Translations under genes and position numbers: made by a program
The notes under the pieces: generated by a model
Databases searched by the model: none
What the model was told of the DNA's origin: nothing
Seen by the model: the letters and a program-made list of their open reading frames with translations, nothing else
Shown here: piece by piece, positions 1 through 64,000 of the stretch
Layout: every line of letters starts with the position of its first letter
Numbering within the stretch: position 1 is the stretch's first letter
NCBI GenBank assembly: GCA_050184115.1
Contig: JBFXAQ010000014.1
Location: 30,925-94,924, forward strand
Length of the DNA stretch: 64,000 nt
Direction: 5' to 3'
DNA from: Gammaproteobacteria bacterium
Lineage (GTDB): Bacteria; Pseudomonadota; Gammaproteobacteria; Ga0077536

Positions 1-1
1 T

Positions 2-667
2 AGGGTGCAAGAGTCGGCCGCGGAGCGCGAACGCGTGGCATTCATGTCGGTCGTACTGGCCGACACCGAGGACACCTGGGCGGCGCTGTTCCAGGCCACC
101 GGCCAGCGTTACGCCGAGCCGCAGCTGGTGCTGTTCCGCGATGCCACGCCCTCCGCCTGCGGGCTCGGCCAGAGCGCGATGGGACCGTTCTACTGCCCGG
201 CCGATCGCAAGGTCTATCTCGACCTCGCGTTCTTCGACGAACTCGCGCGCCGTTTCGGTGCCCCCGGCGATTTCGCGCAGGCCTACGTGCTCGCCCACGA
301 GGTCGGACATCACGTGCAGACCCTGCTCGGCATCAGCGCGCGCAATCACGCCGCCCGCGAACGCGCGAGCGCGGCCGAGGCCAACCGTCTCAGCGTGCGC
401 CAGGAACTGCAGGCCGACTGCTACGCCGGGGTATGGGCTCATCATGCCCAGCGCGCGCGTGACATCCTCGAACGCGGCGATGTCGAGGAAGCGCTCGGCG
501 CCGCCACGGCCATCGGCGACGATCGCCTGCAGCGTCAGGCGCAGGGGCGTGTGACGCCGGATTCCTTCACCCACGGTACGTCCGAGCAGCGCGTGCGCTG
601 GTTCCGTACGGGGCTCGAACACGGCTCGCTCGAACGTTGCGACACCTTCGCCGCGGCGCAGCTCTGA
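2..667 (+). CDS. Putative neutral zinc metallopeptidase (YpfJ/Zn_peptidase_2 family); 5' end lies outside the window
   Basis: ORF 5..667 translation contains HEVGHH (HExxH) and a conserved C-terminal YpfJ-like region. The ~220 aa lacks the usual N-terminal TM part, so it is probably truncated by the window edge. Confidence 0.6.
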
Positions 668-677
668 ATCCATCACG

Positions 678-1249
678 GTGGGGCCGATCGAAGACCTCCC
701 GGCCGAGGGCATCGACACGCCGCACGGCCGTCTCTGCAAGCCCCTCGGCGACGGCTGGCAGAGCGGGGTGCTGCTGCTGGAATTCGCTGGCGGGCCGCTG
801 TGCGGCAACCTCGTCGGGCGCATTCCCGGTGACCTCAGCGAGCGCGCGCACCTTCCTCTACGTACCGCTCGTGCTGGTGTTCTTCGCCGGCTACACGCTG
901 TGGGTCGCGCGCCTCAATGCCATTGCCTTCGACGGCCTCGGCCGTGCCGGGCTGAAGACGCTGTTCCTGCTCATCGTGCGGCGCCTTCGGGCCGACACGC
1001 GTCGAAGAGGTCTTGCCGAGCGAGGGCAAGCTGCTCGAACTGGCTGTGCGGGCCCAGCGCGCCGGTGTCGCGTTCCGCCCGGCGAGTTATCCCCTCGCGG
1101 TCCTGGCCGGTTTCGCAGCGCTCGTCATCGAAACGCGGGTGAGCGCGGGGGGCATGTTCCTGCTCGTCGCTGGCAGTTGCGTGGCCTGGGGCGCGACCCT
1201 CGGCTGGCTCGGACGCCGCGGCTGGCTGCCGTTCACGGAAGAAGGCTGA
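678..1249 (+). pseudogene. Possible frameshifted small membrane-protein gene (protein-like translation jumps frame 0 -> +1 -> +2)
   Basis: Three successive overlapping ORFs (678.., 637.., 1013..1249) each give hydrophobic TM-like stretches (YVPLVLVFFAGYTLWVA, LAVLAGFAALVIE, MFLLVAGSCVAWGATLGWLG) only over adjacent sub-regions. No single long frame is present. Confidence 0.2.
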
Positions 1250-1373
1250 TGACGACGCCCGGGCGCGCTGGCCGCGGGTCCGCCAACGGGCTAAGGTCAC
1301 GAGCGGGGTGCGCCTGCGTGACTGCGCGGCGCGGGTCTGCGGCGAGCGCGCCGGATCGCGCGCACTCCAGTCA

Positions 1374-1772
1374 ATGGTCAACGTGCGAGGGGAGACAGAC
1401 GTGAACTGGTATATCGAAGTCCTGAAGAAGTACGCGGTGTTCAGTGGTCGGGCCAGGCGCAAGGAATACTGGTTCTTCGTCCTGTTCAACATCATCGTGA
1501 GCGTGGTGCTGTCGGTCATCGACGGCGTGACGGGAACGCTCGATACCGAAGGTGGCGTCGGTCTCCTCAGCGGCCTCTACACGCTCGCGGTCATCGTGCC
1601 CAGCATCGCTGTCGGCATCCGTCGCCTGCATGACATCGGCCGCTCCGGCTGGTGGTTGTTGATCGTCCTGGTGCCCTTGATTGGCGCCCTGGTCCTGCTC
1701 TTCTTCGCCGTGCAGGACAGCCAGCCCGGCAGCAACGAGTATGGGCCGAATCCCAAGGAGGTCGCGGACTGA
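1374..1772 (+). CDS. DUF805 family inner-membrane protein (YhaH-like)
   Basis: WYIEVLKKYAVFSGRARRKEYWFF...GIRRLHDIGRSGWW motifs are typical of DUF805. Alternative start is GTG at 1401, preceded by GAGGGGAG RBS. Confidence 0.75.
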   Translation: MVNVRGETDVNWYIEVLKKYAVFSGRARRKEYWFFVLFNIIVSVVLSVIDGVTGTLDTEGGVGLLSGLYTLAVIVPSIAVGIRRLHDIGRSGWWLLIVLVPLIGALVLLFFAVQDSQPGSNEYGPNPKEVAD

Positions 1773-1794
1773 CGGCCGTGCCGCTGCGGCGCGA

Positions 1795-2919
1795 CTAGGG
1801 ACGCGTCGCGCCCAGAGACCGTTCGGCCGGGGTGGCGAGATCGCGATCCCAGGCCGTGAGCCGGGGCGCGATGTGACGGAACCACAGTGGCGGCACGAGC
1901 ACCAGCGGCAAGGTGGCGAGATAACCGAGTGGCAACCTCGGCGCACTGTCGCTGGCGTGGAGTTCGGGGTAGTGCACACCAGCCCGGCTGTGATGGTCCG
2001 CGTGCCAGGGCAGGTTGAACAGCGCGGCATGGCTGAAGGCGCTGATCGAGTCCCAGGCGTGGCGGGGTTCGATCGGGGTACCCGCTACGCGGACCAGGCC
2101 GTAGTGCTCCATGTAATTGAGTGCTTCGAGCAGCAGCTTGTTCCAGGCCGAGGCGAGCAGGAACCAGCCGAGCGCACCGATGCCGCCAGCCCACAGGAAG
2201 CCGCCGGCCACCGCCAGGGCGCGCAGGAAGCCGCGCAGCACGCGGTTGTCGACGACGCGCGCGACGGGTTTGCGGCTGGCGAGGCGGGCACGCTCGATGC
2301 GCCAGGCCTGGGCAACCTGGCCGAGGCTCGAACGCAGGTAGAAGCGGTAGACGTTCTCACCACGCCGCGCGGTGGCCGGGTCGGCCGGCGTGCCGACCTC
2401 GCGGTGATGGCCCTGCACGTGCGCCACCTCCAGACTGCTGTTGAAGGCCAGCGCCAGCAGCCAGCGGCCGACCGCGAGGGCCAGCGGATCACGCGTGCGG
2501 TGGACCAGTTCGTGGGCCGTCAGGATGCCGGCCATGGCGATGGCGAGCGCGAACGACCAGGTGCCGCCGAGCCGATCGAGGGCATTGCTGGCATCGCGCG
2601 CCCCCAGGCAATCGTAGCCGCTCGCAACTTGGCAGGTGGCGCCGAAGCCGAGCAGGTCGGCATCGGCCAGCGACCAGGCGTAGACCAGGGTCAGCAGGGT
2701 GACCGTCGGCAGGAGGCTGTAGAGCGCGAGGTCGAGCAACGCACGATGGGCGTAACGCGGCGGCCGCGGCGCAACCGCGCTACTGAGGACGTCGCCGCCG
2801 ATCCAGACCACGACGCCTGCAACCAGCCCGCTCCATGCCCAGGAACCGCCCATGAGCAGGCCGAGCATGGTCGCCGCGACCAGCAGATGGGTGCCGAAGT
2901 AGCGCAGGTAGGCGCGCAT
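1795..2919 (-). CDS. alkB: Alkane 1-monooxygenase / AlkB-type membrane fatty-acid-desaturase-family hydroxylase
   Basis: All four His boxes are present: HELVHR, EVAHVQGHH, NYMEHYGL, LPWHADHH. Multiple TM segments. Start trimmed to MRAYLRY (ATG revcomp at 2917-2919) from the long ORF 1795..3624. Confidence 0.8.
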   Translation of the reverse strand: MRAYLRYFGTHLLVAATMLGLLMGGSWAWSGLVAGVVVWIGGDVLSSAVAPRPPRYAHRALLDLALYSLLPTVTLLTLVYAWSLADADLLGFGATCQVASGYDCLGARDASNALDRLGGTWSFALAIAMAGILTAHELVHRTRDPLALAVGRWLLALAFNSSLEVAHVQGHHREVGTPADPATARRGENVYRFYLRSSLGQVAQAWRIERARLASRKPVARVVDNRVLRGFLRALAVAGGFLWAGGIGALGWFLLASAWNKLLLEALNYMEHYGLVRVAGTPIEPRHAWDSISAFSHAALFNLPWHADHHSRAGVHYPELHASDSAPRLPLGYLATLPLVLVPPLWFRHIAPRLTAWDRDLATPAERSLGATRP

Positions 2920-2930
2920 CGTCGCGCCGT

Positions 2931-3269
2931 TCAGGACGCGGTCCCGCCGGCGGCGGGCAGGTTGAGCAGGACCACGCCGGCGACGACGCAGGCGATACCG
3001 GCGATCTTGTAGCGGTGGACGCGTTCGCCGAGCAGGGCGATGCCGAGCAGGGCGGCTCCCGCCGTGCCGCCGCCGGCCCAGACCGGGTAGACGCTGCTGA
3101 CCGGCAGCACGAGCAGCGCGCGACTGATCAGCCAGAAGGCGAGCGCAAAGGTCACGAGCGCACCGATGGCCGGCAGCGGGCGGGTGAAACCGTCGCTCCG
3201 GCGCAGCAGCAACGCCGCCGTGACCTCGGCCGCAATGGCGCCGCCGACGAGCAGCCAGGCGCCGGTCAT
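2931..3269 (-). CDS. SMR-family small multidrug/guanidinium exporter subunit (EmrE/SugE-like), partner 2
   Basis: 112 aa with 4 TM helices and conserved SMR motifs (PVSSVYPVWAGGGTAGAALLG). Lies immediately downstream of a second SMR gene. Confidence 0.8.
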   Translation of the reverse strand: MTGAWLLVGGAIAAEVTAALLLRRSDGFTRPLPAIGALVTFALAFWLISRALLVLPVSSVYPVWAGGGTAGAALLGIALLGERVHRYKIAGIACVVAGVVLLNLPAAGGTAS

Positions 3270-3290
3270 GGCGAACGGGTTCCGCGTGTT

Positions 3291-3668
3291 TCAGCAACCA
3301 CAGGCTTTCTCGGCGACGCGATTGATGAGCACCACGCCGGCGAGTACGAGGGCGACGCCCGCGCCTTTGACCAGCGTCAGCGGTTCGCCGAGCCAGGCGA
3401 CGCCGAGCACGGCCACGCCGACCGTGCCGCCACCCGCCCACACCGGGTAGGCGATGCTCACCGGCAGCGCACGCATGACGCGGGCCACGATCACCAGCGC
3501 GGCGCCGAAGGCGGCCAGCGCGAAGAGTGTCGGCAGCGTGCGCGTGAAGCCGGCGCTGAAGCGCAGTCCCAGCGCGCCGGCGGTCTCGCCGGCGACGGCG
3601 AGACCGAGCAGGGCCCAAGCCCAAGCGGGGCCCTGGGCGGGCCGCCGGTCCAGTGTGATCGATTCCAT
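3291..3668 (-). CDS. SMR-family small multidrug/guanidinium exporter subunit (EmrE/SugE-like), partner 1
   Basis: Translation MESITLDRR...PVSIAYPVWAGGGTVGVAVLG is the SMR signature. Start ATG (revcomp CAT 3666-3668) trimmed from ORF 3291..3761. The adjacent pair suggests a heterodimeric SMR. Confidence 0.8.
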   Translation of the reverse strand: MESITLDRRPAQGPAWAWALLGLAVAGETAGALGLRFSAGFTRTLPTLFALAAFGAALVIVARVMRALPVSIAYPVWAGGGTVGVAVLGVAWLGEPLTLVKGAGVALVLAGVVLINRVAEKACGC

Positions 3669-3683
3669 GGAGCCGCGCTTACA

Positions 3684-3701
3684 TTTTCGATAATTCGAAA
3701 A
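3684..3701. promoter_or_regulatory. AT-rich perfect palindrome TTTTCGA-TAAT-TCGAAAA in the SMR leader; candidate operator
   Basis: Perfect 7-bp inverted repeat inside a ~50-bp low-GC island (acattttcgataattcgaaaatattaacag) in an otherwise ~70% GC region. Located 16 bp upstream of the SMR start. Confidence 0.45.
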
Positions 3702-3849
3702 TATTAACAGACGAAACGGGGAAATCCAGGCTGGTACGTATTTCGCCCGCGCAGCGGTCACCGGACGCCGGGCGGGCCGGCCGGGCGGCCGGTCGAGGGG
3801 GCGCCGCGCGGAATGGCAATCGCCGGGACCGGCGCGCGGGACTCGTGGG

Positions 3850-4212
3850 TCAGCGCTTGCCCTTGCGCAGCATCCGTAGATCGCCTTCCAACGCCTCGTG
3901 CAGGTCGTGGTTGTCGAGCTCGTAGTAGACCTGCTTGCCGTCGTTGGTGGTGCTCAACCAGCCACGGTCCTTGAGTTGCTTGAGCTGCTGTGAGGTGGCG
4001 GCGAAGCTGAGCCCGAGGAGGCTGGCGATGTCGCCGACGCACAGGGGGCCGACGCGGCCGAGCGCGAGCAGGATCTTGATGCGCACCGGATTGGCGATGA
4101 GCTTGTAGAGCTCCGCCATGCGCGGCAGAACCTCGGCGTCCTGCTCCAGCTTGCGCGCGGCGCGCGCTACTGCGCGTTCGTCGCGCACGACGATGTTGGG
4201 CGTGGAGGGCAT
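3850..4212 (-). CDS. ArsR/SmtB-family HTH transcriptional regulator
   Basis: C-terminal 120 aa of ORF 3850..5793: ELYKLIANPVRIKILLAL...VGDIASLLGLSFAATSQQLKQLKDRGWL, a typical ArsR wHTH. Start at MPSTPN (CAT 4210-4212). Confidence 0.75.
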   Translation of the reverse strand: MPSTPNIVVRDERAVARAARKLEQDAEVLPRMAELYKLIANPVRIKILLALGRVGPLCVGDIASLLGLSFAATSQQLKQLKDRGWLSTTNDGKQVYYELDNHDLHEALEGDLRMLRKGKR

Positions 4213-4437
4213 GCGGCCACCAGTGTTCTGCAGGTGGCATATTCTCGAACTTTTCTTCGCCCCGCGCACGGTGTGCGCGGGGCAGTGCGATGTCGTGGCC
4301 GTCGCCCTGGATGTGGCCGTGCGCAATGAGCGTGGTGATCGCCGTCGACCCCGCCGACGTATCGACATACATGCGTTTGCCGCCTGCTCCACGCGGCGGC
4401 GATAATCGCTCCGCCCCGATACCGAGCCCGTGCCGAC

Positions 4438-5394
4438 GTGACCACCGGAGACCTCCACCGCTTTTCCTTCGACGGCCTGCCGGTTCGCGGCGCGCTGGTG
4501 CGCCTGACGTCGAGCTGGCAGGAGGCCTTGCGTCGCCGCGCCACGGTGGGCGCGTTTCCACCCGCCGTGCGCCACCTGCTCGGCGAGATGTCGGCTGCCG
4601 GTGCGCTGATGCAATCGGCGATCAAGTTCGACGGCGCCCTGGTGCTGCAACTCAAGGGCGACGGCCCGTTGCGCATGGCGGTGGCGGAAGTGAGCTCGGC
4701 GCTCAGCTTCCGCGCCACCGCGCAGGTCGTCGCCACCATCGAGGGCGCGCCCGAACTCGGCGCCATGGTCAACGTCGACGGCGGCGGTCGCTGCGCCATC
4801 ACCCTCGATCCGCGCGACCGGCCGGCCGGCAAGCTGCCCTACCAGGGTATCGTGCCGCTGGAGGACGCCAGCGGCGCGTCGCTGCGCCGATTGTCCGATG
4901 CGCTCGAGTTCTACATGCTGCAGTCCGAACAGCTCGCCACCCGTTTCGTGCTTGCCGCCAACGACGAGATTGCCGCCGGGCTCATGCTGCAACACATGCC
5001 GCCGGGCGCCGACGCCGAGCGCCACGAGCGACCCGATCCGCACCGACCGCACGCCGAGTTCGAGCGCCTTGCCACGCTCGGCGCGAGTCTCACCGCCGAG
5101 GAGCTGCTCGGACTGCCGCCGGCCGACATCCTGCGCCGGCTGTTCTGGGCCGAACAGCTGCGCCAGTACGAACCGCGCGACGTCGCCTTCGCCTGCTCGT
5201 GCAGCCGCGCGCGCGTCCAGGGCATGCTGGTCGGGCTCGGGCGGGCGGAGGTCGAGGACATCATCGCCGAACGCGGCGAGGTCGAGGTCGGTTGCGACTT
5301 CTGCGGCGAGCATTACCGTTTCGATGCCGTCGATGTCGGCGGACTGTTCACGCCCGCGCGCGATCAGCCGGGTTCCACCGATACGATGCAATAG
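4438..5394 (+). CDS. hslO: Hsp33 redox-regulated chaperone
   Basis: C-terminal zinc centre CSCSR...CDFCGEHY (CxC...CxxC) and overall Hsp33-like sequence. Confidence 0.85.
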   Translation: MTTGDLHRFSFDGLPVRGALVRLTSSWQEALRRRATVGAFPPAVRHLLGEMSAAGALMQSAIKFDGALVLQLKGDGPLRMAVAEVSSALSFRATAQVVATIEGAPELGAMVNVDGGGRCAITLDPRDRPAGKLPYQGIVPLEDASGASLRRLSDALEFYMLQSEQLATRFVLAANDEIAAGLMLQHMPPGADAERHERPDPHRPHAEFERLATLGASLTAEELLGLPPADILRRLFWAEQLRQYEPRDVAFACSCSRARVQGMLVGLGRAEVEDIIAERGEVEVGCDFCGEHYRFDAVDVGGLFTPARDQPGSTDTMQ

Positions 5395-5397
5395 ACC

Positions 5398-5838
5398 ATG
5401 ACGACGATCTTCCTCGCGCTGGCCGCCGCGCGCGTGGCGTGGCGGGCCGGGCGCGGCCTCCTGCTCGCATTCGCCGCCGTCCTGCTGGCCGTACCCGCCG
5501 GCGCCGCCATCACTCCCGATTTTTCCGCTTACGTCACGGTCGCCAGCGAAGCGCTGGCGCCGGGCAAGGTCGCCGGCACGGTGCGCAACATCAGCGGCGG
5601 GCCGCTGCGCGGCGTCGTGCTGCGGGTGCGCCACGAATGGCGCTGGTCGGGGCTCGACGGCGCCAAGGGCGGCAGCCTGGTCGAGACCCGCCGGGTGACG
5701 CTCGGCGAGCTGGTGCTGCCGGGCGATTTCGCCGGCTTTGCCTCCATCCACGAACCCGGCGCGCGGGTGCCGGCGCATGCGCGCTACACCCACGATGTGA
5801 CGGTCCTCGAACTGACCACCGTCGGCCTCGCGCCGTGA
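5398..5838 (+). CDS. Hypothetical secreted protein
   Basis: ORF directly after hslO stop. N-terminal hydrophobic signal-like segment. No recognisable family. Confidence 0.4.
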   Translation: MTTIFLALAAARVAWRAGRGLLLAFAAVLLAVPAGAAITPDFSAYVTVASEALAPGKVAGTVRNISGGPLRGVVLRVRHEWRWSGLDGAKGGSLVETRRVTLGELVLPGDFAGFASIHEPGARVPAHARYTHDVTVLELTTVGLAP

Positions 5839-5851
5839 CCGTCGCGCGCGT

Positions 5852-7219
5852 ATGAAGCTGTCGCTGCGCGAACTGACCGCGTTCGGCCTGCTCAGCGTGC
5901 CCCTGTCGACTGGCGGCCTGCCGCTGGTGCTCTATCTCACGCCCTTCTATGCCCGCGAACTCGGTGTCGGTCTCGCCTCGATCGGCCTGGTGCTGACCCT
6001 GGTGCGGATCACCGACGTCGTCACCGATCCCCTCATCGGCGCCTTGTCCGACCGCACGCCGGCGCGCTTCGGTCGCCGCAGCCTGTGGATCGCGCTCGGC
6101 CTGCCGGTGATGGCGGCGGCGACCTGGGCGGTGTTCGTGCCTCCGGCGTCACCGGGGCCACTCTACCTGTTCGTCGCGGTCGCCCTGCTCTACTTCGGCT
6201 GGACCCTGATCGGCATCCCGCTGTCGGCCTGGGTAGCCGAAATCTCGGAGGACTATCACGAGCGTTCGCGCATCAGCGGCGCGCGCATCTGGGGCGGACT
6301 GCTCGGCTCGGTCCTCGCCATCGTCGCGCCGCTGGTCGTCGTTAGCCTCGCCGCGGCCGGACTGGAGAGGTTCGCCGCCGACGGTCCGGACAGTCTCGCA
6401 CCAACCCTGCGCCTGCTGGCCTGCGTGACCATCGCCCTGCTGGTGATCGCGGTGCCGTGGTTGCTCGTCACGGTGCGCCAGCCGGATTTCGCACGACCCG
6501 GCCAGGCTGACCTGCGCGGCGGTTTCAGGCTCGTGCTCGGCAACCGCGCCTTCATGCGACTGCTCGCCTCCGGCATGTGTGCCGCGATCGGTTGGAACTC
6601 CATCAACACCCTGTTCGTGTTCTTCGCCACGCAATACCTCGGCGCGGCGCAGAACGAGTGGCCGATCATCGTACTGGTCTACCTCGTTGCGCAGCTCATC
6701 GGTACGCCGGTCATCGTGCGGCTCGCGCCGCGCTTCGAGAAGCACCGCATGCTGGCGGTGCTGTCGCTGACACAGATCGCGATCTTTTCGCTCGTGCTGG
6801 TGATGCCACCTGGGCACTGGCAGCTCTACACCCTGCTCAACGTCTTTACCGGCCTGCTCGCGCCGGTGGTGCCAATCCTGGCCCCGTCGATGGCAGCCGA
6901 CGTCATCGACGAGGACATGCTGGTCTCGGGCCAGCAACGCGGCGCCTTGTTCATGGCGCTGTGGGGCATGGCCGACAAGCTCGCCGTCGGCATCGCCGCG
7001 GGTATCGCGCTGCCGCTGGTGGCGGCGCTCGGTTTCGACCCCGCCGGCACGAACGACCCGGCGGGGCTGCGCGCGCTGCACCTGTCGTTCTGCCTCGTGC
7101 CGGAACTCTTCTTCGTCGCCTCGGTGGCCTTCATCTGGAACTACCCGCTGACGCGTGCACGGCACGCCGAAGTGCGTGCGGCGCTGCTCGCGCGGCGGCT
7201 GGCGCAACCGGCGAACTGA
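5852..7219 (+). CDS. MFS transporter, glycoside-pentoside-hexuronide (GPH/MelB-like) family
   Basis: 455 aa with 12 predicted TM. N-terminal GPH-like motif LVLYLTPFYARELGVGLASIGLVLTLVRITDVVTDPLIGALSDRT. Confidence 0.75.
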   Translation: MKLSLRELTAFGLLSVPLSTGGLPLVLYLTPFYARELGVGLASIGLVLTLVRITDVVTDPLIGALSDRTPARFGRRSLWIALGLPVMAAATWAVFVPPASPGPLYLFVAVALLYFGWTLIGIPLSAWVAEISEDYHERSRISGARIWGGLLGSVLAIVAPLVVVSLAAAGLERFAADGPDSLAPTLRLLACVTIALLVIAVPWLLVTVRQPDFARPGQADLRGGFRLVLGNRAFMRLLASGMCAAIGWNSINTLFVFFATQYLGAAQNEWPIIVLVYLVAQLIGTPVIVRLAPRFEKHRMLAVLSLTQIAIFSLVLVMPPGHWQLYTLLNVFTGLLAPVVPILAPSMAADVIDEDMLVSGQQRGALFMALWGMADKLAVGIAAGIALPLVAALGFDPAGTNDPAGLRALHLSFCLVPELFFVASVAFIWNYPLTRARHAEVRAALLARRLAQPAN

Positions 7220-7314
7220 GCGACCGGCGCCGTGCGCCAGGGCACGGCGGCAAGTACACTGTCGCCCTGCGCCGCGCTGCCGTTGCGCGGCACCACGACA
7301 TATCGAACGAGACC

Positions 7315-8208
7315 ATGAGCGCAGCCACGCCCGGACCGACCTCGCACAGCTATTTTTCGCAGCGCCTGCGCCTGCACTACGTGGACTGGGGCAATCCCGA
7401 CGCACCACCACTGCTTCTGCTCCACGGCGGGCGCGATCACTGCCGTAACTGGGACTGGGTGGCCGAGGCATTGCGCGACGACTGGCACATCATCGCGCCG
7501 GACCTGCGCGGGCATGGCGACAGCGAGTGGTCGGCCGACGGCCACTACCCGATGGAGTGCTACATCTACGATCTCGCCCAGCTCATCCACCAGCAACAGC
7601 TTGCGCCTGTGACGATCGTCGCCCATTCGCTCGGCGGCAACATCGCGCTGCGCTACACCGGCTGCTATCCCGACACCGTACGCCGCCTCGTCGCCATCGA
7701 GGGTCTCGGCTTCTCGCCGGCCAAGCTCGCCGAGCGCGACGCGATCGGACTCGACGAGCGCCTGCGCGACTGGATCGACGACAAGCGCCAGCTCGCCGGC
7801 CGCCTGCCGCGGCGTTACGCCTCGATCGAGGAGGCCTACCAGCGCATGCAGGAAGAGAACAAGCATCTCTCGCCAGCCCGCGCGCGGCACCTCACCATCC
7901 ACGGCGTCAACCAGAACGAGGACGGCACGTATTCGTGGAAGTTCGACAACTACGTGCGCTCGTGGCCGGCCTATGACATGCCGCAGGCGGACGTCGAGCG
8001 CCTGTGGCGCAACATCACCTGCCCGACCCTGCTGCTCTACGGCAACGAGAGCTTCGCGTCCAATCCGGCGGAGGACGGCCGCGCGCGGCATTTCACGAAC
8101 GCGCGCATCGAGACCATCGAAAACGCCGGGCACTGGCTGCACCACGACCAGTTCGAGCGCTTCATGGAACTGGTGCAGGACTTCATCGCCGCCGGTGACG
8201 CGCGCTGA
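7315..8208 (+). CDS. Alpha/beta-fold hydrolase
   Basis: HGGRDHCRNW...AHSLGG (GxSxG nucleophile elbow) with a C-terminal His. Trimmed to MSAATPG from ORF 6577..8208. Confidence 0.8.
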   Translation: MSAATPGPTSHSYFSQRLRLHYVDWGNPDAPPLLLLHGGRDHCRNWDWVAEALRDDWHIIAPDLRGHGDSEWSADGHYPMECYIYDLAQLIHQQQLAPVTIVAHSLGGNIALRYTGCYPDTVRRLVAIEGLGFSPAKLAERDAIGLDERLRDWIDDKRQLAGRLPRRYASIEEAYQRMQEENKHLSPARARHLTIHGVNQNEDGTYSWKFDNYVRSWPAYDMPQADVERLWRNITCPTLLLYGNESFASNPAEDGRARHFTNARIETIENAGHWLHHDQFERFMELVQDFIAAGDAR

Positions 8209-8242
8209 ACGACTGCGGCGCGGGCGAGTGGGGTGGGCGAGT

Positions 8243-8275
8243 GGGGTCAGACCCCGAAGCTCAAGGGTTTGTTTC
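8243..8275 (+). terminator. Candidate intrinsic terminator after the hydrolase gene
   Basis: GGGGT-CAG-ACCCC hairpin followed by T-rich gggtttgtttcag. An inverted copy of the same hairpin (ggggtctgacccc) lies at ~8301-8313. Confidence 0.3.
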
Positions 8276-8381
8276 AGCGAGACTATCTGTTGACGACGGG
8301 GTCTGACCCCGACAGGTAAGTGGTTGATTGAGGTTTGTCGGGGCGGGAGCGCCCGGGCAGCCGGACGGACGGAGGACGAAG

Positions 8382-9566
8382 GTGCGAGCACTCGAGGAAT
8401 TCCGCGCGCAGACGCGCGCCTGGCTGGAAGAGAACTGCCCGCCGTCGATGCGCACGCCGCTGCCTGACGAGGAGCGCGTGTGGGGCGGGCGCAACGCGAC
8501 GTTCAGGCACCCCGACAGCAAGCTGTGGCTGGAGCGCGTCGCCGCGCGTGGCTGGACCGTGCCGACCTGGCCGGTCGAGTACGGCGGCGCGGGTCTCGAC
8601 GCCGAGCAAGCCCAGGTACTGCGCGAGGAGATGGCCCGGCTCAAGTGCCGCCAGCCGCTCGCGTCCTTCGGTATCTGGATGCTCGGCCCGGTGCTGCTCA
8701 AGTACGGCACCGAGGCGCAGAAGCGCGAGCACCTGCCCAAGATCGCCCGCGGCGAGATCCGCTGGTGCCAGGGTTACTCCGAACCCGGCGCCGGCTCCGA
8801 CCTCGCGTCACTCAAGACGCGCTGCGAGGACCAGGGCAACCACTACCTGGTCAACGGTCAGAAGATCTGGACCTCCTACGCCAACTACGCCGACTGGATC
8901 TTCTGCCTCGTGCGCACCGATACCAGCACCAAGCACAACGGCATCTCCTTCATCCTCTTCGACATGGCGAGCGAGGGCGTGGAGACGCGCCCGATCACCC
9001 TCATCAGCGGTGCCTCGGTGTTCTGCGAGACCTTTTTCACCGACGTCCGCGTGCCCAAGGACAACCTCGTCGGCGGCCTCAACCAGGGCTGGACCATCGC
9101 CAAGGAACTGCTCCAGCACGAGCGCGGCATGATCGCCGAGATCGGTCGCACCATCGGCGGCACGGTGCCGCCGGTCGACGTCGTCGCGCAGCACTACCTG
9201 GCCGACGCCGACGGCCACATCGGCGAGCCTGCGCTGCGCGATGCCGTCGCCCGCCACGTCATGAAGGACCGCGCCTTCGGCCTCACCATTCGCCGCGCCG
9301 CGCAGGAGAGCGAAGCCGGCACGGCCTCGGGTGGCCTGTCGTCGATGTTCAAGTACTACGGTACCGAGCAGAACAAGGCCAAGTTCGAACTCATCATGAA
9401 ATGCGCCGGCCACAACGCACTCGGCTGGGAGGGCGGAGGCTTCAGTGCGCAGGAACTGGAGATCTGCCGCACCTGGCTGCGCTCGAAAGGCAACTCGATC
9501 GAGGGCGGGACCTCGGAGGTGCAGTTGAACGTCATTGCCAAGCGCGTGCTCGGCCTGCCGGATTGA
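8382..9566 (+). CDS. Acyl-CoA dehydrogenase family protein
   Basis: ACAD N/M/C domain-like sequence (WTVPTWPVEYGGAGLD...RWCQGYSEPGAGSDLASL...). GTG start preceded by GGAGGA RBS. Confidence 0.8.
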   Translation: MRALEEFRAQTRAWLEENCPPSMRTPLPDEERVWGGRNATFRHPDSKLWLERVAARGWTVPTWPVEYGGAGLDAEQAQVLREEMARLKCRQPLASFGIWMLGPVLLKYGTEAQKREHLPKIARGEIRWCQGYSEPGAGSDLASLKTRCEDQGNHYLVNGQKIWTSYANYADWIFCLVRTDTSTKHNGISFILFDMASEGVETRPITLISGASVFCETFFTDVRVPKDNLVGGLNQGWTIAKELLQHERGMIAEIGRTIGGTVPPVDVVAQHYLADADGHIGEPALRDAVARHVMKDRAFGLTIRRAAQESEAGTASGGLSSMFKYYGTEQNKAKFELIMKCAGHNALGWEGGGFSAQELEICRTWLRSKGNSIEGGTSEVQLNVIAKRVLGLPD

Positions 9567-9576
9567 GGGAGAAGCG

Positions 9577-10716
9577 ATGAACCTGGTATTGAACGACGAA
9601 GAGGCCATCCTCAAGCGCGGGGCGCACGAGTATTTCGGCGAGCGTCTACCGGTGGCCGCCCTGCGCCGCCTGCGCGACGAGCGCGTTGTCGACGGCTTCG
9701 ACCGTGCGGCCTGGGCCGAGATGGCCGACATGGGCTGGGCCGGCGTGCTGCTGCCGGAGGCCTACGGTGGCGCCGGTTTCGGTTACCGCGGCATGGGCCA
9801 GATCCTGGAAGAGGCCGGGCGCACGCTGGCCGCCTCGCCGCTGGTCGCCACCGCCCTGAGCGCCGCGCCGCTGGTGCTCAGCGCCGGCAGCGAGGCCCAG
9901 CGCGAGGCCATCTTGCCCGCGGTCGCGGCCGGCGAGTGCCTGCTCGCGCTCGCTGTCGACGAGGGCGCGCGCCATGCGCCGAACCGGATCGCGACCACCT
10001 GTACGGCGGTCGAGGGCGGCCTGCGTCTCGACGGCACCAAGGTGTTCGTGCTCGATGGCCACGTCGCCGATCACTTCGTCGTCGTCGCACGCAGCCATGG
10101 CGCGGTCGATGCCGAGGACGGCATCAGCCTGCTGCTGGTGCCGGCCGACACCGCCGGCATCCGGGTCACCCGCACCGCCATGGTCGATGCGCGCAATGCC
10201 GCGCAGGTCGTGTTCGATGGCGTGACGGTCGACACCGGCGCCGTGCTCGGTACGCTCGGCGACGGCTACGCCGCCCTCGAACGTGCGCTCGATGGCGCGC
10301 GCGCGGGCCTCGCCGCGGAGATGCTCGGCAGCGGACTCGAAGCCTTCGAGCGCACCATCGCCTATCTCAAGTTGCGCGAGCAGTTCGGGCAGAAGATTGG
10401 CGCCTTCCAGGCCCTCAAGCACCGCACCGCGCTGATGTACTGCGAGATCGAATTGACCCGTTCGGCGGTACTGGCCGCGCTCGATGCTCTCGATGCCGGT
10501 AGCGCCGAAGCCCCGGCCCTGGCCAGCCTGGCCAAGGCCCAGGCCTGCGAGATGCTCGAACTGGTCACGAACGAGGCGGTGCAGATGCACGGCGGCATCG
10601 GCATGACCGACGCCGAAGAGATCGGTTTCTTCCTCAAGCGCGCGCGGGTCGCCCAGCAGACTTTCGGTGACGCGGCCTGCCATCGCGATCGCTACGCGCG
10701 CCTGGCGGGTTTCTGA
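9577..10716 (+). CDS. Acyl-CoA dehydrogenase family protein (second, adjacent; possible partner subunit)
   Basis: MNLVLNDEE... with ACAD C-terminal region (QMHGGIGMTDAEEIGFF). Start 10 nt after the stop of the upstream ACAD, with GAGGGAGAAG RBS. Confidence 0.75.
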   Translation: MNLVLNDEEAILKRGAHEYFGERLPVAALRRLRDERVVDGFDRAAWAEMADMGWAGVLLPEAYGGAGFGYRGMGQILEEAGRTLAASPLVATALSAAPLVLSAGSEAQREAILPAVAAGECLLALAVDEGARHAPNRIATTCTAVEGGLRLDGTKVFVLDGHVADHFVVVARSHGAVDAEDGISLLLVPADTAGIRVTRTAMVDARNAAQVVFDGVTVDTGAVLGTLGDGYAALERALDGARAGLAAEMLGSGLEAFERTIAYLKLREQFGQKIGAFQALKHRTALMYCEIELTRSAVLAALDALDAGSAEAPALASLAKAQACEMLELVTNEAVQMHGGIGMTDAEEIGFFLKRARVAQQTFGDAACHRDRYARLAGF

Positions 10717-10726
10717 GCCGCTCGCG

Positions 10727-10903
10727 ATGAACGCTTACGAGGTGCGCCTGCGCACCGCCGGCGGCGAACGCAGCATCACTGTCGAGGCGGAGACGGCCGC
10801 CGCCGCGCGTGACGCGGTCGAGGCGACGCACGACGACGAGATCGTCGCCGTGCGCCTGCTGCATGTGCTCTCGTTCAGCTGCCGCGTACGCGACGGACGC
10901 TGA
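10727..10903 (+). CDS. Small hypothetical protein (58 aa)
   Basis: Short ORF MNAYEVRLRTAGGERSITVEAE... directly after the ACAD. Weak RBS. Confidence 0.2.
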   Translation: MNAYEVRLRTAGGERSITVEAETAAAARDAVEATHDDEIVAVRLLHVLSFSCRVRDGR

Positions 10904-10921
10904 GGCAGGCCGCGCCCGCAC

Positions 10922-11269
10922 CTACTTCCGGGCGTGATGGCCGGCGGCGTGCTGCGTGGCGCGCTGGGCGGCGACGACGTCGCCGACCTTGCGCGTCGGA
11001 TCCTTCTGGCATTCCGACCACACCTGGTCGACCTCGACCGGTAACCAGTCCTCGTCGATGACCTCGGTCATGACGCCGTCGCGGGCGTTCCAGCCATCGT
11101 GCCAATAGACCACCTCGGGCACGTACTCCATGTCGGTGACGAGGAGGTCCTTGCAGGTCAGGTCTCTCGGATGCCCGGTGGACGCTGCGTGATGTTCGGC
11201 AGCGGTGACGCCACCGCCGGTCACCAGGGCACCGAGGACCAGGACGGCCATTACGTGGGTTCTCTTCAT
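10922..11269 (-). CDS. HdeA-like periplasmic acid-stress chaperone
   Basis: Signal peptide MKRTHVMAVLVLGALVTGGGVTAAE. LTCKDLLVTDMEYVPEVVYW resembles the HdeA WTCEDFLAVDESFQP core with conserved Cys. Confidence 0.55.
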   Translation of the reverse strand: MKRTHVMAVLVLGALVTGGGVTAAEHHAASTGHPRDLTCKDLLVTDMEYVPEVVYWHDGWNARDGVMTEVIDEDWLPVEVDQVWSECQKDPTRKVGDVVAAQRATQHAAGHHARK

Positions 11270-11631
11270 GACGGCTTCTCCTGCGCGTTGTCGCGGTGAT
11301 GTCCGCTGGATGCTTGGACCGCGACGTGGGCGAATGTCGGTTACCGTCTCCTGGCCGCCTGATTAAGGATTGGTAAGGTCGGCACGCGGGTCGGCGGCCT
11401 TCACCGCCGGCCCGTTGTTGCCTTCGGCCGTGTCCGCGCCCGTGGCCACCACCGTGATGGTGGCCGTCGTCGCCGGAGTAGTACTCGATCGCCGGCCAGT
11501 CGATTTCCGCGACCCGACGGCCCATCACGGGTGAGTCGAGATTGCGGTCGACGAAGTGGTTGCCACCGTAGCGACGCGCTACCGGTCGAAGCACGCTGAG
11601 ACAGGTCGAGCGCGCCGCGCGACGTCGGGTA

Positions 11632-12153
11632 CTACGAAGCGACAGCGCAACTGACGGCCGTGTCCGGTCGCGCGGGCAGCAGCGTCACGGTATCGCCCAG
11701 GTGCACGATTCCACCGCTGATCACCCGCGCCGTGATGCCGCCGTGGCCGCGCACGGCGTTGTAGCCACCGGCGCCGAAGGTCTCCTCCATGCGCGAGCAG
11801 GGATGGCAGGCGCCGGTGCCCTCGAGCAGCGTCGCACCCATGCGGAAACGACGTTTCGCGAGCGCGAGGAGATTGATCCCCGCGACGACGACGTTGCGAC
11901 GAAGCAGCGCCGGGTCGATGTCGTCGCGGGCGAGGAGGGCGGCGAGCACGGCGAGGTGCTCGTGCTGGACCAGGGTCACCTGCCGGCGCCCGGAACGGCC
12001 AGCGTAGTGATCGCCCGCGATGCCGCTGGCGGCGTCGAGGATCAGCCTGTCGCAGGCCGTGAGCGGCGCGCGCCGCGCGGAGCGGGCGCCGAGCCACGTC
12101 ACCCGTCCACTGCGCGGCAGGCTGTCGAACAGCTCGGCGAGGGTCGGCGTCAT
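11632..12153 (-). CDS. MOSC domain-containing protein
   Basis: 173 aa with the conserved MOSC core ...GDHYAGRSGRRQVTLV...GTGACHPCSRME. Start MTPTLAELF (CAT 12151-12153). Confidence 0.65.
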   Translation of the reverse strand: MTPTLAELFDSLPRSGRVTWLGARSARRAPLTACDRLILDAASGIAGDHYAGRSGRRQVTLVQHEHLAVLAALLARDDIDPALLRRNVVVAGINLLALAKRRFRMGATLLEGTGACHPCSRMEETFGAGGYNAVRGHGGITARVISGGIVHLGDTVTLLPARPDTAVSCAVAS

Positions 12154-12184
12154 CAGCGCTGCCCGGTTGCGGCGCGGCGCCGGC

Positions 12185-13249
12185 TCAGGCCTTGCGCGGC
12201 GCGGCCTTCTTCGGCGCCTTTTTCTTCGTGGGCGTCTTCTTCGCGGACCGCGCGCCGGACGCCTTGTAGGCATTGAACAGGCGCTCCTTGGGATACTCCG
12301 CCCCGGCGACGTGCTCGATGGTCGAGATGCGCACCATCTGGTAGATGCGGATGCGGAACTCGGGGTCGCAGGACATGCGCACGTAGAGATCGCGCGGGGG
12401 CACGCCGTAATCCTCCGCCAGCCATTGCATGAGGTTGGCGGTGGCATCGTAGACCGCGTGCTCGAGCGGGCGATTGATGCCGACGGCGACGATGGAGTCG
12501 GGCTTCTCAATGCGCACGCAAGGCAGGCGCTTGTTCTTCACCACCGTGCAGGAAAGTTGCACCGTGGCTCGCGTTTCGTCGGCGATGCCGGTGAACTCGG
12601 TGTCGCCCTGGCCGCCGTGGCAATCGCCGATGTAGAGCAGGCCGCCGTCGTTGTAGCTGTTGAGGTAGACGGTGTGGCCGGCGCGGATGTCGCGACAGTC
12701 GATGTTGCCGCCGAACGGGCCCTGGCCGAGCACCGAGGTGAAGACTTCACGCTCGGGCGCGGTGGCCAAGGTGCCGATGAACGGTTCGAGCTTCCAGGTC
12801 AGCGAGTCGGAGTACTTGCCCCAGCCGTCGCGGGTATGCCCGCTCGGCCCCGGCAGGTGTTCGATGACGTGGACGTAGCCCTGCGCGCAGTCCTTGTAGC
12901 GCAGCGAGTCGCCGAGCGGGCCCATGCCGGGGATGATGCCCGAGAAGCCGTAGCGCCAGGGATCGATCCAGTCGATGTGCACGGCGAGCACGTCGCCGGC
13001 CTTGCAGCCCTCGACGAAGATCGGGCCGACCACCGGGTTGAACAGCCCCGGCGTGGCCTTGGCGAGGCTCGCGAAATGCTTGCCCTCGAAGCCCATCACC
13101 TTGGGGTGGTCGCTGTCATCGGCGATCATGCCGGACAGGGCGTCATCCGTTTCGACCCGGAAGGTCTCACCCGGCTTGACCTTGAGGCATGGCTTGTCAC
13201 GGTTGTCGAAGGCGTATTTCTGGACCTTGCGGCGCTTGATCGTGCGCAT
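12185..13249 (-). CDS. Acetamidase/formamidase (FmdA/AmdA family) with Lys/Ala/Pro-rich C-terminal tail
   Basis: FmdA_AmdA-like sequence (GPIFVEGCKAGDVLAVHI...CRDIRAGHTVYL...). Strong RBS GGGGAGGGAAAACG before ATG (MRTIKRRK). C-terminus KASGARSAKKTPTKKKAPKKAAPRKA. Confidence 0.75.
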   Translation of the reverse strand: MRTIKRRKVQKYAFDNRDKPCLKVKPGETFRVETDDALSGMIADDSDHPKVMGFEGKHFASLAKATPGLFNPVVGPIFVEGCKAGDVLAVHIDWIDPWRYGFSGIIPGMGPLGDSLRYKDCAQGYVHVIEHLPGPSGHTRDGWGKYSDSLTWKLEPFIGTLATAPEREVFTSVLGQGPFGGNIDCRDIRAGHTVYLNSYNDGGLLYIGDCHGGQGDTEFTGIADETRATVQLSCTVVKNKRLPCVRIEKPDSIVAVGINRPLEHAVYDATANLMQWLAEDYGVPPRDLYVRMSCDPEFRIRIYQMVRISTIEHVAGAEYPKERLFNAYKASGARSAKKTPTKKKAPKKAAPRKA

Positions 13250-13391
13250 CGTTTTCCCTCCCCGGATGGATGTCACCGAGCGGGCATTCTAAGCCCGCGA
13301 CGCGGGCAAATTGCCCTGTCTGCTCGTATGACCGGCGCGTAGCGTGGTCGACGAGCCGGGACTGCGACCCGGTCGGAGGAGGACCCAACCC

Positions 13392-13856
13392 ATGACCCAG
13401 CGACCAGCCGCGCTCGTGCGCTTCGACGACGCCAGCATCAACTGGCGCCGGCTCGGCGAGTTCGAGCATTTCCACTACACCATCATCGACGTCGACCCGG
13501 ACAACGAGGTCGCCGATTTCGCGCTGCGCTTCGTGCCCGGTGAACGCATCTTTCTGCACCGCCACCGCGCCCACACCAACACCACCGTGGTGCAGGGCGA
13601 GCACCGCATCTACGAACCGGCCGGGGACCTGCGCGAGGTGCGCCCACAGGGCAGCTACACTTCGTCGCCAGCCGCGCCCGAGCCGCATGCCGAGGGCGGC
13701 GGGCCGGACGGCGCTGTCGTCGTCTACCAGACCCGCGGCAGCGCCGACGGCGTGGTTTTCGACGTCCTCGACGAGGCCCACAACGTGGTCGGCACGCTCG
13801 GCGTGAACGACCTCACCCAGTTGTTCGAACTGCAGGGGCGACGTCCCGGCGCCTGA
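13392..13856 (+). CDS. Cupin-like hypothetical protein
   Basis: GGAGGAGGA RBS before ATG. HRHRAHTNTTVVQGEH resembles a cupin metal-binding motif. Divergent from the formamidase gene. Confidence 0.45.
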   Translation: MTQRPAALVRFDDASINWRRLGEFEHFHYTIIDVDPDNEVADFALRFVPGERIFLHRHRAHTNTTVVQGEHRIYEPAGDLREVRPQGSYTSSPAAPEPHAEGGGPDGAVVVYQTRGSADGVVFDVLDEAHNVVGTLGVNDLTQLFELQGRRPGA

Positions 13857-13962
13857 ACCGCGAGCGTCCCCGCGCGCCACGATCGGGGGTATCCTGTCGC
13901 CGGCTTCGCCACGGGCCGGGCGGTGGCCGTCCACACCCGGTCACCACCCAACGTGTCCACAG

Positions 13963-14604
13963 GTGATGACGGTGCAGGTTACCCCCGTCCAGGTTCTCGA
14001 TTTCTATTTCGGCACGCGCCTCGACGACGTCGCCGCCGCGCGCGCCTGCCTCGACCGCTGGTTCACGTTCGACCGCGCCTTCGACGCCGAGGTCGATGCA
14101 CGCCTCGGCGCTGCCGTGCGGCACGCCCTCGACGGTGGCTTCGGCGAGTGGAGAGGCGAGGCGCGCTCGGCGCTGGCACTGGTCGTCCTGCTCGACCAAC
14201 TGCCGCGCAACATCTTCCGCGGTACCGCGCGTGCCTTCGCCGGTGATGCGCGGGCGCGCGCGGTCGCTTTGCAGGCATTCGAAGACGGCCACGACCACGC
14301 GCTCTCGCTGACCGAGCGCATCATCCTGCACATGCCGCTCGAACACGCCGAGGACCTCGCCCTGCAGGAACGCTGCGTGGCCGGCTACGAGGCCCTGCAC
14401 GCGGCGGCCGACCCGGCCTGGCACCCGATCACGAGCGCGGCGCTCAAGGCCGGCCACGACCACCGTGCGGTGATCAGGCGCTTTGGCCGCTTCCCGCATC
14501 GCAACGTCCTGCTCGGCCGCGAATGTACGGCCGAGGAGACCGCCTACCTCGCCGAGAACCGCAGCGCCTGGGGCCAGGGTGCGGCCGATCTCGAGAAAAT
14601 CTGA
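13963..14604 (+). CDS. DUF924 family protein
   Basis: LDQLPRNIFRG and overall ~210 aa architecture are characteristic of DUF924. Confidence 0.65.
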   Translation: MMTVQVTPVQVLDFYFGTRLDDVAAARACLDRWFTFDRAFDAEVDARLGAAVRHALDGGFGEWRGEARSALALVVLLDQLPRNIFRGTARAFAGDARARAVALQAFEDGHDHALSLTERIILHMPLEHAEDLALQERCVAGYEALHAAADPAWHPITSAALKAGHDHRAVIRRFGRFPHRNVLLGRECTAEETAYLAENRSAWGQGAADLEKI

Positions 14605-14635
14605 AGTTCCACTTCGCGACGCCACCATCGCCCCA

Positions 14636-15070
14636 ATGAGCAAGACCCTGTGGACGCGCCCGGTGACCCCGGCCGACATCAACGAACTGCACCGCGCAAC
14701 CGCCTGTGAGAGCCTCGGCATCGAGTTCGTCGAGATCGGGCCCGACTACATGCGCGCGACCATGCCGGTCGACGCGCGCACGGTACAGCCCTATCGCATC
14801 CTGCACGGCGGCGCCTCGTTGCTGCTGGCCGAGACCCTGGCCTCGTGCGCGGCTGCCTTTGCCGCGCCGCCCGACCAGCGCGTGGTCGGGCTCGAGGTCA
14901 ATGGCAATCACCTCAAGTCGGCGCGCACCGGCCACGTCACCGGCACGGTGCGGCCGGTACACGTCGGCCGCAGCACGCAGGTCTGGCAGGTCGAGATCGT
15001 CAACGAAGCCGGTGAGCTGTGCTGCCTGTCGCGGGCGACGCTGGCCGTGCTGCAACCCTCCAGCGGTTGA
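14636..15070 (+). CDS. PaaI/hotdog-fold thioesterase
   Basis: 144 aa with ...YRILHGGASLLLAETLASCAAA...VWQVEIVNEAGELCCLSRATLAVLQ, a typical PaaI/4HBT fold. Trimmed from ORF 14483..15070. Confidence 0.7.
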   Translation: MSKTLWTRPVTPADINELHRATACESLGIEFVEIGPDYMRATMPVDARTVQPYRILHGGASLLLAETLASCAAAFAAPPDQRVVGLEVNGNHLKSARTGHVTGTVRPVHVGRSTQVWQVEIVNEAGELCCLSRATLAVLQPSSG

Positions 15071-15144
15071 TTGTCGCGCGCGCGAACCGGTGCTAGGTTC
15101 GCCTGCGACGCACCCGCCCGCGGTGCCCTGAGGGGAGCTGAATC

Positions 15145-15699
15145 ATGGCCAACCTGAGCCCGGTGCCGTTCGCGGACATCCCGGACTACCTGCAGAACGT
15201 CATGCATGCCTACGACGACGAACTCGGCGGTTCGGGTTTCGTCCAGGTGTTCGCGCATGCACCCGAGGTGTTCAAGCACTTCATCGATTTCTATTTCAAG
15301 CTCGAGCTCGAGACCCGTGGCGTGGTCGACGGCGTCATCACCGAACTGGCCCGCCTGATGGTGGCGCAGAAGAACAATTGTCATCTCTGAATGGGCGCCC
15401 GCCTTGCGGTCGCAAGGCAGGCAGGTCTGGACGAAGCGAAGATCGCGGAGGTTCCGCGTTACCGCGAGAGCGCGCTGTTGAACGCGCGCGAGAAGGCGGC
15501 CATCCATTACGCCGAGGTGCTGGCCGGCGATCACCAGTCGGCTGACCAGGCGTTGTTCGACGAGTTGCGCACCCAGTTCAGCGAAGCGGAGATCATCGAC
15601 CTCGGTATTCGCATCATGACCTTCGTTGGCTACGGTCGGCTGGTGCGCGTGCTCGGGCTCGAGATCGGCGGTACCTGTCCGCTGCCGCACCCGGGCTGA
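15145..15699 (+). CDS. AhpD-like / carboxymuconolactone decarboxylase (CMD)-family protein, candidate selenoprotein with in-frame UGA (Sec) at 15388-15390
   Basis: ORFs 15145..15390 and 15391..15699 are in the same frame and together give a full CMD/AhpD-like protein. The only interruption is TGA at the position of the second active-site Cys (NNCHL-U-MGA versus the family N-G-C-x-Y-C). A SECIS-like hairpin follows immediately. Confidence 0.55.
15397..15422 (+). other. Bacterial SECIS-like stem-loop downstream of the in-frame UGA
   Basis: 5'-GCCCGCCUUGC-GGUC-GCAAGGCAGGC-3' forms 11 pairs with one C·A mismatch. The GGUC apical loop starts 18 nt after UGA, matching the loop and spacing I recall for E. 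coli fdhF SECIS. Confidence 0.5.
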
Positions 15700-15777
15700 G
15701 CGACGCGCGGGACGGGCGCGACGCGGGCACCGAGGTACCCGCGGTGCGCCCGCGGCCGGCGTCGTCGAGGTGGCATT

Positions 15778-16887
15778 TCAGGCGTTCGCTGGCAGCCGCG
15801 CGAGCAGTTGCTCGGCGGCGCGGACGAGGGCGTCCTGGTGGGGCTGCAATTCCTGCTGCCCCATGTTGCCGAGGATGGCCTGGAAGGGATCGACGAGACC
15901 GGTGTCGACGCCGGCCAGGGTCTCGATGACGGCGTGGGCGAAGAACGGCACGGTCGGCGCGCTGTAGCCGCCCTCGTGGCACATCACCAGGCGCCCGTCG
16001 CAGCACTCGTCGGCGAAGCGCATGAGCTTACGCGTCAAGGCGCGATAGCCCTCGCTGGTCATCATCTGGCGACCCAGCGGGTCGTAGGCGCCGGCATCGA
16101 AGCCCGACGGCACGAAGATCAGCTCCGGGCGGTACTTCTCCAGCGCCGGCAGCACGACGCGGTCGAACACCGCCTCGTAGGCACCCACGCCCGAGCCCGG
16201 CGGCAGCGGCACGTTGATGTTGCAGCCGGCACCACGGCCCTCGCCGTTCTCGTGCAGGAAGCCCGAGTTGTGCGGGAAGCAGCGATCCTGGTGTACCGAG
16301 ATGGTCAGCGCGCGTGGATCGTCGTAGAACGCCGCCTGGGTGCCATTGCCGTGGTGCACGTCCCAGTCGACGTAGGCGATGCGCGCAAGCCCGCGCACGT
16401 CGAGCGCGTGGCGCCCGGCGATGGCGCCGTTGCAGAAGATGCAGAAGCCCATGGCGAGTTCGGGCATGGCGTGGTGGCCGGGCGGACGCACCAGGGCGTA
16501 GGCGTTGGCGAGGCGACCGTCGAGCACCGCGTCGACCGCCGCGACGACGCCGCCGGCGGCGAGCAGCGCGATGTCGAAGCTGCCGCGACCCATCGGCGTG
16601 AACACGCCGGCGTCGACGCCGAGGCTGTCGTTGAGTCCGCGGATGTGCTCGAGATGGGTGCGGGTGTGCACGCGCAGGACCTCGGCTTCGGTCGCCGGAC
16701 GGGGGGCGATCTCGGTGACCTGGTCGAGCAGGCCGGACACCGCCATGAGGTTCCTGATGCGGCGCTTGGTGTCGGGGTTCTCGGCGTGCTCGTAGGGTTC
16801 GACGGGATTACCGTAGGGCATGACGCCGGCGAGGTTGCCGGTGTTGTGCCAGAGGTAGAGTTCATGAAATACGAAGCCGGTCGGCAT
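15778..16887 (-). CDS. Histone-deacetylase-family amidohydrolase (AcuC/AphA-like)
   Basis: Arginase/deacetylase-fold motifs (PPGHHA, DWDVHHGNGTQ, GGGY...). Start MPTGFVFHELYLWH with GGGGAGGA RBS (CAT 16885-16887). Confidence 0.8.
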   Translation of the reverse strand: MPTGFVFHELYLWHNTGNLAGVMPYGNPVEPYEHAENPDTKRRIRNLMAVSGLLDQVTEIAPRPATEAEVLRVHTRTHLEHIRGLNDSLGVDAGVFTPMGRGSFDIALLAAGGVVAAVDAVLDGRLANAYALVRPPGHHAMPELAMGFCIFCNGAIAGRHALDVRGLARIAYVDWDVHHGNGTQAAFYDDPRALTISVHQDRCFPHNSGFLHENGEGRGAGCNINVPLPPGSGVGAYEAVFDRVVLPALEKYRPELIFVPSGFDAGAYDPLGRQMMTSEGYRALTRKLMRFADECCDGRLVMCHEGGYSAPTVPFFAHAVIETLAGVDTGLVDPFQAILGNMGQQELQPHQDALVRAAEQLLARLPANA

Positions 16888-16912
16888 GCCTGAGTCCTCC
16901 CCGGGATTTGTG

Positions 16913-17689
16913 ATGACGGCGCGCCGTATTGTCGCGCAAAGCCGCTGGCTTGCCGTGGCCGCGATGGTGGCCGTCGTCGTCACCGCGACCGTGACGGCGG
17001 CACCCGAGCCCGGCGCAAGGCAGTTCGTCGTCGGCGCGTTCTCGACGGCGCACCCGGGCGAGGCGACGGACCCGGCCTGGCGGCCGCTCGCGTTCGACGG
17101 CCGGCCCGGGCCGACCGTCTATACGCTGGTCGCGGACGGCGGCGCAACGGTGGTGGCGGCACGCGCTGCGGGGACCGCGTCCGGGCTTCTGCGCGAACTC
17201 GACCTGGCGCCGACGCAGTGGCCGCGGCTGCGCTGGCGCTGGAAGCTCGAAACCCTGCCGCGCGGCGCCGACATCGGCCGTCGCGAGGGCGACGACTACG
17301 CCGCACGGATTTACGTCACCTTCGCCTACGACGCCGAGGACGTCGGCCTGTTCGAACGCGCGCGGTTCGAACTGCTGCGGCTGCGTTACGGACACTACCC
17401 GCCGCGCGCCGCGCTGAACTACGTCTGGGACGCCGGCGCCGCGGTCGGCACCGTCAGGCCCAATGCCTACACCGGCCGGGTGCGCATGGTGGTGCTCGAA
17501 TCCGGGCCGGCCCGAGCGGGCGAGTGGGTCATCGAGGAGCGCGACCTCCTCGCCGATTTCCGCCACGCCTTCGGCTACCCGCCGCCGCGCATCAGCGGCA
17601 TCGCCATCATGACCGATGCCGACGACACCGGATCGGTCGCGGCGGCACGTTACGGCGACATCGAGCTCCTCGGACACGGGGCGCCGTGA
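16913..17689 (+). CDS. DUF3047 domain protein (secreted/membrane-anchored)
   Basis: Start MTARRIVAQSRWLAVAAMVAVVV (signal/anchor) and DUF3047-like body. An alternative ATG at 16886 would overlap the divergent HDAC start. Confidence 0.55.
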   Translation: MTARRIVAQSRWLAVAAMVAVVVTATVTAAPEPGARQFVVGAFSTAHPGEATDPAWRPLAFDGRPGPTVYTLVADGGATVVAARAAGTASGLLRELDLAPTQWPRLRWRWKLETLPRGADIGRREGDDYAARIYVTFAYDAEDVGLFERARFELLRLRYGHYPPRAALNYVWDAGAAVGTVRPNAYTGRVRMVVLESGPARAGEWVIEERDLLADFRHAFGYPPPRISGIAIMTDADDTGSVAAARYGDIELLGHGAP

Positions 17690-17838
17690 ACGCGCGCCGG
17701 CGCCCGCCCGCGAAGCCCGGTCCGCGCGGCTGGCCGCGAGGCGGGCGCGAATTCCAGGCTAGAATGCGCCGCACATCGCGCCGGGTACCGCTGCGCGATG
17801 CCGCCAAAACGCCGCTTCATTCGTACAGGTCGTCCACC

Positions 17839-18450
17839 ATGATCGTCTCCGGTTCCCGTGCCCCGTCCCGTTTTCTCGCCGCCCTGGCGCTGGTGCTGTG
17901 CGGCTTCGTACCGGTCGCCGACGCCGTCGCCGGCGAGCCGCACGAACTGGTCAGCGCGGTCATCGCACGCGTCATGTCGCGTCTCGGCGAGTTCACCGAC
18001 GAGCAAGCGCAGAACGGCGCGGTGAACCGGGTCTTCGAGGAGGAACTCAGCCCCCATCTCGCCTTCGGCACCATCGCGCGTTGGCTGTCGGGGCCGCGCT
18101 GGGCGACGTTCAGCGACGCGGATCGCGAAGAATTGACCGCGGTCATCCACGATCACATCGTGCAGGTCTATTCGTCGCTGCTCGCCTATGGTCGTGACGT
18201 CACCATCGAGGTCGAGCCGCATTCCACCCGCCACAAGAGCGCGGCCAAGGTCGCGGCCGTGCTGACCACGCCGGACAAGCGCAGCTTCGACGTCGAGTTC
18301 CGCCTGCTCGAGAGCCCGCAAGGCTGGATGCTCTACGATCTCGTCGCCGATGGCGTCAGCTTCGCCCGCACCATGCAGGCCGAGCTCGGCCCGGTGATCA
18401 CGGCCGACGGCGTGCCGGGCGTGCGCGCCTACCTCGCGCGGACCCGCTGA
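17839..18450 (+). CDS. MlaC/Ttg2D-family periplasmic phospholipid-binding protein
   Basis: 203 aa with signal peptide and Tgt2/MlaC-like core (FGTIARWLSGPRWATFSDADREEL...). Trimmed from ORF 17218..18450. Confidence 0.65.
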   Translation: MIVSGSRAPSRFLAALALVLCGFVPVADAVAGEPHELVSAVIARVMSRLGEFTDEQAQNGAVNRVFEEELSPHLAFGTIARWLSGPRWATFSDADREELTAVIHDHIVQVYSSLLAYGRDVTIEVEPHSTRHKSAAKVAAVLTTPDKRSFDVEFRLLESPQGWMLYDLVADGVSFARTMQAELGPVITADGVPGVRAYLARTR

Positions 18451-18472
18451 TGCCGCGGCGAGCGGCGAACCC

Positions 18473-19873
18473 GTGCCGGCGCGGTCGATGACGACCACGC
18501 TCTACCTGCCGGTCGAGAACCAGGTCCGCGAACTCGACGCCAAGCTGCTTTTCGCCGGCCTTGCCGCCACACGCGGCTACCGCGTGGTCCTGGGCAACAA
18601 GCAACTGCTGCATTTCGCCCTGCCGCGCTTCGAGCCCGGGGTGTTCATCGCCAAGAGCATGCGCGCGCGCGGCAAGCTGATGTTCGACATCATCCGCGGG
18701 CTCGGCCACGAGTTGGTGGCCTGGGACGAAGAGAGCCTGGTGCGCTTCGACTCGCCCGAGTACTACGCCTGGCGTTTTTCGCCGCCGACTTTCAACGCCA
18801 TCCGCCACCTGTTCGCCTGGGGCGAGGACGACGCCGCAATGTTCGCCGCCTACCCGGGTAGTGACGGCAGCGTCGCCATCCACGCCACCGGCAACCCGCG
18901 CATGGATCTGCTGCGCCCGCGCCTGGCCGGCTTCTTCGCCGACGAATGCGCGGCACTCGCGCGGCGCTACGGCCGCTACGTGCTGGTCAACACCAACTTC
19001 TCCTTCGTCAACCCGTTTCTCGCCGCGCACGCGCTGGTGCTCGAACCAGGCGCCAGTGGCGAGCGCGAGAGCCGCGTCGCGCACGGCATGAGCGCGGAGT
19101 TCGCGCGCGGCATGTATGCCCACCAGGAACGCATCTTCGAGCACTTCCGTGCCTTGCTGCCGCGCCTTGCCGCGGCGCTGCCGGACACCCGTATCGTGCT
19201 GCGGCCGCATCCGTCGGAGAACCACGAGGTCTGGCGCGAGCTGCTCGCGCCCCATGCCAACATCGAGGTTTGCCACGAGGGCAACGTCATTCCCTGGCTG
19301 ATGAGCGCGGCACTGCTGCTGCACAACGGCTGCACGACGGCGGTCGAGGCCTCGCTGGCGGAGCGCCCGGTCGTCGCCTATCGACCGGTGCGTTCGGAAA
19401 CCTTTGATTACGCCTTGCCCAATGGTCTCTCCCATCAGGCCGACACCATCGACGAGGTCATCGATACGGTCGGCGCCATCCTCGACGGCCGCCTGGGCCT
19501 GGTCGACGATGCGACCCGCGCGCGGTACTACCGTCGACATCTCGCGGCGGCCGAGGGGCCGCTGGCCTGCGAGCGCATTCTCGATGTCCTCGACGGGCTC
19601 GGTTATCGCGGCGGCTGGCACGCCCCTGTCGGCGCCGGCGCAAGGGCGTTCGCGCGCACCACGAGTGCTGTGCGCACGGCCATCAAGCGCTTCAACATGC
19701 GCCGCCGTCATCACTGGGCGAGCGGACGTTACAACGCCCATCGTTACCCGGGTATCACCCCGGAGGCCCTGAACGTGCGCCTCGCCAGCCTGTTGCAGGC
19801 GGCGGGGGTGCCGGTGAGCGTGCGCGCAACGCCCTGCGGTCAGGATCTCTATCGGCTCGACCCGGCTGGCTGA
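18473..19873 (+). CDS. Surface-carbohydrate biosynthesis protein (TIGR04396-like; capsule-synthesis/KpsS-like fold?)
   Basis: ~460 aa LYLPVENQVRELDAKLLFAGLAA... protein immediately upstream of NeuB-like and NeuA genes. Family assignment is from memory of this conserved trio. Confidence 0.45.
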   Translation: MPARSMTTTLYLPVENQVRELDAKLLFAGLAATRGYRVVLGNKQLLHFALPRFEPGVFIAKSMRARGKLMFDIIRGLGHELVAWDEESLVRFDSPEYYAWRFSPPTFNAIRHLFAWGEDDAAMFAAYPGSDGSVAIHATGNPRMDLLRPRLAGFFADECAALARRYGRYVLVNTNFSFVNPFLAAHALVLEPGASGERESRVAHGMSAEFARGMYAHQERIFEHFRALLPRLAAALPDTRIVLRPHPSENHEVWRELLAPHANIEVCHEGNVIPWLMSAALLLHNGCTTAVEASLAERPVVAYRPVRSETFDYALPNGLSHQADTIDEVIDTVGAILDGRLGLVDDATRARYYRRHLAAAEGPLACERILDVLDGLGYRGGWHAPVGAGARAFARTTSAVRTAIKRFNMRRRHHWASGRYNAHRYPGITPEALNVRLASLLQAAGVPVSVRATPCGQDLYRLDPAG

Positions 19874-19997
19874 ACGGTGCGTCGCCGCTCGTGCGCGCGC
19901 CGACGCAGCGTTAACGCGTTCTTAACGCCGCCGCGGTTAACTTGCCCGGTCTCCGCGCGCGTGTCGTGCGTCAGCGCAGGCACCAGGCAGCCCCGCC

Positions 19998-20900
19998 ATG
20001 CAAGAAGACCGTTCCAGGGCCGTAGCGCCACCCGCCGTGGTGGCGGAGATCGGCTGTAATCACAAAGGCGACATGGCCATCGCCCGTGAGCTCGTGCGCA
20101 GCGCGGCCGCGTTCGCCGGCGCCACCTACGCCAAGTTCCAGAAGCGCACCAATCGCGAGCTGTTGAGCGCCGCGGAATATGCCGCGCCTCACCCCAACCC
20201 GGCCAACAGCTACGGCGCGACCTACGGCGAACACCGCGAATTCCTCGAGTTCGATCGGGAACAGCACCGCGATTTGATGGCCTGGTGCGCGGAGCTCGGC
20301 GTCGGCTATGCCTGCTCGGTGTGGGATCTCACCGCTGCAGGCGACATCGTTGCGCTCGAGCCCGATTACATCAAGGTGCCCTCGGCCTGCAACCTCGACC
20401 GGCGCTTGCTCGGTTACCTTGCCGACGAGTACGGCGGTGGTTTGCATGTTTCGCTCGGCATGACCAGCGCGCGCGAGGAGGCCGAACTGGTCGATTTCCT
20501 CGAACGGCGCGGCGCGGCCGTGCGCACCGTGCTCTACGCCTGCACCTCCGGTTACCCGGTGCCCCACGCGGATGTCTGTCTGCGCGAGATCACCCGGCTC
20601 GAGGCCGAGTACGGTGGGCGGGTCGAGGCCATTGGTTTTTCCGGCCATCACCTCGGCATCGCGCTCGACGTCGCGGCGCAGACCCTGGGTGCGCGCTGGA
20701 TCGAGCGTCATTTCACCCTCGACCGCACCTGGAAGGGTACCGATCACGCGGCGTCGCTCGAACCCGACGGCCTGCGCCGGCTGGTGCGCGACACTGTCGC
20801 CGTCGCCGCAGCGCTGCACGCCAAACCGACCGACATCCTCCCCATCGAGGAACCACAACGGGCCAAGTTGAAACGCCTGCCCGGCGTGCACGTGACCTGA
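19998..20900 (+). CDS. N-acetylneuraminate synthase (NeuB)-family protein, short form without SAF domain
   Basis: AEIGCNHKGD NeuB motif and TIM-barrel NeuB N-domain. Only 300 aa, so the C-terminal SAF/antifreeze-like domain is absent. Confidence 0.75.
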   Translation: MQEDRSRAVAPPAVVAEIGCNHKGDMAIARELVRSAAAFAGATYAKFQKRTNRELLSAAEYAAPHPNPANSYGATYGEHREFLEFDREQHRDLMAWCAELGVGYACSVWDLTAAGDIVALEPDYIKVPSACNLDRRLLGYLADEYGGGLHVSLGMTSAREEAELVDFLERRGAAVRTVLYACTSGYPVPHADVCLREITRLEAEYGGRVEAIGFSGHHLGIALDVAAQTLGARWIERHFTLDRTWKGTDHAASLEPDGLRRLVRDTVAVAAALHAKPTDILPIEEPQRAKLKRLPGVHVT

Positions 20901-20904
20901 CCGC

Positions 20905-21570
20905 ATGCGTTGGGTGGCGCTGATGCCGCTGCGTGGCGGCTCGAAATCGATCCCGCGCAAGAACTTGCTCGAGGTCGGCGGCCGGCCGTTGTTTGCCTGG
21001 AGCCTGGAGGCGGCCGTCACGGCGCAGGTGTTCGACGAGGTGGTCGTGGCGAGCGACGACGCCGAGATCCGCGCGGCCGTGACCGCGGCCTTCGGTGCCG
21101 CGGTCACGGTCCTCGACCGCCGTGCGGAGAACGCCAGCGACACGGCCAGCAGCGAGGCGGTGATGTGCGAAGTTCTGGCACAACGGCCCTGTGACGTGCT
21201 GGCCCTGGTACAGGCGACCTCACCCCTGACCACGGCGGCAGATTTCGTCGCCGCTCGCGCGCGTTTCGAGCGCGATGAGCTCGATTCGCTGCTGACAGCC
21301 GTGCGTTGGAAGCGCTTCGTCTGGAGCGACGACGCCCGGCCGCTCAACTACGACCCCGCCGCGCGCCCGCGGCGCCAGGATTTCGCCGGCGCCCTGGTCG
21401 AGAACGGCGCGTTCTATCTGACCCGCAGCACCCTCCTCGAGTGCGGTGGCAGCCGCCTGGGAGGCCGCATCGGTATCCACGAGATGGGCGCCGACACCCT
21501 CGTCGAGATCGACGAACCGGCTGACCTCGCCGAAGTGGCCCGCCTGCTCGCCGCCCGTCGCGGCGCCTGA
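20905..21570 (+). CDS. neuA: Acylneuraminate (CMP-NeuAc/CMP-nonulosonate) cytidylyltransferase
   Basis: MRWVALMPLRGGSKSIPRKNLLEVGGRPL is the canonical CTP-transf_3 N-terminus. ATG 5 nt after the NeuB stop. Confidence 0.8.
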   Translation: MRWVALMPLRGGSKSIPRKNLLEVGGRPLFAWSLEAAVTAQVFDEVVVASDDAEIRAAVTAAFGAAVTVLDRRAENASDTASSEAVMCEVLAQRPCDVLALVQATSPLTTAADFVAARARFERDELDSLLTAVRWKRFVWSDDARPLNYDPAARPRRQDFAGALVENGAFYLTRSTLLECGGSRLGGRIGIHEMGADTLVEIDEPADLAEVARLLAARRGA

Positions 21571-21704
21571 GGTCTACCCTTGCCGCGCGGCTTGCCGGCG
21601 CGTCCCCGCTCTTCTATCGTCGACCGGAATTGCCGCTTGTCACGGTGACGCCGGGCCGGGTCAGCACCGGCGCGGCGTCATCCACCACCAGGGGAGAAGC
21701 ACGC

Positions 21705-22523
21705 ATGGGATTCGTTCGCAGCCCGCAGGAGATCGCCCGTATCCAGGAAGCACTGGCCAAGCCGCGGTTCGTCAATGCCGAAATGCTGATGGTCGATTTC
21801 CTCACCGAGCCCGCCATCGTCCGACACTTGTTGCCACCTGGCCTCGAGCCCACCGCCAATCCGCGCGTCACCGCCATGGTCGGCCGCTGGCAGAGCAACT
21901 GCGTGGGCGATTTCGATGGCGGCGCGGTCTACCTCGAAGCGCGTCACGGCGACATCGTCGGCGACTACGTACTGGCCATGTACATGGACCGTGACCAGCC
22001 CATCATCTACGGCCGCGAACTGTTCGGTGAGCCCAAGCGCCAGGCGGAGAGCCGGCTGTTCCACAACGGTGCGCGCTACAACGGTCGTGTCACCCGCCAC
22101 GGCGCCACGCTCATCGAGCTCGACGTCGAACTCGAGCGTGACCTCGGGCCGGGCGAGGTCGAGGGCGTCAACTTCAACTACAAGGCCATTCCCGCCACCC
22201 ACGGCGTGGGCCTCGAATGGGACGCCGCACTGACCTGCGCGCGCTTTCACAACGAGCTCAAGATCAACCGCGAGGGCCGCGGACGCGTCGCGCTGGGCGC
22301 CACCGTGCACGACCCGCTCGACGAACTCGTCGTGGTCGAGGTGCTGCGCGGTGCTTACGTCGAAGGCGACCTCATCGCCCGCGCCGAGACCCTGGCCTAC
22401 ATCGACGGCGACGCCTTCCTGCCCTATGCGCTGGGCCGCACCGACGACTGGAGCGCACTCGACAGCGAGACCCGTCCGGTCATCGCACCGCCCGGCATGC
22501 CGCGCGCGGCGTCGGGCGGTTGA
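21705..22523 (+). CDS. Acetoacetate decarboxylase (ADC)-family protein
   Basis: ADC-like sequence (LMVDFLTEP...GELFGEPKR...). RBS GGGGAGAAG before ATG 21705. Confidence 0.65.
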   Translation: MGFVRSPQEIARIQEALAKPRFVNAEMLMVDFLTEPAIVRHLLPPGLEPTANPRVTAMVGRWQSNCVGDFDGGAVYLEARHGDIVGDYVLAMYMDRDQPIIYGRELFGEPKRQAESRLFHNGARYNGRVTRHGATLIELDVELERDLGPGEVEGVNFNYKAIPATHGVGLEWDAALTCARFHNELKINREGRGRVALGATVHDPLDELVVVEVLRGAYVEGDLIARAETLAYIDGDAFLPYALGRTDDWSALDSETRPVIAPPGMPRAASGG

Positions 22524-22539
22524 ACGTTTATGACGCGTT

Positions 22540-22560
22540 GACTAGACACGCTGTCTAGTC
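22540..22560. promoter_or_regulatory. Perfect palindrome GACTAGACA-cgc-TGTCTAGTC; candidate TetR operator
   Basis: 9-bp inverted repeat with 3-bp spacer in the 100-bp gap between the ADC gene and the TetR gene. Confidence 0.5.
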
Positions 22561-22622
22561 TAGTTTGCGGCGATGTCCGCATCGCCGCAGCGTCGTTCTT
22601 CGTCCGCTACCAAGGGGCGCCC

Positions 22623-23258
22623 GTGGTCAGCGTGACCCGCCGCGCGCGCGCGGCGCCGCGCGACGATGCGGCGATGACCGATCGCCTGCTCGCGGCCCTC
22701 GAACGCCTGCTCGAGCACGAACCGAGCTATACGACCCTGGCGGTCGCCCGCCTGGCCGAGGAAGCCGGCATCGCACGGGCGACCTTCTATCTCCACTTCC
22801 GCGACAAGAGCGACCTCGTGCAGCGCCTGCTGGCGCGGGTCGAGGACGAGATGATCGCGGCCGGCGGCGAGTGGTTCCGTCACGCCGAGGACTTCGACTA
22901 CGCCGACCTGCGCGCCGCCATGCAGCGCTTCGCCGGCGTCTACCGCGCACACCATGCCGTCCTGCGTGTCGCCGCCGAGACCGCGGCCTACGATGCCGAC
23001 ATCGCCGCGCTCTACGCCCGCACGCTCGACCGCTTCCGTGCCGAGACGCGCGGCGCCGTGCAACGCATCGCCGCCGCCGGACGCGCCCACGCCGCGCTGC
23101 CGCCGCTGCTCGGCGACGTGCTCGCCTGGGCCGCCGATCATCTCTACGTCCACCACGCGGCAACCTTGCCCGAGGACCAGCTCGACGCCCTGCTCGATGC
23201 CATGACGTATCTCGTGTGGAGCGCCGTCTTTGCCGCGCCGCCCGGTGCGGCGTCCTGA
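22623..23258 (+). CDS. TetR/AcrR-family transcriptional regulator
   Basis: N-terminal HTH (YTTLAVARLAEEAGIARATFYLHFRDKSDL) plus C-terminal ligand domain. Confidence 0.85.
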   Translation: MVSVTRRARAAPRDDAAMTDRLLAALERLLEHEPSYTTLAVARLAEEAGIARATFYLHFRDKSDLVQRLLARVEDEMIAAGGEWFRHAEDFDYADLRAAMQRFAGVYRAHHAVLRVAAETAAYDADIAALYARTLDRFRAETRGAVQRIAAAGRAHAALPPLLGDVLAWAADHLYVHHAATLPEDQLDALLDAMTYLVWSAVFAAPPGAAS

Positions 23259-23314
23259 AGCGGTCAGGGCACATCCATATCAATCGACACCGTCAAACGA
23301 GGGGAGAACACACC

Positions 23315-24472
23315 ATGCAGGACATCGGCAAGCTGCTGCCGCTCGACGAGCAGGTCAACCACCAGATCATCGATACCTTTGCCACTGTCGCGCAGTCGGA
23401 CCTGTCGTGGACGGAGAAGTTGTGGACGCCGGTTTCGCGCAAGGACGGCAGCCTGCAGCTCGACATGGGGATGGGGCGCTATCCCAACCGCGGCGTTCTC
23501 GATGGCTTCGCCGGCCTCTCGCGCGGGCTCGAGCAGTGGACGGTACGGGCCAGCCGCGAACTCTCGCTCGACCCCTTGGCGACCGCGGTCGGCCCGCTCA
23601 GTTACGAAGTCCTCGAACCCTTGAAGCAGGTGCGCTGGAAGCTCGAGAAGAACGACATCGTCCCGCTCGAGTTCGACATCACCTTCCATGCAACCTTCCC
23701 GGCCTTCTTCGAGGATCGCCACATCCAGCGCGACGAGCACAGCTTTCGCGTCGTCTCCAACGTGGTGCGCTACCACCAGGCGGGCGAACCCAGCGGCTGG
23801 TACGCCATCGACGGCAAGCGCGAGACCATCAACACCGAGGACTGGTTCTGCTACCGCGACCATTCCTGGGGCGTGCGTCTCGACGTCGGTGCGCCGCCGT
23901 CGGACCTGCGCCCGGCACGCGACTTCGGCGAGCGCAAGTTCGAGGATTCCAAGTTCCTGCTCAATTGGTCACCGCTGCTGTTGCAGCGACCCGACGGCAG
24001 TCGCTACGAGTATCACTTCTACCTGCAGATCCGTGGTGACGAGGTGTTCTACTTTTCCGGCTATCGCAACCACGCCGACGGCCGCCAGGAGCGCATCGCA
24101 CGCGCGCGCCCGGAACTGCGTTACGTCGACGAGACTCGCCGCCTGATCGGCGGTCGCATTCATTTCGACATGCTCTCGGGCGAGACGGCGACGGTCGAAC
24201 TCGAGGTACGTGGCGAGTCCGGCTTCTACCTGGGGCCCGCCCTCTATCTCGGTTTCGACGGCAAGAAGCACGGCAACTGGCGCGGCGAACTCGCGCTCGA
24301 CGGCGAGCAGATCCCGGACATGACGAATCCCGAGGTGCGCAAGCGCATGGGCTCGGCCGTGCGCGACACCATCGTCGCCGTGCGCGAGGGCGAGGCCACC
24401 GGCCATGGCCTGTTCGAGCCCATCGTGCTGGGCGAGTGGCCGGACCTCGAACTCTACGGCACCCAGCCCTGA
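23315..24472 (+). CDS. Conserved hypothetical protein (385 aa), unknown function
   Basis: Strong RBS GAGGGGAGAA before ATG 23315. Soluble, Trp/Tyr-rich. No family recognised with confidence. Confidence 0.5.
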   Translation: MQDIGKLLPLDEQVNHQIIDTFATVAQSDLSWTEKLWTPVSRKDGSLQLDMGMGRYPNRGVLDGFAGLSRGLEQWTVRASRELSLDPLATAVGPLSYEVLEPLKQVRWKLEKNDIVPLEFDITFHATFPAFFEDRHIQRDEHSFRVVSNVVRYHQAGEPSGWYAIDGKRETINTEDWFCYRDHSWGVRLDVGAPPSDLRPARDFGERKFEDSKFLLNWSPLLLQRPDGSRYEYHFYLQIRGDEVFYFSGYRNHADGRQERIARARPELRYVDETRRLIGGRIHFDMLSGETATVELEVRGESGFYLGPALYLGFDGKKHGNWRGELALDGEQIPDMTNPEVRKRMGSAVRDTIVAVREGEATGHGLFEPIVLGEWPDLELYGTQP

Positions 24473-24481
24473 GGCCGCGCC

Positions 24482-25462
24482 ATGGCACGCGATCTGGAGC
24501 AGATGCTGGCAGGCCTGCGCGACCATCTTGCCGACGGCGCCGGATTGACCGGCATCGTGCCGCTGTCGACCGGCCATTCCAACGAGACCTACCTGCTCGA
24601 GGGCATCGATCGCATCCTGCGCATGCCGCCCTCGGAAGAAGGCCTCTTGCCGCCATACGACATGGCCCTGCAGCACGCGGTGCTGGCCGCCATGGGCGGC
24701 ACGGCAGACGGGCCGCCGGTGCCGGCGGTCTACGAACTGTGCACCGATGACAGTGTCATCGGGGACGCCTTTTTCGTCATGGAATGCCTGCAGGGCGAGG
24801 CCTTCGAGTACGTCACGCCCGATTGGTTGAGCGCGGCACCGGCCGCGTTGCCGGACGCCATGTGTCGGCAGTGGATCGGCGCCGTCACGGCCGTTCATCG
24901 ACTGCCGGTTGCGTGCATGCCAGCGGCCGCGCGCAGCCCCGTCGACGAAGCGCGTCATTGGCTGGCGGTCGCCGAGCAAGCCGAGGCGCCGGCCGCGCTG
25001 CTGGCAGTGCTACGCGAACTGGTCGCCAGCCCGCCGCGGTCGTCCGGTCCGGTCACCCCGGTGCATGGCGACCCCAAGCACGGCAATTGCCTGTGGCGGC
25101 AGGACGGGCAACTGCTGGCCCTGCTCGACTGGGAGATGGCCGGGGTCGGCGAACCGATGACGGATCTCGGCTACATCGCTCATTTCTATGACCAGGGCGA
25201 GGCCAAGCTCGCCACGGCGGGCTACGAGCTACCGGGTTGGTGGTCGAAGGCGCAGGTGGTCGCGGCCTGGGAAGCGGCGACCGGCCGCACGGCCGTCGAC
25301 TTGATGCGCTACGAGGCGCTCGCCGTGGCCAAGATCGCCGCCATCATTGCGCTCGGCTACCACCTGTTCGCCAGTGGACGGACCCGCGATCCGCGCTTCG
25401 AGGCCTGGGCTGCGGTGATACCCGGCTACGTCGACATGGCCACGCGTTTCGCGACGGCATGA
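24482..25462 (+). CDS. Phosphotransferase-family protein (APH/choline-kinase-like kinase)
   Basis: HGDPKHGNCLW (Brenner motif) and LLDWEMAGVGEPMTDLG (DxE/D motif) are typical of the APH fold. Confidence 0.8.
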   Translation: MARDLEQMLAGLRDHLADGAGLTGIVPLSTGHSNETYLLEGIDRILRMPPSEEGLLPPYDMALQHAVLAAMGGTADGPPVPAVYELCTDDSVIGDAFFVMECLQGEAFEYVTPDWLSAAPAALPDAMCRQWIGAVTAVHRLPVACMPAAARSPVDEARHWLAVAEQAEAPAALLAVLRELVASPPRSSGPVTPVHGDPKHGNCLWRQDGQLLALLDWEMAGVGEPMTDLGYIAHFYDQGEAKLATAGYELPGWWSKAQVVAAWEAATGRTAVDLMRYEALAVAKIAAIIALGYHLFASGRTRDPRFEAWAAVIPGYVDMATRFATA

Positions 25463-25477
25463 AGGCGCTGCGTTATA

Positions 25478-25567
25478 GGGCGGAGCGGAATTAAGTGCCG
25501 GGCCTTGCGGCCCGGCGAGGGGAGGTCCCAAGTACAGGTTTCGAGGGGAGGTCGATCTGCATTGGTG
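25478..25567 (-). ncRNA. Sibling sRNA 1 of 5 (CcsR/cuckoo-like, two CCUCCCCUC motifs)
   Basis: Minus strand has -35 TTGCGA, 16-nt spacer, -10 TAGACT. Variable-stem hairpin with loop UCGACCUCCCCUCGAAA, then GGGACCUCCCCUC. Terminator GCCGGGCC-GCAA-GGCCCGGC followed by ACUUAAUU. Confidence 0.55.
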
Positions 25568-25745
25568 AATACAAGTCTACACTAAAAATGCGGCATCGCA
25601 ACAATTTTATTGCACAACAGCATTTCCAATCTCGCTTGGCCCGTCACGGGAATCCGCGCCCGCGTAGTGAGCCTTCCAGTCGCGGTCGAGCCAAATAGCC
25701 GCGGAGCACGGCATGTGGCGCGCTAACGGAAGACAATCGGCAGGG

Positions 25746-25835
25746 GAAATTAAGTGCCGGGCCTTGCGGCCCGGCGAGGGGAGGTCCCAAGTACAGGTTT
25801 CGAGGGGAGGTCGATCTGCATTGGTGAATACAAGT
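25746..25835 (-). ncRNA. Sibling sRNA 2 of 5
   Basis: Near-identical to copy 1 over ~190 nt (offset 268 nt). Same promoter, hairpin and terminator. Confidence 0.55.
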
Positions 25836-25997
25836 CTACACTAAAAATGCGGCAGTGCAACATTTATATTGCATAACAGCATTTCCAATCTCGCCTGGCC
25901 CGTCACGGCAACCCGTGCTGTTTACGAGGCAATCTCGGCCGAACAGGATTGCCGCGAGGTACCGCGCACGGTGCGGTGAAGGTCGAGAATCGGTGGG

Positions 25998-26078
25998 CGA
26001 TTTAAGAGCCGGGCCTTGCGGCCCGGCGAGGGGAGGTCCCGAGTACAGGTTTCGAGGGGAGGTCGACCTGTATCGGAG
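25998..26078 (-). ncRNA. Sibling sRNA 3 of 5
   Basis: -35 TTGCAC, 16-nt spacer, -10 TATCAT. Hairpin stem CCGAUACAGG/CCUGUACUCGG, covarying relative to copy 1. Conserved loop and terminator. Confidence 0.5.
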
Positions 26079-26183
26079 GATGCCATGATACACGGTTTAT
26101 GTCGCAGTGCAACATTTCCCTGGGTGCTCGTGGCGCGCAGGCTGATGTGTCTGCAAAGCAGGCCCGTTCAGATGCCAAGGTCG

Positions 26184-26267
26184 GAAAATAAGAGCCGGGC
26201 CTTGCGGCCCGGCGAGGGGAGGTGCCAAAGACGGTTGTCGAGGGGAGGTCGAGCGTCCGTCTTGGTG
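26184..26267 (-). ncRNA. Sibling sRNA 4 of 5
   Basis: -35 TTGCGG, 16-nt spacer, -10 TATACT. Hairpin stem CCAAGACGG/CCGUCUUUGG (covarying). Terminator followed by CUCUUAUUUUCC. Confidence 0.5.
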
Positions 26268-26444
26268 TAAGCGAGTATAGGCGCCCTGTACCGCGCCGCA
26301 ACAACCAATTTGGAATAAGTCTATTCCCTTTCGTCAGCAAGGGGTTCTGCCAAGGACCTCAAGCTATGACTCAGATAGGGTCCCGAGCCGCGGCAACGAC
26401 ACCACAGCGGATCGGTGCAAGGCCGTTCGGACGAGGCGAGCGGG

Positions 26445-26528
26445 AAAATTAAGTGCCGGGCCTTTGCGGCCCGGCGAGGGGAGGTCCCAGTAACAGAATC
26501 GAGGGGAGGTCGAAGGACTGTTATGGTG
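26445..26528 (-). ncRNA. Sibling sRNA 5 of 5
   Basis: -35 TTGCGT, 16-nt spacer, -10 TATACT. Hairpin stem CCAUAACAG/CUGUUACUGG (covarying). Terminator loop has one extra U. Confidence 0.5.
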
Positions 26529-26617
26529 CGACGCAGTATAGCGCTCGATTGCCGCGACGCAACATGCAATCCGAACAACTTTGTTTCCCGGCGGGCAAAC
26601 CGCGGCGTGGCATCCGC

Positions 26618-28405
26618 TCAGGCCGGTTCGCAAGGACGTTCGGTGCGCGCGAAACCGGCCCGTCGCAGCCACAGGGCGTAGTGCTCGCGATCCTCCTCGT
26701 GGCGAAACGGCATGCGCGCGAGGTGGTCGTCGAGATCGAACTCGGGGTAATGCTCCAGATAGCGATCGACGTAGCGTGATGCCTCAGCGGTCTCTCCGAG
26801 CGCGGCATGGATGGCCGCAAACCAGCGGCAGGCCGACACCTGCGGCGTGTGCAGTTCCTTGATCACCGCCGCGGCAGCGACATAGCGCCGGGCGACGAAG
26901 TTGGCCGCGGCGTAGAGACTGCGCGGCCAGTCGCCGAGGAAGGGGTTGATGTCGAAAGCCCGCTCGAGCAATTCCATGGCACGTTCCGGTTCTCCTGCCA
27001 GGGTCAGCGCCTGGGCCAGGAAGGCGTAGCAGTCGGCGTCATTCATGTTGAGCTCGAGCGCGGTCTCGAAACATTCGATGGCCTTGTCGAGATCCTTGCG
27101 GAAGAAATGCACCATGCCGAGACACAGGCGATAGGTGTGGGCCGAAGGATCCAGGTGCGCGGCGCGCTGGGCGTAGTCGAGCGCCTTGTCGAGCGAACCC
27201 TGCGGGTCGCAGGTCCAGTATTCGTTGTAGGCGACTGCGTAGGTCCAGGCGATGCCAGCGTAGGCACGCGGATACTCCGGGTCGACCTGGATCGCCTGCA
27301 GGTAGAGCCCGCGGGCGGCGAGGTTGTCCTCGCGATTGAACTTCAACCACAGCTCGCGCCCGCGCAGGACGAGGTCGTAGGCGGCGACGCTGTGCGCGGC
27401 CTGCTCGCTGCGCGCACGTTTACGCTCGCTGACTTCGAGGCGCCCGACCAGGGTCGAGACGATGCGGCGGGTCAATTCGTCCTGGACGGCGAAGACGTCC
27501 TCGAGGCGACGGTCGAAGCGCTCCGCCCACAGGTGATGGCCGCTGGCCGCCTCGATGAGCTGCGCATTGACCCGCACCCGGTCACCGGCCTTGCGCACGC
27601 TGCCCTCGAGGATGTAGCGCACGTTGAGGTCGCGCCCGATGTCCTGGGCGCGGGGCGCGCGTCCCTTGTAGCTGAAACTCGTGTTGCGCGAGGTGACGAC
27701 GAGATCCTTGAAGCGTGACAGCTCGGTGATGACATCCTCGGTGATGCCGTCGGCGAAGTATTCGTCTTCCGACTGGCCGGTCATGTTGGTGAAGGGCAGC
27801 ACGACGATCGACGGTCGTGCCGGTGGTGCCGCGGCCGGCGCCACTGGCGAGAGCTCCGTCGCGGCACCGTCGACGTCTTCTCCTTCGTCGAGCGCGTAGA
27901 CGCGCACCGGACGCGCGATGTTCTTGACCTCCTGCTCGCCGAGGAAGCGCCAGCGCGTGTCGCCGCGACCGACGACGAAGTCGTGGGCCGGCCCCGACAG
28001 GGTGATCGAGCCCGGCTCGGCGAGCGCTTCCAGGCGCGCGGCAATGTTGACCCCCTCGCCGTAGATGCTGCCGTCGCTCTGCTGCAGGATGTCGCCCAGG
28101 TTGATGCCGATGCGGAAACGCATGCGACGCGGCTCCGGTCGTTCGGCGTTGCGCCGGGCGAGTTCGGCCTGGATGGCGAGGCTGGCATCGAGCGCTTCCA
28201 GCACGCTGTCGAACACCGCCAGGACGCTGTCGCCGGCCGTGTCGACCACCCGCCCGCCATGTTCGGCGGTGAACTCGCGGAACACGTCGCGCGAGGCTTC
28301 AAGCATCGTCACCGTGTCCGCTTCGTCCTCGCCCATCAGCCGCGAATAGCCGGCAACGTCGGCGCTGACGATGGCGGCGAGGCGGCGTCGAGGCTCGGTG
28401 AACAT
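26618..28405 (-). CDS. Class III adenylate/guanylate cyclase fused to TPR-repeat domain
   Basis: N-terminal CHD cyclase domain (AAIVSADVAGYSRLMGEDE...GINLGDIL...GEGVNIAARLE), then a TolB-like linker and C-terminal TPR repeats. Confidence 0.8.
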   Translation of the reverse strand: MFTEPRRRLAAIVSADVAGYSRLMGEDEADTVTMLEASRDVFREFTAEHGGRVVDTAGDSVLAVFDSVLEALDASLAIQAELARRNAERPEPRRMRFRIGINLGDILQQSDGSIYGEGVNIAARLEALAEPGSITLSGPAHDFVVGRGDTRWRFLGEQEVKNIARPVRVYALDEGEDVDGAATELSPVAPAAAPPARPSIVVLPFTNMTGQSEDEYFADGITEDVITELSRFKDLVVTSRNTSFSYKGRAPRAQDIGRDLNVRYILEGSVRKAGDRVRVNAQLIEAASGHHLWAERFDRRLEDVFAVQDELTRRIVSTLVGRLEVSERKRARSEQAAHSVAAYDLVLRGRELWLKFNREDNLAARGLYLQAIQVDPEYPRAYAGIAWTYAVAYNEYWTCDPQGSLDKALDYAQRAAHLDPSAHTYRLCLGMVHFFRKDLDKAIECFETALELNMNDADCYAFLAQALTLAGEPERAMELLERAFDINPFLGDWPRSLYAAANFVARRYVAAAAVIKELHTPQVSACRWFAAIHAALGETAEASRYVDRYLEHYPEFDLDDHLARMPFRHEEDREHYALWLRRAGFARTERPCEPA

Positions 28406-28427
28406 GGCGGAACCGCGCGGTGATCTC

Positions 28428-30692
28428 TCAATCGAGCAACGGCTTGCCGCTGACGAATCGATCGAGCACGTTCTTGGTGATGCGCGAGACGTTGTTCCTG
28501 TAGTTGTCGTGGGCGAGCGAGCCCGGCCAGGCGATCGAACTGGTCGCGAACACGCCGCCGCCGTTGGCGGTCTCGTAGAAGACGAGATCCGCGCGTACGA
28601 GGTCGTTCTCCTGGCCGCCGGTGCCGGGGTAGTTGATCAGCATCTCCTCGCACACCACGAGGTAGATGTCGGTGTGATCCTCCGAGGATGCCAGCAGGTA
28701 GGCATTGGGCGGTGTGCCCAGCGCACGGTCGGCGCGGTCGAGCTCGAGCCCGGCGGCGCCGCCGCCGATGAGGCCGAAGTCGCCGATGCGCTCGTCGGCG
28801 CCGACGCCGTTCATGATCCAGCGCACCTCCTTCCTGAAGCTGTCCGGCTTGCGCACGTAGTACGACGAGATGTCGAAACCCTGGGCGGTGAAGCCGGTGC
28901 CGACAATCTGCTGCGGCGGGCGGCCGTTACGTCGCCACAGTCCGCCGTACTCGCCGGTGAAACCGTGGTAGTACTCGCCCGTGCGCGCCTCCCAGGCGCG
29001 GATGCCGTCTTCGTTGCGCCGCACCTCGATGATGCCGGGCACCTCGCCGTGGTAAGCGATGCGCCAGTACCAGCCGTTGGCGCCCAGGTACATGAAGCGG
29101 CCGCCGCGCTGCTGCCAGGCATGCAGCGCATCCCACATCTGCTTCGAGTGGTATTCGGGATGCGAAGACGACAACACCACGCGGTAGGGCTCGATGGACT
29201 TGAGGCCTTCGTAGTGCAGCTCTTCGTCGGTGATGACGTCGTACTCGTAGCCCATGTTCTCGAGCCAGTTGATGATGTGGGTGTCGGCGTTGAACTGCCA
29301 CAGGGTCGAGCCCTCGCCACCCAGCCACGACTTGTACTTCGGCCGCATGTTGAGGATGGGGCGCAGGCGCGAGGAATGGCACACGCCCGAGCCGTCCGAA
29401 TGCACGTCGTAGCAGCTCGAACCATACTCGCGGTGCACGTTGCGGTAGAGATCCTGCCGCTCGTGCTCGACCAGGCGACCGCCGAGCAGCTGGGCAATCG
29501 GCGCGTCCGTGCCCATGTGCTCGTTGGCGTAGGCCATGTAGCTGGCCGTCGGCAGCACGAAACAGATCTTCGCCGTCGCCTGGCCGCGCGGCGGCAGCAC
29601 CGCGAACGGCACGTAGTCCTCGTCTTCGAGAGCCGCGCCGCAACGCAGGCGCGCGCAGTAGAGACCACTCTTGAGATTCTTCGGCACGGTCAGCGAGACA
29701 TCGACCTGCCAGGCCGCGTCGTAGACGTCGTCGTCGTGGAAGTGGATGGCGCCGTACTCGCGTGGCGCGTGGCGCCAGTTCATCTCCTCGCCGCTCCAGT
29801 TCCAGCCGGTCATGCCGCGCGCCGGCATGTGTACGACGTGCCCGTGCAGCCGGTTGGGTGAAAGATCGGAGACGCGCAAGCCGGTGATGTCGGTACTGAA
29901 GTCCCAGGCGCCGAAGACGTCGTTGGCCAGCGTGCGATCGAGGTTCGGTGCACGCAGGGTTTCCATCTCGGCGCGGTCGAGGGCGCGGGTCGCGATGCGC
30001 GGGCTGTCGATCTTGCCGTTGTAGTGCTGGTCGCACACCGTGCGGCCGGCGTCGAAGCGCTGGAAGCGGGCGGCGAGGGTGACGGGGCCATCGTGGCCGC
30101 CGAGGCGGGCTGTCTTCGCCGTGGCGCGGACGAGCGCCGCGTCGCGCGTGCCGACATGGGTGTGCAGGGGTTCCTGGATCAGCACCACTTTCTTTGTCCG
30201 GGCATCGAAGCTCGCGGCGATGAAATACCACTCGTGGGCGAGCAGGGCACGCCCGGTGGTGAAGGTTTCGCTGCGGCCGCGGGCGCCACCGAGGGTGAGC
30301 GAGATGCCGCCGTTGTCGGCGGCGATGCCGAGCACTGCGCCACCGCCCTGGCGACCTGCCCAATGGCTGATCAGCGCCTGCGCGCCGCGTTCTGGAGTAG
30401 TTGGCCAGATGAAGGCTTGCAGCGTGAAGCTGTCGAGTGCCGGCATGTTGTCGGCGCGCGGGATCTCGACGAACGAGCCGGCGTGAATCACCTGCTTGCG
30501 GCCCTTGTAGGTGCCGTTGGCCGGCGTGCGCACGACGCGTTCCTGGTACCCCGGGCCGTCCGGATTCATGTCGCCGCAGATCAGGCGCACGAAGTCGGCG
30601 CGAAATTCCCTCGCATCGCAGTTGACCATGAAGTTGATGGTTTCACCGGGCGCCACGCTGACGCGGTCGGCATAGGCAGTGATCTTCATCAT
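28428..30692 (-). CDS. dmfA2: N,N-dimethylformamidase large (beta) subunit
   Basis: ~755 aa. Start MMKITAYADRVSVAPGE with strong RBS GGGGGGAGGAAACAG. Sequence resembles the DMFase large subunit of Paracoccus/Methylobacterium/Alcaligenes type. Confidence 0.65.
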   Translation of the reverse strand: MMKITAYADRVSVAPGETINFMVNCDAREFRADFVRLICGDMNPDGPGYQERVVRTPANGTYKGRKQVIHAGSFVEIPRADNMPALDSFTLQAFIWPTTPERGAQALISHWAGRQGGGAVLGIAADNGGISLTLGGARGRSETFTTGRALLAHEWYFIAASFDARTKKVVLIQEPLHTHVGTRDAALVRATAKTARLGGHDGPVTLAARFQRFDAGRTVCDQHYNGKIDSPRIATRALDRAEMETLRAPNLDRTLANDVFGAWDFSTDITGLRVSDLSPNRLHGHVVHMPARGMTGWNWSGEEMNWRHAPREYGAIHFHDDDVYDAAWQVDVSLTVPKNLKSGLYCARLRCGAALEDEDYVPFAVLPPRGQATAKICFVLPTASYMAYANEHMGTDAPIAQLLGGRLVEHERQDLYRNVHREYGSSCYDVHSDGSGVCHSSRLRPILNMRPKYKSWLGGEGSTLWQFNADTHIINWLENMGYEYDVITDEELHYEGLKSIEPYRVVLSSSHPEYHSKQMWDALHAWQQRGGRFMYLGANGWYWRIAYHGEVPGIIEVRRNEDGIRAWEARTGEYYHGFTGEYGGLWRRNGRPPQQIVGTGFTAQGFDISSYYVRKPDSFRKEVRWIMNGVGADERIGDFGLIGGGAAGLELDRADRALGTPPNAYLLASSEDHTDIYLVVCEEMLINYPGTGGQENDLVRADLVFYETANGGGVFATSSIAWPGSLAHDNYRNNVSRITKNVLDRFVSGKPLLD

Positions 30693-30726
30693 TGTTCTGT
30701 TTCCTCCCCCCAGATCGTACGTCGGC

Positions 30727-31053
30727 TCAGGCGCGCAAGGTTTCACCCGTCAGCGCCTTCCAGCGCTGGCGGAAGACGTACCACTCGGCCTCGGTCTGGC
30801 TGGTGAAACGCCGGTTGAGCAGCTTGACCGGTTCGCCGGGTTTGCCGGTGGTCCGGGCGAGCTGCCATTCACGGTTGGGCTTGATCACCACCAGGCAGTA
30901 CTTGTCTGCCATGGGCGCACCGCGCATGCGCGTGAGCAGGCGCTGCAGGTCCGGACTGTGGTGTCCGATCGGGTTGTGCTTGAATTCCTCGATGAGGCGG
31001 CGGTCGTCCGCCTGCGGCCGGTAGTTCTCGTGCGCTTCTTTGAGTTCTGCCAT
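30727..31053 (-). CDS. dmfA1: N,N-dimethylformamidase small (alpha) subunit
   Basis: 108-aa MAELKEAHENYRPQADDRRLIEEFKHNP... ORF 34 nt upstream of the large subunit, with GGGGAGGA RBS. Trimmed from ORF 30727..31239. Confidence 0.6.
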   Translation of the reverse strand: MAELKEAHENYRPQADDRRLIEEFKHNPIGHHSPDLQRLLTRMRGAPMADKYCLVVIKPNREWQLARTTGKPGEPVKLLNRRFTSQTEAEWYVFRQRWKALTGETLRA

Positions 31054-31150
31054 GGCTTGTCCTCCCCGCGTGCCAGTGGATTGAACGCGAGCGGGGAGTA
31101 TAGCGCCGAACCCGGCGTGCCCCGTGACGGCGATGTCCCGCCCCGGCGCG

Positions 31151-32014
31151 TCAGAACGGGGTGCCGTGACGGGCCGCGTAGTCGCCGTAGGCCGGCGTGA
31201 GCCGCGCCAGGGCCGGGCGGTCGGCGCCGCCGATGGCACGGTCGTCGAGGCTGGCGATACCGATCAGCCCGGCGCCGCTGCCGCACAGGAAGGCTTCGTC
31301 CGCGCCGACGAGATCATAGGCGGTGAGCGGGCGTTCGCAGGCGCGGCCGCCGCCGGCCTGCCAGCATTCGAGCACGGTGGCCCGCGTGATACCGGGCAAC
31401 GCACCTTCGCTGGTCGGCGGCGTGACCAGGGTGTCGTCGATGACGGCGAAGACGTTCGCGCCGCTGGCCTCGGCGATGCGCGCCTCGGCGTTCAGCAGCA
31501 GGGCTTCGTCGTAGCCGCGCAGTCGCGCTTCGCGCTTGGCCAGCACGTTGTTGAGGTAGTTGAGACTCTTGACCTGGGGATCGAGCATGTCCGCCCGTGG
31601 CCGGCGCTGGCTGGCGGTGGCGAGACGCAGGCCACGCGCCCTCACCTCGTCGGGAAACATGCGGATATCGGCGACGATGCAGTAGAGCTCGGGCTCGTGG
31701 CAATCGGTCGGGTCGAGCGTGAGCGCGCCGACGCCGCGGGTGACGAGCAGGCGGACGTAGGCTTCGGCCGCGCCGTGGGCGCGCGCCGTTGCGCACACCA
31801 CCGCGGCCAACGCGGACCCGGCGAGCGGCAGGTCGAGGCCGATGGCGCGTGCGGAGCGCGCGAGGCGCGCGAGGTGGGCGTCGAGGCGGAACACCCGTCC
31901 GCCGGTGATGCGGATGCCCTCGAACACGCCGTCGCCGTAGAGCAGGCCGTGATCGAGCAGGGGCACGCGGCAGTCGCGCGCATCGCCGATGTGTCCACGA
32001 TGCCAGACCTTCAT
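31151..32014 (-). CDS. Class IV aminotransferase (branched-chain amino acid / D-amino-acid aminotransferase family)
   Basis: MKVWHRGHI...LLDHGLLYGDGVFEGIR...EAFLCGSGAGLIGIASLD is the IlvE/DAAT fold. RBS GGAAGGAGAG. Start overlaps the IclR stop (ATGA). Confidence 0.75.
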   Translation of the reverse strand: MKVWHRGHIGDARDCRVPLLDHGLLYGDGVFEGIRITGGRVFRLDAHLARLARSARAIGLDLPLAGSALAAVVCATARAHGAAEAYVRLLVTRGVGALTLDPTDCHEPELYCIVADIRMFPDEVRARGLRLATASQRRPRADMLDPQVKSLNYLNNVLAKREARLRGYDEALLLNAEARIAEASGANVFAVIDDTLVTPPTSEGALPGITRATVLECWQAGGGRACERPLTAYDLVGADEAFLCGSGAGLIGIASLDDRAIGGADRPALARLTPAYGDYAARHGTPF

Positions 32015-32742
32015 GTCGTCTCTCCTTCCAGTCGTAGAGCGATGCCTTCGGCGGCGTGGCGCACGCGGCGCACCGCGGCTGCTGTGCCGAGGGCGTGAAA
32101 ACGGGCGGCGACCATGGCCAGCGCGACGCAGCCTTCGAGCCGGCCCGCGACCTGCACCGGCGCCGCCGCGACGCACAGGCCGGCCTGCCATTCCTCGTCG
32201 TTGACGGCCCAGCCGCGGTTGCGCGCCTCGTCGACGGCCGCGTTGAGCGCGGCCCGGCTGCGCAGTGTCGCCGGGGTGTAACGCGGCAAGGTGTCGAGTT
32301 CGACAGTGGCTGGCGCAAGAGCGAGGTAGAGCTTGCCGACCGCCGTCGCATGCACCGGCACGTGCGAACCGAGCCGCGGCGCGGCCCGCAGGAAGCCGTC
32401 GCCCTCGGCCTTGGCCAGCACCACCAGGCGTGCGCCACGGGCGACGACGAGGAAGAAGGTCTCGCCGAGTTCGTGGGCGGCGGCTTCGAGCACCGGCTGC
32501 GCGGCATGGGCGACGGGTTCACGTCGCGCGCAGGCCAGCCCCAGGGTCATCAGCCCGAGGCCGGCCTGGTAGCGCCCCTCGGCGTCGCGCTCGACCAGGC
32601 CGCGCGCAACCAACGGCGCGAGGATGCGATGGGCGCTCGAACGCGGCATGTCGAGGCTGCGCGCGATGTCGGCCAGGCGCAGCGCCTGCCCGGCCTGACC
32701 GAGCAGGAAGAGGGCGTCGAGGGCCTTGTCGATGGTTGTCAT
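32011..32742 (-). CDS. IclR-family transcriptional regulator
   Basis: N-terminal wHTH (LRLADIARSLDMPRSSAHRILAPLVARGLVERD) plus IclR effector domain. Translationally coupled to the aminotransferase. Confidence 0.85.
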   Translation of the reverse strand: MTTIDKALDALFLLGQAGQALRLADIARSLDMPRSSAHRILAPLVARGLVERDAEGRYQAGLGLMTLGLACARREPVAHAAQPVLEAAAHELGETFFLVVARGARLVVLAKAEGDGFLRAAPRLGSHVPVHATAVGKLYLALAPATVELDTLPRYTPATLRSRAALNAAVDEARNRGWAVNDEEWQAGLCVAAAPVQVAGRLEGCVALAMVAARFHALGTAAAVRRVRHAAEGIALRLEGETT

Positions 32743-32754
32743 GATGTTCCGTAT

Positions 32755-32786
32755 TTCAGAACAGTGTTCTTGAATTCAGAACAAGG
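32755..32786. promoter_or_regulatory. Candidate IclR operator: TTCAGAACA direct repeat containing a 13-bp palindrome AGAACAgTGTTCT
   Basis: ttcagaacagtgttcttgaattcagaacaagg lies in the divergent iclR / methyltransferase intergenic region. Local GC is low. Confidence 0.4.
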
Positions 32787-32967
32787 ATTCGCATCTTCGC
32801 TTGCCGTCGTCAAGCCTGCCGCGATTCCTCCAAGAAATCCGGGGACGAGGCGAGCGCGGAGCCGTCCCCGCCGCCGCCCCTGTCGTCCACGGCCTGCACC
32901 GGCCGTTCCGCCATGTGGTACAAGGCGGCATCCGTTACACGTCGACAGTCGAGGAGGGGATCGAAGC

Positions 32968-34023
32968 ATGGACAAGGCGCGCATGAAGGCGATGGCCGAC
33001 CGCGTGTTCCGCGATGTCGCCGGGGGCATGGCGGCGGGACTGGCCTGGCTCGGCTGCGAGACCGGGCTGTTCCGCGTGCTGGACGAGCGTGGGCCGCTCG
33101 GCTTTGCGGCGCTGGCGGAGGCCAGCGGACTGGTGCCGCGTTACGTCGAGGAGTGGGCGCGCGGCATGGTCGCCGCCGGTTACCTCGACTACGACCCGGC
33201 CGCACAGACCGTCAGCCTGCCGGCGGAGCACGCCTGGTTGCTGGCTTCCGACGGCACCGATCACTACATGGGCGGCCTGTTCGGCATGGTGCCGCCCTTG
33301 ATGGCCGTGGCGCCGCGTATCCGCGCGGCGTTCCGCGAAGGTGGCGGCGTGCCCTTCGCCGATTTCCCGCCGGAGTGCCGTCACGCCATCGATCTCATGA
33401 ACCGCGGCAACTACGAACACCGCCTGGCGAGTTATTGGCTGCAGCAGCTGCCGGACACGGTGGCACGGCTCGAAGCGGGCGGTCGCGTGCTCGATCTCGG
33501 GTGCGGCAACGGCCAGGTGGTGGTGGCGCTGGCGCGGGCGTTCCCGAACAGCACCATCGTCGGCGTCGATCCGGACGCGGCCTCCATCGCCGCGGCACGC
33601 GCGGCTGTCGCCGCGGCCGGCGTCGCCGCCAATAGCGAACTCGTGCAGGCGACGCTCGACGCCGTGCCGCTAGAACCCGCCTTCGATCTCGTCACCGCCT
33701 GCGATTGCCTGCACGACCTGCCCGACCCGGTCGGTGTGCTGCGCGACGTGCGCGCCCACCTTGCCCCGCATGGTGTGCTGCTCGCCATCGAGCCACGCGT
33801 GGCGGACCGCTTGGAGGACAACGTCAATCCGCTGGCCGCGATGTTCTACGGCTTCAGCGTCTTTCACTGCACGACCCAGTCGATGGCGCACGACGGTGCA
33901 GCGCTCGGTGCCTGCATGGGGCCCACGCGCACCCGGGCGTTGTTCCGCGAAGCCGGCTTCTCGCGTGTCGAGGAGGTTGACGTCAGGAGCCCGGTGAATC
34001 TCTTCTACGCGGTCTACGCCTGA
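32968..34023 (+). CDS. Class I SAM-dependent methyltransferase (O-methyltransferase-like with N-terminal dimerisation/wHTH domain)
   Basis: LDLGCGNGQVVVALARAFP (motif I GxGxG) and acidic motif II. RBS GAGGAGGGGA before ATG 32968. Trimmed from ORF 32056..34023. Confidence 0.75.
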   Translation: MDKARMKAMADRVFRDVAGGMAAGLAWLGCETGLFRVLDERGPLGFAALAEASGLVPRYVEEWARGMVAAGYLDYDPAAQTVSLPAEHAWLLASDGTDHYMGGLFGMVPPLMAVAPRIRAAFREGGGVPFADFPPECRHAIDLMNRGNYEHRLASYWLQQLPDTVARLEAGGRVLDLGCGNGQVVVALARAFPNSTIVGVDPDAASIAAARAAVAAAGVAANSELVQATLDAVPLEPAFDLVTACDCLHDLPDPVGVLRDVRAHLAPHGVLLAIEPRVADRLEDNVNPLAAMFYGFSVFHCTTQSMAHDGAALGACMGPTRTRALFREAGFSRVEEVDVRSPVNLFYAVYA

Positions 34024-34047
34024 AACACGCACGGGGTCGCGAACGGA

Positions 34048-34854
34048 TCATTTCTTCAGCTGGTCTTCGCGGCTCTTCATCGGGAAGTGCATGGCGAAGG
34101 GGCGCGGCCAGGCGGAGGGCAGGTCGACCAGCGTGCCGCCCGTCGACACCGTCTCGGCGAGTTCGAGGGCGGCAGCGAGCACGGCGCGCTGACCGTCGGC
34201 GTCGTTGGGTGCGCCGAGCGCGTTGCCCATGGGGTGGTTGACGAAAGCCGTGCGCGGCGCGCGCACGTTCCACGACAGGTCGCGACCGGTCGAGAGCAGG
34301 GTGGTGACGATGCCGTGCTCCTCGACCACGCGCGCGACGAGGCCGGCGGTCTGGTGATCGAGCGGGCAGGCCGGGATCAGCACCAGCACGTCGACACCGT
34401 CGGCGGCGAGCTCGCGCGCGAAGGCCGGCGCGGCGATCTCGCACACCTCGTTGCGGATGTAGATGCGGCCCATGAAGCCACTCCACAGCCGTGATGCGAC
34501 ACTGCCGATGAACCCGCTCGCGGCCAGCTCGTGCAGGCGCGTGAGCGGGAACTGGCAGTTGATGTCGCGGCTGGCGTCGCGGTGATCGTAGTAGTTGTCG
34601 TGGATCTGGAAACCGTCGGCGGGAGTGTCGGCCGGGATGGCATCGAGGCGCAGGTCGTTGCGCGCATTGGCGTCGAAGGGCGCCGCAGTGGCGAGCGAGA
34701 TGCCGCCGGTGGTGAGCAGCGACACGCGGCATTCCGCCAGGGGCTTCGCCAGGCGCGCAAGCGGGGCGCTGTCGTTGACGGTCCAGTCATAGGGCGGAAA
34801 GCCGAGTGACTGGTAGCGTGCATTGAGCTCGTCGACGTAGGCGAGTGGTTGCAT
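34048..34854 (-). CDS. Conserved hypothetical protein (possibly GrdB/PrdB-reductase-related fold)
   Basis: 268 aa from MQPLAYVDELNARYQ. No firm family. The GrdB/PrdB suggestion is a weak recollection. Confidence 0.35.
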   Translation of the reverse strand: MQPLAYVDELNARYQSLGFPPYDWTVNDSAPLARLAKPLAECRVSLLTTGGISLATAAPFDANARNDLRLDAIPADTPADGFQIHDNYYDHRDASRDINCQFPLTRLHELAASGFIGSVASRLWSGFMGRIYIRNEVCEIAAPAFARELAADGVDVLVLIPACPLDHQTAGLVARVVEEHGIVTTLLSTGRDLSWNVRAPRTAFVNHPMGNALGAPNDADGQRAVLAAALELAETVSTGGTLVDLPSAWPRPFAMHFPMKSREDQLKK

Positions 34855-35039
34855 GACGATCTTCCCGTGAACGACCACGCGCGGACGCACGTGCGGCCTG
34901 CGCAGGTTAATCAATTCACCGTGGACCTGTCATGGTGCGGCGGATCGCGTGGGTGAGCGCGAATGGCGCTCCGGGATAGCGGACCAGCGGCGCGGACCGT
35001 GCGTCGAGGGCGCCGCAGCGCCCTCGACGATGGCTCACG

Positions 35040-35177
35040 TCACTTCTTGACGCATTGCGCCTTGGTGGTGTCCCACTTCTGATCGGACTTGCAGTGGTGC
35101 GTGTCGGCGGCCATGGACGCGAAACTGGCCAGCAAGAGCGCGGAAGCGAGCAGGGTCGAGAGTGTCTTGGTCTTCAT
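35040..35177 (-). CDS. Unannotated small secreted peptide (45 aa: signal peptide plus 22-aa Cys/His/Lys-rich mature peptide)
   Basis: Not in the ORF track. GAGGAG RBS, ATG, MKTKTLSTLLASALLLASFASMA|ADTHHCKSDQKWDTTKAQCVKK, then stop. Sits downstream of trkH on the same strand. Confidence 0.45.
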   Translation of the reverse strand: MKTKTLSTLLASALLLASFASMAADTHHCKSDQKWDTTKAQCVKK

Positions 35178-35337
35178 CGTCGTACTCCTCGTGGAGAGCA
35201 GTGTGTTGGATCAATGGACCGAGTCAGGAACAGTGCGCACCGTGGTGATCGGTGGACGTGAGACCGGTGGCACGGAATAAGTTCGACACCTGCGACGCCG
35301 GATGAAGCGCTTCGGAACCGTCCTACGCGACGCCCGC

Positions 35338-36780
35338 TCAACTGCGCCAGAAAGCCGGATGCAACAGCACCAGCAGGGTGAAGAACTCGAGTCGCCCGAG
35401 CAGCATGGCGAAGCTGTAGAGCACCTTCAGCCACGGTGCGACGGTGGCGAAGCTCAGGCTCGTGGTACCGAGCCCGGGACCGAGGTTGTTCAGCGTCGTG
35501 GCGGTGGCGCCGAAGGCGGACACCTGGTCCAGGCCGCCGATCATGCCGAAAGTCATCAGGAGCACGAAGACGAGCACGTAGAGGGCGAAGAAGCCCCACA
35601 CCGCATCGGTGACCTTGTCGGGAACGGTGCGCTCGTCGTGCTTGAGCGGGCGCACCAGGTTGGGATGGACGAGCCGTTCGATCTGCAGCGCACAGTTACG
35701 CGCGAGGACGACGAAGCGAATGACCTTGATGCCGCCGGCGGTCGATCCCGCGCAACCGCCGATGCAGCTGACGTAGATGAGGAGTGTCGGCAGCACGTTC
35801 GGCCACTGGGTGAAATCCTCGTCCATGAAGCCGGTGCTGGTGATCACCGTGACGACGGCAAAGGCCGCCGCGCGCCAGGCTTCGAAGCCGGCGAGATGGT
35901 CGTAACCGCGGACCAGGGCGGCGGTCAGGGCGACGGTGAGGATGACGACGACGAGAAAGGCGAGGGTCTCGCCGTGGCGGCGGTAGGGCGCAATGGAGCG
36001 TTGGTGTAGCGCCATGTAGTGCAACGTGAACGGAATCGAGCCGAGCAGCATGAAGATGATGGCGATGCTCTCGATGGCATCGCTGTGGAAGTAGGCGAAG
36101 CTGGCGTCGTGGGTCGAGAAGCCGCCGGTGGAGAGCGTCGACATCGCGTGGCAGACGGCATCGAAGGGCGACATGCCCGCGGCCAGGTAGGCCAGCGCGC
36201 AGACCAGGGTGAGGCCGGCATAGATGCCCCACAGGTGCTGCGCGGTCTTGCCGATGCGCGGCGTCAGCTTGTCGTCCTTCATCGGGCCGCTGGCCTCGGC
36301 GCGCAGGAGCTGCATGCCGCCGACGCCGATCATGGGCAGGATGGCGACGGCCGAGACGATCATGCCGATGCCACCGAGCCACTGCAGCTGGCTGCGGTAA
36401 TAGAGTATGGAGATCGGCATGCGATCGAGTTCCGCCAGCACGGTCGCGCCAGTGGTGGTGAAGCCGGAGACCGCCTCGAACAACGCGTCCTCGAGGGCGA
36501 CGTCGAGGAGGGCGTAGAACGGCAGCGCGCTCAACAGCGACAGCAGCACCCAGAACAGGGCGACGACGACGAAGCCGTCGCGCGCGCGCAGACGTTGGAT
36601 GGCACGGCGCTCGGGCCACCACAGGGCATAGCCCGCCGCTGCCGCGGTGGCGGCGAAGCCGGCCCAGGTGGCGCTGCGCGTCTCTTGGTCGCTGAAGGAG
36701 ATCAGCAACACCGGCAGCAGCGAGGCGGCGAACATCAGCAGCAGCAGCCCGGCCAGTTGTTGCAGTTGAGGACGTCCCAT
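35338..36780 (-). CDS. trkH: TrkH/KtrB-family potassium uptake protein
   Basis: Polytopic membrane protein with repeated selectivity-filter-like TTGF/STGG motifs (SGFTTTGATV, MSTLSTGGFS, TSTGFM, TTLNNLGPG). Start MGRPQLQQ with GGAGGAACG RBS. Confidence 0.8.
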   Translation of the reverse strand: MGRPQLQQLAGLLLLMFAASLLPVLLISFSDQETRSATWAGFAATAAAAGYALWWPERRAIQRLRARDGFVVVALFWVLLSLLSALPFYALLDVALEDALFEAVSGFTTTGATVLAELDRMPISILYYRSQLQWLGGIGMIVSAVAILPMIGVGGMQLLRAEASGPMKDDKLTPRIGKTAQHLWGIYAGLTLVCALAYLAAGMSPFDAVCHAMSTLSTGGFSTHDASFAYFHSDAIESIAIIFMLLGSIPFTLHYMALHQRSIAPYRRHGETLAFLVVVILTVALTAALVRGYDHLAGFEAWRAAAFAVVTVITSTGFMDEDFTQWPNVLPTLLIYVSCIGGCAGSTAGGIKVIRFVVLARNCALQIERLVHPNLVRPLKHDERTVPDKVTDAVWGFFALYVLVFVLLMTFGMIGGLDQVSAFGATATTLNNLGPGLGTTSLSFATVAPWLKVLYSFAMLLGRLEFFTLLVLLHPAFWRS

Positions 36781-37074
36781 GGCGTTCCTCCAGTTTGACC
36801 GGGACGCAGTATCGGTGCGCGCCGCGGCGTTCACACGTAAAGATCGCGTAAGGCTTTTATGGAATTTTTATGTGCGCCGGGGCTAGGCTTGCGCTGCAAT
36901 GCCTAGCCATGAACCTCATACGGATGCTCGCCGACAGCCTCATCCGCGCGCCCCGCAGCGTCGGTATGGGCCACCTGTCGGTGTCCTGCGCCAACGGCGT
37001 GCCCGCGGATACGCGTGTGGGCGGGCGCGACGGCGCAGTCCGCCTCACCGCCGGCTGCGCCCGATTGCCGCCGC

Positions 37075-38493
37075 ATGCTGAGCGAACGTTTCCCGTGGGG
37101 CATCGAGCGCGCGCGCCGGCCGTGGCGGCTGGTCGCCCTCTGTCTCGTCGTCGCCATCGCACTCGCCTACCTCATCGAAGGCTGGCTGCCGCACGCCAAT
37201 CTGTCGTTGATCTTCCTCGTCGCCGTTCTGGCGGTGGCGGGCAACACCGGCTTCGCGCCTGCCGTCGGCACCGCGGTGCTGGCCTTCGTCGCCTACAACT
37301 TCCTCTTCACCGCTCCGGCCCACACCCTGCGGGTCCACAGCACCGACGAGCTGGCCACGCTCGGCTTCTTCCTCATCGCCGGCCTGCTCGTCGCTGCGCT
37401 CGGCGCGCGCATGCGCCGCTACGTCACGGTGGCGGCTGAACACGCCGCGCGGGCCGAGGATCTCGGCGCGCTGAGTCGCCGTCTCGGCGCGGTGGCCGAT
37501 GCCGATGCGGTCGCGACGGCCCTGGTCGAGGGTATTGCCATGGTCACCGGGCACACCGCGCAGGTGCTGTACGGCGAGCGTTCGCCGGCTGCCGTGGCGG
37601 CGGGCTGGAGCGAGCTCGAGCTGGCGACGGAGGCCGAGCGCTTCGGTCACGTGCGCGTTGATTCGAGCGACGCGGCCGTCGTCGACACCGTACGCGGCCT
37701 GTGCGCGCAGGCGGCGGTGGTGCTCGAGCGCATCCACCTCGTCGCGGCGCTCGACGAAGCGCGCATCGAGACCGAGACCGAACGTCTGCGCGGCGCGCTG
37801 TTGTCCTCGGTGTCGCACGATCTGCGCACGCCGCTGGCCTCGATCATCGGCGCCACCACGAGCTTGCGCGAACTCGGCCCCGCGCTCAGCGCAACCGCGC
37901 GCGCGGACCTCCTCGACATGGTGGTGAGCGAGGCCGAACGTCTCAACCGCTACATCCAGAACCTGCTCGACATGACCCGTCTCGGCCAGGGTGCGTTGAG
38001 TCTCAAGCGCGATTGGACCGACGTCGACGACATCGTCGCCAGTGCGCTTGCCCGCCTGGGCGGCCTGCTGCGCGGCGTCGATGTCGCGCTCGACCTCGCG
38101 CCCGGTCTGCCGCTGCTCAGGATCCACGGCGCGCTGGTCGAGCAGGCCCTGGTCAACGTGCTGGAGAACGCCGCCAGGCATTCGCCGCCGCGCGGCACGG
38201 TGACGCTGGCCGCGCACGTGGTCGACGATGAGCTGCGCATCGAGGTCAGCGACGGCGGTCCGGGCATACCGCCGGCCGAACGGGAACGCGTGTTCGAGTC
38301 GTTCTACACGGCCCAGCGTGGCGACGGCGGTGCCGAGGGTACCGGCCTCGGGCTCGCCATCGCGCGCGGTTTCATCGGCGCCCATGGCGGCAGCATCGTG
38401 GCGCTCGATGGTCCGGGCGGGGTCGGCAGCACTTTCCGTATCAGCCTGCCGCTGCCCGAAGCCGCGCCGGATCTCCGTGACGGTGCCGAGTGA
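37075..38493 (+). CDS. Sensor histidine kinase, short KdpD-like (TM + GAF-like + HisKA + HATPase; lacks N-terminal KdpD/Usp domains)
   Basis: HisKA H-box LSSVSHDLRTPLASI. N/G1/G2 boxes (NVLENAARHS, DGGPGI, GTGLGL). N-terminal 3-4 TM helices resemble the KdpD membrane anchor. Confidence 0.7.
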   Translation: MLSERFPWGIERARRPWRLVALCLVVAIALAYLIEGWLPHANLSLIFLVAVLAVAGNTGFAPAVGTAVLAFVAYNFLFTAPAHTLRVHSTDELATLGFFLIAGLLVAALGARMRRYVTVAAEHAARAEDLGALSRRLGAVADADAVATALVEGIAMVTGHTAQVLYGERSPAAVAAGWSELELATEAERFGHVRVDSSDAAVVDTVRGLCAQAAVVLERIHLVAALDEARIETETERLRGALLSSVSHDLRTPLASIIGATTSLRELGPALSATARADLLDMVVSEAERLNRYIQNLLDMTRLGQGALSLKRDWTDVDDIVASALARLGGLLRGVDVALDLAPGLPLLRIHGALVEQALVNVLENAARHSPPRGTVTLAAHVVDDELRIEVSDGGPGIPPAERERVFESFYTAQRGDGGAEGTGLGLAIARGFIGAHGGSIVALDGPGGVGSTFRISLPLPEAAPDLRDGAE

Positions 38494-38494
38494 G

Positions 38495-39181
38495 ATGAGC
38501 GCGCGCATCCTGGTCGTGGACGACGAGGCGCAGATCCGCAAGTTCCTGCGCATCAGTCTCGAGGCCGCCGGCTATGCCATCGACGAGGCGCGTACCGGGA
38601 CCGAGGCCCTGGAATCGTGCAATGCCGCGCCGCCCGATCTCGTGGTACTCGATCTCGGTCTGCCGGACCTCGACGGCGTCGAGGTCATCGCACGGCTGCG
38701 CGAGTGGTCGCGGGTACCGATCCTGGTGCTCTCGGTGCGCTCGCTGGAGGCACAGAAGGTCACCGCGCTCGACGTTGGCGCCAACGACTACCTGACCAAG
38801 CCGTTCGGCATCTCGGAACTGATGGCGCGCTGCCGCGTGCTGCTACGCGACCAACCCGCCGGCGAGGACGAGCCGGTCATCCGTAGTGGCGCCCTGACCA
38901 TCGACCGGCGCAGCCGCCGCGTGAGTCTCGGCAACGAGGTCGTGCACCTGTCGCCGAAGGAATACGCCTTGCTCAACCTGCTCGCCGAACACCGCGGCCG
39001 CATCGTCACCCACCAGCAGCTGCTGCGCGCTATCTGGGGCGAGCGCCACGTCGACGACACCCACTACCTGCGCGTGCTCGTCGGCCACCTGCGCCAGAAG
39101 CTCGACGACGACCCGGCGCATCCTCGCTACGTCGTCACCGAGCAGGGCGTCGGCTATCGCTTCGGCGAGGACGGCGGCTGA
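38495..39181 (+). CDS. OmpR-family response regulator (KdpE-like)
   Basis: REC domain (ILVVDDE...DLVVLDLGLPDLDG) plus winged-helix trans_reg_C (YLRVLVGHLRQKLDDDP...VGYRF). ATG 1 nt after the HK stop. Confidence 0.85.
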   Translation: MSARILVVDDEAQIRKFLRISLEAAGYAIDEARTGTEALESCNAAPPDLVVLDLGLPDLDGVEVIARLREWSRVPILVLSVRSLEAQKVTALDVGANDYLTKPFGISELMARCRVLLRDQPAGEDEPVIRSGALTIDRRSRRVSLGNEVVHLSPKEYALLNLLAEHRGRIVTHQQLLRAIWGERHVDDTHYLRVLVGHLRQKLDDDPAHPRYVVTEQGVGYRFGEDGG

Positions 39182-39205
39182 TCCGCCGCCCCTTACCAGC
39201 GGCCC

Positions 39206-39281
39206 GCAATGGGGACAGTATACTTTTGCCCATGGCTTCGCCGCGGCCGCGCGTGTGCGAAAAGTATACTGTCCCCATTGC
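39206..39281. repeat. REPIN (inverted REP doublet) GCAATGGGGACAGTATACTTTTGC ... GCGAAAAGTATACTGTCCCCATTGC
   Basis: Two ~24-nt inverted copies separated by ~27 nt, immediately upstream of the RAYT gene. A third REP copy lies at 39966-39990 overlapping the RAYT stop. Confidence 0.75.
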
Positions 39282-39321
39282 TACGCGTTCGTAGCGTCGA
39301 TGAAGCACAGGAGGTGCTGCC

Positions 39322-39969
39322 ATGGCCAGGATGGCCCGACTCGTCGTTCCCGGCGTTCCGCATCACGTCACGCAGCGCGGCGGTCGCCGCCAGCAGGTCT
39401 TCTTCGGCGACGAGGACTACGCACATTACTTGCGCCTCATGGCGCGCTTCTCGGTCAAGGCCGGCACCGCCGTCGTGGCGTATTGCCTGATGCCTAACCA
39501 CGTTCACCTGATCATGGTCCCCGGCGACGAGGAAGGCCTGCGTGCGGCGTTGGGCGAGGCGCATCGGCGCTACGCACGCGACATCAACCAGCGTGAGGGT
39601 TGGCGGGGCCACCTGTGGCAGGAACGCTTCTATTCCACACCCATGGACGAGTGGCACCTCGCCCATGCGGTGGGTTACGTCGAGAGCAACCCGATGCGCG
39701 GCGGCTTGTGCAGTGATGCCTGCGCGTGGCCGTGGTCGAGCGCGCGGGCACGTGCCGATGGTAGCCAGGATGTCCTGCTGGATCTGCTGCCCGGACACGT
39801 TGCACAGTCCTGGCGCGAGCTGCGTGCAGCGCCTACCGACGCTGCTGTCGACACGCGCATCGCGCGCTGTACGCGCACCGGCCGTCCGCTAGGCGATGCG
39901 GCCTTCGTTGTGCGGCTGGAACAACTGAGCGGGCGGCGCCTGCGTCCGTGCCGGCGTCGCCCGGGCTGA
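39322..39969 (+). CDS. REP-associated tyrosine transposase (RAYT; IS200-like Y1 HuH transposase)
   Basis: HuH motif PNHVHLIM. Typical RAYT N-terminus (PHHVTQRG...). Conserved Y in the C-terminal half. Confidence 0.75.
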   Translation: MARMARLVVPGVPHHVTQRGGRRQQVFFGDEDYAHYLRLMARFSVKAGTAVVAYCLMPNHVHLIMVPGDEEGLRAALGEAHRRYARDINQREGWRGHLWQERFYSTPMDEWHLAHAVGYVESNPMRGGLCSDACAWPWSSARARADGSQDVLLDLLPGHVAQSWRELRAAPTDAAVDTRIARCTRTGRPLGDAAFVVRLEQLSGRRLRPCRRRPG

Positions 39970-39986
39970 AAAGTATACTGTCCCCG

Positions 39987-41393
39987 TTATAGGGCCCCCG
40001 CCGCGCGCAGCGCTTCCTGGCGCGCCTTCGCCATGTTGTAGGTACGCGCCATCATGATGCGCTGGGCCTTGAGCCCGCCGCCGGCCTGCAGCGCGGTCAC
40101 CAGGTACCAGCCGCCGAGCGCGTCGGCGGTCATGTCGCGGATGAGGTTGAACACCCGCATGCGCTGCTCGACGTCGGTGCCGGGCTTGGCCGCCATGTAC
40201 TTGCGCAGGTAGGCGCCCGCTTCCGGGTGACGGAGGTCCGCCTCCTCCGGCAGCGTGATCACGAGCCCGCCGGCGACGTCGTGCAGGTGTTTCACCATGC
40301 TGTGGAAGTTCGAGGCGTAGTAGTACTTCGTCACGTTGATGCCGAGGATGTTGGGATGCAGCATGCCGTCGGCGGTCGTCTCGTAGTTGGCGCAGGCATG
40401 GTCGATGCCCATGCGGATCATCTCGGCGTAGCAGATGAGTTCCGAGATGGCGTCCTGCACGTGCGGGTCGCGCTCCTTGCCCTGGGCCTCGGTGACGAGG
40501 TCGGCCAGGCCCACCATCAGTTCCGCTTCGTACGCCGCCATCACCAGCCCGAGCGTGCGTTCCCACAGGCCGAGCGAGGCGGCGAAGGCGCCGGCCATCT
40601 GCCACTCGCCGGCGAGGAAGACGCGGTCCCAGGGCACGAAGACGTCGTCGAAGACGACGAAGCCCTCGGGCATGGAGTGATGCGCGCTGGCCGGGTAGTC
40701 GAAGGCGTTGAGTTCGGCCGGGGCGAAACTGCGCGCGATGATCTTGACCCCCGGCGTGTTGACCGGGATGGAGAAGGCGACGGCGTAGTCGGCCTCGTCC
40801 TCGCGCATCGACTTGGTCGGCATGACGACGAGTTCGTGCACCAGCGGTGCGCCGGTGATGTGCAGCTTGGCGCCGCGTACCACGATGCCGTCGGCACGGC
40901 GCTCGACGATGCGCACGTAGAGGTCGGGATCGAGCTGCTCGTGGGCCTTCTTCGAGCGGTCGCCCTTGGCGTCGGTGATGACCTCGGCGGCGCGCAGGTC
41001 GTTGTCGCGCGCGTAGCGGTACATGTTCTCGATGTTCTGCGCGAACTGCGGGTTGATGGCGGCGAGGCGGTCCTTGATCTGCAGCAGCGCCATGTAGACC
41101 CCGGTCACGCCGCCGACGATCGACATCTGCCGCCCGAGCGCGAGGCGCTTGTGCAACTCCTCGATGGTGCGCGGCACCTGGTAGACGCGGTGGGCGAGCG
41201 TGCCGTCCTCGGTCTCGTAGGTGATGAGGTCGCGGATCTCGGGGTCGTCGTAGGCGTAGTCGCTACTGGCGACTTCGAGCGGCACCTGGAAGCGTGGGTG
41301 CGAGGTGACGTCCGTGATCTTCTCGCCGCCCCAGTAGATGACGCGTCCGTCATTGAGCGAGGCACGGTATTCGGCAGCGGTCTTGAGACCCAT
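39987..41393 (-). CDS. 4-hydroxyphenylacetate 3-monooxygenase oxygenase-component (HpaB) family flavin-dependent monooxygenase
   Basis: 468 aa. HpaB/4-HB-CoA-dehydratase family. Few Cys, which argues against the Fe-S AbfD-like members. RBS AGGAGAAC before MGLKTAAEYRASL. Confidence 0.65.
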   Translation of the reverse strand: MGLKTAAEYRASLNDGRVIYWGGEKITDVTSHPRFQVPLEVASSDYAYDDPEIRDLITYETEDGTLAHRVYQVPRTIEELHKRLALGRQMSIVGGVTGVYMALLQIKDRLAAINPQFAQNIENMYRYARDNDLRAAEVITDAKGDRSKKAHEQLDPDLYVRIVERRADGIVVRGAKLHITGAPLVHELVVMPTKSMREDEADYAVAFSIPVNTPGVKIIARSFAPAELNAFDYPASAHHSMPEGFVVFDDVFVPWDRVFLAGEWQMAGAFAASLGLWERTLGLVMAAYEAELMVGLADLVTEAQGKERDPHVQDAISELICYAEMIRMGIDHACANYETTADGMLHPNILGINVTKYYYASNFHSMVKHLHDVAGGLVITLPEEADLRHPEAGAYLRKYMAAKPGTDVEQRMRVFNLIRDMTADALGGWYLVTALQAGGGLKAQRIMMARTYNMAKARQEALRAAGAL

Positions 41394-41698
41394 GGGCAAG
41401 TTCTCCTGGTTGTCGGCGGGGAGCGCGGTCGGTGGCGCGAAGCAACGCAGTCGCCGGTGGTACGCCAGCACGTGCGCCAACCAGGGTCGCGTTTACGCCG
41501 GGTCACGGCTTTCCCACTTCGGAGCTCCCCGGAACCGAAGCGCGCAACGGCGAAAGCGGCGGCCCATCACAAAGTGAGCGCAGCGCCGGCGAAGTGACGA
41601 TATTTTACTTCCGGGTGGTACGCAAAAGGCTTAGGGTCGCCGGGCTGTCGGCCGCTGCGGGCGGTGTGCAGCGCCCCTCAAGGTCCCTGGAGTCCGAG

Positions 41699-42526
41699 AT
41701 GTCACGCCCCGTCCTGCATTCCGCGCTCGCCGCCCTCGCGCTCGTTCTCGGCGTGGTCGACGCCAGCCCGGCCATGGTCGTCACCGTCGGTGGCTACCAC
41801 GACTGGACGCTGGTCGAGGATCCGCCGCACCCGGGCATGTCGGCGAACGTCGACAGTGCGCTCCAGGTCAGCCTGGGCGCGAACGGTGCGGTCCCGGCCG
41901 GGGTCGACATCGGCTACCAGAGCGTCGACGGGGCGACGGTCGGAGCGTCCACCGGGGGGTGGTATTTCTCGCCGTCGAGTGATTTCAGTCTGGCTGTCGA
42001 CTATGCGGTGTCGGGCAGCAACCCGCTCGGCATCACCGCCATCGGTTTCGGCTTCGGTGAGGACGGCGACGGCGCCAATTCCGGCGGCGCGGTGCTGACC
42101 TTCAACAATGGTTCCGCGCTGGGATTCGGCGGTGCCGCGCGTACCAACGACGTCTCCACGCTCGCGCCGATCCTCGGCGCGGCACTCGCCAGCAGCGGCC
42201 GGCTGTTCGTCGGCTACGAAGCGGCCAGCGGCAACGTTTCCTACGGTTACAGCGCGACCCCGGGCAGTTTCGCGCCGGACGTCAGCGGAACGTTCAGCGG
42301 CCTGCAGAACGGCTGGACGGACAGCGACCTCCTGGTCTCGCTCTTCCTGCGCAGCGACGCGCTGCCGCCCTTCTTCGGCCCGCTGCAAGCGGGCAGCTTC
42401 GGCGTGACCTTCGGCCCGGTGGAAGTCCTTGCCGGGACACCGGCCGCGGTGCCGCTACCGGCAGCGGCCTGGCTGCTGTTCCCGGTACTGGCCGGCCTCG
42501 CACGGCGGCGCCGGCGGGCGGCGTGA
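41699..42526 (+). CDS. PEP-CTERM (exosortase-sorted) secreted protein
   Basis: N-terminal signal peptide MSRPVLHSALAALALVLGVVDA. C-terminus VPLPAAAWLLFPVLAGLARRRRRAA is a PEP-CTERM-like tripartite tail. Confidence 0.65.
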   Translation: MSRPVLHSALAALALVLGVVDASPAMVVTVGGYHDWTLVEDPPHPGMSANVDSALQVSLGANGAVPAGVDIGYQSVDGATVGASTGGWYFSPSSDFSLAVDYAVSGSNPLGITAIGFGFGEDGDGANSGGAVLTFNNGSALGFGGAARTNDVSTLAPILGAALASSGRLFVGYEAASGNVSYGYSATPGSFAPDVSGTFSGLQNGWTDSDLLVSLFLRSDALPPFFGPLQAGSFGVTFGPVEVLAGTPAAVPLPAAAWLLFPVLAGLARRRRRAA

Positions 42527-42535
42527 AGCGCCGGC

Positions 42536-44191
42536 TCAGCGCGCGGCGCTGAAGCCCCGCGCCCGTTCGCGCAGCACGAACTTCTGGATCTTGCCGCTCG
42601 GCGTGCGCGGGAAGTCGTCGACCAGTTCGAGCCGCTCCGGCAGGTATTGTCGCGTCAGCTTCGCCTGCAGCAGGTAGTCGACGAGACCGTCGAAGTCGAG
42701 CTGGCCACCGGCCTTGAGGCTGACGAAAGCGCAGGCGCGCTCGCCCAGGCGCGCATCCGGCATCGCCACCACCGCGGCGTCCTGCACGGCCGGGTGGCGA
42801 TAGAGCAATTCCTCCACTTCGACCACCGGGATGTTCTCGCCGCCCCGGATGATGATGTCCTTGGAGCGGCCCGTGATGCGGATGTAGCCGTCGTCGTCCA
42901 TGCGCGCGTTGTCGCCGGTCTCGAACCAGCCGTCCCCGTCGACCTCGTAGGCCTCGGGACGCTTGAGGTAGCCGACGAAGAGGGTCGCGGACTGCGCCTG
43001 CAAGCGGCCCTCGGTCCCGTTCGGCACCACCGCGCCGTGCTCGTCGACGATGCGCACGGCATGACCGGGCAGGGCGCGGCCGTCGGTCTCGAAGACCTTC
43101 TCCGCCGGGTCGCCGGGATAGGTCGCGGTCGAGATGCCCATCTCGGTCATGCCCCAGGCGCTCATCATGTACATGTTGGGCAGCGCGCGTGCGGCATCGT
43201 GCACCAGCACGCGCGGGATCGGCGCGCCGGCGCAGAGGAACAGGCGCAGGCTCGCCAATGCCTCGCCGTGGCTGGCCGCGGCCTGCACCAGGTCGCTGAC
43301 GAACGGCGTTGCACCCAGGGTCAGCGTGCAGCCCTCCTCACCGATGATGCGTGCCGCGGCGAGCGCGTCCCACTGGTCGAGCAGTACGAGCTTGGTGTGG
43401 TTGCGGATGGAGAACACCACGCCGTACATGAAGCCGGTCTGGTGCGCGACCGGCGAGCCCATGAAAACGGCATCGCGCTCGGTGAACGAGAACAGCTCGG
43501 TGGCGAGGAGCGCCTTGCAGTAGAGCGTGTTGGCCGTATGCATCACGCCCTTGGGTTGGCCGGTGGTGCCCGAGGTGTACATGATCTCGGTGACGTCGTC
43601 CGGTGCCGGTCGGCGTTCGGCGAGCAGTACCTCCACATCGGGCGCTTGTTCGTGCGGAATGTCGAGTAGGACGCGTTCGAAGGAGGTCGCCGGATCATTA
43701 CCGCCGATCACGAGCACATGGCGGAGTAGCGGCAGCTTCGACCGCAGGCCTGCCATCATCCTTGGGTAGTCGAAGCCGCGGAACTCGCGCGGCACGATCA
43801 TCACCTTCGACTCGGCGTGGCCGAGCATGAATTCGAGTTCGCGTTCACGGAAGATCGGCATCAGCGGGTTGATCACCGCGCCGATGCGCACGCAGGCGGC
43901 GTGGATGGCGGCGTATTGCCACCAACTCGGCAGCTGCACGGCGACGACGTCGCCCTTGGCGACACCGAGCGCGGCGAGACCGGCGGCGAGACGCAGCGAA
44001 TGATCGCGTAGCTGGCTGTAGGTGAGCTCGTTGCGCCGCCCGCTCATCGAGTTGTGGTCGACGATGGCGATACGCGTCGGGTCGGCCACCGCAACCTCGT
44101 CGAGATCGTCGATCAGCAGGCGGTCCGGCCACAGCCCGGCGGCGCGCATGCGCGCCGCACGTGCGGCCGGCAGGATCGGATCGGTCGCCAT
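42536..44191 (-). CDS. AMP-dependent acyl-CoA synthetase/ligase
   Basis: AMP-binding motifs YTSGTTGQPKGV and TGD...GRSKDII, C-terminal ...PRTPSGKIQKF. Confidence 0.85.
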   Translation of the reverse strand: MATDPILPAARAARMRAAGLWPDRLLIDDLDEVAVADPTRIAIVDHNSMSGRRNELTYSQLRDHSLRLAAGLAALGVAKGDVVAVQLPSWWQYAAIHAACVRIGAVINPLMPIFRERELEFMLGHAESKVMIVPREFRGFDYPRMMAGLRSKLPLLRHVLVIGGNDPATSFERVLLDIPHEQAPDVEVLLAERRPAPDDVTEIMYTSGTTGQPKGVMHTANTLYCKALLATELFSFTERDAVFMGSPVAHQTGFMYGVVFSIRNHTKLVLLDQWDALAAARIIGEEGCTLTLGATPFVSDLVQAAASHGEALASLRLFLCAGAPIPRVLVHDAARALPNMYMMSAWGMTEMGISTATYPGDPAEKVFETDGRALPGHAVRIVDEHGAVVPNGTEGRLQAQSATLFVGYLKRPEAYEVDGDGWFETGDNARMDDDGYIRITGRSKDIIIRGGENIPVVEVEELLYRHPAVQDAAVVAMPDARLGERACAFVSLKAGGQLDFDGLVDYLLQAKLTRQYLPERLELVDDFPRTPSGKIQKFVLRERARGFSAAR

Positions 44192-44354
44192 CGCCAGACT
44201 CTCCCCTCGTTGGCGGCGCCACCTCGCGCGGCGCGTCGGGGGGGAGTATAAGCCGGGGCTGCCGTGGAACGAGGTCGTGGCCGGCCGCGGGGCGTCGAGC
44301 GTGCCGGGCCGCGCGGGTGACGTTCAGCGCGGTGGCGCCGCGCCACCGATGGCG

Positions 44355-44633
44355 TCAGTGCATGCGCATACCTCCTTCGGCCGCCGAGCGTTCGTGGCCG
44401 CCGGCCGGCAGGTGGGCAAGCACGTGCTGCCAGGTCATCAGCGCGCGGTGATAGACGTTGTGACCGCAGGGCGCACGGAAGCGATCAGGATGCTCGGCGA
44501 GCAGGCCGAGCAGGCGCACCACCACCCCGGCGAGCTGTGGCGTGGGGTTCAGCACGAACTCGCTCATGGCGCGGATGGAACTCGCGTGCAGGGCCGTGAC
44601 GGGGACGGGGGTATCGGCATCTTCGGAAGGCAT
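44355..44633 (-). CDS. Small hypothetical protein (92 aa)
   Basis: ORF between the flavoprotein gene and the acyl-CoA synthetase gene on the same strand. No recognisable family. Confidence 0.25.
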   Translation of the reverse strand: MPSEDADTPVPVTALHASSIRAMSEFVLNPTPQLAGVVVRLLGLLAEHPDRFRAPCGHNVYHRALMTWQHVLAHLPAGGHERSAAEGGMRMH

Positions 44634-44719
44634 CGGCAGGTGCTCCTCGTGAATCGAGGTTGCACTTTAATGAGAATGATTCTCAATATCAAGAAATTCG
44701 ACCGCCGCCGTGTCTCCGC

Positions 44720-46012
44720 TCAGCAACCGCAACGTCGCGCGGCAGCCTTCCCCGCGACCATGCCCGTCGCCAGGCACCCCGTCAGCAGGTAACCCCCCGT
44801 CGGCGCTTCCCAGTCCAGCATCTCGCCGGCGACGAAGACACCGGGTTTCGCGTGCAGCATCAGCCACTCGTCGCACCCGGCGAAACGCACGCCGCCGGCG
44901 GTGCTGATGGCCTCTTCGACCGGGCGTGGCGCGGTGAGGACAAAGGGGGCCGCCTTGATGTGCGCGGCGAGGGCAGCGGGATTGCTGCGCCATTGCTCCG
45001 GCAGGACTTCGAACAGCAGCGCCGCGCGGATGCCGTCGAGGTATACGCTGCGGCGCAGGTGCTCACCGACGCTGCGCTTGCCGCGCGGGCGGGCGAGGGC
45101 GGCTTCCAGCGCGTCGGGCGAGTGCCCGGGCGCGAGGTCGATGCGCAGGGTGGTCGTCCCGTTGGCGGCGATGGCCTCGCGCAGCCAGCGCGAGAGGGCA
45201 TAGACGCAGACACCTTCGAAGCCGTATTCGCTGATCACGAGATCGCCTGGCGCGCGGCGGACGCGGCCCGCGGCATCGGTGCATTCGAGCACGACGTTCT
45301 TGGCGACCTGCCCGGCATGTCGCTCGCGCAAATGCACGCTGAACCTGCATTCGAAGCCGCAATTGGCCGACGCCAGAGGCGCGATGTCCACGCCCTGTGC
45401 TTCCAGCAGGGCGACCCAGCCACCGTCGGAACCCAGCCTCGGCCAGCTCGCGCCGCCCAGTGCCAACACGGTCGCGCGCGGTGTGACGCGCACTTCACCA
45501 ACCGGGGCATCGAACAGCAGGTCGTCGCCGTCCCAGCCGGCCCAACGATGGCGGGCATGGAAGCTGACGCCTGTACGGCGCAGCCGTTCGAGCCAGCGCC
45601 GCAGCAGCGGTGCGGCCCTCATGTCCGCGGGGAACACGCGGCCCGAAGAGCCGACGAAGGTGTCGATGCCGAGCCCGGCCGCCCAGGCGCGCACGGCGCG
45701 GGTGTCGACGGCTTCGAGCGCCGCGCAGAGCGCTGCCGGCAGGTCGTCGCCGTAGCGTGCGAGCAGCCTGTCGCCGGCTTCTTCGTGGGTGAGGTTGAGC
45801 CCGCCCTTGCCGGCGAGCAGGAACTTGCGCCCGCAGGAGGCCATGGCGTCGTAGACGGCGACCGTGGCGCCGCCGGCGGCGGCGGCCTCTGCCGCCATCA
45901 GCCCGGCCGGGCCACCGCCGATGACGGCGACGTCGCAGTCGAGCGGGGCGCATGGTGGGCGGGGCTCGGTCACGCGGCTGTCGACGGTATTGGCGCCGAC
46001 GGTGTCTGACAC
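44720..46012 (-). CDS. HI0933/BaiN-like NAD(P)/FAD-dependent flavoprotein (TIGR03862-like)
   Basis: Dinucleotide-binding DVAVIGGGPAGLMAAEAAA and C-terminal ...GEMLDWEAPTGGYLLTGCLATG are typical of the HI0933-like family. Confidence 0.65.
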   Translation of the reverse strand: MSDTVGANTVDSRVTEPRPPCAPLDCDVAVIGGGPAGLMAAEAAAAGGATVAVYDAMASCGRKFLLAGKGGLNLTHEEAGDRLLARYGDDLPAALCAALEAVDTRAVRAWAAGLGIDTFVGSSGRVFPADMRAAPLLRRWLERLRRTGVSFHARHRWAGWDGDDLLFDAPVGEVRVTPRATVLALGGASWPRLGSDGGWVALLEAQGVDIAPLASANCGFECRFSVHLRERHAGQVAKNVVLECTDAAGRVRRAPGDLVISEYGFEGVCVYALSRWLREAIAANGTTTLRIDLAPGHSPDALEAALARPRGKRSVGEHLRRSVYLDGIRAALLFEVLPEQWRSNPAALAAHIKAAPFVLTAPRPVEEAISTAGGVRFAGCDEWLMLHAKPGVFVAGEMLDWEAPTGGYLLTGCLATGMVAGKAAARRCGC

Positions 46013-46064
46013 CTGCCACGGAAGGCGTCAGACACCCGAAGCAGGCGGTGCGTGTGCTGCCCGC

Positions 46065-47411
46065 TCAGGGTGTGAAGAACTCGCAGCCGGTCTTGGCCTT
46101 CACTTCGTCCAGCGTCACGCCGTCGTGCAGTTCCTTCAGCACCAGGCCCTCGCCGTCCGGCAGCACTTCGAACACGCACAGATCAGTGATGATCATGTCG
46201 ACCACGTTCTTGCCCGTGATCGGCAGCGAGCAGTGCTTGAGGATCTTCGGCGTGCCGTCCTTCGCGCAGTGGTCCATCAGCACGATCACGCGCTTGACGC
46301 CGGAGACGAGATCCATCGCGCCGCCCGGGCCCTTGACCATCTTGCCCGGCACCATGAAGTTGGCGAGGTCGCCGTTCTCGGCCACCTCGAGGCCGCCGAG
46401 GATCGAAAGGTCGACGTGACCGCCGCGGATCATGGCGAAGGAGTCGGCACTGGAGAAGAAGCTCGAACCGGCAATGGCGGTGATGGTCTGCTTGCCGGCG
46501 TTGATGAGATCGGCGTCGACATCCGCTTCCTCGGGGAAGGGGCCGATGCCGAGCAGGCCGTTCTCCGACTGCAGGGTGACGTTGACGCCCGCGGGAATGA
46601 AGTTGGCAACCAGCGTCGGGATGCCGATGCCGAGGTTGACGTAGAAACCGTCCTTCAATTCCTGCGCGGCGCGTTTCGCCATCATGTCGCGGGTCGGAGA
46701 ACCGCCCTTCGCCGGCGTGCCGGCGACGGTGCGGAACTCGATGCGCTTCTCGTAATCGCGCCCCTGGATGATGCGGTCGACGTAGATGCCCGGGGTGTGG
46801 ACCTGGTCGGGGTCGAGTTCGCCCACCTCGACCAGTTCCTCGACCTCGGCGATACAGACCTTGCCGCAGGTCGCGATCGTCGGATTGAAGTTGCGCGCGG
46901 CCTTGCGGTACACCAGGTTACCGGCCTTGTCGCCCTTCCACGCCTTGACGATCGCGACGTCGGCGCGGATGCCTTGCTCGAGCACGTACTCGACGCCGTC
47001 GAACACCTTGACCTCCTTGCCCTCGCCGAGCGGCGTGCCGAAGGCCGTGCGGGTGTAGAAGCCCGGGATGCCGGCGCCACCGGCGCGCAGGCGCTCGGCC
47101 AGCGTGCCCTGCGGGGTGAGGTGCAGCTTGAGTTCGCCGGCCAGCACCTGGCGCTCGAACTCCTTGTTCTCGCCGACGTAGGAGGCGATGACTTCCTTCA
47201 CCTGGCGATTGTTGAGCAGGAGGCCCATGCCGAAGCCGTCGACGCCCGCGTTGTTGCCGACGATGGTCAGGCCCTTGATGCCGGACGCGGCGAGCGCGGC
47301 GATGAGGTTCTCGGGGATGCCGCACAGGCCGAAGCCGCCGGCGGCGATGGTGATGTCGTCCCGGAGGACGTCTTGGAGCGCCGACGTGGCGTCCGGGAAG
47401 ACCTTGTTCAT
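46065..47411 (-). CDS. 3-oxoacid CoA-transferase with fused A and B subunits (SCOT-like)
   Basis: A-subunit ([14 protein letters not shown]...) and B-subunit (…[11 protein letters not shown]… catalytic Glu region) in one continuous 448-aa reading frame. Trimmed from ORF 46065..48134. Confidence 0.75.
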
Positions 47412-47590
47412 CTGCTGGGCCCCTTGGAACCTGGCGCGCCCACGGCGCGGCGTGTCGAACGATGGCGAAGGGCCTGCGCCACCGAACGGGTCGCTCTCGC
47501 GGACGGGTGGAAGCGCGGGCCGCGCGGCGGACGGGCCGCGGCGGCCGCGATTATAGCGAAGCTGCGTGCGCCTTCGGCGCCGGGCCGGGT

Positions 47591-48034
47591 TCAGCCGTTC
47601 AGGCTGGACACGAGCGTCGGCGAGAGCTGGCCGTCGACGGGCAGTCCTCGGTCCGCCTGGTAGGCGCGAATGGCCTGGCGCGTCTTCGGCCCGACCACGC
47701 CGTCGACCGGGCCCGGGTCGTAGCCGCGCGCGGCGAGCCGGCCCTGGACGTCGGCAACGAGGTGGTTGAGTTCGCGTGCCTGGCTGCTCTGCTTCCACGC
47801 CGGGTCGCCCATGTCGACCTGCGACTTGTCGGTGAAGATGCCGGTCAGGGCACCACCAGCCGCGCCGAGCGCAGCGGCTTCCAGCACCGAGAGCCCGGTC
47901 ACCGCGCCGATGATGGCGCCGGCGCCGGCGCCGATGCCGGCGCCGCTGAGGCCGCGATCCTGGGCGGTGGTACCGCAGCCGGCGGTCGTGGCGAGCGCCA
48001 GGGCCAGCGCGGCGGTCTTCGTCATCGTGATCAT
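47591..48034 (-). CDS. Lipoprotein with glycine-zipper and C-terminal peptidoglycan-binding (PG_binding_1) domain
   Basis: Lipobox [24 protein letters not shown] glycine zipper. PGB motif ...[58 protein letters not shown]. Confidence 0.7.
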
Positions 48035-48227
48035 GATTCCCTCCTGCGTAGCGGTTTTCTTCTGGCGACGCGAGGTGTGCGTCGTGCCCGCAACCATGGC
48101 CAATCAGCCGCCACCAGCGCGTGACGGCGCGCACGCCGCGGCTGTCGCGCGGGCGGGTTCCCGGGCGAAACGTGAAGAGGTCGCGATTTCGTCGCCGTCG
48201 CCGGCGAGGCGAGTTCCTTACAGGCGC

Positions 48228-48875
48228 TCAGGTCTGGGTGTCGTCGAGACCCTGCTCGATGGCGTAGTGGACGAGGTCGGCCGTGCTGGTCAGGCCGAGC
48301 TTCTTGAGCAGGCGGGTACGGTGGGTGCTGACGGTCTTGATGCTGAGCGAGAGGTCGGCGGCGATGCGCGAGACGGTGTGGCCGCTGGCGAGCAGGCGCA
48401 GGATCTCGAATTCGCGGTTGGACAAGCGGTCGTGATCGCTGGCGTGCTGCGGATCGTCGGCAACCTGGCGGCTCATGCGTGGCGACAGGTAGCGTTCACC
48501 GCGACCCACCCGGCGCAGCGCGGAGACCACCTCGCTCGGCGGCGCGCTCTTCATCAGATAGCCGGCGGCACCGGCGCGCAGCGCGCGCAGCGCGTACTGC
48601 TCCTCCGGAAAGCGCGAATAGATGAGCACCGGCACGCGCGCGGCCACCGCGCGCATGCGGCGCAGGATCTCGACGCCGCTGCGCCCGGGCATGGCCATGT
48701 CGAGGGTGACGAGGTCGAGTAGCATCGATTCCAGGCAACGCACACCTTCGATGCCCGAGGTAGCCTCGGCGGCGATGGTGATGTCGTCGATGTCGGCCAG
48801 GATCTGGCGCAGACCGAGGCGGATGAGCGGGTGGTCGTCGACCACCAGCAGGCGCAGCGGCGTTGGCGCGTTCAT
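48228..48875 (-). CDS. NarL/FixJ (LuxR)-family response regulator
   Basis: REC domain (LLVVDDHPLIRLGL...) plus LuxR HTH (LSNREFEILRLLASGHTVSRIAADLSLSIKTVSTHR). Confidence 0.85.
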   Translation of the reverse strand: MNAPTPLRLLVVDDHPLIRLGLRQILADIDDITIAAEATSGIEGVRCLESMLLDLVTLDMAMPGRSGVEILRRMRAVAARVPVLIYSRFPEEQYALRALRAGAAGYLMKSAPPSEVVSALRRVGRGERYLSPRMSRQVADDPQHASDHDRLSNREFEILRLLASGHTVSRIAADLSLSIKTVSTHRTRLLKKLGLTSTADLVHYAIEQGLDDTQT

Positions 48876-51043
48876 GCGCCGAGGCCCGCGCGCCCGCCCT
48901 CGATGGCGTAGAGCGCGGTGCGTTCGCCGGCTGCTCGTGAAGTCAGTGGCAGGCGGGCGACGAGCCGCGCGCCACCCTGTTCGCGTCGACCCTCGGCGGT
49001 GAAGTCGCCACCGAGGTTGGCCATGCGCTCGGCCAGTCCGCGCAGGCCGTGACGGGGTTCGCCGCCAACCGTGCCTTCGGCGAAACCACGGCCGTCGTCC
49101 GCGACACTGAGTGTCACGGCGTCGTCATCGGCTTCGAGCGCGACTTGCACGTGGCGCGCTGCGGCGTGCCGCGTGACGTTGGTCAGGCCTTCCTGCAGCA
49201 CGCGGAACAGGGCCAGCGACTGCTCGGGGGAGAGTTCGGGCACTGCGCCGAGCTTGAGCGAGCAGGCCAGCCCCGAGCGCGCCTTGAAGTCGTCGACGTA
49301 CCACTCGAGAGCTGCCGACAGGCCGAAGTGATCGAGGATGGGCGGATGCAGGCCATCGACGATGCGATCGGTGGCGGCCGAGGCCCGTTCGACCAGCTCG
49401 TGCAGGCGGTCGAGCAGCACGCGGGTCTTCTCCGCCTCGTCGGCGGTGAGGTCATCGAGCGCGAACACCGTGTTGCCCATGACCGTCAGGATGGCGCCGA
49501 ATTCGTCGTGGACCTCGCGGGCGAGGCGGCTGCGTTCGTCCTCCTGCACGCGCTGCAGGGCGACGTAGGCCGCGCGCAATTCGTCGCGCGAGCGGGCCAG
49601 TGCCTCCTCGGCCTCCTTGCGCCGGGTGATGTCGGTGACGTGGCAGACGTAGGCCGCGCCGTCGGGCGCGCCGCCGCCGAGCGCGGTGGTCGAAACCAGC
49701 ACCTGCAGGGCGCGCGGGCGGCCGCAGACGATGCGTCGTTCCTCGGTCTCGCCCGGTACCGGCGTCCACACGCGGCCGTCGCCATCCGCCAGCAGGCGAG
49801 CGAAGTTCTCGCCCACCAGCTCGGCCGCGCATCCACCGAACAGGGCGCAGCCGCCGGGATTGACCTTGAGGATGGCGAGGCTGCCGTCGAGCACGATGAC
49901 GCCACCCGGCAGCGCGGTCAGGATCTGGTCGAGGTAGGCGCGCGAAACGGTGGCGCGTTCGAGGCGCGCGGCCATGTCGTTGAAGGCGGCGCCGATCTCA
50001 CCGAGTTCGTTCTTGGCGCGCAGGTTGACGCGCTGGGCGAGGTCGCCGCGACCGGCGCTGCGCAGTGCCACGACGAGCTGGCTGACCGGGCGCAGGAAAT
50101 TGCGCACCACCGCCCAGGCGGCGCCGGCACACAGCAGGATCATGGCCGAGAGCAGCAGCGTGACGCGGGTGCGGGCCTCGGCGATGCGTTGACCGACCGC
50201 CTGCTCGGCGCGTTCGACCTGGCCGCGCGCGGCGCTGGCGAGACGATCGTGGATCAGGGCGCGCAGCTGGTCGCGGCGGGCATAGACCACGCCGAGCGCG
50301 GCGTCGACATCGCGTTGCCGTTCGAGCGCCTCGCGCGCGGTGTGGCGCAGGGCGCGCAACTGCTCGCGCAAGGTGGTGATGAAGGGTGCCTGCGGGTGCA
50401 GGCCGCTCTGCGTGGCGGCCAGCACCAGGCGGTGTTCCAGCGTACGCAGCGCAATCTCGAGGCTGGCCGCGTGCACCGCGTCGGGTGCACCGACGTAATC
50501 GTGCAGGCGCCGTTCGATGTCGAGCGCGGCAGTGCGCAGCTCGTGTTCGGTGGCGATGTCCGCGCCCGCATCGCGGATCAGCTCGTCGGCGCGCAGCGCG
50601 AATTCACCGACCTGTTCCTCGAGCCCGGCCAGCGGGATGGCGTCGGCGGCCAACGCGGCGAGCAGGGCATCCACCGCGAGCAGGTAATCGCCGTGCAGCG
50701 TGGCGGCCTGCGCGGCCAGGCCCTGCGCCTCGCTGCTGGCGGCATTGCGACCATAGGCCTCGAGTTCGCGGGCGAACGTGCGGGCGTCGTGGTCGCGCGC
50801 GTACTGCGCGTGGCGTTCTGGGGCGTTGCGCAGGCGACGCAGGCTGGCCGCGCTCTCGGTGATGAGGTTTTCCAGTTCCTGCGCCGAACCGAGCATGTCG
50901 TAGCCGCCGGTCACGGCATGCTCGAGGGTGTCCTGAATGTGACTGATCTCGCGCTGGAGGAAGGCGTAGGCGCTGAGACAGGTCAGGAACGCAATGCCGA
51001 AGATCAGGCCGAGACGGGTGGCCAGTTGGCTGCGACGCCGCAT
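48872..51043 (-). CDS. Sensor histidine kinase (periplasmic helical sensor, HAMP, PAS, HisKA_3, HATPase_c)
   Basis: HisKA_3 H-box REVHDEFGAILT and HATPase_c C-terminus. Overlaps the cognate LuxR-type RR by ATGA. Confidence 0.8.
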   Translation of the reverse strand: MRRRSQLATRLGLIFGIAFLTCLSAYAFLQREISHIQDTLEHAVTGGYDMLGSAQELENLITESAASLRRLRNAPERHAQYARDHDARTFARELEAYGRNAASSEAQGLAAQAATLHGDYLLAVDALLAALAADAIPLAGLEEQVGEFALRADELIRDAGADIATEHELRTAALDIERRLHDYVGAPDAVHAASLEIALRTLEHRLVLAATQSGLHPQAPFITTLREQLRALRHTAREALERQRDVDAALGVVYARRDQLRALIHDRLASAARGQVERAEQAVGQRIAEARTRVTLLLSAMILLCAGAAWAVVRNFLRPVSQLVVALRSAGRGDLAQRVNLRAKNELGEIGAAFNDMAARLERATVSRAYLDQILTALPGGVIVLDGSLAILKVNPGGCALFGGCAAELVGENFARLLADGDGRVWTPVPGETEERRIVCGRPRALQVLVSTTALGGGAPDGAAYVCHVTDITRRKEAEEALARSRDELRAAYVALQRVQEDERSRLAREVHDEFGAILTVMGNTVFALDDLTADEAEKTRVLLDRLHELVERASAATDRIVDGLHPPILDHFGLSAALEWYVDDFKARSGLACSLKLGAVPELSPEQSLALFRVLQEGLTNVTRHAAARHVQVALEADDDAVTLSVADDGRGFAEGTVGGEPRHGLRGLAERMANLGGDFTAEGRREQGGARLVARLPLTSRAAGERTALYAIEGGRAGLGA

Positions 51044-51265
51044 GAAAGCTACCTCGCGGGAATCGTGTGGGAACGCGGAATGGACGGGGCGGGATGGGAG
51101 CCGGCCGCGGCGGCTCCGTCCAGGGACGCGCGGCGGCGCGAGTGTAGTGCATGGGCGCCCCGCCGGCGAGCGGCAATCCGTTGATCGGGGTCAAGCGGCC
51201 CGCGTGCGCGGCCGCTAACCGGCGGTGTATCCCCAAGAGCCTGATCGTTCACACGACCATTCCCG

Positions 51266-52228
51266 GTGATGTCGCAAGCTCCCGAATCCGCCCAACCCGC
51301 CGCGCCGCCCCTCGAGGACGTCGGCCGCGACGAGCTGCTCGCTTGCGTGCGCCTGCTCGCCACCAGCGTCGCCGACCACCGCGAACGCTTCGGCGCGGTG
51401 GCCATGGACCTGTCCGCTCGCCACGTCGACTCGCGCGCTCCGGCCGCCCAGGGCCCGTTGGCCGAGGCGCTTGCCTTGGTCCGCATCGCTTTGCCCGAAG
51501 CCGGGCAGTTGCCGGCGGTAGAACCGCTCGGCGACCTGCGTCGCCAGCATCGCATCAACCTCCATGCCGCGGTGGCGGTGCTGGACGACGCCCGCACGCG
51601 GCGCGTCCCGGCAGAGCTGCGCAACATTTCCTGGGGCGGTGCCGCCCTGCGCTGCCCGTCGATGCCGGCAAACCCCGGCGAACACGTGTGGTTGGAGTTG
51701 CCGGCCGGATTCGAGCGCGAGATCCCCGTGCGTGCCGAGGTCGTGCGACGCACCCGGATCGGCGAGGTCGAGGAATACGGTCTGCGCTTCGTCGCCCTCG
51801 ACCCGGCTGACGAACCGCGCTTTCGCCGCGTGCTGGAGATCCTCCTCGACCAGCCCGACGCCGACGGGCGCCGCGCCGAGCCACGACTCGTGCAGCGCCT
51901 CGAAATCGAGTACGGCGACGCCGGCGAACTGCGTGCGACCTTGGAGGACATTTCCGCCGGCGGTCTGCAACTCGTCGTACCCGACCCGCTGGAGCTGCAG
52001 CAGACCATCCTCATCGTGCTGTCCAGTGCCGATACGGCGCGCACGCTGGAGCTGCGCGCGCGGGTGGTGCACCAGGCCTGTGCGGACGAGGATGGCGTGG
52101 CGTTGTACCGCGTAGGTCTCGCCTTCGAGCATGCCGATGCGGCGCTGCGCGAACAACTCGGTGAGCTTATCCGGGCCCTGGCCCTGCAGGCGCCGGCGCG
52201 CGGCGCGCCGGCGGCGGGCAAGGTTTGA
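51266..52228 (+). CDS. Tandem PilZ-domain (c-di-GMP-binding) protein
   Basis: Two PilZ signatures: RRVPAELR...NISWGGAAL and RLVQRLEIEY...DISAGGLQL. Confidence 0.6.
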   Translation: MMSQAPESAQPAAPPLEDVGRDELLACVRLLATSVADHRERFGAVAMDLSARHVDSRAPAAQGPLAEALALVRIALPEAGQLPAVEPLGDLRRQHRINLHAAVAVLDDARTRRVPAELRNISWGGAALRCPSMPANPGEHVWLELPAGFEREIPVRAEVVRRTRIGEVEEYGLRFVALDPADEPRFRRVLEILLDQPDADGRRAEPRLVQRLEIEYGDAGELRATLEDISAGGLQLVVPDPLELQQTILIVLSSADTARTLELRARVVHQACADEDGVALYRVGLAFEHADAALREQLGELIRALALQAPARGAPAAGKV

Positions 52229-52270
52229 ACGGCAGGCGGGCGCGGCGGCGAACCGCCACGCCCGCGACCG

Positions 52271-54676
52271 TCACACCGTGGCGGCGTGCTCGGCGTAATC
52301 GATCTTCTCGGAGATGAGTTGATGTTCGGACGCGATGAATTTCGGCTTGATCCACCACACCATCAGTGGCAACACCAAGAGCGAGATCACCATGTTGATG
52401 GTCATGACCATGACCAGCAGCAGGCCCATGTCGGAGAGGAACTTGAGATCCGACAGGAAGTACCACGGCAGGATCGAGATCAGCACGATCGTCGCGGTGA
52501 AGGTGATGGCCTTGCCCGAGGTGGTGATGGCGCGGTCGATGGCCTCACCGTAGTGCTGCGAGTCCTGGAACTCCTCGCACATGCGGCTTAGCAGGTAGAT
52601 GCCGTAGTCGATGCCGACGCCGATGCCGATCGAGGCGATCGGCAGGCTGTTGACGTCGAGACCGATGCCGAGCGTCACCATCGTGGCATCGAGCAGCACG
52701 TTCGACAGGTTCACCGGCACCAGCAGGATGATGCCCGCCATCGGCGAGCGGTAGGCGAAGCTGCAGACCAGGAACATCAGTCCGTTGAGCAGGGCGAGGA
52801 TGGTCAGGCGGTTCTGCGCGACGACGTCGTTGACCGACTGCTGCAGCGCGATCGCCCCGGTGCCCATGCGGATGGTGAAATTGGTGTGCTCGAGGCCGAC
52901 CTTGTCCAGCACCTCGCGCGCCTGCCTGAGCGCGAGGTCGACGGTCTCCTGCTTATTGTTCTTGTACCACAGTGACAAGGTGCCGTTCTGCAGGCCGAAG
53001 TCCATGACGTGGCTGTAGGCCTTGGGACTCGAGCCCAGCATCAACGCGTTGACCGAAGCGTTGGACGCCTCGTCGGTGGGATCGATCGGCGCCCACTTGG
53101 GGTTGCCGCCGGCGAAGATGCGGTTGGCCTCCGGCAGGTAGTCGGCGAACGACAAGGTCGCTTCCGGCGGTTGCGGGTAGGATTCGAGCAGGCGCTGCAT
53201 CTGGTGCATCGTCGTCATCGTTTCCGATTCCTGCAGGATGCGGTTGGCCTTCTTGCCGCCTTTGCCCTCGAACACGATCTCGAGCGTCATGAGCCCCGGG
53301 AAGTGCGAGTTGATGGCGCGCACCGCGGTGTTGAACTCCGAGTCGTCGAACAGCAGGTTGCTGCCCTCGACCGGGTTGCCGACCTGCATCAGTGACTGGA
53401 TGTAGAAGCCACAGGCGAAGATGACGACGAATATGCCGGTCGTGAGCGGCGCGCGGCTGCCGTGACTCAGACTCGCGACGCGTCTCAGAATGCCGATGAG
53501 ACGCGTGTGCCAGGTGACCTTGTCGGTGTGCCCGGTGAGGACATCGACGTTCTTCGGCGTCGGCAGGTAGGAAGCGAGGATCGAGGCCAGGAATACGTCG
53601 GTCGGAATCAGGCACAGCGCCCAGAAGCCGCAGAAGATGGCGAAGCGCTCCATCACCGGGATCGGCGCGACGGCGATCAGGAACAGGCACATCATGTCGG
53701 TAACGATGCCGAGAATGCCCGGTGCCATCATCACGCCGAGCGAGATCTGCGCCGCCTTGCGCTTGTCCTTGACCTCGTAGAGCACCTCGTAATAGCGCTC
53801 GAGATACTGTACGCAGTGGCTGAAGGCGCGCGCGATGAGCAGCATCGGCACGACCATGATCAGCGGTTCGATGGGCTGATGGATCCAGCCGGTCAGACCG
53901 AAGCCCCAGATGCCACCGACGATGGACACCGCGATGGGCGCGACCACGCCCGGCAGGTTGCGCATGTAGAGGACGAGCGAGACGATCAACAGGGTCGCCG
54001 TGATGGCGAAGATGGTCAGCATCTGCACCTGGTAGGTATAGACCCAGCCGGTCAGCATGGGCTGGCCGGCGGCGTAGATCTCGTGATGTTCGTCGCGCTC
54101 GCGCTCGACCAGCTTCTGCACGTAGTCGAAGGTCTTGCCATAGTCGAGGCTGAACTCGATGAAGGTCGCGGTGACGAGCGTTGCCGTCTCGTCCTCAGAG
54201 ATGAGGAATTTGCGCACGTTGTTCGAGCGGTCGACGCGGTGCTTGAACTCCGCCATCGCCTCGGGTGAATCCGGCACGCTGTCTTCCATCATCGGCTTGA
54301 TATCGACACCGTAGGGTGTGGCCTCGGCGTAGCGCGCCTTCTCCGAGGCCAGCGAGAGAATCTGGTCGTGGTCGACGGACGGGGCGAGGTCGATGTCGCG
54401 CGTCATGCGCCAGACCTTGTTCAGCGTCTCGTGGTTGTAGATGTCACCACGCTTGTTCTTGATCATGATGGTGATGGTGAGCGGATTACCGAAGTTGCGG
54501 TGATCCTGGAAGGTCTGCACGTACGGGTGGTTCTTCGGGAACAGGTCCGAGAAGATGGTGCGGATGTCGACGTCCTTCAGTCCGTAGAGGAAGAACGCGG
54601 TGATCGCCATCAGAATGGCGAGCGAAATGTGCCGGTAACCGATGATCAGCGCGGCTATGCGATGTCGGATGCCCAT
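52271..54676 (-). CDS. RND-superfamily exporter (MMPL/HpnN-like, sterol-sensing-domain type)
   Basis: 801 aa with two 6-TM bundles separated by large periplasmic loops. Sequence resembles MMPL/HpnN-type RND transporters. Confidence 0.65.
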   Translation of the reverse strand: MGIRHRIAALIIGYRHISLAILMAITAFFLYGLKDVDIRTIFSDLFPKNHPYVQTFQDHRNFGNPLTITIMIKNKRGDIYNHETLNKVWRMTRDIDLAPSVDHDQILSLASEKARYAEATPYGVDIKPMMEDSVPDSPEAMAEFKHRVDRSNNVRKFLISEDETATLVTATFIEFSLDYGKTFDYVQKLVERERDEHHEIYAAGQPMLTGWVYTYQVQMLTIFAITATLLIVSLVLYMRNLPGVVAPIAVSIVGGIWGFGLTGWIHQPIEPLIMVVPMLLIARAFSHCVQYLERYYEVLYEVKDKRKAAQISLGVMMAPGILGIVTDMMCLFLIAVAPIPVMERFAIFCGFWALCLIPTDVFLASILASYLPTPKNVDVLTGHTDKVTWHTRLIGILRRVASLSHGSRAPLTTGIFVVIFACGFYIQSLMQVGNPVEGSNLLFDDSEFNTAVRAINSHFPGLMTLEIVFEGKGGKKANRILQESETMTTMHQMQRLLESYPQPPEATLSFADYLPEANRIFAGGNPKWAPIDPTDEASNASVNALMLGSSPKAYSHVMDFGLQNGTLSLWYKNNKQETVDLALRQAREVLDKVGLEHTNFTIRMGTGAIALQQSVNDVVAQNRLTILALLNGLMFLVCSFAYRSPMAGIILLVPVNLSNVLLDATMVTLGIGLDVNSLPIASIGIGVGIDYGIYLLSRMCEEFQDSQHYGEAIDRAITTSGKAITFTATIVLISILPWYFLSDLKFLSDMGLLLVMVMTINMVISLLVLPLMVWWIKPKFIASEHQLISEKIDYAEHAATV

Positions 54677-55068
54677 GTGATGAGTGCCCCGTGCGAGAAG
54701 GAAGCGGCCGTGGCCGCACCGTGCGGTGTCGACATGGGACCACGACCACCGACGCGGGTCGGGACGCGCCGTACGGCCGTCCCGTGTCTCCCCTCGCGGC
54801 AGCGGCCGGGAGCCGCATGCAGGTACCGCTTCCAGGTCGCCGCCGTGACGGTGTGCGACCGTGCCGGGTGGTTGCCGCTTCGCCCTCCCCAGGGTGAATT
54901 GCGCGGTCTACCCGGCGTGTCCCCGGATTCTGCACACGGGCCGCGCGGCGATCGACGCCAGCGCGGCGCGATCGCCGTAGGACGAATCCGATAGTCTCCC
55001 GCCCGCCTGCGCTTGCGGCGCTCTCCTCCCTTCATCTAAGGTCGCCCGGGTTACTCCGGGGAGGTTCC

Positions 55069-55920
55069 ATGCAGCACTACCAGACCACGCCGTTCGTCGG
55101 CGATTTCGTCTTTCTCGAGGGGCCGCGCTGGCACGACGGCCGCCTGTGGGTGTCCGACATCTGGGGGCACACCGTCTACGCCATCGGTCCCGACGGCACG
55201 CGCGAGGCCGTCGTCGAGGTGCCGGAACGCCCGTCGGGCCTAGGCTTCCTGCCCGACGGCACGCCGCTCATCGTCTCGATGGTCGACCGCCGCCTGTACC
55301 GCCTCGAAGGCGGGCAGCTGGTGCTGCATGCGGATCTCGCGGGCAGCATTCCGGCTGAGATCAACGACATGGTGGTCGACGCCCGCGGCCGCGCCTACGT
55401 CGGTAACATGGGGTACGACCTCTTCAGCGGCGCTGAGCCGAAGACGGCCGAGATCACCCTGGTCGAGCCGGACGGCAGCTTCCGTCACGTCGCGAGCGGC
55501 CTCGATTTCCCCAACGGCATGGTGATCACGGACGCCGGCCGGACCCTGGTGGTGGCGGAATCCTTCGGTCACCGCGTATCGGCCTTCGATATTGCCGCCG
55601 ACGGTGGCCTGTCCAACCGCCGTGTGCTGGCCGAATTGCCGGACCTCATCCCCGACGGCATCTGCCTCGACGTCGCCGGCAACGTGTGGGTGGCCGGTGC
55701 CATGGGCGGGCTCTTCGTCCAGCTCGACCCGGGCGGCAAGGTCATCGGCCAGGTCGACGTACGTCCGCGCGCGGCAATCGCCTGCCAGCTCGGCGGCGCC
55801 GACGGCCGCAACCTCTACTGCCTCGTCTACGACGGCGGCATCGAAGAGTTGTCGCGCGGCCAGCCGGGGGCGTCGATCGAGATCGCGCGGGTGGAGCATC
55901 CGGCGGCGGGGTCGCCCTGA
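55069..55920 (+). CDS. SMP-30/gluconolactonase/LRE-like (SGL) beta-propeller protein
   Basis: FLEGPRW...DIWGHTVYAIGPDG...PNGMVITDAGRTLVVAES...PDGICLD motifs. Confidence 0.75.
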   Translation: MQHYQTTPFVGDFVFLEGPRWHDGRLWVSDIWGHTVYAIGPDGTREAVVEVPERPSGLGFLPDGTPLIVSMVDRRLYRLEGGQLVLHADLAGSIPAEINDMVVDARGRAYVGNMGYDLFSGAEPKTAEITLVEPDGSFRHVASGLDFPNGMVITDAGRTLVVAESFGHRVSAFDIAADGGLSNRRVLAELPDLIPDGICLDVAGNVWVAGAMGGLFVQLDPGGKVIGQVDVRPRAAIACQLGGADGRNLYCLVYDGGIEELSRGQPGASIEIARVEHPAAGSP

Positions 55921-56188
55921 CAAAGGCAACTGCGAGGCGACAGCGGAGCCCATGTGCAGCGTTGCGCGCGCCGCTCCGTTCCCCATTCCCATTGGTTCAC
56001 CCCGGTGCTCGCCGCGTGCGACTCGCCTCCGGGATTCCTGGTCGCACCTCACGGCGGGATCTAAACCGGGGACAGACCACAATTTACCTTCCCCGGCTTT
56101 ACCGCGGCCCGCTAAACCTGATCGGTCGACCGGGAGGGGCACTAAAAGCAAGTGCGTCCCCATTTCGCGGGCCGCTCGACGCGGCGCA

Positions 56189-56257
56189 CTGGGGACAGTT
56201 TACTTTTGCACGGCGCGTCGCCGCGGGCCGGGCGTCGGTGAAAAGTAAACTGTCCCC
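56189..56257. repeat. REPIN (inverted REP doublet), variant GGGGACAGTTTACTTTTGC ... GTGAAAAGTAAACTGTCCCC
   Basis: Same REP family as at 39206 (TTTAC instead of TATAC), in inverted orientation ~27 nt apart. Intergenic between SGL and the aminotransferase. Confidence 0.65.
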
Positions 56258-56276
56258 TTCAGCGTCGCCTCGTCGT

Positions 56277-57566
56277 TTACCGCGCCACCCATTCGCACAG
56301 CCGCTCGACGGCCGTCATCACCGGCGCGCACCAGCGGCGCAGGAAGGCTTCGTCGATGGTTTCCGTCGTGCCCGCGGCTGCCAGTGCCGCGGCGCCGTCG
56401 AAGTCGACGCAGGCGAGGCGTAGTGACAATTCGTCTGCCGGCCGGCCGAAGCAAGTGCCCGGCAGCACCGCCACCCCGGTTTCTTCCAGCAGGCGTTCGC
56501 ACAGCGTGACGCTGTCGGTGAGGCCGCGCGCGGCGAGGCGTTCGCGCAGCGGCTCGAAGTTGGGGAAGAGGTAGAAGCCGCCCCTGGGCTGGGTCAGTTC
56601 CGCCCCCGCCGCGGCTAGGCGTTCAAAGGCGTCGCCGCACAGCGCGGCGAGGATGGCGCGTGAACGGACCAGGTAGTCCTCGATCTCGGCGTGATCGCCG
56701 AAGCCGGTCACGGCGGCGTACTGGATGGGCGCGCTGGTGGAGGTGTAGGTCTCGCTCGCGACGGCGACCAGTGCTGAATGCAGCCACGCCAGGGTGGCGG
56801 GGAAGACGAAGGCGCCGAGGCGCCAGCCGCCGGCGCCGCACCACTTCGAGAGCCCGTTGCTGACGATCGTGCCCTCGGGGTAGTAGCGCGCGATGGAGAC
56901 GTGCTCGCCGGCGAAATTGAGGCCGCCGTAGATCTCGTCCGACAGCACCAGCACGCGGTAGCGCCGTGCCACCGCCGCGATGGCGGCGAGTTGCTCGGAG
57001 CTGTAGACCATGCCGGTGGGGTTGCCGGGGTAGTTGATGATGAGCAGGCGCGGGCGCTCGGGGTCGGCGCTGCACACGCGGTCGAGCGCTTCGGGGGTGA
57101 CCCCGAGCCCGCTCTCGATGGCCGTCGGCAACCACACGAGGTTGCGGCCGATGATGCGTGCCTGCGGCGCGTAGGAGACCCAGCTCGGACTCGGGATCAG
57201 CAGGTCGCCGTAGTAGGTGAGTTGGGTGAGGAACATCAGCTCCTTGGTACCCGGCCCGACCAGCACGTGCTCTGGCGAGTAGTCGATACCCTGGGTGCGG
57301 CGGCAGTAGTCGACGATAGCCTGGCGCAGCGCGGGCAGGCCACGAACCGGCAGGTAGTCCTTCTCGCCGGCACGATCGCGCAGGGTCTGCTGCACGAGAT
57401 CCGGCACCGGGAATGGCGACTGGCCGAGGCCGAGCGCGTAGACCTGTCGGCCGGCGGCGCTGAGCGCCTTGCTGCGCTCGTTGATGCTGACCGTCGGCGA
57501 CGGTTCGAGGCCGCGCACGTTGAGATTGATGTGGACGGCCGGGGGCAGGAACTGGGGCGTGGTCAT
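56277..57566 (-). CDS. PLP-dependent aminotransferase class I/II (aspartate-aminotransferase-like)
   Basis: ...LSKWCGAGGWRLG... (SK PLP-Lys region) and overall AAT-like fold. Confidence 0.8.
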   Translation of the reverse strand: MTTPQFLPPAVHINLNVRGLEPSPTVSINERSKALSAAGRQVYALGLGQSPFPVPDLVQQTLRDRAGEKDYLPVRGLPALRQAIVDYCRRTQGIDYSPEHVLVGPGTKELMFLTQLTYYGDLLIPSPSWVSYAPQARIIGRNLVWLPTAIESGLGVTPEALDRVCSADPERPRLLIINYPGNPTGMVYSSEQLAAIAAVARRYRVLVLSDEIYGGLNFAGEHVSIARYYPEGTIVSNGLSKWCGAGGWRLGAFVFPATLAWLHSALVAVASETYTSTSAPIQYAAVTGFGDHAEIEDYLVRSRAILAALCGDAFERLAAAGAELTQPRGGFYLFPNFEPLRERLAARGLTDSVTLCERLLEETGVAVLPGTCFGRPADELSLRLACVDFDGAAALAAAGTTETIDEAFLRRWCAPVMTAVERLCEWVAR

Positions 57567-57732
57567 GCGTGTACTCGCGGCGCGGGATGCGCCCGGCTTA
57601 TAGCAAATCGGACCGCGATCGTCGCGCGGGCGCGGGCGGTGACATCCACTGTAAGGATCCCGCGCCGTGGCCGACCAAGCCGCGAAACCGGTGGCTCGTG
57701 CCGCCGCTCATCCAGCCAACGAGGAATTCGAC

Positions 57733-57963
57733 ATGAAGAACCTGCTTGCCACTCTGAGCCTGCTCCTGGCCGCCAACGTTGCGCTCGCCGACGGCTTCGC
57801 GCCGTGGGATGCGCGCATGGCCGCGGTCGACACCGCCGCGGCCCCCGCCCTGACCGCCGCCGCCGGCTTCGCGCCGTGGCGCGATCGCGCCTTCGTGCCG
57901 GACATGGCCGATCCCAACACCCGCTTCGGTGACATGCCGAGCGTGTTCCGCCCCTGGAGCTGA
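57733..57963 (+). CDS. Small secreted protein with GFAPW repeats
   Basis: RBS GAGGAA before ATG. Signal peptide MKNLLATLSLLLAANVALA. Two DGFAPWDARMA / AGFAPWRDRAF repeats and terminal FRPWS. Confidence 0.45.
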   Translation: MKNLLATLSLLLAANVALADGFAPWDARMAAVDTAAAPALTAAAGFAPWRDRAFVPDMADPNTRFGDMPSVFRPWS

Positions 57964-58056
57964 GGCCGGCCATGGCGCGGGCGCCAGCCCGCGCCGGGTC
58001 CATCGCCACCGCCGAGCGTGCTATGTTCTGGCCCCCCACGTTCGCGCGGTGCCGCG

Positions 58057-58626
58057 ATGCCCGTCAGTGCCGATCCGGAAGCCTGGCTCGATGCGCATGG
58101 TGATGCGCTCTACGCTTTTGCCATGACGCGTGTACGCAATTCCGCCGTCGCCGAGGACCTCGTGCAGGACACCCTGCTCGCCGCGCTCGGTGCGGTGGCC
58201 GGGTTCGACGGCCGCAGCAGTGAGCGCACCTGGCTCATTGGCATCCTCAAGCACAAGCTCATCGACCACCTGCGCCGCGCCGGCCGCGAGCAGACCGTGG
58301 ACACGAGTGACGAGGACGGTGCGGTGTGGGCGGCCCGCTTCGATCACACCGGTCACTGGGTCGAGCCGCCGCGCGACTGGGGCGATCCCGCGCGCATCGC
58401 CGAGAACGATGGTCTCGGACGGGCGCTGGCCGCCTGCATCGAGCATCTGCCGGAGCGCCAGCGTGTGCTCTTCGTACTGCGCGAGGTCGACGGACTCGAT
58501 ACCGACGAGTTGCTGACCCTGCTCGGCATTTCCAGCGCCAACAACCTGTGGGTGATGTTGTCGCGGGCGCGCACGGCGTTGCGTGACTGCGTGGAGCGCA
58601 CCTGGCTCGGGGGGACGCGACCATGA
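58057..58626 (+). CDS. ECF (sigma-70 family, group IV) RNA polymerase sigma factor
   Basis: Sigma-2 region (DLVQDTLLAAL) and sigma-4 region (LPERQRVLFVLREVDGLDTDELLTLLGISSANNLWVMLSRARTAL). Confidence 0.8.
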   Translation: MPVSADPEAWLDAHGDALYAFAMTRVRNSAVAEDLVQDTLLAALGAVAGFDGRSSERTWLIGILKHKLIDHLRRAGREQTVDTSDEDGAVWAARFDHTGHWVEPPRDWGDPARIAENDGLGRALAACIEHLPERQRVLFVLREVDGLDTDELLTLLGISSANNLWVMLSRARTALRDCVERTWLGGTRP

Positions 58627-58877
58627 TCGACTGCCGCGAGGCGACGCGCCTGAACTCGACAGCGCCGGAACGACCCCTCACCCTCGGCGAGCGCTTCTCG
58701 CTCGCCCTGCATCTCGCGCTCTGTCCGCCGTGTCGGTATTTCCGGCGCCAGATGGCCGCCCTGCGCACAGCGGCGCGTGGCCTCGCGGCCGACGAGGCGC
58801 CGGCACAGCCGCCCCTCGGTCCAGCGGCGCGCGAACGTCTGCGCGAACGCCTGCGCAAGGCGCGCGACGAGTCCTGA
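58623..58877 (+). CDS. Anti-sigma factor, zf-HC2 (putative zinc-finger) type
   Basis: HLALCPPC motif. Overlaps the ECF sigma stop (ATGA). Confidence 0.65.
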   Translation: MIDCREATRLNSTAPERPLTLGERFSLALHLALCPPCRYFRRQMAALRTAARGLAADEAPAQPPLGPAARERLRERLRKARDES

Positions 58878-59083
58878 ACGCGGCCGCGCAGCCCTCGAGC
58901 CGGCACCGCGTCGCCATTATCGATATCAATTCGCTATTGCGTTCGGACCAGCGCGCATGGCCGGCGAATTCCGATGTGCCGGCACGGCATCGACTAGCGT
59001 TCTTGCAGCCTCGCGCCGGGGTTTCTTTACCCGGCCCGCCGATTTGGCCAAGATTGGCTGCGTTTCCACCCAGGACCGATCCC

Positions 59084-59686
59084 ATGCGCCAATCGGCCCC
59101 GTTCTGCTTCGCAACTGCGCGCGGGCCCTTGCTCGTGGTTTTCGTGTTGGCCGCGACGCTCGCCGGCGCGTGCGCCAAGACCCCGCAGATCCTGCCGGTG
59201 ACGCCGAGCGTCGCCGTCACCACCGACGCGGCGCGCGGCGCCGGGCGCAGCATCGCCATCGAGGTCGTCGACGTGCGCGGCACCGATGTCGTCGGCTACC
59301 GCGACCCGGCTGATCCGGGCTCCGCCATCACCACGCCGCCGGAGACACTCGGCAACATCCAGCGCGCGCTGGAGGACGGCTTCCGCCGCTTGGGTTTCGA
59401 AGTGGTGCCGGTCGGCGCGACCGCCGATGTCGCGCTCGAAGTACGTCTGAGCGAACTCGGCTACAAGCGCGACGCCGCCGGCCTGGTGCGCGATCTGCGC
59501 ACGGTGGCCACGGTCGAGGCGACCAGCGTGCTGGCGGGCAAGACCGTCAACGCCATCTACCGCGACGGCCAGGGCAAGGACACGGTGATCGCGCCGTCCC
59601 TGCACGAGAACGCCGCCATCCTCAACAAGCATCTCGACGGCGCGTTGTCGAAACTGGTCGCCGATCCGCGTCTGACCACGGAGTAG
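59084..59686 (+). CDS. YajG-family lipoprotein
   Basis: Lipobox LAGAC. YajG-like body (…LEVRLSELGYKRDAAGL…). Trimmed from ORF 58583..59686. Confidence 0.55.
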   Translation: MRQSAPFCFATARGPLLVVFVLAATLAGACAKTPQILPVTPSVAVTTDAARGAGRSIAIEVVDVRGTDVVGYRDPADPGSAITTPPETLGNIQRALEDGFRRLGFEVVPVGATADVALEVRLSELGYKRDAAGLVRDLRTVATVEATSVLAGKTVNAIYRDGQGKDTVIAPSLHENAAILNKHLDGALSKLVADPRLTTE

Positions 59687-59783
59687 CACGGGAAGAGGAA
59701 GAAGTCGGCGCCGCGAGCGCGGCGTCGACGCAGGCCGGGACCGCCCCGCGTGGCGAACCACTTCGGGCAGCATGGATGCCGGA

Positions 59784-60212
59784 TCAGCGGCCCTCTGTCA
59801 GGTACGTGACGTCGGGGGTACGCTCGACCTTGCTCAACTCCGTGTCGGGGTAGCTGGCGTCGTGGCAGGGCACGAGCGTCCCACGGTTGTTCTGCAGGTT
59901 GACCACGTCGATGCTCTGGAAGCGCTCCACGCGGGTGCCGACCCGGGTCGGATCGCCCTTGAATTCCAGCTGCTGTGCGGCGTATTGCGGATCCTCGGTC
60001 CAGCTCTTCTGGATCTGCCAGATCTTCCACCGCTCACCGGCCGTGTCGAAGGCGTTGGCGTAGCAGGCCTCGCCCCACTGACGGTCGGCGTAGATGAACT
60101 TCGTCGAGTACGGGTGGTTGTCACGCTGCGGATACATGCGTATCACGACGACCGAGCGCAGCGCCCAGTCGTCGTGCGGAGCCCAACCGCTGGGTCCGTG
60201 ACAACAACGCAT
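59784..60212 (-). CDS. Hypothetical protein
   Basis: Protein-like 142-aa ORF. No family recognised. The start may be an internal Met. Confidence 0.3.
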   Translation of the reverse strand: MRCCHGPSGWAPHDDWALRSVVVIRMYPQRDNHPYSTKFIYADRQWGEACYANAFDTAGERWKIWQIQKSWTEDPQYAAQQLEFKGDPTRVGTRVERFQSIDVVNLQNNRGTLVPCHDASYPDTELSKVERTPDVTYLTEGR

Positions 60213-60293
60213 GCCGCAACCCTGGTGGCACGCCCGAGATCGCTTTCTCTTGGCCGCAATATGCGCTTCGGATACGACGCCTCGGCGTGACGA

Positions 60294-60755
60294 TCAGAGC
60301 GCGGCGATGCGCTGGCGTGCGAAGCCCTCGTCGTAAGGCGACAGCGCGCGCACGTCGAGGGTCAGCGAGCGGAACATCCAGCGCTCCCCCACGCGTACGT
60401 ACTCGTCGACGTACTTGCCCATGATCCAGGCTGCGACCGGCTCGGGTTCCTTGACGATCGGGGCCCACAAGTCCCAGCGTCCGGTCGCGCGGTCGCCAGC
60501 GACGTCGATCAGGGGATTGGTCGCGTAGTGGTCGACGAAGGAGATGACCTTGCTGACACCGCTGAAAAAGGCATGGATGGCAGCGCGCCCTTCGTGGCGG
60601 CCGAACGGGCCACCGTCCCAGAAGCCGTCCTCGACGAACAGGCCCGCGATGCCGTCGGGGTCATAGTCCTGGTCGGCGAAGGCACAGTAGCGCGCCTTCA
60701 ACTGCTTGATGCATTCGATGTCGTAGAGCCATTGCAGGCGGTCGGCGTCATCCAT
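60294..60755 (-). CDS. SnoaL-like / NTF2-like superfamily protein
   Basis: MDDADRLQWLYDIECIKQLKARYCAFADQDYD...FVEDGFWDG pattern is typical of SnoaL_4/NTF2-like proteins. Confidence 0.55.
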   Translation of the reverse strand: MDDADRLQWLYDIECIKQLKARYCAFADQDYDPDGIAGLFVEDGFWDGGPFGRHEGRAAIHAFFSGVSKVISFVDHYATNPLIDVAGDRATGRWDLWAPIVKEPEPVAAWIMGKYVDEYVRVGERWMFRSLTLDVRALSPYDEGFARQRIAAL

Positions 60756-60849
60756 CGGTGGTTTCCCCTCGGTTGGTGGTGGCGACGGCCGCAGCATAAC
60801 CGCGCCCATCGTCGTTGCCGAAAGGGGAAGGTGCGCCGCCGGCGCCGCT

Positions 60850-61290
60850 TCAGATGGCGTCGCTGAGCAGGCTGTCGCCGTGGAGGAGCTTGTCGATGCG
60901 CTGCGCCGCGCGCTCGCAGTCGTCGAGGGTGGTGAAGACCTTGAAGCGCAGGCCCAGTGACGGCCGGCTGCCTTCCAGGCGTGCCAGCACGGCGCGCGTG
61001 AGCGGGCTGCAGTTCTCGGTCATGCGCGCTTCGGCGGCGACCAGGGCAGGGTCGGCCTCTTCGAAGATCTCGAGCAGGGGATAGCGGTCGAGCAGGGCGT
61101 CGGCGACGCGGCTCTGGTAGAGGAACACGCGTTCAGCGCGCGACGGCTCGTGGGTGGCCGCTGCGGTGGCTTCGCGGTGCGTGCCAGCGAGGCTGGCGCA
61201 GCCGCCGAGGGACGCGCTCAAGGCGAGGGTGACGAGCGCCCGGCTTGCGGCATCGAACGGGAATCTGTTGTGAACCTGCCAGCGCCGCAT
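60850..61290 (-). CDS. Hypothetical lipoprotein
   Basis: Lipobox LSASLGGC. 146-aa C-terminal part of ORF 60850..61968. Confidence 0.4.
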   Translation of the reverse strand: MRRWQVHNRFPFDAASRALVTLALSASLGGCASLAGTHREATAAATHEPSRAERVFLYQSRVADALLDRYPLLEIFEEADPALVAAEARMTENCSPLTRAVLARLEGSRPSLGLRFKVFTTLDDCERAAQRIDKLLHGDSLLSDAI

Positions 61291-61516
61291 CTCGTCCTGC
61301 CTGCCCCGGGACGCCCAGCGTCGCGCCCCTGCTACCCCTCGTCGTTCTACCAGCCTAGACGGCGAGCGCATGTTATCCAGTGTCCCGGCCTCCGACTGTG
61401 AAGCGTTTCGCGCCGGCGCCGGCGATGGCCGGGTCATGTCGTCAACAATCGTCACGGTAGCGATCCTCCGCCGGAGGATAGCGGCGCGTACCGCCCGGGC
61501 TTGACGGGGCCGGGGT

Positions 61517-63706
61517 TCAACGCGGTGCGCGCCGCGCGAGCCCGCGCTCGAGTTCCGCCAGCAGCTTGTCACCCGGTCGCTGGCGTGGCGCTGGCGCGTG
61601 GGACTCGCCGAGCCGCGGCCAGAGCCCCTGTCGGATGGATTCGGGCAGGACGTTCTCGAGGTATTCCAGCGCGGTACCGCGCATTTCTCGATCCCGGCTG
61701 AAGACGGCACGGAAGGACAGGCGCAGGGCATCGCGGTCGAGCACGAGGCTGAGCAGGGTGAAGACGTGTTCGAGCCCGTAGTCGACCTCGATGCCGCTGT
61801 CGGTCGCCACCGGGTCCTCGCCCTGGATGACGTCCTCGACGCGGATGTCGTGGCGCTGCCACTCGGCATCGGACACCGCGACCTCGCGCGCGCAGGCGGC
61901 GTAGACGCGTTCGCCGTCGAGGGCGAGGCGCGGGTCGCGGCCGCGCATGCGCGACAGCGCGCGGGCACAGGCGAAGCGCACGTTGAACTCGCTGTCGTCG
62001 AGACCGTCCTGCAGGATCGCGATCACGCGCGGTTGCGGCGATACCTCGAGCACGCTCGGCAGGCGCTGGCGGGCGAGGAGCGGTACGTCGGGGTCGAACA
62101 GGGCGTCGCCGAGCGCACCGGCGCAGCGCGGCACGATGAAACGCAGTTCCGTACGCGCGAGTTCGGCAAGTTCGTCCACCGCGAGCATCGGCACCACGAA
62201 CGGCGCCAGGCGGGCGTCCATGAACTCGCCTTCGAGCGCACGGCGGACGCGCTCACGTTCGCCCGAACACAGGGCACCGACGAGTTGGCCGAGACGCTCG
62301 CCGGGCCCGCTCGGCGGCGCGACGCCGTCGGGATGTTCCGCCCAGCGGCCGCCACGGGCGTGGTCGGCGCGCAGCTCCTGGATGCGGGCGAGCAGCAGCG
62401 CGCGCTCGGAGGCGCTCGAACTCTCGGCCAGGGTCTGGCGCGTGGTGGCGTCGACGATCTCGTCGTCGGCGAGCGAGATGAGGCCGTCACGCAGGTTGTC
62501 GGCGAGTTGCGCCACGTAGCCGCGGTAGAGGCGCGCAACCACGACCAGGGTGAACAGGGCCACGAGCATGGCAACGCCGATGACGACGCCGGCGGACAGC
62601 TGCGGCAGCAGCGCCAGCAGGCCGAGCACGATACCGCCGCCGACGACGTCGCCGAGGCGGTCGGAGGCGACGTCGATGATCGACTTCGTCGGCCGCTTGC
62701 GCGCCGGCGGCAGCGGTGTGTAGAGCAGTTCGAAGGCCGAACGGAAGAACGAGTTCTGCACCACCATCTGCCCACCGCGCAGCAGAACCACCGTCCACAG
62801 GCGCAGTGCCACGCTGTTGAGGAGGCCGCAGGCCAGCACCACCACCGGCATGGCGGCGAGCGCGACGCCGATGCCGAAGCGGTTGAGCAGGCGCGGGCCG
62901 AGCACCGACTGCACGACGAAGGTGACCAGGCCGGCGATGGCGTAGAAGCGCCCGAACAGGCCGACGAGCGCGGCCTGGTCGGTCAATTGCCGCGACGCTT
63001 CGGCCTTGAAGGCGTAGTCGACCAACGCCGCGAGCGCGGCGACCAGCACCATCAGCGTGCCCATCAGGACGAGGTAGCGATGGCGGAAGAGCAGTTGGAT
63101 GCCGGACTCGACCTCGAGCTCGTGCGCCGGAATGGGCCGCTGCGGGCGGCCGATGCCGCGCACCGTCGCCGCGCAGGCGAGGTGCAGGCCACCGAGCACC
63201 AGCATCATGGCGCGGGCGTCGATCAGCGCCGCGACGCGGTCGGCCATCAGGCCGCCGATGACGCCGCCCAAGGTGGCTGCCGCGGCGACCTCGGCGATGG
63301 TGCGCTTGGCGGTGTGTGGATCGAAGCGTTCGTTCACCACCGACCAGAAGCCCGAGATCAGCACCGCGCCGAACACCGCCATCTGCAGGTAGAGGGTGAG
63401 CGCGGCGAGCTCGGGCAGGGTGGCGTAGATCGACCAGCTGCCCCAGAACAGTACGCCGCTGACGAGGAAGGCGGCCGGCACGATACGCCACGGTCCGAAG
63501 CGGGTCAGCAGCCGTGACATCACGATCACGGCGAGCATCGACAGCAGTGCCGCCACGATGACCATCTTGGGCAGTTGGGTGATGTCGTAGACGGAGAGGA
63601 AGATGGCGTCGCGCGTCGCCTTGCCGCCGACCTGGTGGGCGATCATGAGCGTCGCCGAGACCAGCGCGAAGACGGTCGGCCAGGAGCGTTCGCGCGCGGG
63701 CGTCAT
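61517..63706 (-). CDS. Membrane transporter-like protein (12-TM, Npt/TLC ATP:ADP-antiporter-like MFS) fused to C-terminal HEAT-repeat domain
   Basis: N-terminal ~430 aa polytopic, then a soluble HEAT-like region (…VPMLAVDELAELARTE…ILQDGLDDSEFNVRFACARALS…). Start MTPARERSW (CAT 63704-63706). Confidence 0.5.
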   Translation of the reverse strand: MTPARERSWPTVFALVSATLMIAHQVGGKATRDAIFLSVYDITQLPKMVIVAALLSMLAVIVMSRLLTRFGPWRIVPAAFLVSGVLFWGSWSIYATLPELAALTLYLQMAVFGAVLISGFWSVVNERFDPHTAKRTIAEVAAAATLGGVIGGLMADRVAALIDARAMMLVLGGLHLACAATVRGIGRPQRPIPAHELEVESGIQLLFRHRYLVLMGTLMVLVAALAALVDYAFKAEASRQLTDQAALVGLFGRFYAIAGLVTFVVQSVLGPRLLNRFGIGVALAAMPVVVLACGLLNSVALRLWTVVLLRGGQMVVQNSFFRSAFELLYTPLPPARKRPTKSIIDVASDRLGDVVGGGIVLGLLALLPQLSAGVVIGVAMLVALFTLVVVARLYRGYVAQLADNLRDGLISLADDEIVDATTRQTLAESSSASERALLLARIQELRADHARGGRWAEHPDGVAPPSGPGERLGQLVGALCSGERERVRRALEGEFMDARLAPFVVPMLAVDELAELARTELRFIVPRCAGALGDALFDPDVPLLARQRLPSVLEVSPQPRVIAILQDGLDDSEFNVRFACARALSRMRGRDPRLALDGERVYAACAREVAVSDAEWQRHDIRVEDVIQGEDPVATDSGIEVDYGLEHVFTLLSLVLDRDALRLSFRAVFSRDREMRGTALEYLENVLPESIRQGLWPRLGESHAPAPRQRPGDKLLAELERGLARRAPR

Positions 63707-63939
63707 GACCGCGGAGTCGGTCGCCGCGAGGGGCAGCAGGCGTCGAGGCGGGGAGCGGGCGTGTTCGCGGCGGTGGTTTTGCGGCAGGCGGCGGTGCGGG
63801 CGGTGAACGCCTGCGCTCGCGCGTGGGTGGCTTCTTGCCGCTGCCTCGAGTGGTGCCGTCTCACCGCGCAAGCATACTGTGCACGCCTGGGCCGCGCACC
63901 GCCGGCGTCGTCGCCGAGGGTGCGCGGCCGCTTGCCGTT

Positions 63940-64000
63940 CAGAAGCGCGCGCCGTCGCGGTATTCGAGGCCGACCTCGGCGGCCTGGCGGCGCACGGTGT
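63940..64000 (-). CDS. 3' end of a minus-strand gene that starts beyond the window end
   Basis: tca (stop revcomp) at ~63940 followed by a protein-like frame running off the window end. Too short to identify. Confidence 0.2.

Follow-up and report, generated by a model that had tools for sequence, protein, structure and literature searches.

A tandem array of predicted small RNA genes with two C-rich, anti-Shine-Dalgarno-like motifs per RNA in uncultured Gammaproteobacteria

The window, the 64-kb stretch of DNA analysed here, carries five minus-strand units at 25489-26528, all predicted small RNA (sRNA) genes of ~80 nt. The observed gene anatomy, covarying structure, conservation and synteny are best explained, we think with moderate confidence, by five arrayed genes, each transcribed on its own and all under shared regulation, whose trans-acting products would pair with ribosome-binding sites and block translation initiation. 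The RNAs form a new sRNA family from uncultured Gammaproteobacteria, of the same broad kind as known C-rich anti-Shine-Dalgarno (anti-SD) sRNAs. Rfam 15 does not contain the family, nor was it found in the literature searched, where the motif appeared in eukaryotic contexts only, among the matches listed.

Gene anatomy and RNA structure of the array

A ~70-nt core recurs as five direct repeats (25486-25555, 25745-25814, 25997-26066, 26183-26252 and 26444-26513; features in Table 1). The 64-kb window holds 10 sites of CCTCCCCTC, two in each repeat, all of them on the minus strand and none outside the array, while shuffles predict 0.76 and none of 100 shuffles reached 10. In every unit a sigma-70-like promoter precedes a stem-loop whose 7-nt loop reads CCUCCCC; a single-stranded linker then leads to a GC-rich terminator. 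Terminator-like sites were called on the minus strand only. Copies 1 and 2 are 95% identical across 171 nt, promoter included, and therefore stem from a recent duplication. The closest relative, L004 (JACKNG010000002.1), has a single copy at the place of window copies 1 and 2, and its first copy is aligned without a difference to copy 5 over 26447-26528.

Table 1. Predicted sRNA genes, promoters and neighbouring genes (window coordinates)
Feature	Position	Strand	Description and basis
sRNA copy 1	25489..25567	-	~79 nt; covariance model (CM) match 93.7 bits; fold; motif sites; ends inferred from -10 box and U-tail
sRNA copy 1, parts	start ~25567 (predicted); terminator 25497-25516; motifs 25543-25551 and 25517-25525	-	
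sRNA copy 2	25748..25826	-	CM match 94.9 bits; repeat family D1; fold
sRNA copy 3	26000..26078	-	CM match 85.9 bits; terminator 26008-26027; motifs 26054-26062 and 26028-26036
sRNA copy 4	26186..26267	-	CM match 90.8 bits; terminator 26194-26213; linker GGCACCUCCCCUC
sRNA copy 5	26447..26528	-	CM match 93.1 bits; terminator 26455-26475
Promoter, copy 1	25574..25630	-	-10 TAGACT 25574-25579; 16-nt spacer; -35 TTGCGA 25596-25601
Promoter, copy 1, upstream element	25605-25630	-	GGAAA...TTGTGCAA; sequence, upstream alignment, PWM scan
Promoter, copy 2	25833..25889	-	Layout as promoter of copy 1; upstream alignment, PWM scan
Promoter, copy 3	26085..26112	-	-10 TATCAT 26085-26090; 16-nt spacer; -35 TTGCAC 26107-26112
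Promoter, copy 4	26274..26331	-	TATACT, TTGCGG; palindrome GGGAATAGACTTATTCCAAAT, PWM 34.5 bits, best in window
Promoter, copy 5	26535..26591	-	TATACT, TTGCGT; palindrome GGGAAACAAAGTTGTTCGG
Class III adenylate/guanylate cyclase + TPR protein, 595 aa	26618..28405	-	Pfam; directly upstream of array
N,N-dimethylformamidase-like large subunit, 754 aa	28428..30692	-	Pfam DMFA2_C 3.8e-99; PDB 6lvb_A E=3.5e-185
N,N-dimethylformamidase-like small subunit, 108 aa	30727..31053	-	SD GGGGAGG; PDB 6lvb_B E=1.1e-3

In an alignment of 44 distinct upstream regions, a TTGCnn-N16-TAtacT promoter lies at a constant distance from the structure; that of copy 5 begins ~27 nt after the upstream gene's stop codon. 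Most copies also have a conserved palindromic putative operator of the form ATTTGGAAACA-N3-TTGTTCCAAAT, while none was recognised for copy 3 by sequence, upstream alignment or PWM scan. Its conservation upstream of most promoters suggests that a single transcription factor may switch the array on or off. A PWM scan of the window and all loci recovered it, from both strands, at sRNA promoters only, with no regulon and no regulator gene. To our knowledge, neither the palindrome nor the TTGC-N6-GCAA element matches any known transcription-factor consensus.

Minus-strand folding gives one common structure in 5/5 copies (z-scores -4.2 to -4.7), in which a 9-bp stem, interrupted by one bulge, continues into a 4-bp UCGA/UCGA stem and the 7-nt loop CCUCCCC, followed by the unpaired linker GGGACCUCCCCUC and an 8-bp GC terminator hairpin with a motif-free GCAA loop. 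The seed is predicted to be unpaired in all folds. The sequence-only reading had put one motif in a hairpin loop and another in a single strand before the terminator; both sites stand, but the loop holds CCUCCCC only, as the final UC of the 9-mer pairs in the closing stem. The 46 copies, of which 42 are distinct and which come from 21 sources, are 94.9% paired in this structure, against 25-47% with partners slid, and compensatory changes occur at 7 pairs. When five summary measures were compared with shuffles, the observed value was reached by 3 and 1 of 500 for two of them and by 0 of 500 for the others.

Minimum free energy was rejected as a strand test: antisense folds as well or better (mean over the 42 distinct copies -35.1 kcal/mol, against -33.5 for sense, with sense better in 11). 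The strand was therefore called from the promoter, the terminator tail and G-U pairing, with 33 G-U cells against 14 A-C cells in favour of the minus strand. The U-tail is poor in the high-GC clade (ACUUAAUUU); lower-GC relatives have U7-U8 tails after the hairpins, on the same strand as the sRNA. Each unit thus combines its own predicted promoter and intrinsic terminator with a stable, covarying structure, as expected of a trans-acting sRNA. Terminator strand, folds, covariation and promoters support the first proposal, in which minus-strand genes encode sibling sRNAs that each expose two C-rich motifs resembling an anti-SD.

Homologues and genomic neighbourhood

Sources named by their records are all uncultured Gammaproteobacteria/Pseudomonadota MAGs, and the window is assigned to this group through these relatives. 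MAGs with 1, 2, 4 and 5 copies are among them; L024 is on JAVJVZ010000083.1, and source environments include the activated-sludge and sediment samples behind HK-STAS-PROT-138 and the Ga0180429-435 contigs. The motifs, on whose conservation in orthologous arrays the original proposal depended, are both exact in 42/42 distinct copies, a sample biased by a first homologue search that demanded both exact motifs. Among the 42 are 11 copies from a scan with motif positions free, which, with stem and terminator still fixed, reached only close relatives. Alignment with L004 shows 93-100% identity in the sRNA bodies, conserved promoter boxes and 30-55% identity in the spacers. Three more distant orthologues (L035, L039 and L042) keep the layout of loop, linker and terminator, and their cores vary while staying C/U-rich (CUCCCCC, CCUCCCCCCC, CUCCCCU, CCUCCCUC). 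By the model, all true copies score at least 50.9 bits, the lowest being an N-interrupted copy. Single matches of the first pattern scan (Streptomyces, Polyangiaceae and others) score at most 25 bits and were discarded as chance or coding repeats.

The array sits between convergent APH (plus) and cyclase (minus) genes. The cyclase-TPR gene holds the same position in high-GC 'clade A' loci, with orthologues at 62-89% identity in 10 loci. In every locus with an available upstream flank, the array is downstream of an N,N-dimethylformamidase (DMFase)-like two-subunit operon. The window's small subunit has no Pfam match of its own, and the same position in relatives is taken by PF26354 DMF_alpha. 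DMFase-like operons at 63-73% identity that have no sRNA at that position (L034, L036, L037, L038, L040 and L041) make the association clade-limited. Pfam matched none of the 10 largest ORFs within the array, so that coding repeats and a DUF1127 gene were both discarded, in agreement with the initial observation that the array is not next to a DUF1127 gene.

Comparison with cuckoo/CcsR and other C-rich sRNAs

By definition, a cuckoo RNA has 2-4 adjacent hairpins that all show the motif in loops of 9-27 nt and are joined by linkers of at most 10 nt (PMC4615179). Among 2,680 genomes surveyed they were present in 78 alphaproteobacteria (Rhodobacteraceae and Rhizobiales) and none elsewhere, which lends no support to the sequence-only view that other proteobacterial classes also have cuckoo-like arrays; the primary locus, CIN1, with about half of the cuckoo RNAs, adjoins a DUF1127 gene (PMC4615179). 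CcsR1-4 of R. sphaeroides arise through RNase E processing of one RpoHI/HII-dependent transcript, a DUF1127 mRNA (PMC8034643).

The array resembles these systems in its tandem sibling sRNAs, in a C-rich, partly anti-SD motif repeated in each RNA and in following directly on a conserved protein gene. Where cuckoo RNAs have CCUCCUCCC, the array has CCUCCCCUC. One motif hairpin with a 7-nt loop is present; the other motif falls in the unpaired linker, and the terminator, which forms the second hairpin, has none. Unlike CcsR1-4, each copy has its own predicted -35/-10; the flanks are APH, cyclase-TPR and DMFase-like genes with no DUF1127 ORF, and the hosts are gammaproteobacterial/Pseudomonadota MAGs, whereas cuckoo hosts are alphaproteobacterial only. 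CCTCCTCCC has 0 matches in the window. At gathering score, Rfam returned no family over the whole 64 kb, and at E<=10 it gave terminator-level noise only (CC0196, SorX) in 25300-26750. The proposed comparison with the cuckoo-related model (RF02344/ar14, which overlaps cuckoo) thus yielded no ar14/CcsR match. Because the defining features of cuckoo RNAs are absent, the likeness is functional and convergent and not one of membership, and the initial placement of the array as a diverged cuckoo/CcsR member is not sustained. Homologous descent within the cuckoo/CcsR/ar14 family would account for the shared C-rich, CCUCC-containing motif, tandem multi-copy layout and small size (PMC4615179); we consider it highly improbable, as every defining feature tested (Rfam, CCTCCTCCC, hairpins, promoters, DUF1127, hosts) contradicts it. 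In its mode of action the array is probably similar to the cuckoo/CcsR RNAs.

In architecture, LhrC1-5 of Listeria comes closest, with four of its five copies in tandem. The five homologous LhrC copies of L. monocytogenes (Firmicutes) have their own promoters and a shared regulator-responsive element upstream of ~-53, LisR being the regulator, and the motif (UCCC/CUCCC) has a third copy in the terminator loop (PMC4132741). The likeness is in architecture only (five sibling copies, own promoters, shared upstream element), while the array has a motif-free GCAA terminator loop, a 9-mer seed and a high-GC gammaproteobacterial host. No Rfam sRNA family scored above noise, in a library that may lack an LhrC model.

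In Xanthomonas, sX13 is a Hfq-independent, highly structured, single-copy 115-nt RNA next to polA, with three motif loops (CCCC/CCCCC) that target G-rich ribosome-binding-site motifs (5% of Xcv genes) (PMC3771888). It shares with the array a high-GC gammaproteobacterial host and a C-rich loop that fits G-rich ribosome-binding sites, but it has neither an array nor a single-stranded seed, whereas here one C-rich loop is joined by such a seed and the neighbours differ; Rfam gave no sX13 match at the array. LhrC1-5 and sX13 are precedents for a mechanism of pairing with SD sites (PMC4132741, PMC3771888). In Firmicutes, UCCC/CCCC in loops or single strands of RsaE/RoxS, the RNAIII hairpins and FsrA also occludes the SD (cited in PMC4132741, PMC4615179); their sequences and hosts are unrelated, and those RNAs come from single genes, not an array.

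Candidate targets, alternative readings and biological meaning

The seed is a perfect complement of GAGGGGAGG. Outside the array, 7-mers of this complement occur 40 times, 13 of them at SD distance from a plausible start, and 8-mers nine times, six at such a distance, which bears out the claim that GAGGGGAGG-type sites are found at gene starts in the window. GGGGAG is the top 6-mer in crude candidate SD windows (22/196), counts that come from a crude start-site heuristic and ~300 kb of sequence rather than a genome. Predicted seed:SD duplexes range from -14 to -26 kcal/mol, against -9 to -18 for an E. coli-type anti-SD, which may not be the host's. The RNAs thus have what is expected of SD-occluding sRNAs, an accessible, conserved seed complementary to candidate ribosome-binding sites. 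Against our preferred explanation, such complementarity is almost guaranteed for any RNA with CCUCC. Candidate targets in the window have no function in common; one is an acetamidase/formamidase-family gene.

As we envisage it, each RNA would present the C-rich seed twice, in the apical loop of the 5' stem-loop and in the single-stranded linker before the intrinsic terminator, and the seed would fit a G-rich SD type that is apparently common in the lineage. By pairing with the ribosome-binding sites of a set of mRNAs, the RNAs would keep translation from starting. Having several gene copies and a double seed in each RNA may raise the dose, and one transcription factor at the palindrome may gate the array. 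Occlusion of G-rich SD sites is the likely mechanism, for which 'competition with the 16S anti-SD' is other wording.

The constant neighbour raises a narrower alternative, that the RNAs are dedicated regulators of the adjacent DMFase-like operon, or of amide/C1-nitrogen catabolism, acting by feedback or gating on the dmfA1/dmfA2 ribosome-binding sites, and not broad SD occluders. The large-subunit gene directly precedes the sRNAs at every flank, even in distant relatives (68-70% protein identity) whose other neighbours differ; the dmfA1 SD, read by eye, is GGGGAGG or GAGGGGAG in 9/12 loci, the window's dmfA2 SD is GGGGGGAGG, predicted duplexes for the dmfA1/dmfA2 SDs reach -18 to -21 kcal/mol, and the amidase-family gene is among the window's candidates. 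We nevertheless find this reading doubtful. The SD match is unspecific because such SDs are common in the lineage, the dmfA2 SD is not conserved between loci, the six sRNA-less operons exist, synteny may be mere inheritance and five copies look excessive for a single operon.

A role as decoys, titrating a protein that binds C/U-rich single strands as CsrB/RsmZ do with CsrA, in place of base pairing, appears quite unlikely to us. The motif is repeated (loop and single strand), multiplied over gene copies and invariant to a degree stricter than seed pairing usually requires, and the LhrC authors suggest the same for the LhrC repeated motif (PMC4132741). Yet two sites only are present per RNA, in distant orthologues the motif varies yet remains complementary to the SD, and it complements the top 6-mer of the crude SD windows. 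No bacterial protein that specifically recognises CCUCCCC is known to us, which also speaks against decoys. It is still harder to regard the repeats as something other than genes (a cluster of terminators or of structured, REP-like repeats lying between convergent genes, or else a feature of the plus strand): -35/-10 boxes and operator are conserved at constant distance in 44 distinct copies, conservation islands coincide with promoter and RNA and exclude the spacers, stems change in compensation while unpaired motifs are invariant, U7-U8 tails follow the hairpins on the sRNA strand in lower-GC relatives and the array ORFs lack Pfam matches. The convergent flanking genes, the strong hairpin in every unit and an antisense folding energy equal to sense would fit such repeats, a reading to which we give very little credence.

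Under the preferred reading of SD-pairing sRNA genes, the array adds a well-defined sRNA family from never-cultured bacteria, with a covariance model and 46 close and 4 divergent copies. A base-for-base invariant 9-nt seed beside freely covarying stems makes it a useful test case, and the conserved operator is a handle for tracing the controlling regulator. Sibling genes with a redundant C-rich anti-SD seed are known from Alphaproteobacteria (cuckoo/CcsR) and Listeria (LhrC), and this third independent case supports convergent evolution of the design. If the host 16S tail is canonical (CCUCCUUA), the RNA would bind the SD more strongly than the ribosome does; if it is CCUCCCC-like, the RNA would be a true anti-SD mimic. 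A bolder picture, which we offer tentatively and think unlikely as a whole, is that an extended G-rich SD (GAGGGGAGG-like) stands on about one fifth of the lineage's genes and is bound far more tightly by the two invariant seeds than by a canonical 16S anti-SD. In that case the array would act as a switch, gated by a regulator and controlled by dose, that pulls a whole mRNA class off the ribosome at once and is genetically tied to a DMFase-like amide-catabolic operon, possibly also its target. Seed invariance, the match to a common SD and the fixed DMFase-like neighbour all bear on whether such RNAs act as a global brake or as a pathway-specific regulator.

Array anatomy and strand of transcription

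The array occupies the interval between two convergent genes, one on the minus strand with its stop codon at 26618 and one on the plus strand ending at 25462. Its five direct repeats share a ~70-nt core and follow one another at intervals of 186-261 nt. The C-rich 9-mer seed CCTCCCCTC has 10 sites in the 64-kb window (0.76 expected from shuffles), two per repeat, all on the minus strand and none outside the array. Part order is identical in all five units, which encode predicted sRNAs of ~79-82 nt, and each copy is predicted to adopt the shared fold (z-scores -4.2 to -4.7 versus shuffles). The 10 sites, five identical folds and minus-strand orientation confirm the sequence-only reading of predicted tandem sRNAs that each carry two motifs resembling an anti-Shine-Dalgarno (SD) sequence.

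Predicted sRNAs, unit parts (minus-strand reading), divergent motifs and neighboring features
Feature	Window position	Strand	Description
sRNA copy 1	25489-25567	minus	predicted; ends inferred from promoter and terminator
sRNA copy 2	25748-25826	minus	predicted; ends as for copy 1
sRNA copy 3	26000-26078	minus	predicted; ends as for copy 1
sRNA copy 4	26186-26267	minus	predicted; ends as for copy 1
sRNA copy 5	26447-26528	minus	predicted; ends as for copy 1
Part 1, promoter			-35-like TTGCnn, 16-nt spacer, -10-like TAGACT/TATACT/TATCAT
Part 2, stem			9 bp, one bulged base; begins ~7 nt past -10
Part 3, loop			7-nt CCUCCCC closed by 4-bp UCGA/UCGA stem
Part 4, linker			GGGACCUCCCCUC, unpaired
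Part 5, terminator			hairpin GCCGGGCC-GCAA-GGCCCGGC, then ACUUAAUUU
L035 motifs			loop CUUCUCCCCCAA; linker ACUUCCUCUCCUG
L039 motifs			loop ACCUCCCCCCC; linker CUUCCCCUCCUC
L042 copy 1 motifs			loop GACCUCCCCUCG; linker ACCUCCC
L042 copy 2 motifs			loop CUCCCCU; linker CCUCCCUC
Cyclase/TPR gene	26618-28405	minus	class III nucleotide/adenylate cyclase with TPR
DMFase-like operon	28428-31053	minus	108-aa and 754-aa products
Small-subunit gene 5' leader	31053-31125	minus	conserved TTCAATCCACC(T) element

Terminator-like sites in the array are called on the minus strand only, the conserved promoter lies upstream on that strand, lower-GC and 'clade B' relatives have clean U7-U8 or AUUUUAUUUU tails, and G-U exceeds A-C (33 vs. 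14) in helix cells of the alignment. Together, these are evidence that the predicted sRNAs are read from the minus strand; folding energy cannot tell the strands apart, with the antisense on average slightly more stable.

Copies 1 and 2 share 95% identity across 171 nt, promoter included, and thus represent a recent duplication. This 259-bp tandem duplication explains why the window has five copies (25480-25920) and its very close relative L004 (JACKNG010000002.1; 4100-4250) four. Copy number across the family ranges from 1 to 5.

Conservation among relatives

A homologue scan of one genome per species, demanding both motifs at the right spacing, returned 26 loci, of which 16 were true, with 1-4 tandem copies each. 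All but two of the 16 are titled uncultured Gammaproteobacteria or Pseudomonadota MAGs; the exceptions are an 'uncultured bacterium' MAG and L006 (CAMCBY010000286.1), titled 'MAG: Klebsiella pneumoniae' yet 62% GC and syntenic with uncultured gammaproteobacterial loci, which is probably mis-binned or mislabelled. Single matches in actinomycetes and others are unrelated to the family, as is a chance match (24.7 bits) in another gammaproteobacterial MAG (L010, 4100-4240), where the 27-nt unit GTGACCTCCCCTCGCCCCATCCTTAAA is repeated head-to-tail at least four times.

Since that pattern required the motifs, it cannot show their conservation. A second scan, of a metagenome collection, constrained only portions of the stem and terminator, so that the two motif positions could take any sequence; both exact 9-mers were present in 11/11 copies from five true loci. 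A covariance model (R1) collected 46 copies (42 distinct) from 21 sources, and in the window the array's five and none beyond. On its alignment, 94.9% of cells are paired, compared to 25-47% with partners slid, with compensatory changes at 7 pairs and invariant unpaired motifs; for five summary measures, shuffles reached the observed value in 3/500 and 1/500 for two and never for the rest. L004 is the closest relative, with flanking proteins 88-97% identical to the window's; its RNAs are 93-100% identical, promoter boxes are high and spacers fall to 30-55%, a pattern that purifying selection on promoter and RNA would produce.

Contigs at 63-73% identity were fetched via homologues of the protein upstream of the array. 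Three (L035, L039, L042) carry divergent copies, one or two each, at the equivalent place; six (L034, L036, L037, L038, L040, L041) have none there. The three share the array's promoter (ATTCCAAA...TTGC...TATACT) and keep the stem-loop, linker and terminator layout; their motifs differ, and the exact 9-mer is therefore a hallmark of the high-GC clade. Conserved across the wider family, as judged from predicted folds, is a C/U-rich core that is exposed and SD-complementary and occupies two fixed positions, loop and linker.

Promoter, putative operator and the DMFase-like operon

Alignment of 44 distinct upstream regions gave three conserved elements: a -10 box; an invariant TGTTGC at -35 followed by a spacer with conserved GC..CA, with TTGC-N6-GCAA-like symmetry; and a near-palindrome, ATTTGGAAACA-N3-TTGTTCCAAAT, centered near -53. 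This element scores on either strand, and none was found away from sRNA promoters in the window or loci scanned. In the window it is missing from copy 3, and its right half is degenerate in copies 1 and 2. To our knowledge, it is assignable to no known regulator. As a putative operator, the shared palindrome implies co-regulation of the separately transcribed copies. In the two-copy 'clade B' loci (L001, L006, L008, L011, L012, L018, L026, L032), the first copy alone has an extra conserved block, GTGTTACGG-N~20-TTCATATTTGGAAAC, a short way upstream of its palindrome; the terminators of the two copies are distinct from each other and each conserved.

Wherever the upstream flank is available, a two-gene operon resembling the two subunits of N,N-dimethylformamidase (DMFase) lies directly upstream on the same strand. 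The 754-aa product matches the large subunit (Pfam DMFA2_C, 3.8e-99; PDB 6lvb_A, E=3.5e-185; 72-97% identity across related MAGs), and the 108-aa product matches the small subunit weakly (6lvb_B, E=1e-3), its equivalent in relatives being PF26354 DMF_alpha. Another PDB relative of the large subunit is N-acetyl-beta-phenylalanine acylase (E=1.7e-149). The array's other flank varies. Because the operon-sRNA association persists in L035, L039 and L042 despite different remaining neighbors, it is more than local synteny; it is limited to one clade. The cyclase/TPR gene intervenes in the high-GC clade only and could not be linked to the sRNA promoter motif, the palindrome also occurring in the clade without it.

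The small-subunit leader element, preceded by a TATACT box in the window, lies 20-30 nt upstream of a G-rich SD, with the same position in L006, L007, L008, L026, L029 and L032; through CCACCU/CUCCCCGC it might base-pair with that SD and so act as a built-in anti-SD. The window is also rich in amide/hydrolase-type enzymes (acetoacetate decarboxylase family, FmdA/AmdA, deacetylase-type amidohydrolase and the DMFase-like operon).

Known families and candidate targets

By definition, cuckoo RNAs contain 2-4 adjacent hairpins whose 9-27-nt loops each carry CCUCCUCCC; they overlap Rfam RF02344, were found only in 78 alphaproteobacteria among 2,680 genomes, and about half occur at a primary locus beside a DUF1127 gene (PMC4615179). 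The array shows none of the features compared (hairpin number and loop motif, host class, DUF1127 locus, Rfam match), and the whole 64 kb holds no Rfam family at gathering score and no tRNA. The proposed cuckoo/CcsR membership was therefore the wrong family, and the survey lends no support to cuckoo-like arrays in other classes. In architecture the array is most like LhrC1-5, whose five copies each have a promoter and also a common upstream regulator-responsive element (PMC4132741); LhrC and the array are related in neither sequence nor host. By class of host and type of target, sX13 comes nearest (PMC3771888). The array is a new sRNA family of known design, restricted to an uncultured gammaproteobacterial lineage and marked by a conserved putative operator and a fixed position behind the DMFase-like operon.

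The seed complement is GAGGGGAGG. When 196 candidate SD regions were collected crudely from window and loci by heuristic start-site calls, GGGGAG was the top 6-mer (22), with AGGAGG and AAGGAG at 9 each; on such calls the lineage seems to favor G-rich SDs over the canonical AGGAGG. Examples of GAGGGGAG and GGGGAGG, seen in window and loci generally, lie at 1387, 15130, 23299, 44208(-), 16902(-) and 13263(-). Outside the array, 13/40 seed-complementary 7-mers and 6/9 8-mers in the window are at SD distance from a plausible start, compared to 8/59 and 3/8 for canonical TAAGGAGGTGATC. Predicted seed duplexes at twelve such starts have -14 to -26 kcal/mol, versus -9 to -18 for an E. coli-type anti-SD.

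SD occlusion has been shown experimentally for LhrC (PMC4132741) and sX13 (PMC3771888), and the sRNAs most probably act likewise: their C-rich seeds would occlude G-rich SD sites of mRNAs. The earlier suggestion of SD pairing is plausible. This is the weakest step of the argument, because any CCUCC-containing RNA complements SDs and the start-site calls are heuristic. The regulon may be broad or may be centered on the neighboring DMFase-like operon. The twelve starts include both DMFase-like genes, and dmfA1 (small subunit) has at least 7 seed-complementary SD bases in 9/12 loci (read by eye). Among the remaining starts are those of an acetamidase/formamidase-family gene and an acyl-CoA-synthetase-type enzyme, and no theme unites them. 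The family would gain in interest if the sRNAs turned out to gate a whole class of SDs.

Follow-up and report, generated by a model that had tools for sequence, protein, structure and literature searches.

The window, by which we mean the whole 64-kb stretch of DNA that was analysed, contains a pair of minus-strand genes for the small (alpha) and large (beta) subunits of an enzyme of the N,N-dimethylformamidase (DMFase) family, together with the following neighbouring features:

32968-34023, plus strand, divergent: Rv2258c-like SAM-dependent methyltransferase gene, 351 aa (Pfam Methyltransf_12/23/25 and HTH_65)
32742..32011, minus strand: IclR-family regulator gene, 243 aa (Pfam HTH_IclR and IclR_C)
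32014..31151, minus strand: class-IV aminotransferase gene, BCAT type, 287 aa (Pfam Aminotran_4, E 1.7e-58)
31067-31061, minus strand: Shine-Dalgarno sequence GGGGAGG, 7 nt upstream of the small-subunit ATG, read from the sequence
31053..30727, minus strand: small (alpha) subunit gene, DMF_alpha family, ATG start, 108 aa, MAELKEAHENYRPQ...
30711-30703, minus strand: Shine-Dalgarno sequence GGGGGGAGG, 10 nt upstream of the first large-subunit ATG, read from the sequence
30692..28428, minus strand: large (beta) subunit gene, ATG-ATG start giving 754 or 753 aa
13288..12185: FmdA_AmdA-family gene (Pfam FmdA_AmdA, E 1.5e-22)

The small gene lies upstream of the large one, with 34 nt between the stop codon of the former and the start codon of the latter. 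A preliminary description had placed a 108-aa small and a ~755-aa large subunit, 34 nt apart and each behind a strong ribosome-binding site, at 28428-31053; the span is correct, with both genes on the minus strand, the reading frames are borne out (the large one at 754 aa) and a GGGGAGG-type site precedes each gene. High-GC DNA gives rise to many long spurious ORFs, and the NCBIfam models match neither the small nor the large protein, which would fit a spurious small ORF or a pair that is the remnant of a decaying pseudogene. The chances of this are close to nil, however: homologues of the small protein fall into 106 clusters at 54-94% identity (60% or more for 94 of these), an aligned sample of 21 shows 21 invariant columns, the predicted fold is confident, the large protein aligns over its full length and is free of frameshifts, and both genes combine strong ribosome-binding sites with a codon-position GC typical for genes of the window (GC3 0.88 and 0.81). 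The conservation data refute a chance ORF or pseudogene remnant, and both genes are real. The exact 754-aa product has no record in the assembly collection, and a database look-up found the exact 108-aa product solely on one 1.96-kb contig. A scan of 28200-33200 returned no promoter-like sites and a single terminator-like site, located inside the large gene, which is fewer than expected by chance; an Rfam search of the whole window gave no match.

The small protein is annotated with Pfam PF26354 DMF_alpha (precomputed annotation of the identical protein) and matches 6LVB_B in phmmer at E 1e-3. A profile of the small subunits of its clade aligns with Methylobacterium DmfA1 by hhalign at 96% probability (E 2.3e-9, residues 19-102 to 42-127). 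The AlphaFold model (pLDDT 84) has the fold of DmfA1, and its significant PDB fold matches are confined to DMFase small subunits, namely 6LVB_B (E 5e-6) and 6LVV_B (TM 0.64, rmsd 2.6 A). Compared with the validated DmfA1 it is ~36% identical over 81 columns; it is also 24-33 aa shorter than validated or canonical DmfA1, with ~23 N-terminal residues absent. By these alignments and the predicted model, the small protein is a genuine, if short, homologue of DmfA1.

The large subunit consists of an N-terminal part with an Ig-like/LamG (pentraxin-like) region (Pfam Laminin_G_3, E 6e-11) and a C-terminal catalytic domain that scores 333 bits with Pfam DMFA2_C (gathering score 27; E 3.6e-99) and covers positions 3-372 of the 374 in the profile. 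It is collinear over its full length with DmfA2, with the same three-domain layout and identical Fe ligands (Y/Y/E) and catalytic residues (H/N/E). Comparison with the known DMFases had been proposed as a check on the large subunit: among solved structures it matches 6LVB_A, the Paracoccus DMFase, best (44% identity; E 3.5e-185, residues 4-751). Of the two substrate classes with structures it is nearer to DMFase, the bit scores in the PDB search being 620 for DMFase (6LVB_A 620.7) and 502 for the N-acetyl-(R)-beta-phenylalanine acylase. The full active site is kept. Residues Y399/Y440/H519/E521/N547/E657 of the Paracoccus enzyme, whose roles are known by mutagenesis (PMC7686228), correspond in an alignment of 237 sequences to Y388/Y428/H511/E513/N539/E650 of the window protein, with Y388, Y428 and E513 as predicted Fe ligands and H511, N539 and E650 as predicted catalytic residues. 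All six are invariant in 237 of 237 family members compared, including the acylase, and in 79 of 79 members of the window clade. Being invariant across the whole family, one member of which is an acylase acting on another substrate, they do not discriminate a DMFase; active-site conservation had been offered as a test of DMFase identity, and although every residue is present, their universality in the family means that the test is not diagnostic. Membership of the pair in the DMFase protein family is secure by homology.

F693, which is contributed by the neighbouring large subunit and constricts the pocket, has been tied to substrate selectivity in the structure paper (PMC7686228); the DMFase papers and supplement name no pocket residues besides F693, and a literature search found neither further DMFase mutagenesis nor a paper on the acylase structure. 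The position of F693 is occupied by Ile in the window protein and by I/V/A/M across its clade, and that of Y656 is Leu in the window protein. Domain III contains 58 alignment positions that are conserved within the window clade and within the DMFase clade but differ between them; the window clade agrees with the acylase at 26 of these, the DMFases at 7. The aromatic residues W454, W561, F611, Y656, F693 and W735, found only in the DMFases, correspond to R, G, Q, L, I and H, in that order, in the window clade. In pairwise alignments the YANE and YD.H motifs beside the two Fe-binding tyrosines are common to the window protein and the DMFases, where the acylase reads YANY and YN.H. The subfamily appears to keep the family-consensus residues near the active site, without the substitutions specific to the plasmid-borne xenobiotic DMFases.

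The large subunit is 44-46% identical to the three validated DMFases and 38% identical to the acylase, and neighbour-joining (NJ) bootstraps separate the window clade (95/100) from the trio of validated DMFases (100/100). The deeper nodes of the NJ tree are without resolution and support no sister relationship; a grouping with the Burkholderia vietnamiensis homologue and a 27-member group around the DMFases were dropped at bootstrap values of 3% and 4%, respectively. The window clade comprises uncultured Gammaproteobacteria, Binatia, Rhodospirillales and marine bacteria and is present in Tara and single-cell ocean genomes; a scan that took a single genome per species, for 185,579 species, yielded 121 confirmed matching stretches. 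In a library clustered at 50% identity the family as a whole amounts to 1340 clusters at E < 1e-30, of which ~32 score >620.7 bits, the value of 6LVB_A in the separate PDB search. Small and large genes are adjacent in 76 of 81 related loci. The nearest relative, with a 95% identical large subunit, comes from a MAG named HK-STAS, a name that suggests activated sludge, where DMF can occur, and 'DmfA' proteins of Alpha- and Gammaproteobacteria have been detected in Pacific metaproteomes (PMC9477243). The enzyme had been described as rare and known from a handful of methylotrophs, which is correct for the validated clade only, since the window clade is widespread. We place the pair in a distinct and ancient subfamily, widespread in the environment, in which alpha has 108 aa and beta 754 aa.

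Among the known systems, the DmfA1/DmfA2 pairs of Paracoccus sp. DMF (6LVB), Methylobacterium sp. DM1 (pLVM1) and P. aminophilus (pAMI2) have the small gene directly upstream of the large one, as in the window. The validated loci are arranged as LuxR-dmfA1-dmfA2 on plasmids, whereas an IclR gene and a BCAT-like gene stand upstream in the window. IS5-like and IS3-like transposases occur on pAMI2, one on each side, and an IS21-like transposase lies 3.8 kb upstream on pLVM1; in contrast, the ORFs scanned across the 64 kb include no transposases, and the setting looks chromosomal. The window pair differs from the validated EC 3.5.1.56 clade in its tree position, at F693 and other residues, and in its regulator and the lack of an IS or plasmid setting. 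Another relative is AceAB, the acetamiprid amidase of Pigmentiphaga sp. D-2, a two-subunit (alpha/beta) DMFase homologue like the window pair that acts on a synthetic insecticide and is inactive on DMF (PMC11573777); neither architecture nor homology therefore dictates DMF specificity. The acylase (8HUY, 8I59, 8I5A) shares the fold family of the large subunit, the six catalytic residues and, at the 26 positions where the DMFases diverged, the family-consensus residues of the window clade, but its deposited chains are of the large protein alone, whereas the window encodes a small subunit. This small subunit, the 38% identity and the position of the acylase elsewhere in the tree set the pair apart from the acylase type.

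Uncharacterised small-plus-large pairs are also found on plasmids, in Burkholderia vietnamiensis G4 (pBVIE01), Aminobacter niigataensis DMFA1 (p1), P. aminophilus (pAMI5), Halalkalicoccus jeotgali and Agrobacterium (pAt). Each has a DMF_alpha-like ORF ahead of its large subunit, which shares 44-49% identity with the window protein; the small subunit of B. vietnamiensis has the motif NPIG(H/Y)HSP.LQR...EAE..VFR.RW in common with that of the window. All five belong to other subfamilies, and many are linked to ABC transporters of the HAAT or PAAT type, to an AmiS/UreI channel or to enzymes that oxidise amines; in Agrobacterium pAt a small-subunit domain is fused to a permease.

The neighbourhood of the window pair was largely described correctly beforehand. 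The IclR gene (32742..32011) is translationally coupled to the class-IV aminotransferase gene (32014..31151), its stop codon overlapping the aminotransferase start as ATGA (junction GACGACATGAAGG), and the SAM methyltransferase gene is divergent, on the plus strand. The aminotransferase gene lies 97 nt upstream of the small-subunit gene on the same strand, and the terminator scan found no terminator-like site in this gap. Its product has archaeal BCATs (5MQZ, 5E25, 5CM0) as nearest PDB chains and BCAT models as best NCBIfam matches, each below its cut-off, and it carries YGDGVFEGIR and YVR, which we take to be BCAT-type motifs as in E. coli IlvE. A methyltransferase gene stands beside the module in six related loci (tblastn synteny in L005, L009, L023, L024 and L035) and in L005 directly abuts the small-subunit gene; we regard it as genomic context only. 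Clustering all against all, no accessory gene besides the small-large pair is conserved throughout the 81 loci; the neighbours are lineage-specific, and therefore the context does not reveal the substrate.

The FmdA-like gene had been taken as a formamidase/acetamidase-family member and, with the operon, as part of a possible small amide/amine catabolic island. Its membership of the Pfam family stands, yet its 47 bits fall far short of the 500 required by the NCBIfam formamidase FmdA equivalog, and it is not assigned as FmdA. It is separated from the operon by 15 kb of unrelated genes (DUF924, a thioesterase, a deacetylase-family protein, NeuB, a cytidylyltransferase, an ADC-family protein, TetR, an APH-family protein and adenylate cyclase), and no methylamine or dimethylamine genes occur among the ~50 ORFs scanned across the 64-kb window. 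The island was rejected.

The preliminary assignment as dmfA1-dmfA2 would make the pair a genuine N,N-dimethylformamidase with the physiological role of converting DMF to dimethylamine and formate. Part of this stands: the genes form a two-gene, small-plus-large operon of the DMFase family in the adjacent order of pAMI2 and Methylobacterium DM1, a DMFase is the best solved-structure match for both subunits, the catalytic hexad is complete and the closest MAG has, to go by its name, a sludge origin. DMF as the substrate found no support, and we consider a dedicated DMFase unlikely: the protein falls outside the validated clade at 44-46% identity, the hexad that seems to speak for it is universal in the family, acylase included, and F693 (here Ile) is missing along with other DMFase-specific residues. 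The locus is without the LuxR-type dmfR and without an IS or plasmid cassette, and the ORFs scanned contain no genes for the catabolism of dimethylamine or methylamine. Furthermore, many open-ocean and soil lineages carry members of the clade although DMF is not to be expected there, and AceAB is a precedent for a two-subunit homologue inactive on DMF. A different role is suggested by the coupled upstream genes, namely deacylation of an amino acid, or a related primary amine, that bears an N-formyl or N-acetyl group; the product would be passed to the BCAT-like aminotransferase within an IclR-controlled four-gene catabolic operon. Dimethylamine, the product of DMFase, cannot be transaminated, and one family member is an N-acetyl-beta-amino-acid acylase. 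The order IclR-aminotransferase-small-large recurs in four related loci (L024, L007, L009 and L023), the aminotransferase is directly upstream of the pair in the truncated loci L008 and L011, and the B. vietnamiensis homologue adjoins an amino-acid ABC transporter and a D-amino-acid dehydrogenase. The grouping with the Burkholderia homologue has a bootstrap support of just 3%, however, and the aminotransferase-amidase linkage is confined by synteny to the nearest gammaproteobacterial relatives, a single subclade. The linkage was not found within ~6 kb upstream in L003 to L005, nor in the Binatia loci examined; marine members have a two-component system upstream instead, and Rhodospirillales members an AraC gene and an ABC transporter. 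In L095/L096 the two halves are split by the insertion of an RND efflux operon, and in the window a -10-like TATACT in the 97-nt gap, read by eye, could drive separate transcription. Such a deacylase operon is accordingly quite improbable.

Our preferred reading, which we hold to be probable, is that the pair encodes a cytoplasmic two-subunit amidohydrolase of the DMFase family and of a distinct subfamily. Since this subfamily is without the DMFase-specific substitutions, its physiological substrate would most likely be a small amide with an N-substituent that occurs in nature, perhaps a formamide or an acetamide. As no transporter is conserved in the clade, this substrate probably either permeates the membrane or is produced within the cell. 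The Paracoccus DMFase also accepts formamide, N-methylformamide and N-ethylformamide (PMC7686228), and because of this breadth in vitro activity of the window enzyme on formamide, N-methylformamide or DMF itself is possible. Expression is probably inducible, because the various lineages place an IclR regulator, a two-component system or AraC upstream.

The metal, stoichiometry and chemistry of the window enzyme are those that we infer by homology with Paracoccus. The assembly would most likely be alpha2beta2, with the small subunit stabilising the large subunit and helping to form the substrate entrance. A mononuclear Fe(III) would be held in the large subunit by the tyrosinates Y388 and Y428 and the glutamate E513, and would activate a water molecule with E650 as the base; N539 would stabilise the oxyanion and H511 would be essential. 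Cleavage of the amide C-N bond would yield a carboxylate and an amine. A further proposal, which we put forward tentatively and think doubtful, is that the 108-aa alpha and 754-aa beta pair represents an ancestral-like form of the family that is expressed in the environment, a natural iron amidase of ocean, soil and sludge bacteria, with the DMF-degrading enzymes as a recently specialised offshoot. If true, the pair would remineralise some natural amide carrying an N-substituent; in the window lineage, wiring to the IclR regulator and the BCAT-like aminotransferase would mean that the amine released can be transaminated, being a primary amine or an amino acid and not dimethylamine.

For the window alone this amounts to an ordinary refinement of annotation, a further member of a known family. 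Genome and metaproteome surveys, however, routinely call all members of the family "N,N-dimethylformamidase" and deduce a potential for DMF degradation, which is unsafe, as the active site that looks diagnostic is family-wide. The validated DMFases form a small branch that is derived and carried on plasmids, and the branch represented in the window is common in uncultured environmental bacteria. Identification of its substrate would give a role to a family that has been detected in ocean metaproteomes and is correlated with ammonia oxidisers.

The gene pair named dmfA1-dmfA2 in the preliminary description, as the two subunits of an N,N-dimethylformamidase (DMFase), is arranged as follows:

31053..30727, minus strand: small-subunit gene, ATG start, 108 aa, begins MAELKEAHENYRPQ
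30692..28428, minus strand: large-subunit gene, two successive ATGs giving 754 or 753 aa

GGGGAGG lies 7 nt 5' of the small-gene start and GGGGGGAGG 10 nt 5' of the first large-gene ATG, with 34 nt between the small-gene stop and the large-gene start; the GC3 of 0.88 and 0.81, respectively, is like that of other genes in the window (68.6% GC). This arrangement had been described correctly, with only the strand left unstated.

The large protein matches Pfam DMFA2_C (E 3.6e-99) plus a LamG-like domain, and its residues 4-751 align with the large subunit of the Paracoccus DMFase (6LVB_A; E 3.5e-185), the alignment with N-acetyl-(R)-beta-phenylalanine acylase (PDB 8HUY) being weaker (E 1.7e-149). 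The small protein has no match in the local copies of Pfam or NCBIfam and reaches E 1e-3 at best against 6LVB_B. It is nevertheless a real DMFase alpha subunit, as three findings show: it is identical to a protein in the precomputed family PF26354 DMF_alpha, a profile of 21 small subunits from its clade matches Methylobacterium DmfA1 (96% probability, E 2.3e-9), and its AlphaFold model (pLDDT 84) retrieves only DMFase small subunits from the PDB (E 5e-6, TM 0.61-0.64). The aligned core starts at residue 19 as against residue 42 in DmfA1, so that the window subunit is ~23 residues shorter at its N-terminus. In Paracoccus this stretch includes the N-terminal helix, which wedges between the large subunits (PMC7686228), and the window protein appears to have lost it. 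On Agrobacterium tumefaciens pAt (related locus L089, 2281-3936) a LivM-type ABC permease of 551 aa, whose gene immediately precedes that of a large-subunit homologue, carries a DMF_alpha domain as its C-terminal ~85 residues (465-548; hhalign 97%, E 1.2e-10). This fusion is probably the reason that small subunits of 102 to 107 aa standing on their own carry the label 'ABC transporter permease' in public records.

In the Paracoccus DMFase Y399, Y440 and E521 are the Fe(III) ligands, and H519, N547 and E657 are essential (PMC7686228). All six are kept in the window large protein (Y388, Y428, E513, H511, N539 and E650). We aligned 237 sequences, namely 79 members of the window clade (window protein included), seven plasmid homologues, the two PDB proteins and 149 representatives of the matches obtained among 1.84 billion proteins. 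Throughout the alignment, acylase included, the six residues vary little or not at all, and hence mark the family and not the substrate. The sole residue tied to substrate selectivity in the structural paper is F693 (PMC7686228); in the alignment this position is Phe in the three validated DMFases only, Ile in the window protein and I/V/A/M across the window clade. The DMFase-only aromatics W454, W561, F611, Y656, F693 and W735, which may correspond to the "bulky aromatic side chains" of the published pocket, align in the clade with R, G, Q, L, I and H, respectively. In domain III, 58 positions are conserved within the DMFases and within the window clade yet differ between them, and the acylase sides with the window clade at 26 of these and with the DMFases at only 7; near the catalytic residues the clade largely follows the family-wide consensus. 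Because the window clade agrees more with the acylase and the family consensus, the validated DMFases would, in our reading of the alignment, be a derived branch of the family.

The window large subunit shares 44-46% of its residues with those of the validated DMFases (6LVB, Methylobacterium DM1 and pAMI2 of Paracoccus aminophilus), 38% with the acylase and 44-49% with various uncharacterised plasmid homologues. In a neighbour-joining tree the window protein and 78 genome-scan loci form one clade (95/100 bootstrap) and the validated DMFases a separate trio (100/100), the deeper nodes being without support. The closest relative, L024 from uncultured Gammaproteobacteria, shares 95% amino-acid identity and 8.1 kb of collinear sequence at 87% nucleotide identity. 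Clade members also come from other uncultured Gammaproteobacteria, Binatia, Rhodospirillales, Myxococcota and marine single-cell and Tara genomes, and the family comprises 1340 clusters at 50% identity (E < 1e-30), ~32 of them above 620.7 bits, the figure that 6LVB_A attains in a separate PDB search. Given this size and taxonomic spread, the enzyme is neither rare nor limited to methylotrophs. [quoted passage not shown]

Across 81 related loci the small-large pair is the sole conserved feature, the small gene lying directly upstream in 76. In the gammaproteobacterial subclade closest to the window (L024, L007, L009, L023) the neighbours are IclR and BCAT-like genes, and in L008 and L011, both truncated loci, the aminotransferase gene again immediately precedes the pair. 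Marine members neighbour a response regulator and histidine kinase. In Rhodospirillales members of the clade (L057 4391-13492, L063 4237-13456) an AraC/FeaR-like regulator comes first, the small and large genes follow, and after them stand all the genes of a HAAT-type ABC transporter, namely those for the binding protein, two ATPases and the UrtB/LivH-like and LivM-like permeases. L063 additionally encodes a divergent fusion of APH and class-III aminotransferase. A 2OG-Fe(II) oxygenase (DIOX_N + 2OG-FeII_Oxy) directly follows the large gene in ~15 of L032-L082, mostly Binatia (e.g. L050 8239-9291), and Binatia and related loci carry a molybdopterin oxidoreductase and a Zn-dependent alcohol dehydrogenase upstream. 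In L002, from a gammaproteobacterial MAG of 5.7 Mb, a gene for 280 aa (9140-9982), its product lacking any Pfam match, stands between the aminotransferase and small genes, and the stop of the small gene reaches 4 nt into the start of the large one. Since the pair is conserved while its neighbours are lineage-specific, the pattern suggests an inducible catabolic module whose two genes move together, without pointing to the substrate.

In the window the genes run in the order ADC-family, TetR, a gene of no assigned family, APH-family, a 1.1-kb gap filled with repeats, adenylate cyclase-TPR, large, small, BCAT-like class-IV aminotransferase and IclR (these two overlapping by ATGA), then a divergent Rv2258c-like methyltransferase, TrkH and a two-component system. 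The repeats (25486-26513, between the APH-family and cyclase genes) form an array in which a ~70-nt unit is present five times, each time as a GC-rich hairpin (GCCGGGCC-TTGC-GGCCCGGC) and, after it, two GAGGGGAGGTC motifs. The starts of successive units are 259, 252, 186 and 261 nt apart, and the first two periods share 95% identity over a length of 171 nt. All four occurrences of a 30-nt core in the window fall within the array, against a chance expectation of 0, and the core recurs at the matching site on the downstream side of the cyclase gene in L004, L006, L024 and L095; the array has no Rfam match. Two well-conserved ORFs lack a Pfam match, one of 390 aa (23300-24472, plus strand) and one of 288 aa (34048-34914, minus strand), the latter 87% identical in L024. 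The putative formamidase/acetamidase (12185-13288, minus strand) does belong to the Pfam FmdA_AmdA family (E 1.5e-22), but its score of 47 bits falls well short of the 500 that NCBIfam sets for FmdA, so that it counts as divergent within the family and not as an FmdA orthologue. It lies 15 kb from the pair, and the ~50 ORFs scanned across the 64 kb include no dimethylamine or methylamine genes and no transposases. The suggested catabolic island finds no support in these results.

The window pair joins an already known family: it encodes a two-subunit, probably Fe(III)-dependent amidohydrolase of DMFase type, and there is good reason to extend the DMFase mechanism to it. The preliminary description is right as regards family and subunit composition, but neither the gene name dmfA1-dmfA2 nor DMF as the substrate can be carried over. 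The Paracoccus enzyme, whose large subunit alone is inactive, also cleaves formamide, N-methylformamide and N-ethylformamide (PMC7686228). That the window pair is a physiological DMFase is improbable, as it departs from the validated clade in tree position, in F693 and other clade-specific residues, and in locus type: validated loci look different from the window, being LuxR-dmfA1-dmfA2 on plasmids, with IS transposases on either side in pAMI2 and one 3.8 kb upstream in pLVM1. Moreover, a characterised two-subunit homologue, the acetamiprid amidase AceAB of Pigmentiphaga, cleaves acetamiprid and is inactive on DMF and its analogues (PMC11573777). Less probable again is a deacylase feeding the BCAT-like aminotransferase encoded next to it. 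In a close relative (L095/L096, 1286-7997), whose small subunit shares 84% identity, an RND efflux operon of three genes, inserted in opposite orientation, separates the IclR-aminotransferase and small-large pairs, so the halves of the apparent four-gene operon are separable. We consider it likely that the pair belongs to a natural-substrate subfamily to which no specificity is assigned. "DmfA" from Alpha- and Gammaproteobacteria is present in Pacific metaproteomes and correlates with archaeal AmoA (PMC9477243), which, should those peptides stem from this clade, would fit a natural part for the enzyme in nitrogen remineralisation.

Follow-up and report, generated by a model that had tools for sequence, protein, structure and literature searches.

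What kind of element is formed when a gene for an HuH protein lies between copies of one short inverted repeat? The question is raised by the gene at positions 39322–39969 (+ strand) of the DNA analysed here, a 64-kb stretch that we call the window. In the first-pass annotation, the locus was taken for a RAYT (REP-associated tyrosine transposase) with its own REP/REPIN sequences, in the canonical arrangement. Part of this description stood, in that an HuH/Tyr gene is indeed flanked by its own repeats. However, the protein falls below the cut-off for the RAYT family, and the layout is that of a gene between terminal inverted repeats (TIRs).

The window contains one copy of the gene, which encodes 215 residues and is preceded by a ribosome-binding site read from the sequence (AGGAGG, 39309–39314, + strand, 7 nt 5′ of the ATG); neither a sigma-70-like promoter nor a terminator was found in 39100–40100. 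The IS200-like motif that had been noticed earlier, PNHVHLI, contains H60 (39499–39501) and H62 (39505–39507). The Pfam profile Y1_Tnp (PF01797) scored 41.7 bits over residues 15–123 (cut-off 23), confirming a Y1 HuH enzyme. The top NCBIfam match was REP_Tyr_transpos (NF047646, equivalog; E = 3e-18), yet its 66.1 bits are less than the curated cut-off of 80; transpos_IS200 reached 15.2 bits, below its cut-off of 55. The top PDB match of the AlphaFold model (pLDDT 85.5) was 4ER8, E. coli TnpA-REP (E = 1.8e-8, target-normalised TM-score 0.72), which was also the top PDB match by sequence, and the fold matches to 4ER8, 2XM3 and 2VJV had a probability of 1.00. The catalytic tyrosine, which the first-pass annotation had left to alignment, is present: Tyr119 (39676–39678) and Asn123 match the catalytic Tyr region in alignments to TnpA-REP and ISDra2 TnpA, and 25 aligned homologues all retain H60, H62, Y119 and N123. 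The protein shares with the IS200/IS605 TnpA proteins (IS608, ISDra2) the ferredoxin-like HuH fold and the Tyr with a polar residue at Tyr+4, here N123; IS608 TnpA has Gln at the equivalent position.

The C-terminal extension (approximately residues 140–215, ~75 residues) carries a conserved RTGRPLG...F..LE motif, and G187-R188-P189-x-G191 and E200 are invariant in the 25 homologues. Helices are predicted at 158–169, 174–186 and 193–203. A Pfam search of the C-terminal 75 residues at E values up to 10 gave no match and no HTH, and an AlphaFold model of this domain by itself (pLDDT 68.6) had no PDB match below E 2.7. The resemblance of such extensions to an HTH domain (Bac_DnaA_C, HTH_23 or HTH_28), reported for TnpA-Y1 subclass 2.1 (PMC6006769), was thus not reproduced here by either the Pfam or the fold search.

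The repeats were found where they had been reported. Exact GGGGACAGTWTACTTTT cores occur five times in the window against none expected, at 39211–39227 (+), 39260–39276 (−), 39969–39985 (−), 56191–56207 (+) and 56241–56257 (−); in 100 dinucleotide-preserving shuffles there were none, even with up to three mismatches allowed. A unit-like match at 7250, with three mismatches in a 16-position scan, was treated as chance. Unit A, the 5′ terminal inverted repeat (39206–39227, +), has the core GGGGACAGTATACTTTT at 39211–39227 within the 22-nt arm GCAATGGGGACAGTATACTTTT, and its inverted partner, unit B, lies at 39260–39281 (−). The two arms are 100% complementary and separated by a 32-nt spacer, so that the upstream doublet described earlier is confirmed as a perfect inverted repeat; this 76-nt hairpin-capable segment (39206–39281) folds as single-stranded DNA with −32 kcal/mol (z = −6.9). 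Unit C, the 3′ terminal inverted repeat (39969–39988, −; core 39969–39985), is inverted relative to unit A across the gene (20 nt, 95% complementary). As had been proposed, this single downstream copy overlaps the stop codon: its inner end overlaps the TGA (39967–39969) and the core begins at its final base. Its outer flank (TAAC-GGGG on the minus strand) supplies the TAA stop (39987–39989) of a convergent HpaB-like gene.

The gene-less doublet of the same family near 56.2 kb was likewise recovered. Its units, a T variant, lie at 56191–56207 (+) and 56241–56257 (−), between a convergent SGL/gluconolactonase-like gene (55069–55920, +) and an aminotransferase gene (56277–57566, −), and the doublet folds as single-stranded DNA with −34.2 kcal/mol (z = −6.7). 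It is located ~16 kb from the Y1 gene. A second, decayed doublet may adjoin it at 56068–56161 (GGGGACAGACCACAATTTACC ... GGGGACGCACTTGCTTTTAG on the minus strand); we assign it only tentatively, since GGGGAC...GTCCCC pairs by themselves are no commoner than chance.

The lone units behave differently from the pairs. They form no hairpin of their own relative to shuffled sequences (z = 0.02, 1.19 and 1.26), and only pairs are palindromic; the self-complementary part of a lone unit is limited to the central AGTATACT. Consequently, unit C, and the gene-flanking repeats ~740 nt apart, would need long-range pairing or recognition as double-stranded DNA. The bases adjoining GGGG differ between the window units (gcaat, ataac, gcact, ctgaa), with many others elsewhere, and no consistent GTAG or CGTC tag was found beside the units; GTAG stands 4 nt from unit B and from its orthologue in a related genome (L118) only. 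Every window unit contains GGGGACAG, in agreement with the motif published for TIRYTs (GGGGWSAS). No T-runs follow the doublets, and a role as intrinsic terminators was therefore rejected. An Rfam scan of the whole window at gathering score matched no family, and a literature search for the motif (GGGGACAGT / ACTGTCCCC) returned unrelated eukaryotic primer matches only.

To place this anatomy in the family, we fetched 80 homologue loci, 75 of which were testable for flanking inverted repeats. In most of them matched inverted repeats bracket the gene, with a score of at least 12 in 55 of the 75 against a shuffled-control maximum of 11, and the median score is 17 for the two ends of one locus compared with 7 for ends paired across loci (Mann-Whitney p = 9e-26). 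The 5′ repeat lies about 55 nt ahead of the ATG, with its start most commonly at 57–63 nt; at the other side of the gene, repeat and stop codon overlap. Most loci carry GGGGACAC, GGGGACAG or GGTGACAG in the repeat. A sigma-70-like promoter, its −35 box abutting the 5′ repeat and its end 6 nt before the ATG, was seen in 24 of 78 loci. A recurrence test of the tip 8-mer, used because exact tandem runs were too strict for such tip “stutter” (1/85), revealed truncated tip copies outside the repeats. Some homologues have partial gene duplications beside the units. No fetched locus contained an identical second copy of the element, and 21 of 72,556 plasmid records carried a homologue, all with less than 42% identity. 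Repeat sequence and protein phylogeny were weakly correlated (Mantel r = 0.275, a value reached by 9 of 5000 permutations), and protein identity within the GGGGACAGT class was 0.53 compared with 0.52 to other proteins; on these values we do not claim a specificity code between protein and repeat.

The first-pass annotation had regarded the repeat as a genome-specific REP consensus. This was refuted, since numerous genera of alpha- and gammaproteobacteria carry the exact 17-mer, for the most part in doublets. In a genome scan, the matches listed included identical 17-mer doublets in Mesorhizobium, Hoeflea, Kumtagia, Arenicellales, Woeseiaceae, Halieaceae and others, with many doublets in Mesorhizobium and Hoeflea; at least 12 eight-kb stretches were listed for one Arenicellales MAG and at least 7–8 for several Mesorhizobium genomes. 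All 102 neighbouring inverted pairs have GGGG outward and none inward, the polarity of the repeats around the gene. Doublets of the window lineage share a common length of 49–50 nt from start to start and have homologous spacers, including the spacer between units A and B. Dispersal in genomes that carry the gene was observed several times: in the window genome, in Gammaproteobacteria bin89 (L037/L011) and in Halieaceae (L041/L009/L083), the repeat at the gene has the same 17-mer, base for base, as the dispersed doublets. A relative, JACKNG01 (L118/L085/L202), has an exact dispersed 17-mer as the 3′ unit of its gene, and the four units upstream of that gene are degenerate, with 1–3 mismatches.

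Comparison with JACKNG01 also showed how the locus is inherited. The Y1 gene occupies the same site (L118) at ~85% DNA identity, and unit C is perfectly conserved. The dN/dS ratio of 0.175 relative to the L118 orthologue indicates that the gene is under purifying selection, and its dS of 0.43 is similar to the 0.31 of a neighbouring gene. The 56191–56257 doublet is orthologous and nearly identical in L202, in which the equivalent of 56068–56161 is an intact second doublet inside a ~129-nt tandem duplication. The suggestion that doublet positions might vary between strains was not borne out in this ~85%-identity relative: at both comparable sites the doublets are orthologous and stable over a dS of ~0.3–0.4, tandem copy number alone differs, and no recent transposition was observed; loci orthologous to other doublets of the relative (L085, L053) do not fall inside the window. 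The doublet changes that we did observe are tandem duplications in which flanking DNA was copied along with the doublet, and replication slippage could yield these without an enzyme. The whole element is present or absent between related genomes: the colinear genome L205 lacks exactly 39170–39990 (821 bp) and any units. The L205 spacer is unrelated in sequence, and the insertion boundaries are therefore placed only to within a few bases.

These features resemble a class described by Di Nocera, De Gregorio and Rocco (2013) as TIRYTs and TIRtrons, with 26 examples and the TIR motif GGGGWSAS; the repeats sometimes form moderately abundant families, as dimers or clusters, and no cross-genus identity of a repeat family was reported (PMC3733652). 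As in that class, terminal inverted repeats flank a RAYT-like Y1 HuH gene at approximately constant distances, and some of these repeats overlap the gene ends. The window differs in that a full doublet takes the place of the lone repeat on the 5′ side, its + unit lying at −111 instead of about −55, and in that its 17-mer is documented across many genera of two bacterial classes. Twenty of the 26 TIRYTs belong to TnpA-Y1 subclass 2.1 of Quentin, Siguier, Chandler and Fichant (2018), which has a class 2 (TnpA-REP-like) core followed by a conserved C-terminal extension and in which no REP-like sequences were reported near the genes (PMC6006769). The element in the window fits the TIRYT class and is probably a member of subclass 2.1, which in turn probably corresponds to the Group 1 RAYTs of Bertels et al. 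(2017), whose flanking 16-mers are moderately repeated at ~12 copies (PMC5581495). With subclass 2.1 it shares the extension after the core and a wide, patchy taxonomic distribution, whereas the flanking units of the window clearly form hairpin-capable, dispersed doublets, unlike those described for subclass 2.1. Our literature search returned no biochemical data on any TIRYT, a class that has been described but little studied.

Thus, we consider it likely that 39206–39988 is a TIRtron, a chromosomal and vertically inherited TIRYT gene bounded by its cognate repeats, and that the doublets are its gene-less, non-autonomous form. Such an element would consist of one gene for a Y1 HuH single-strand DNA endonuclease/ligase between inverted repeats of 17–22 nt with GGGG at the outer tips, and the doublets at 39206–39281 and 56191–56257 would be non-autonomous versions in which two GGGG-outward units surround a short homologous spacer. 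A doublet that becomes single-stranded, for instance in the lagging-strand template, may fold into a hairpin of ~20 bp with GGGG/CCCC at its base, and this hairpin would be the substrate of the enzyme, as the REP hairpin is for E. coli TnpA-REP. The protein would nick near the repeat tip through Tyr119, with a metal held by H60, H62 and Asn123, and the strand would be rejoined elsewhere, which may occasionally copy or move doublets. In this scheme we infer enzymatic activity, hairpin recognition, the position of the nick and mobilisation in trans.

The reading that comes closest to the earlier description is a classical RAYT (TnpA-REP, Group 2/3 type) with REP/REPIN, in which palindromic units with a 5′ tetranucleotide are each recognised as a hairpin. 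The window protein shares HuH and Tyr chemistry with the E. coli enzyme (4ER8; Nunvar 2010; Bertels & Rainey 2011; Ton-Hoang 2012), which is its top match in the PDB, and REP_Tyr_transpos is its top NCBIfam match; the gene is single-copy, vertically inherited and adjacent to its own repeats, hairpin-capable doublets lie at the 3′ ends of convergent genes, and some sources name the homologues “REP-associated tyrosine transposase”. The doublets also resemble REPINs (Bertels & Rainey 2011), being inverted unit pairs with a spacer that form a hairpin (z = −6.9 and −6.7) and recur as a whole. However, the profile comparison left the protein under the curated cut-off for that family, and the conserved C-terminal extension is absent from the 165-residue TnpA-REP. 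Moreover, a lone unit does not fold (z from 0 to +1.3) or carry a consistent GTAG/CGTC head, the family-wide layout is TIR-gene-TIR, and the core recurs in different bacterial classes whereas a REP is species-specific. We therefore consider a classical RAYT unlikely, and the term “canonical RAYT-REPIN” does not fit the locus. An active, autonomous insertion sequence of the IS200/IS605 type, moving as repeat-gene-repeat with doublets as internally deleted, MITE-like derivatives, is similarly improbable. It would account for the gene between inverted repeats, the whole 821-bp segment present or absent between colinear genomes, the shared polarity of doublets and gene-flanking repeats, and the partial gene duplications. 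It is difficult to reconcile with a single copy in the window, retention at the same site in the relative at a dS comparable to that of a neighbour gene, the transpos_IS200 score of 15 bits against 55, lone units and ends without subterminal hairpins, the rarity of homologues on plasmids, and the lack of an identical second copy in any fetched locus.

The repeats could also be protein-binding operators rather than mobile DNA, bound by the C-terminal helical domain or by a host factor, although we regard this as very improbable. The same low likelihood applies to its functional corollary, in which the 5′ repeat autoregulates the gene and the doublets influence other genes from their 3′ ends, through mRNA stabilisation or transcriptional punctuation, for instance. 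The −35 box that abuts the 5′ repeat in 24 of 78 loci is ideally positioned for autoregulation, convergent genes flank the 56.2-kb doublet, and the doublets are evolutionarily stable. However, binding alone explains neither the invariant HuH/Tyr catalytic centre nor the multiplication of doublets, which in several genomes occupy many intergenic sites, nor the truncated copies of the tip that lie outside the repeats; furthermore, the window gene itself lacks that promoter (39100–40100) and its C-terminal domain has no HTH match. An operator role and a TIRtron are not mutually exclusive.

For annotation, TIRYT genes should be labelled neither active transposases nor classical RAYTs, and the 17-mer motif cannot be used as a genome-specific marker. 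The locus and its relatives provide a testable model, with a 215-aa enzyme, a putative substrate of 17–22 nt, natural hairpin-forming doublets, an element-free colinear genome and a relative with differing tandem copy numbers. The putative cut site and mode of action are constrained by a core that is identical across classes, by the strictly GGGG-outward polarity and by the truncated copies of the tip. If TIRYTs are the Group 1 of Bertels together with subclass 2.1 of Quentin, they appear to be the largest and most widespread RAYT-like branch. More speculatively, and as a possibility that we ourselves hold to be rather doubtful, TIRYTs may maintain REPIN-like populations of gene-less doublets, keeping a near-invariant core (GGGGACA-NN-WTAC) across alpha- and gammaproteobacteria whose proteins are 45–60% identical while two or three specificity positions drift; the tip copies would then be footprints of abortive nick-and-rejoin events in the G-run and would mark the cleavage site. 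If true, this would contrast with the report of no REP-like sequences near subclass 2.1 genes, and RAYT/REPIN would have a parallel in a second replicator-host system, likewise ancient and widespread, in which paired non-palindromic units replace the REP hairpins.

The repeat core GGGGACAGTWTACTTTT is present in five exact copies in the window, at 39211-39227 (+), 39260-39276 (-), 39969-39985 (-), 56191-56207 (+) and 56241-56257 (-), and had no match in 100 dinucleotide-preserving shuffles with up to three mismatches allowed; the feature is therefore real and has the sequence described in the first-pass annotation. The third copy starts on the final base of the TGA stop that closes the ORF at 39322-39969. 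The doublet upstream of this gene, that is, two inverted units, is a perfect 22-nt inverted repeat, GCAATGGGGACAGTATACTTTT (39206-39227 and 39260-39281), with 32 nt between the arms. This pair and the one at 56191-56257 are the only substantial spaced inverted repeats in the 64 kb. Folded as single-stranded DNA, they reach -32 kcal/mol (z -6.9; 39206-39281) and -34 kcal/mol (z -6.7; 56191-56257), and the folding of a lone unit is no stronger than that of shuffled sequence (z 0.0 to +1.3).

The ORF codes for 215 residues, with AGGAGG upstream of it at 39309-39314. Its product matches Pfam Y1_Tnp at 41.7 bits (cut-off 23); the top NCBIfam match is REP_Tyr_transpos at 66.1 bits, under the curated cut-off of 80, and transpos_IS200 reaches only 15 bits (cut-off 55). 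The nearest solved structure by sequence is E. coli TnpA-REP, 4ER8 (E 2e-4). In the alignment PNHVHLI pairs with PEHMHCI and GYVESNP with DYIYINP, and the Tyr of GYVESNP also aligns to KYIESQ of ISDra2 TnpA. These alignments point to H60, H62 and Y119, plus N123 four residues past the Tyr, as the predicted catalytic set. All four residues are invariant across an alignment of 25 homologues. On alignment, the catalytic Tyr expected in the first-pass annotation is in place. A confident AlphaFold model from the same alignment (pLDDT 85.5, pTM 0.86) gave 4ER8 as the top PDB fold match (E 1.8e-8, target-normalised TM-score 0.72), and the transposases of ISDra2 and IS608 came next. Past the core comes a conserved C-terminal extension (about 75 residues) that is predicted to form three helices, contains an invariant G-R-P-x-G and is absent from E. 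coli TnpA-REP; it had no match in Pfam, and a domain-only model of it had none in the PDB. Some long homologues (P0003, P0004 and P0072; 311-333 aa) open with a partial duplicate of their own N-terminal 40-70 residues. Between this and the full-length protein stands a translated repeat unit or a short linker that does not align (GTVYLTL in P0072), a structure that resembles a partial duplication of the gene across a repeat unit.

More than 8000 relatives of the protein, about 220 residues long, share 55-60% identity with it. We compared the flanks of 80 metagenome loci (L122-L201) encoding relatives at 44-61% identity and found a stereotyped layout, in which a + unit starts about 55 nt upstream of the ATG and a - unit overlaps the stop codon. 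The best flank-to-flank inverted repeat scores at least 12 in 55 of the 75 testable loci, against a shuffled-control maximum of 11. The repeat sequence varies by locus (GGGGACACCATAC..., GGGGACACAATAC..., GGTGACAGTTTAC..., GGTGACACGATACGC... and others), yet within a locus the ends agree, with a median score of 17 compared with 7 for ends across loci (Mann-Whitney p 9e-26). Repeat similarity tracks protein similarity weakly (Mantel r 0.275, equalled by 9 of 5000 permutations). From this arrangement, its frequency and the matched ends within loci, we conclude that the locus is a gene between terminal inverted repeats, with GGGGACA-NN-WTAC as the family-wide core, and not a gene beside small palindromes. 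RAYT-like genes with terminal inverted repeats instead of REPs have been named TIRYTs, and the whole units TIRtrons (Di Nocera et al. 2013, PMC3733652). A classical RAYT, the "canonical RAYT-REPIN" of the first-pass annotation, has the top NCBIfam match on its side; the layout, the absence of a fold in lone units and a score below the cut-off in the HMM comparison with the TnpA-REP family make it a weaker reading than a TIRtron. The superfamily was named roughly correctly, given the Y1_Tnp match and the HuH and Tyr set, but the RAYT-REPIN label does not hold.

TTGAY-N16-19-TANNNT is present within the 60 nt upstream of the ATG in 24 of 78 homologue loci (0.4% in shuffled controls), with its -35 box abutting the 5' repeat; in 18 of these 24, the end of the -10 box is exactly 6 nt upstream of the start codon. 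This placement implies leaderless mRNAs in these homologues, judging from the promoter sequences, and makes autoregulation possible. The window gene has no such promoter and carries the AGGAGG site instead. A reading of the repeats as pure operator sites is weaker than the TIRtron reading. Just outside 21 of 88 repeat ends in the homologue loci there are truncated copies of the repeat tip, for instance upstream of 1922 in L123 and at both ends of L126, L140 and L200 (examples, with slashes at the boundaries: AATTCCGGGG/AATTCCGG/AATTCCGGGGACAC and TAATTACGGTGAC/TAATTACGGTGACA/TAATTAC/TAATTACGGTGACAG); elsewhere in these loci, tip 8-mers occur at 0.0014 per 65-nt window. The truncated copies, of which the window has none, may be traces left where nicking and rejoining at the G-run aborted.

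An exact scan for the 17-mer with one genome per species returned at least 115 stretches. By our own estimate, about a hundred isolated matches are expected by chance (about 1.2e12 positions, both strands counted, doubled for the W position and divided by 4^17); in contrast, the matches listed are concentrated and paired. They include Alphaproteobacteria (several Mesorhizobium species, Allomesorhizobium, Kumtagia, Aquibium, Hoeflea, and Rhizobiaceae and Phyllobacteriaceae MAGs) and Gammaproteobacteria (MAGs of Arenicellales, Woeseiaceae, Halieaceae and Pseudomonadales, besides several unclassified), each listed group with several 8-kb stretches that mostly hold two inverted units 21-109 nt apart. 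The consensus, called genome-specific in the first-pass annotation, is thus shared by many alpha- and gammaproteobacterial groups among the matches listed, and that label does not hold. With three mismatches allowed, 225 of 270 units in these stretches have a neighbour within 120 nt, and all 102 inverted neighbour pairs have GGGG outward (none inward), the polarity of the repeats around the gene. The two arms agree at the variable core base in 96 pairs, and only 2 mix A and T. The unit at the gene is identical to the dispersed 17-mer in three genomes: that of the window, Gammaproteobacteria bin89 (gene locus L037, with L011) and Halieaceae WSDMB12 (gene locus L041, with L009 and L083). The doublets of Mesorhizobium, Kumtagia and Allomesorhizobium are very uniform (61-62 nt start to start, 39 pairs), and no TIRYT gene was present in the stretches fetched from these genera. 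They have recurrent outer flanks, TAAGTGCC on one side and GAAnCGCA or TGGCGCTG on the other, and one arm ends in TTTC, not TTTT, so that in these genera the element, as read from its sequence, is asymmetric and extends beyond the 17-mer.

Among the genomes available, JACKNG01 is the closest relative, a Gammaproteobacteria MAG that shares a colinear block (window 29533-44698) of about 85% DNA identity. The two proteins are 87% identical by BLASTP (86% in a full-length alignment), and the gene lies at the same site, flanked by a KdpE-like response-regulator gene on one side and a convergent HpaB-like gene on the other. Past its stop codon, the unit is again an exact 17-mer copy; upstream, JACKNG01 has two degenerate doublets (GGTGACAGTATAC..., 1-3 mismatches) versus one perfect doublet in the window, and the two form a tandem pair with a 124-nt period. 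Between the two genomes, dN/dS is 0.175 (dS 0.43) for the gene and 0.028 (dS 0.31) for the HpaB-like neighbour, a comparison that indicates that the gene is functional and has been in place since the lineages split. A third genome (L205), colinear with window 35957-44605 and 90% identical in the HpaB-like protein, is missing precisely 39170-39990; the 229 nt of spacer in its place are unrelated and hold neither a TIRYT gene nor any unit. In the window (39986-39989) and JACKNG01 (L118 10665-10668), the HpaB-like gene ends in a TAA stop immediately at the 3' repeat's outer tip (CTATAA/CGGGGACAG); in L205 (counterpart 4905-4913) this gene is two codons longer, ending in ALGG. At both convergent genes, the element thus borders or overlaps the stop codon. 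Very few plasmids carry a homologue: 21 of 72,556 records do, each at less than 42% identity. By homology to JACKNG01 and L205, the upstream neighbours (37015-39181) encode a DUF4118 + HisKA + HATPase sensor kinase and the KdpE-like response regulator, with a TrkH-type transporter gene further upstream (35957-36760); together they resemble a potassium-related two-component module whose KdpD-like kinase is shortened, unconnected to the TIRtron.

The doublet at 56191-56257 lies between a convergent SGL-like gene (55069-55920) and an aminotransferase gene (56277-57566). JACKNG01 has an almost identical doublet at the orthologous position and a second copy inside a tandem duplication (L202 5290-5531), which spans about 129 nt and takes in about 45 nt from the aminotransferase 3' end; of this second copy the window keeps a putative decayed counterpart at 56068-56161. 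Duplication that takes in flanking DNA seems to recur at these elements, and replication slippage at hairpins could be its source. No units occur here in a more distant genome, whose aminotransferase is 78% identical, and among Mesorhizobium-like genomes two species have one doublet behind the same stop codon and a third lacks it. Within the window lineage, every doublet measures 49-50 nt from start to start and has a common spacer, with GCCGCGGC at its centre; this shared length and spacer indicate that it is the whole doublet, not the single unit, that is copied. An active IS200/IS605 element is again a weaker reading than a TIRtron. Against an active mobile system speak the stability of the doublets over dS 0.3-0.4 and the tandem duplications as the sole changes seen.

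We therefore favour, with fair confidence, a TIRtron in which a domesticated or semi-domesticated Y1 HuH gene is bounded by its cognate repeats, the gene-less doublets being non-autonomous derivatives that would be recognised as hairpins when single-stranded. Catalytic activity, substrate form, nick site and mobilisation in trans we infer by analogy with IS608/ISDra2 and TnpA-REP. Many TIRYT repeats have the motif GGGGWSAS, which GGGGACAG of the window fits; they lie at similar distances from the gene, may overlap its ends and in some organisms form moderately abundant families, as dimers or clusters (PMC3733652). Of 26 TIRYTs, 20 fall in TnpA-Y1 subclass 2.1 (Quentin et al. 2018, PMC6006769), whose distinguishing trait is a C-terminal extension and near whose genes that study reports no REP-like sequences. 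Group 1 RAYTs, a large and widely distributed group with flanking 16-mers in only about 12 copies per replicon (Bertels et al. 2017, PMC5581495), are probably the same set. In the literature searched, the word TIRYT occurs in only two papers. The locus adds a member to this described, almost unstudied class, and with it four features that are apparently unreported: an identical repeat core across classes, doublets of strict polarity, the position of the promoter in homologues and truncated tip copies beyond the repeats.
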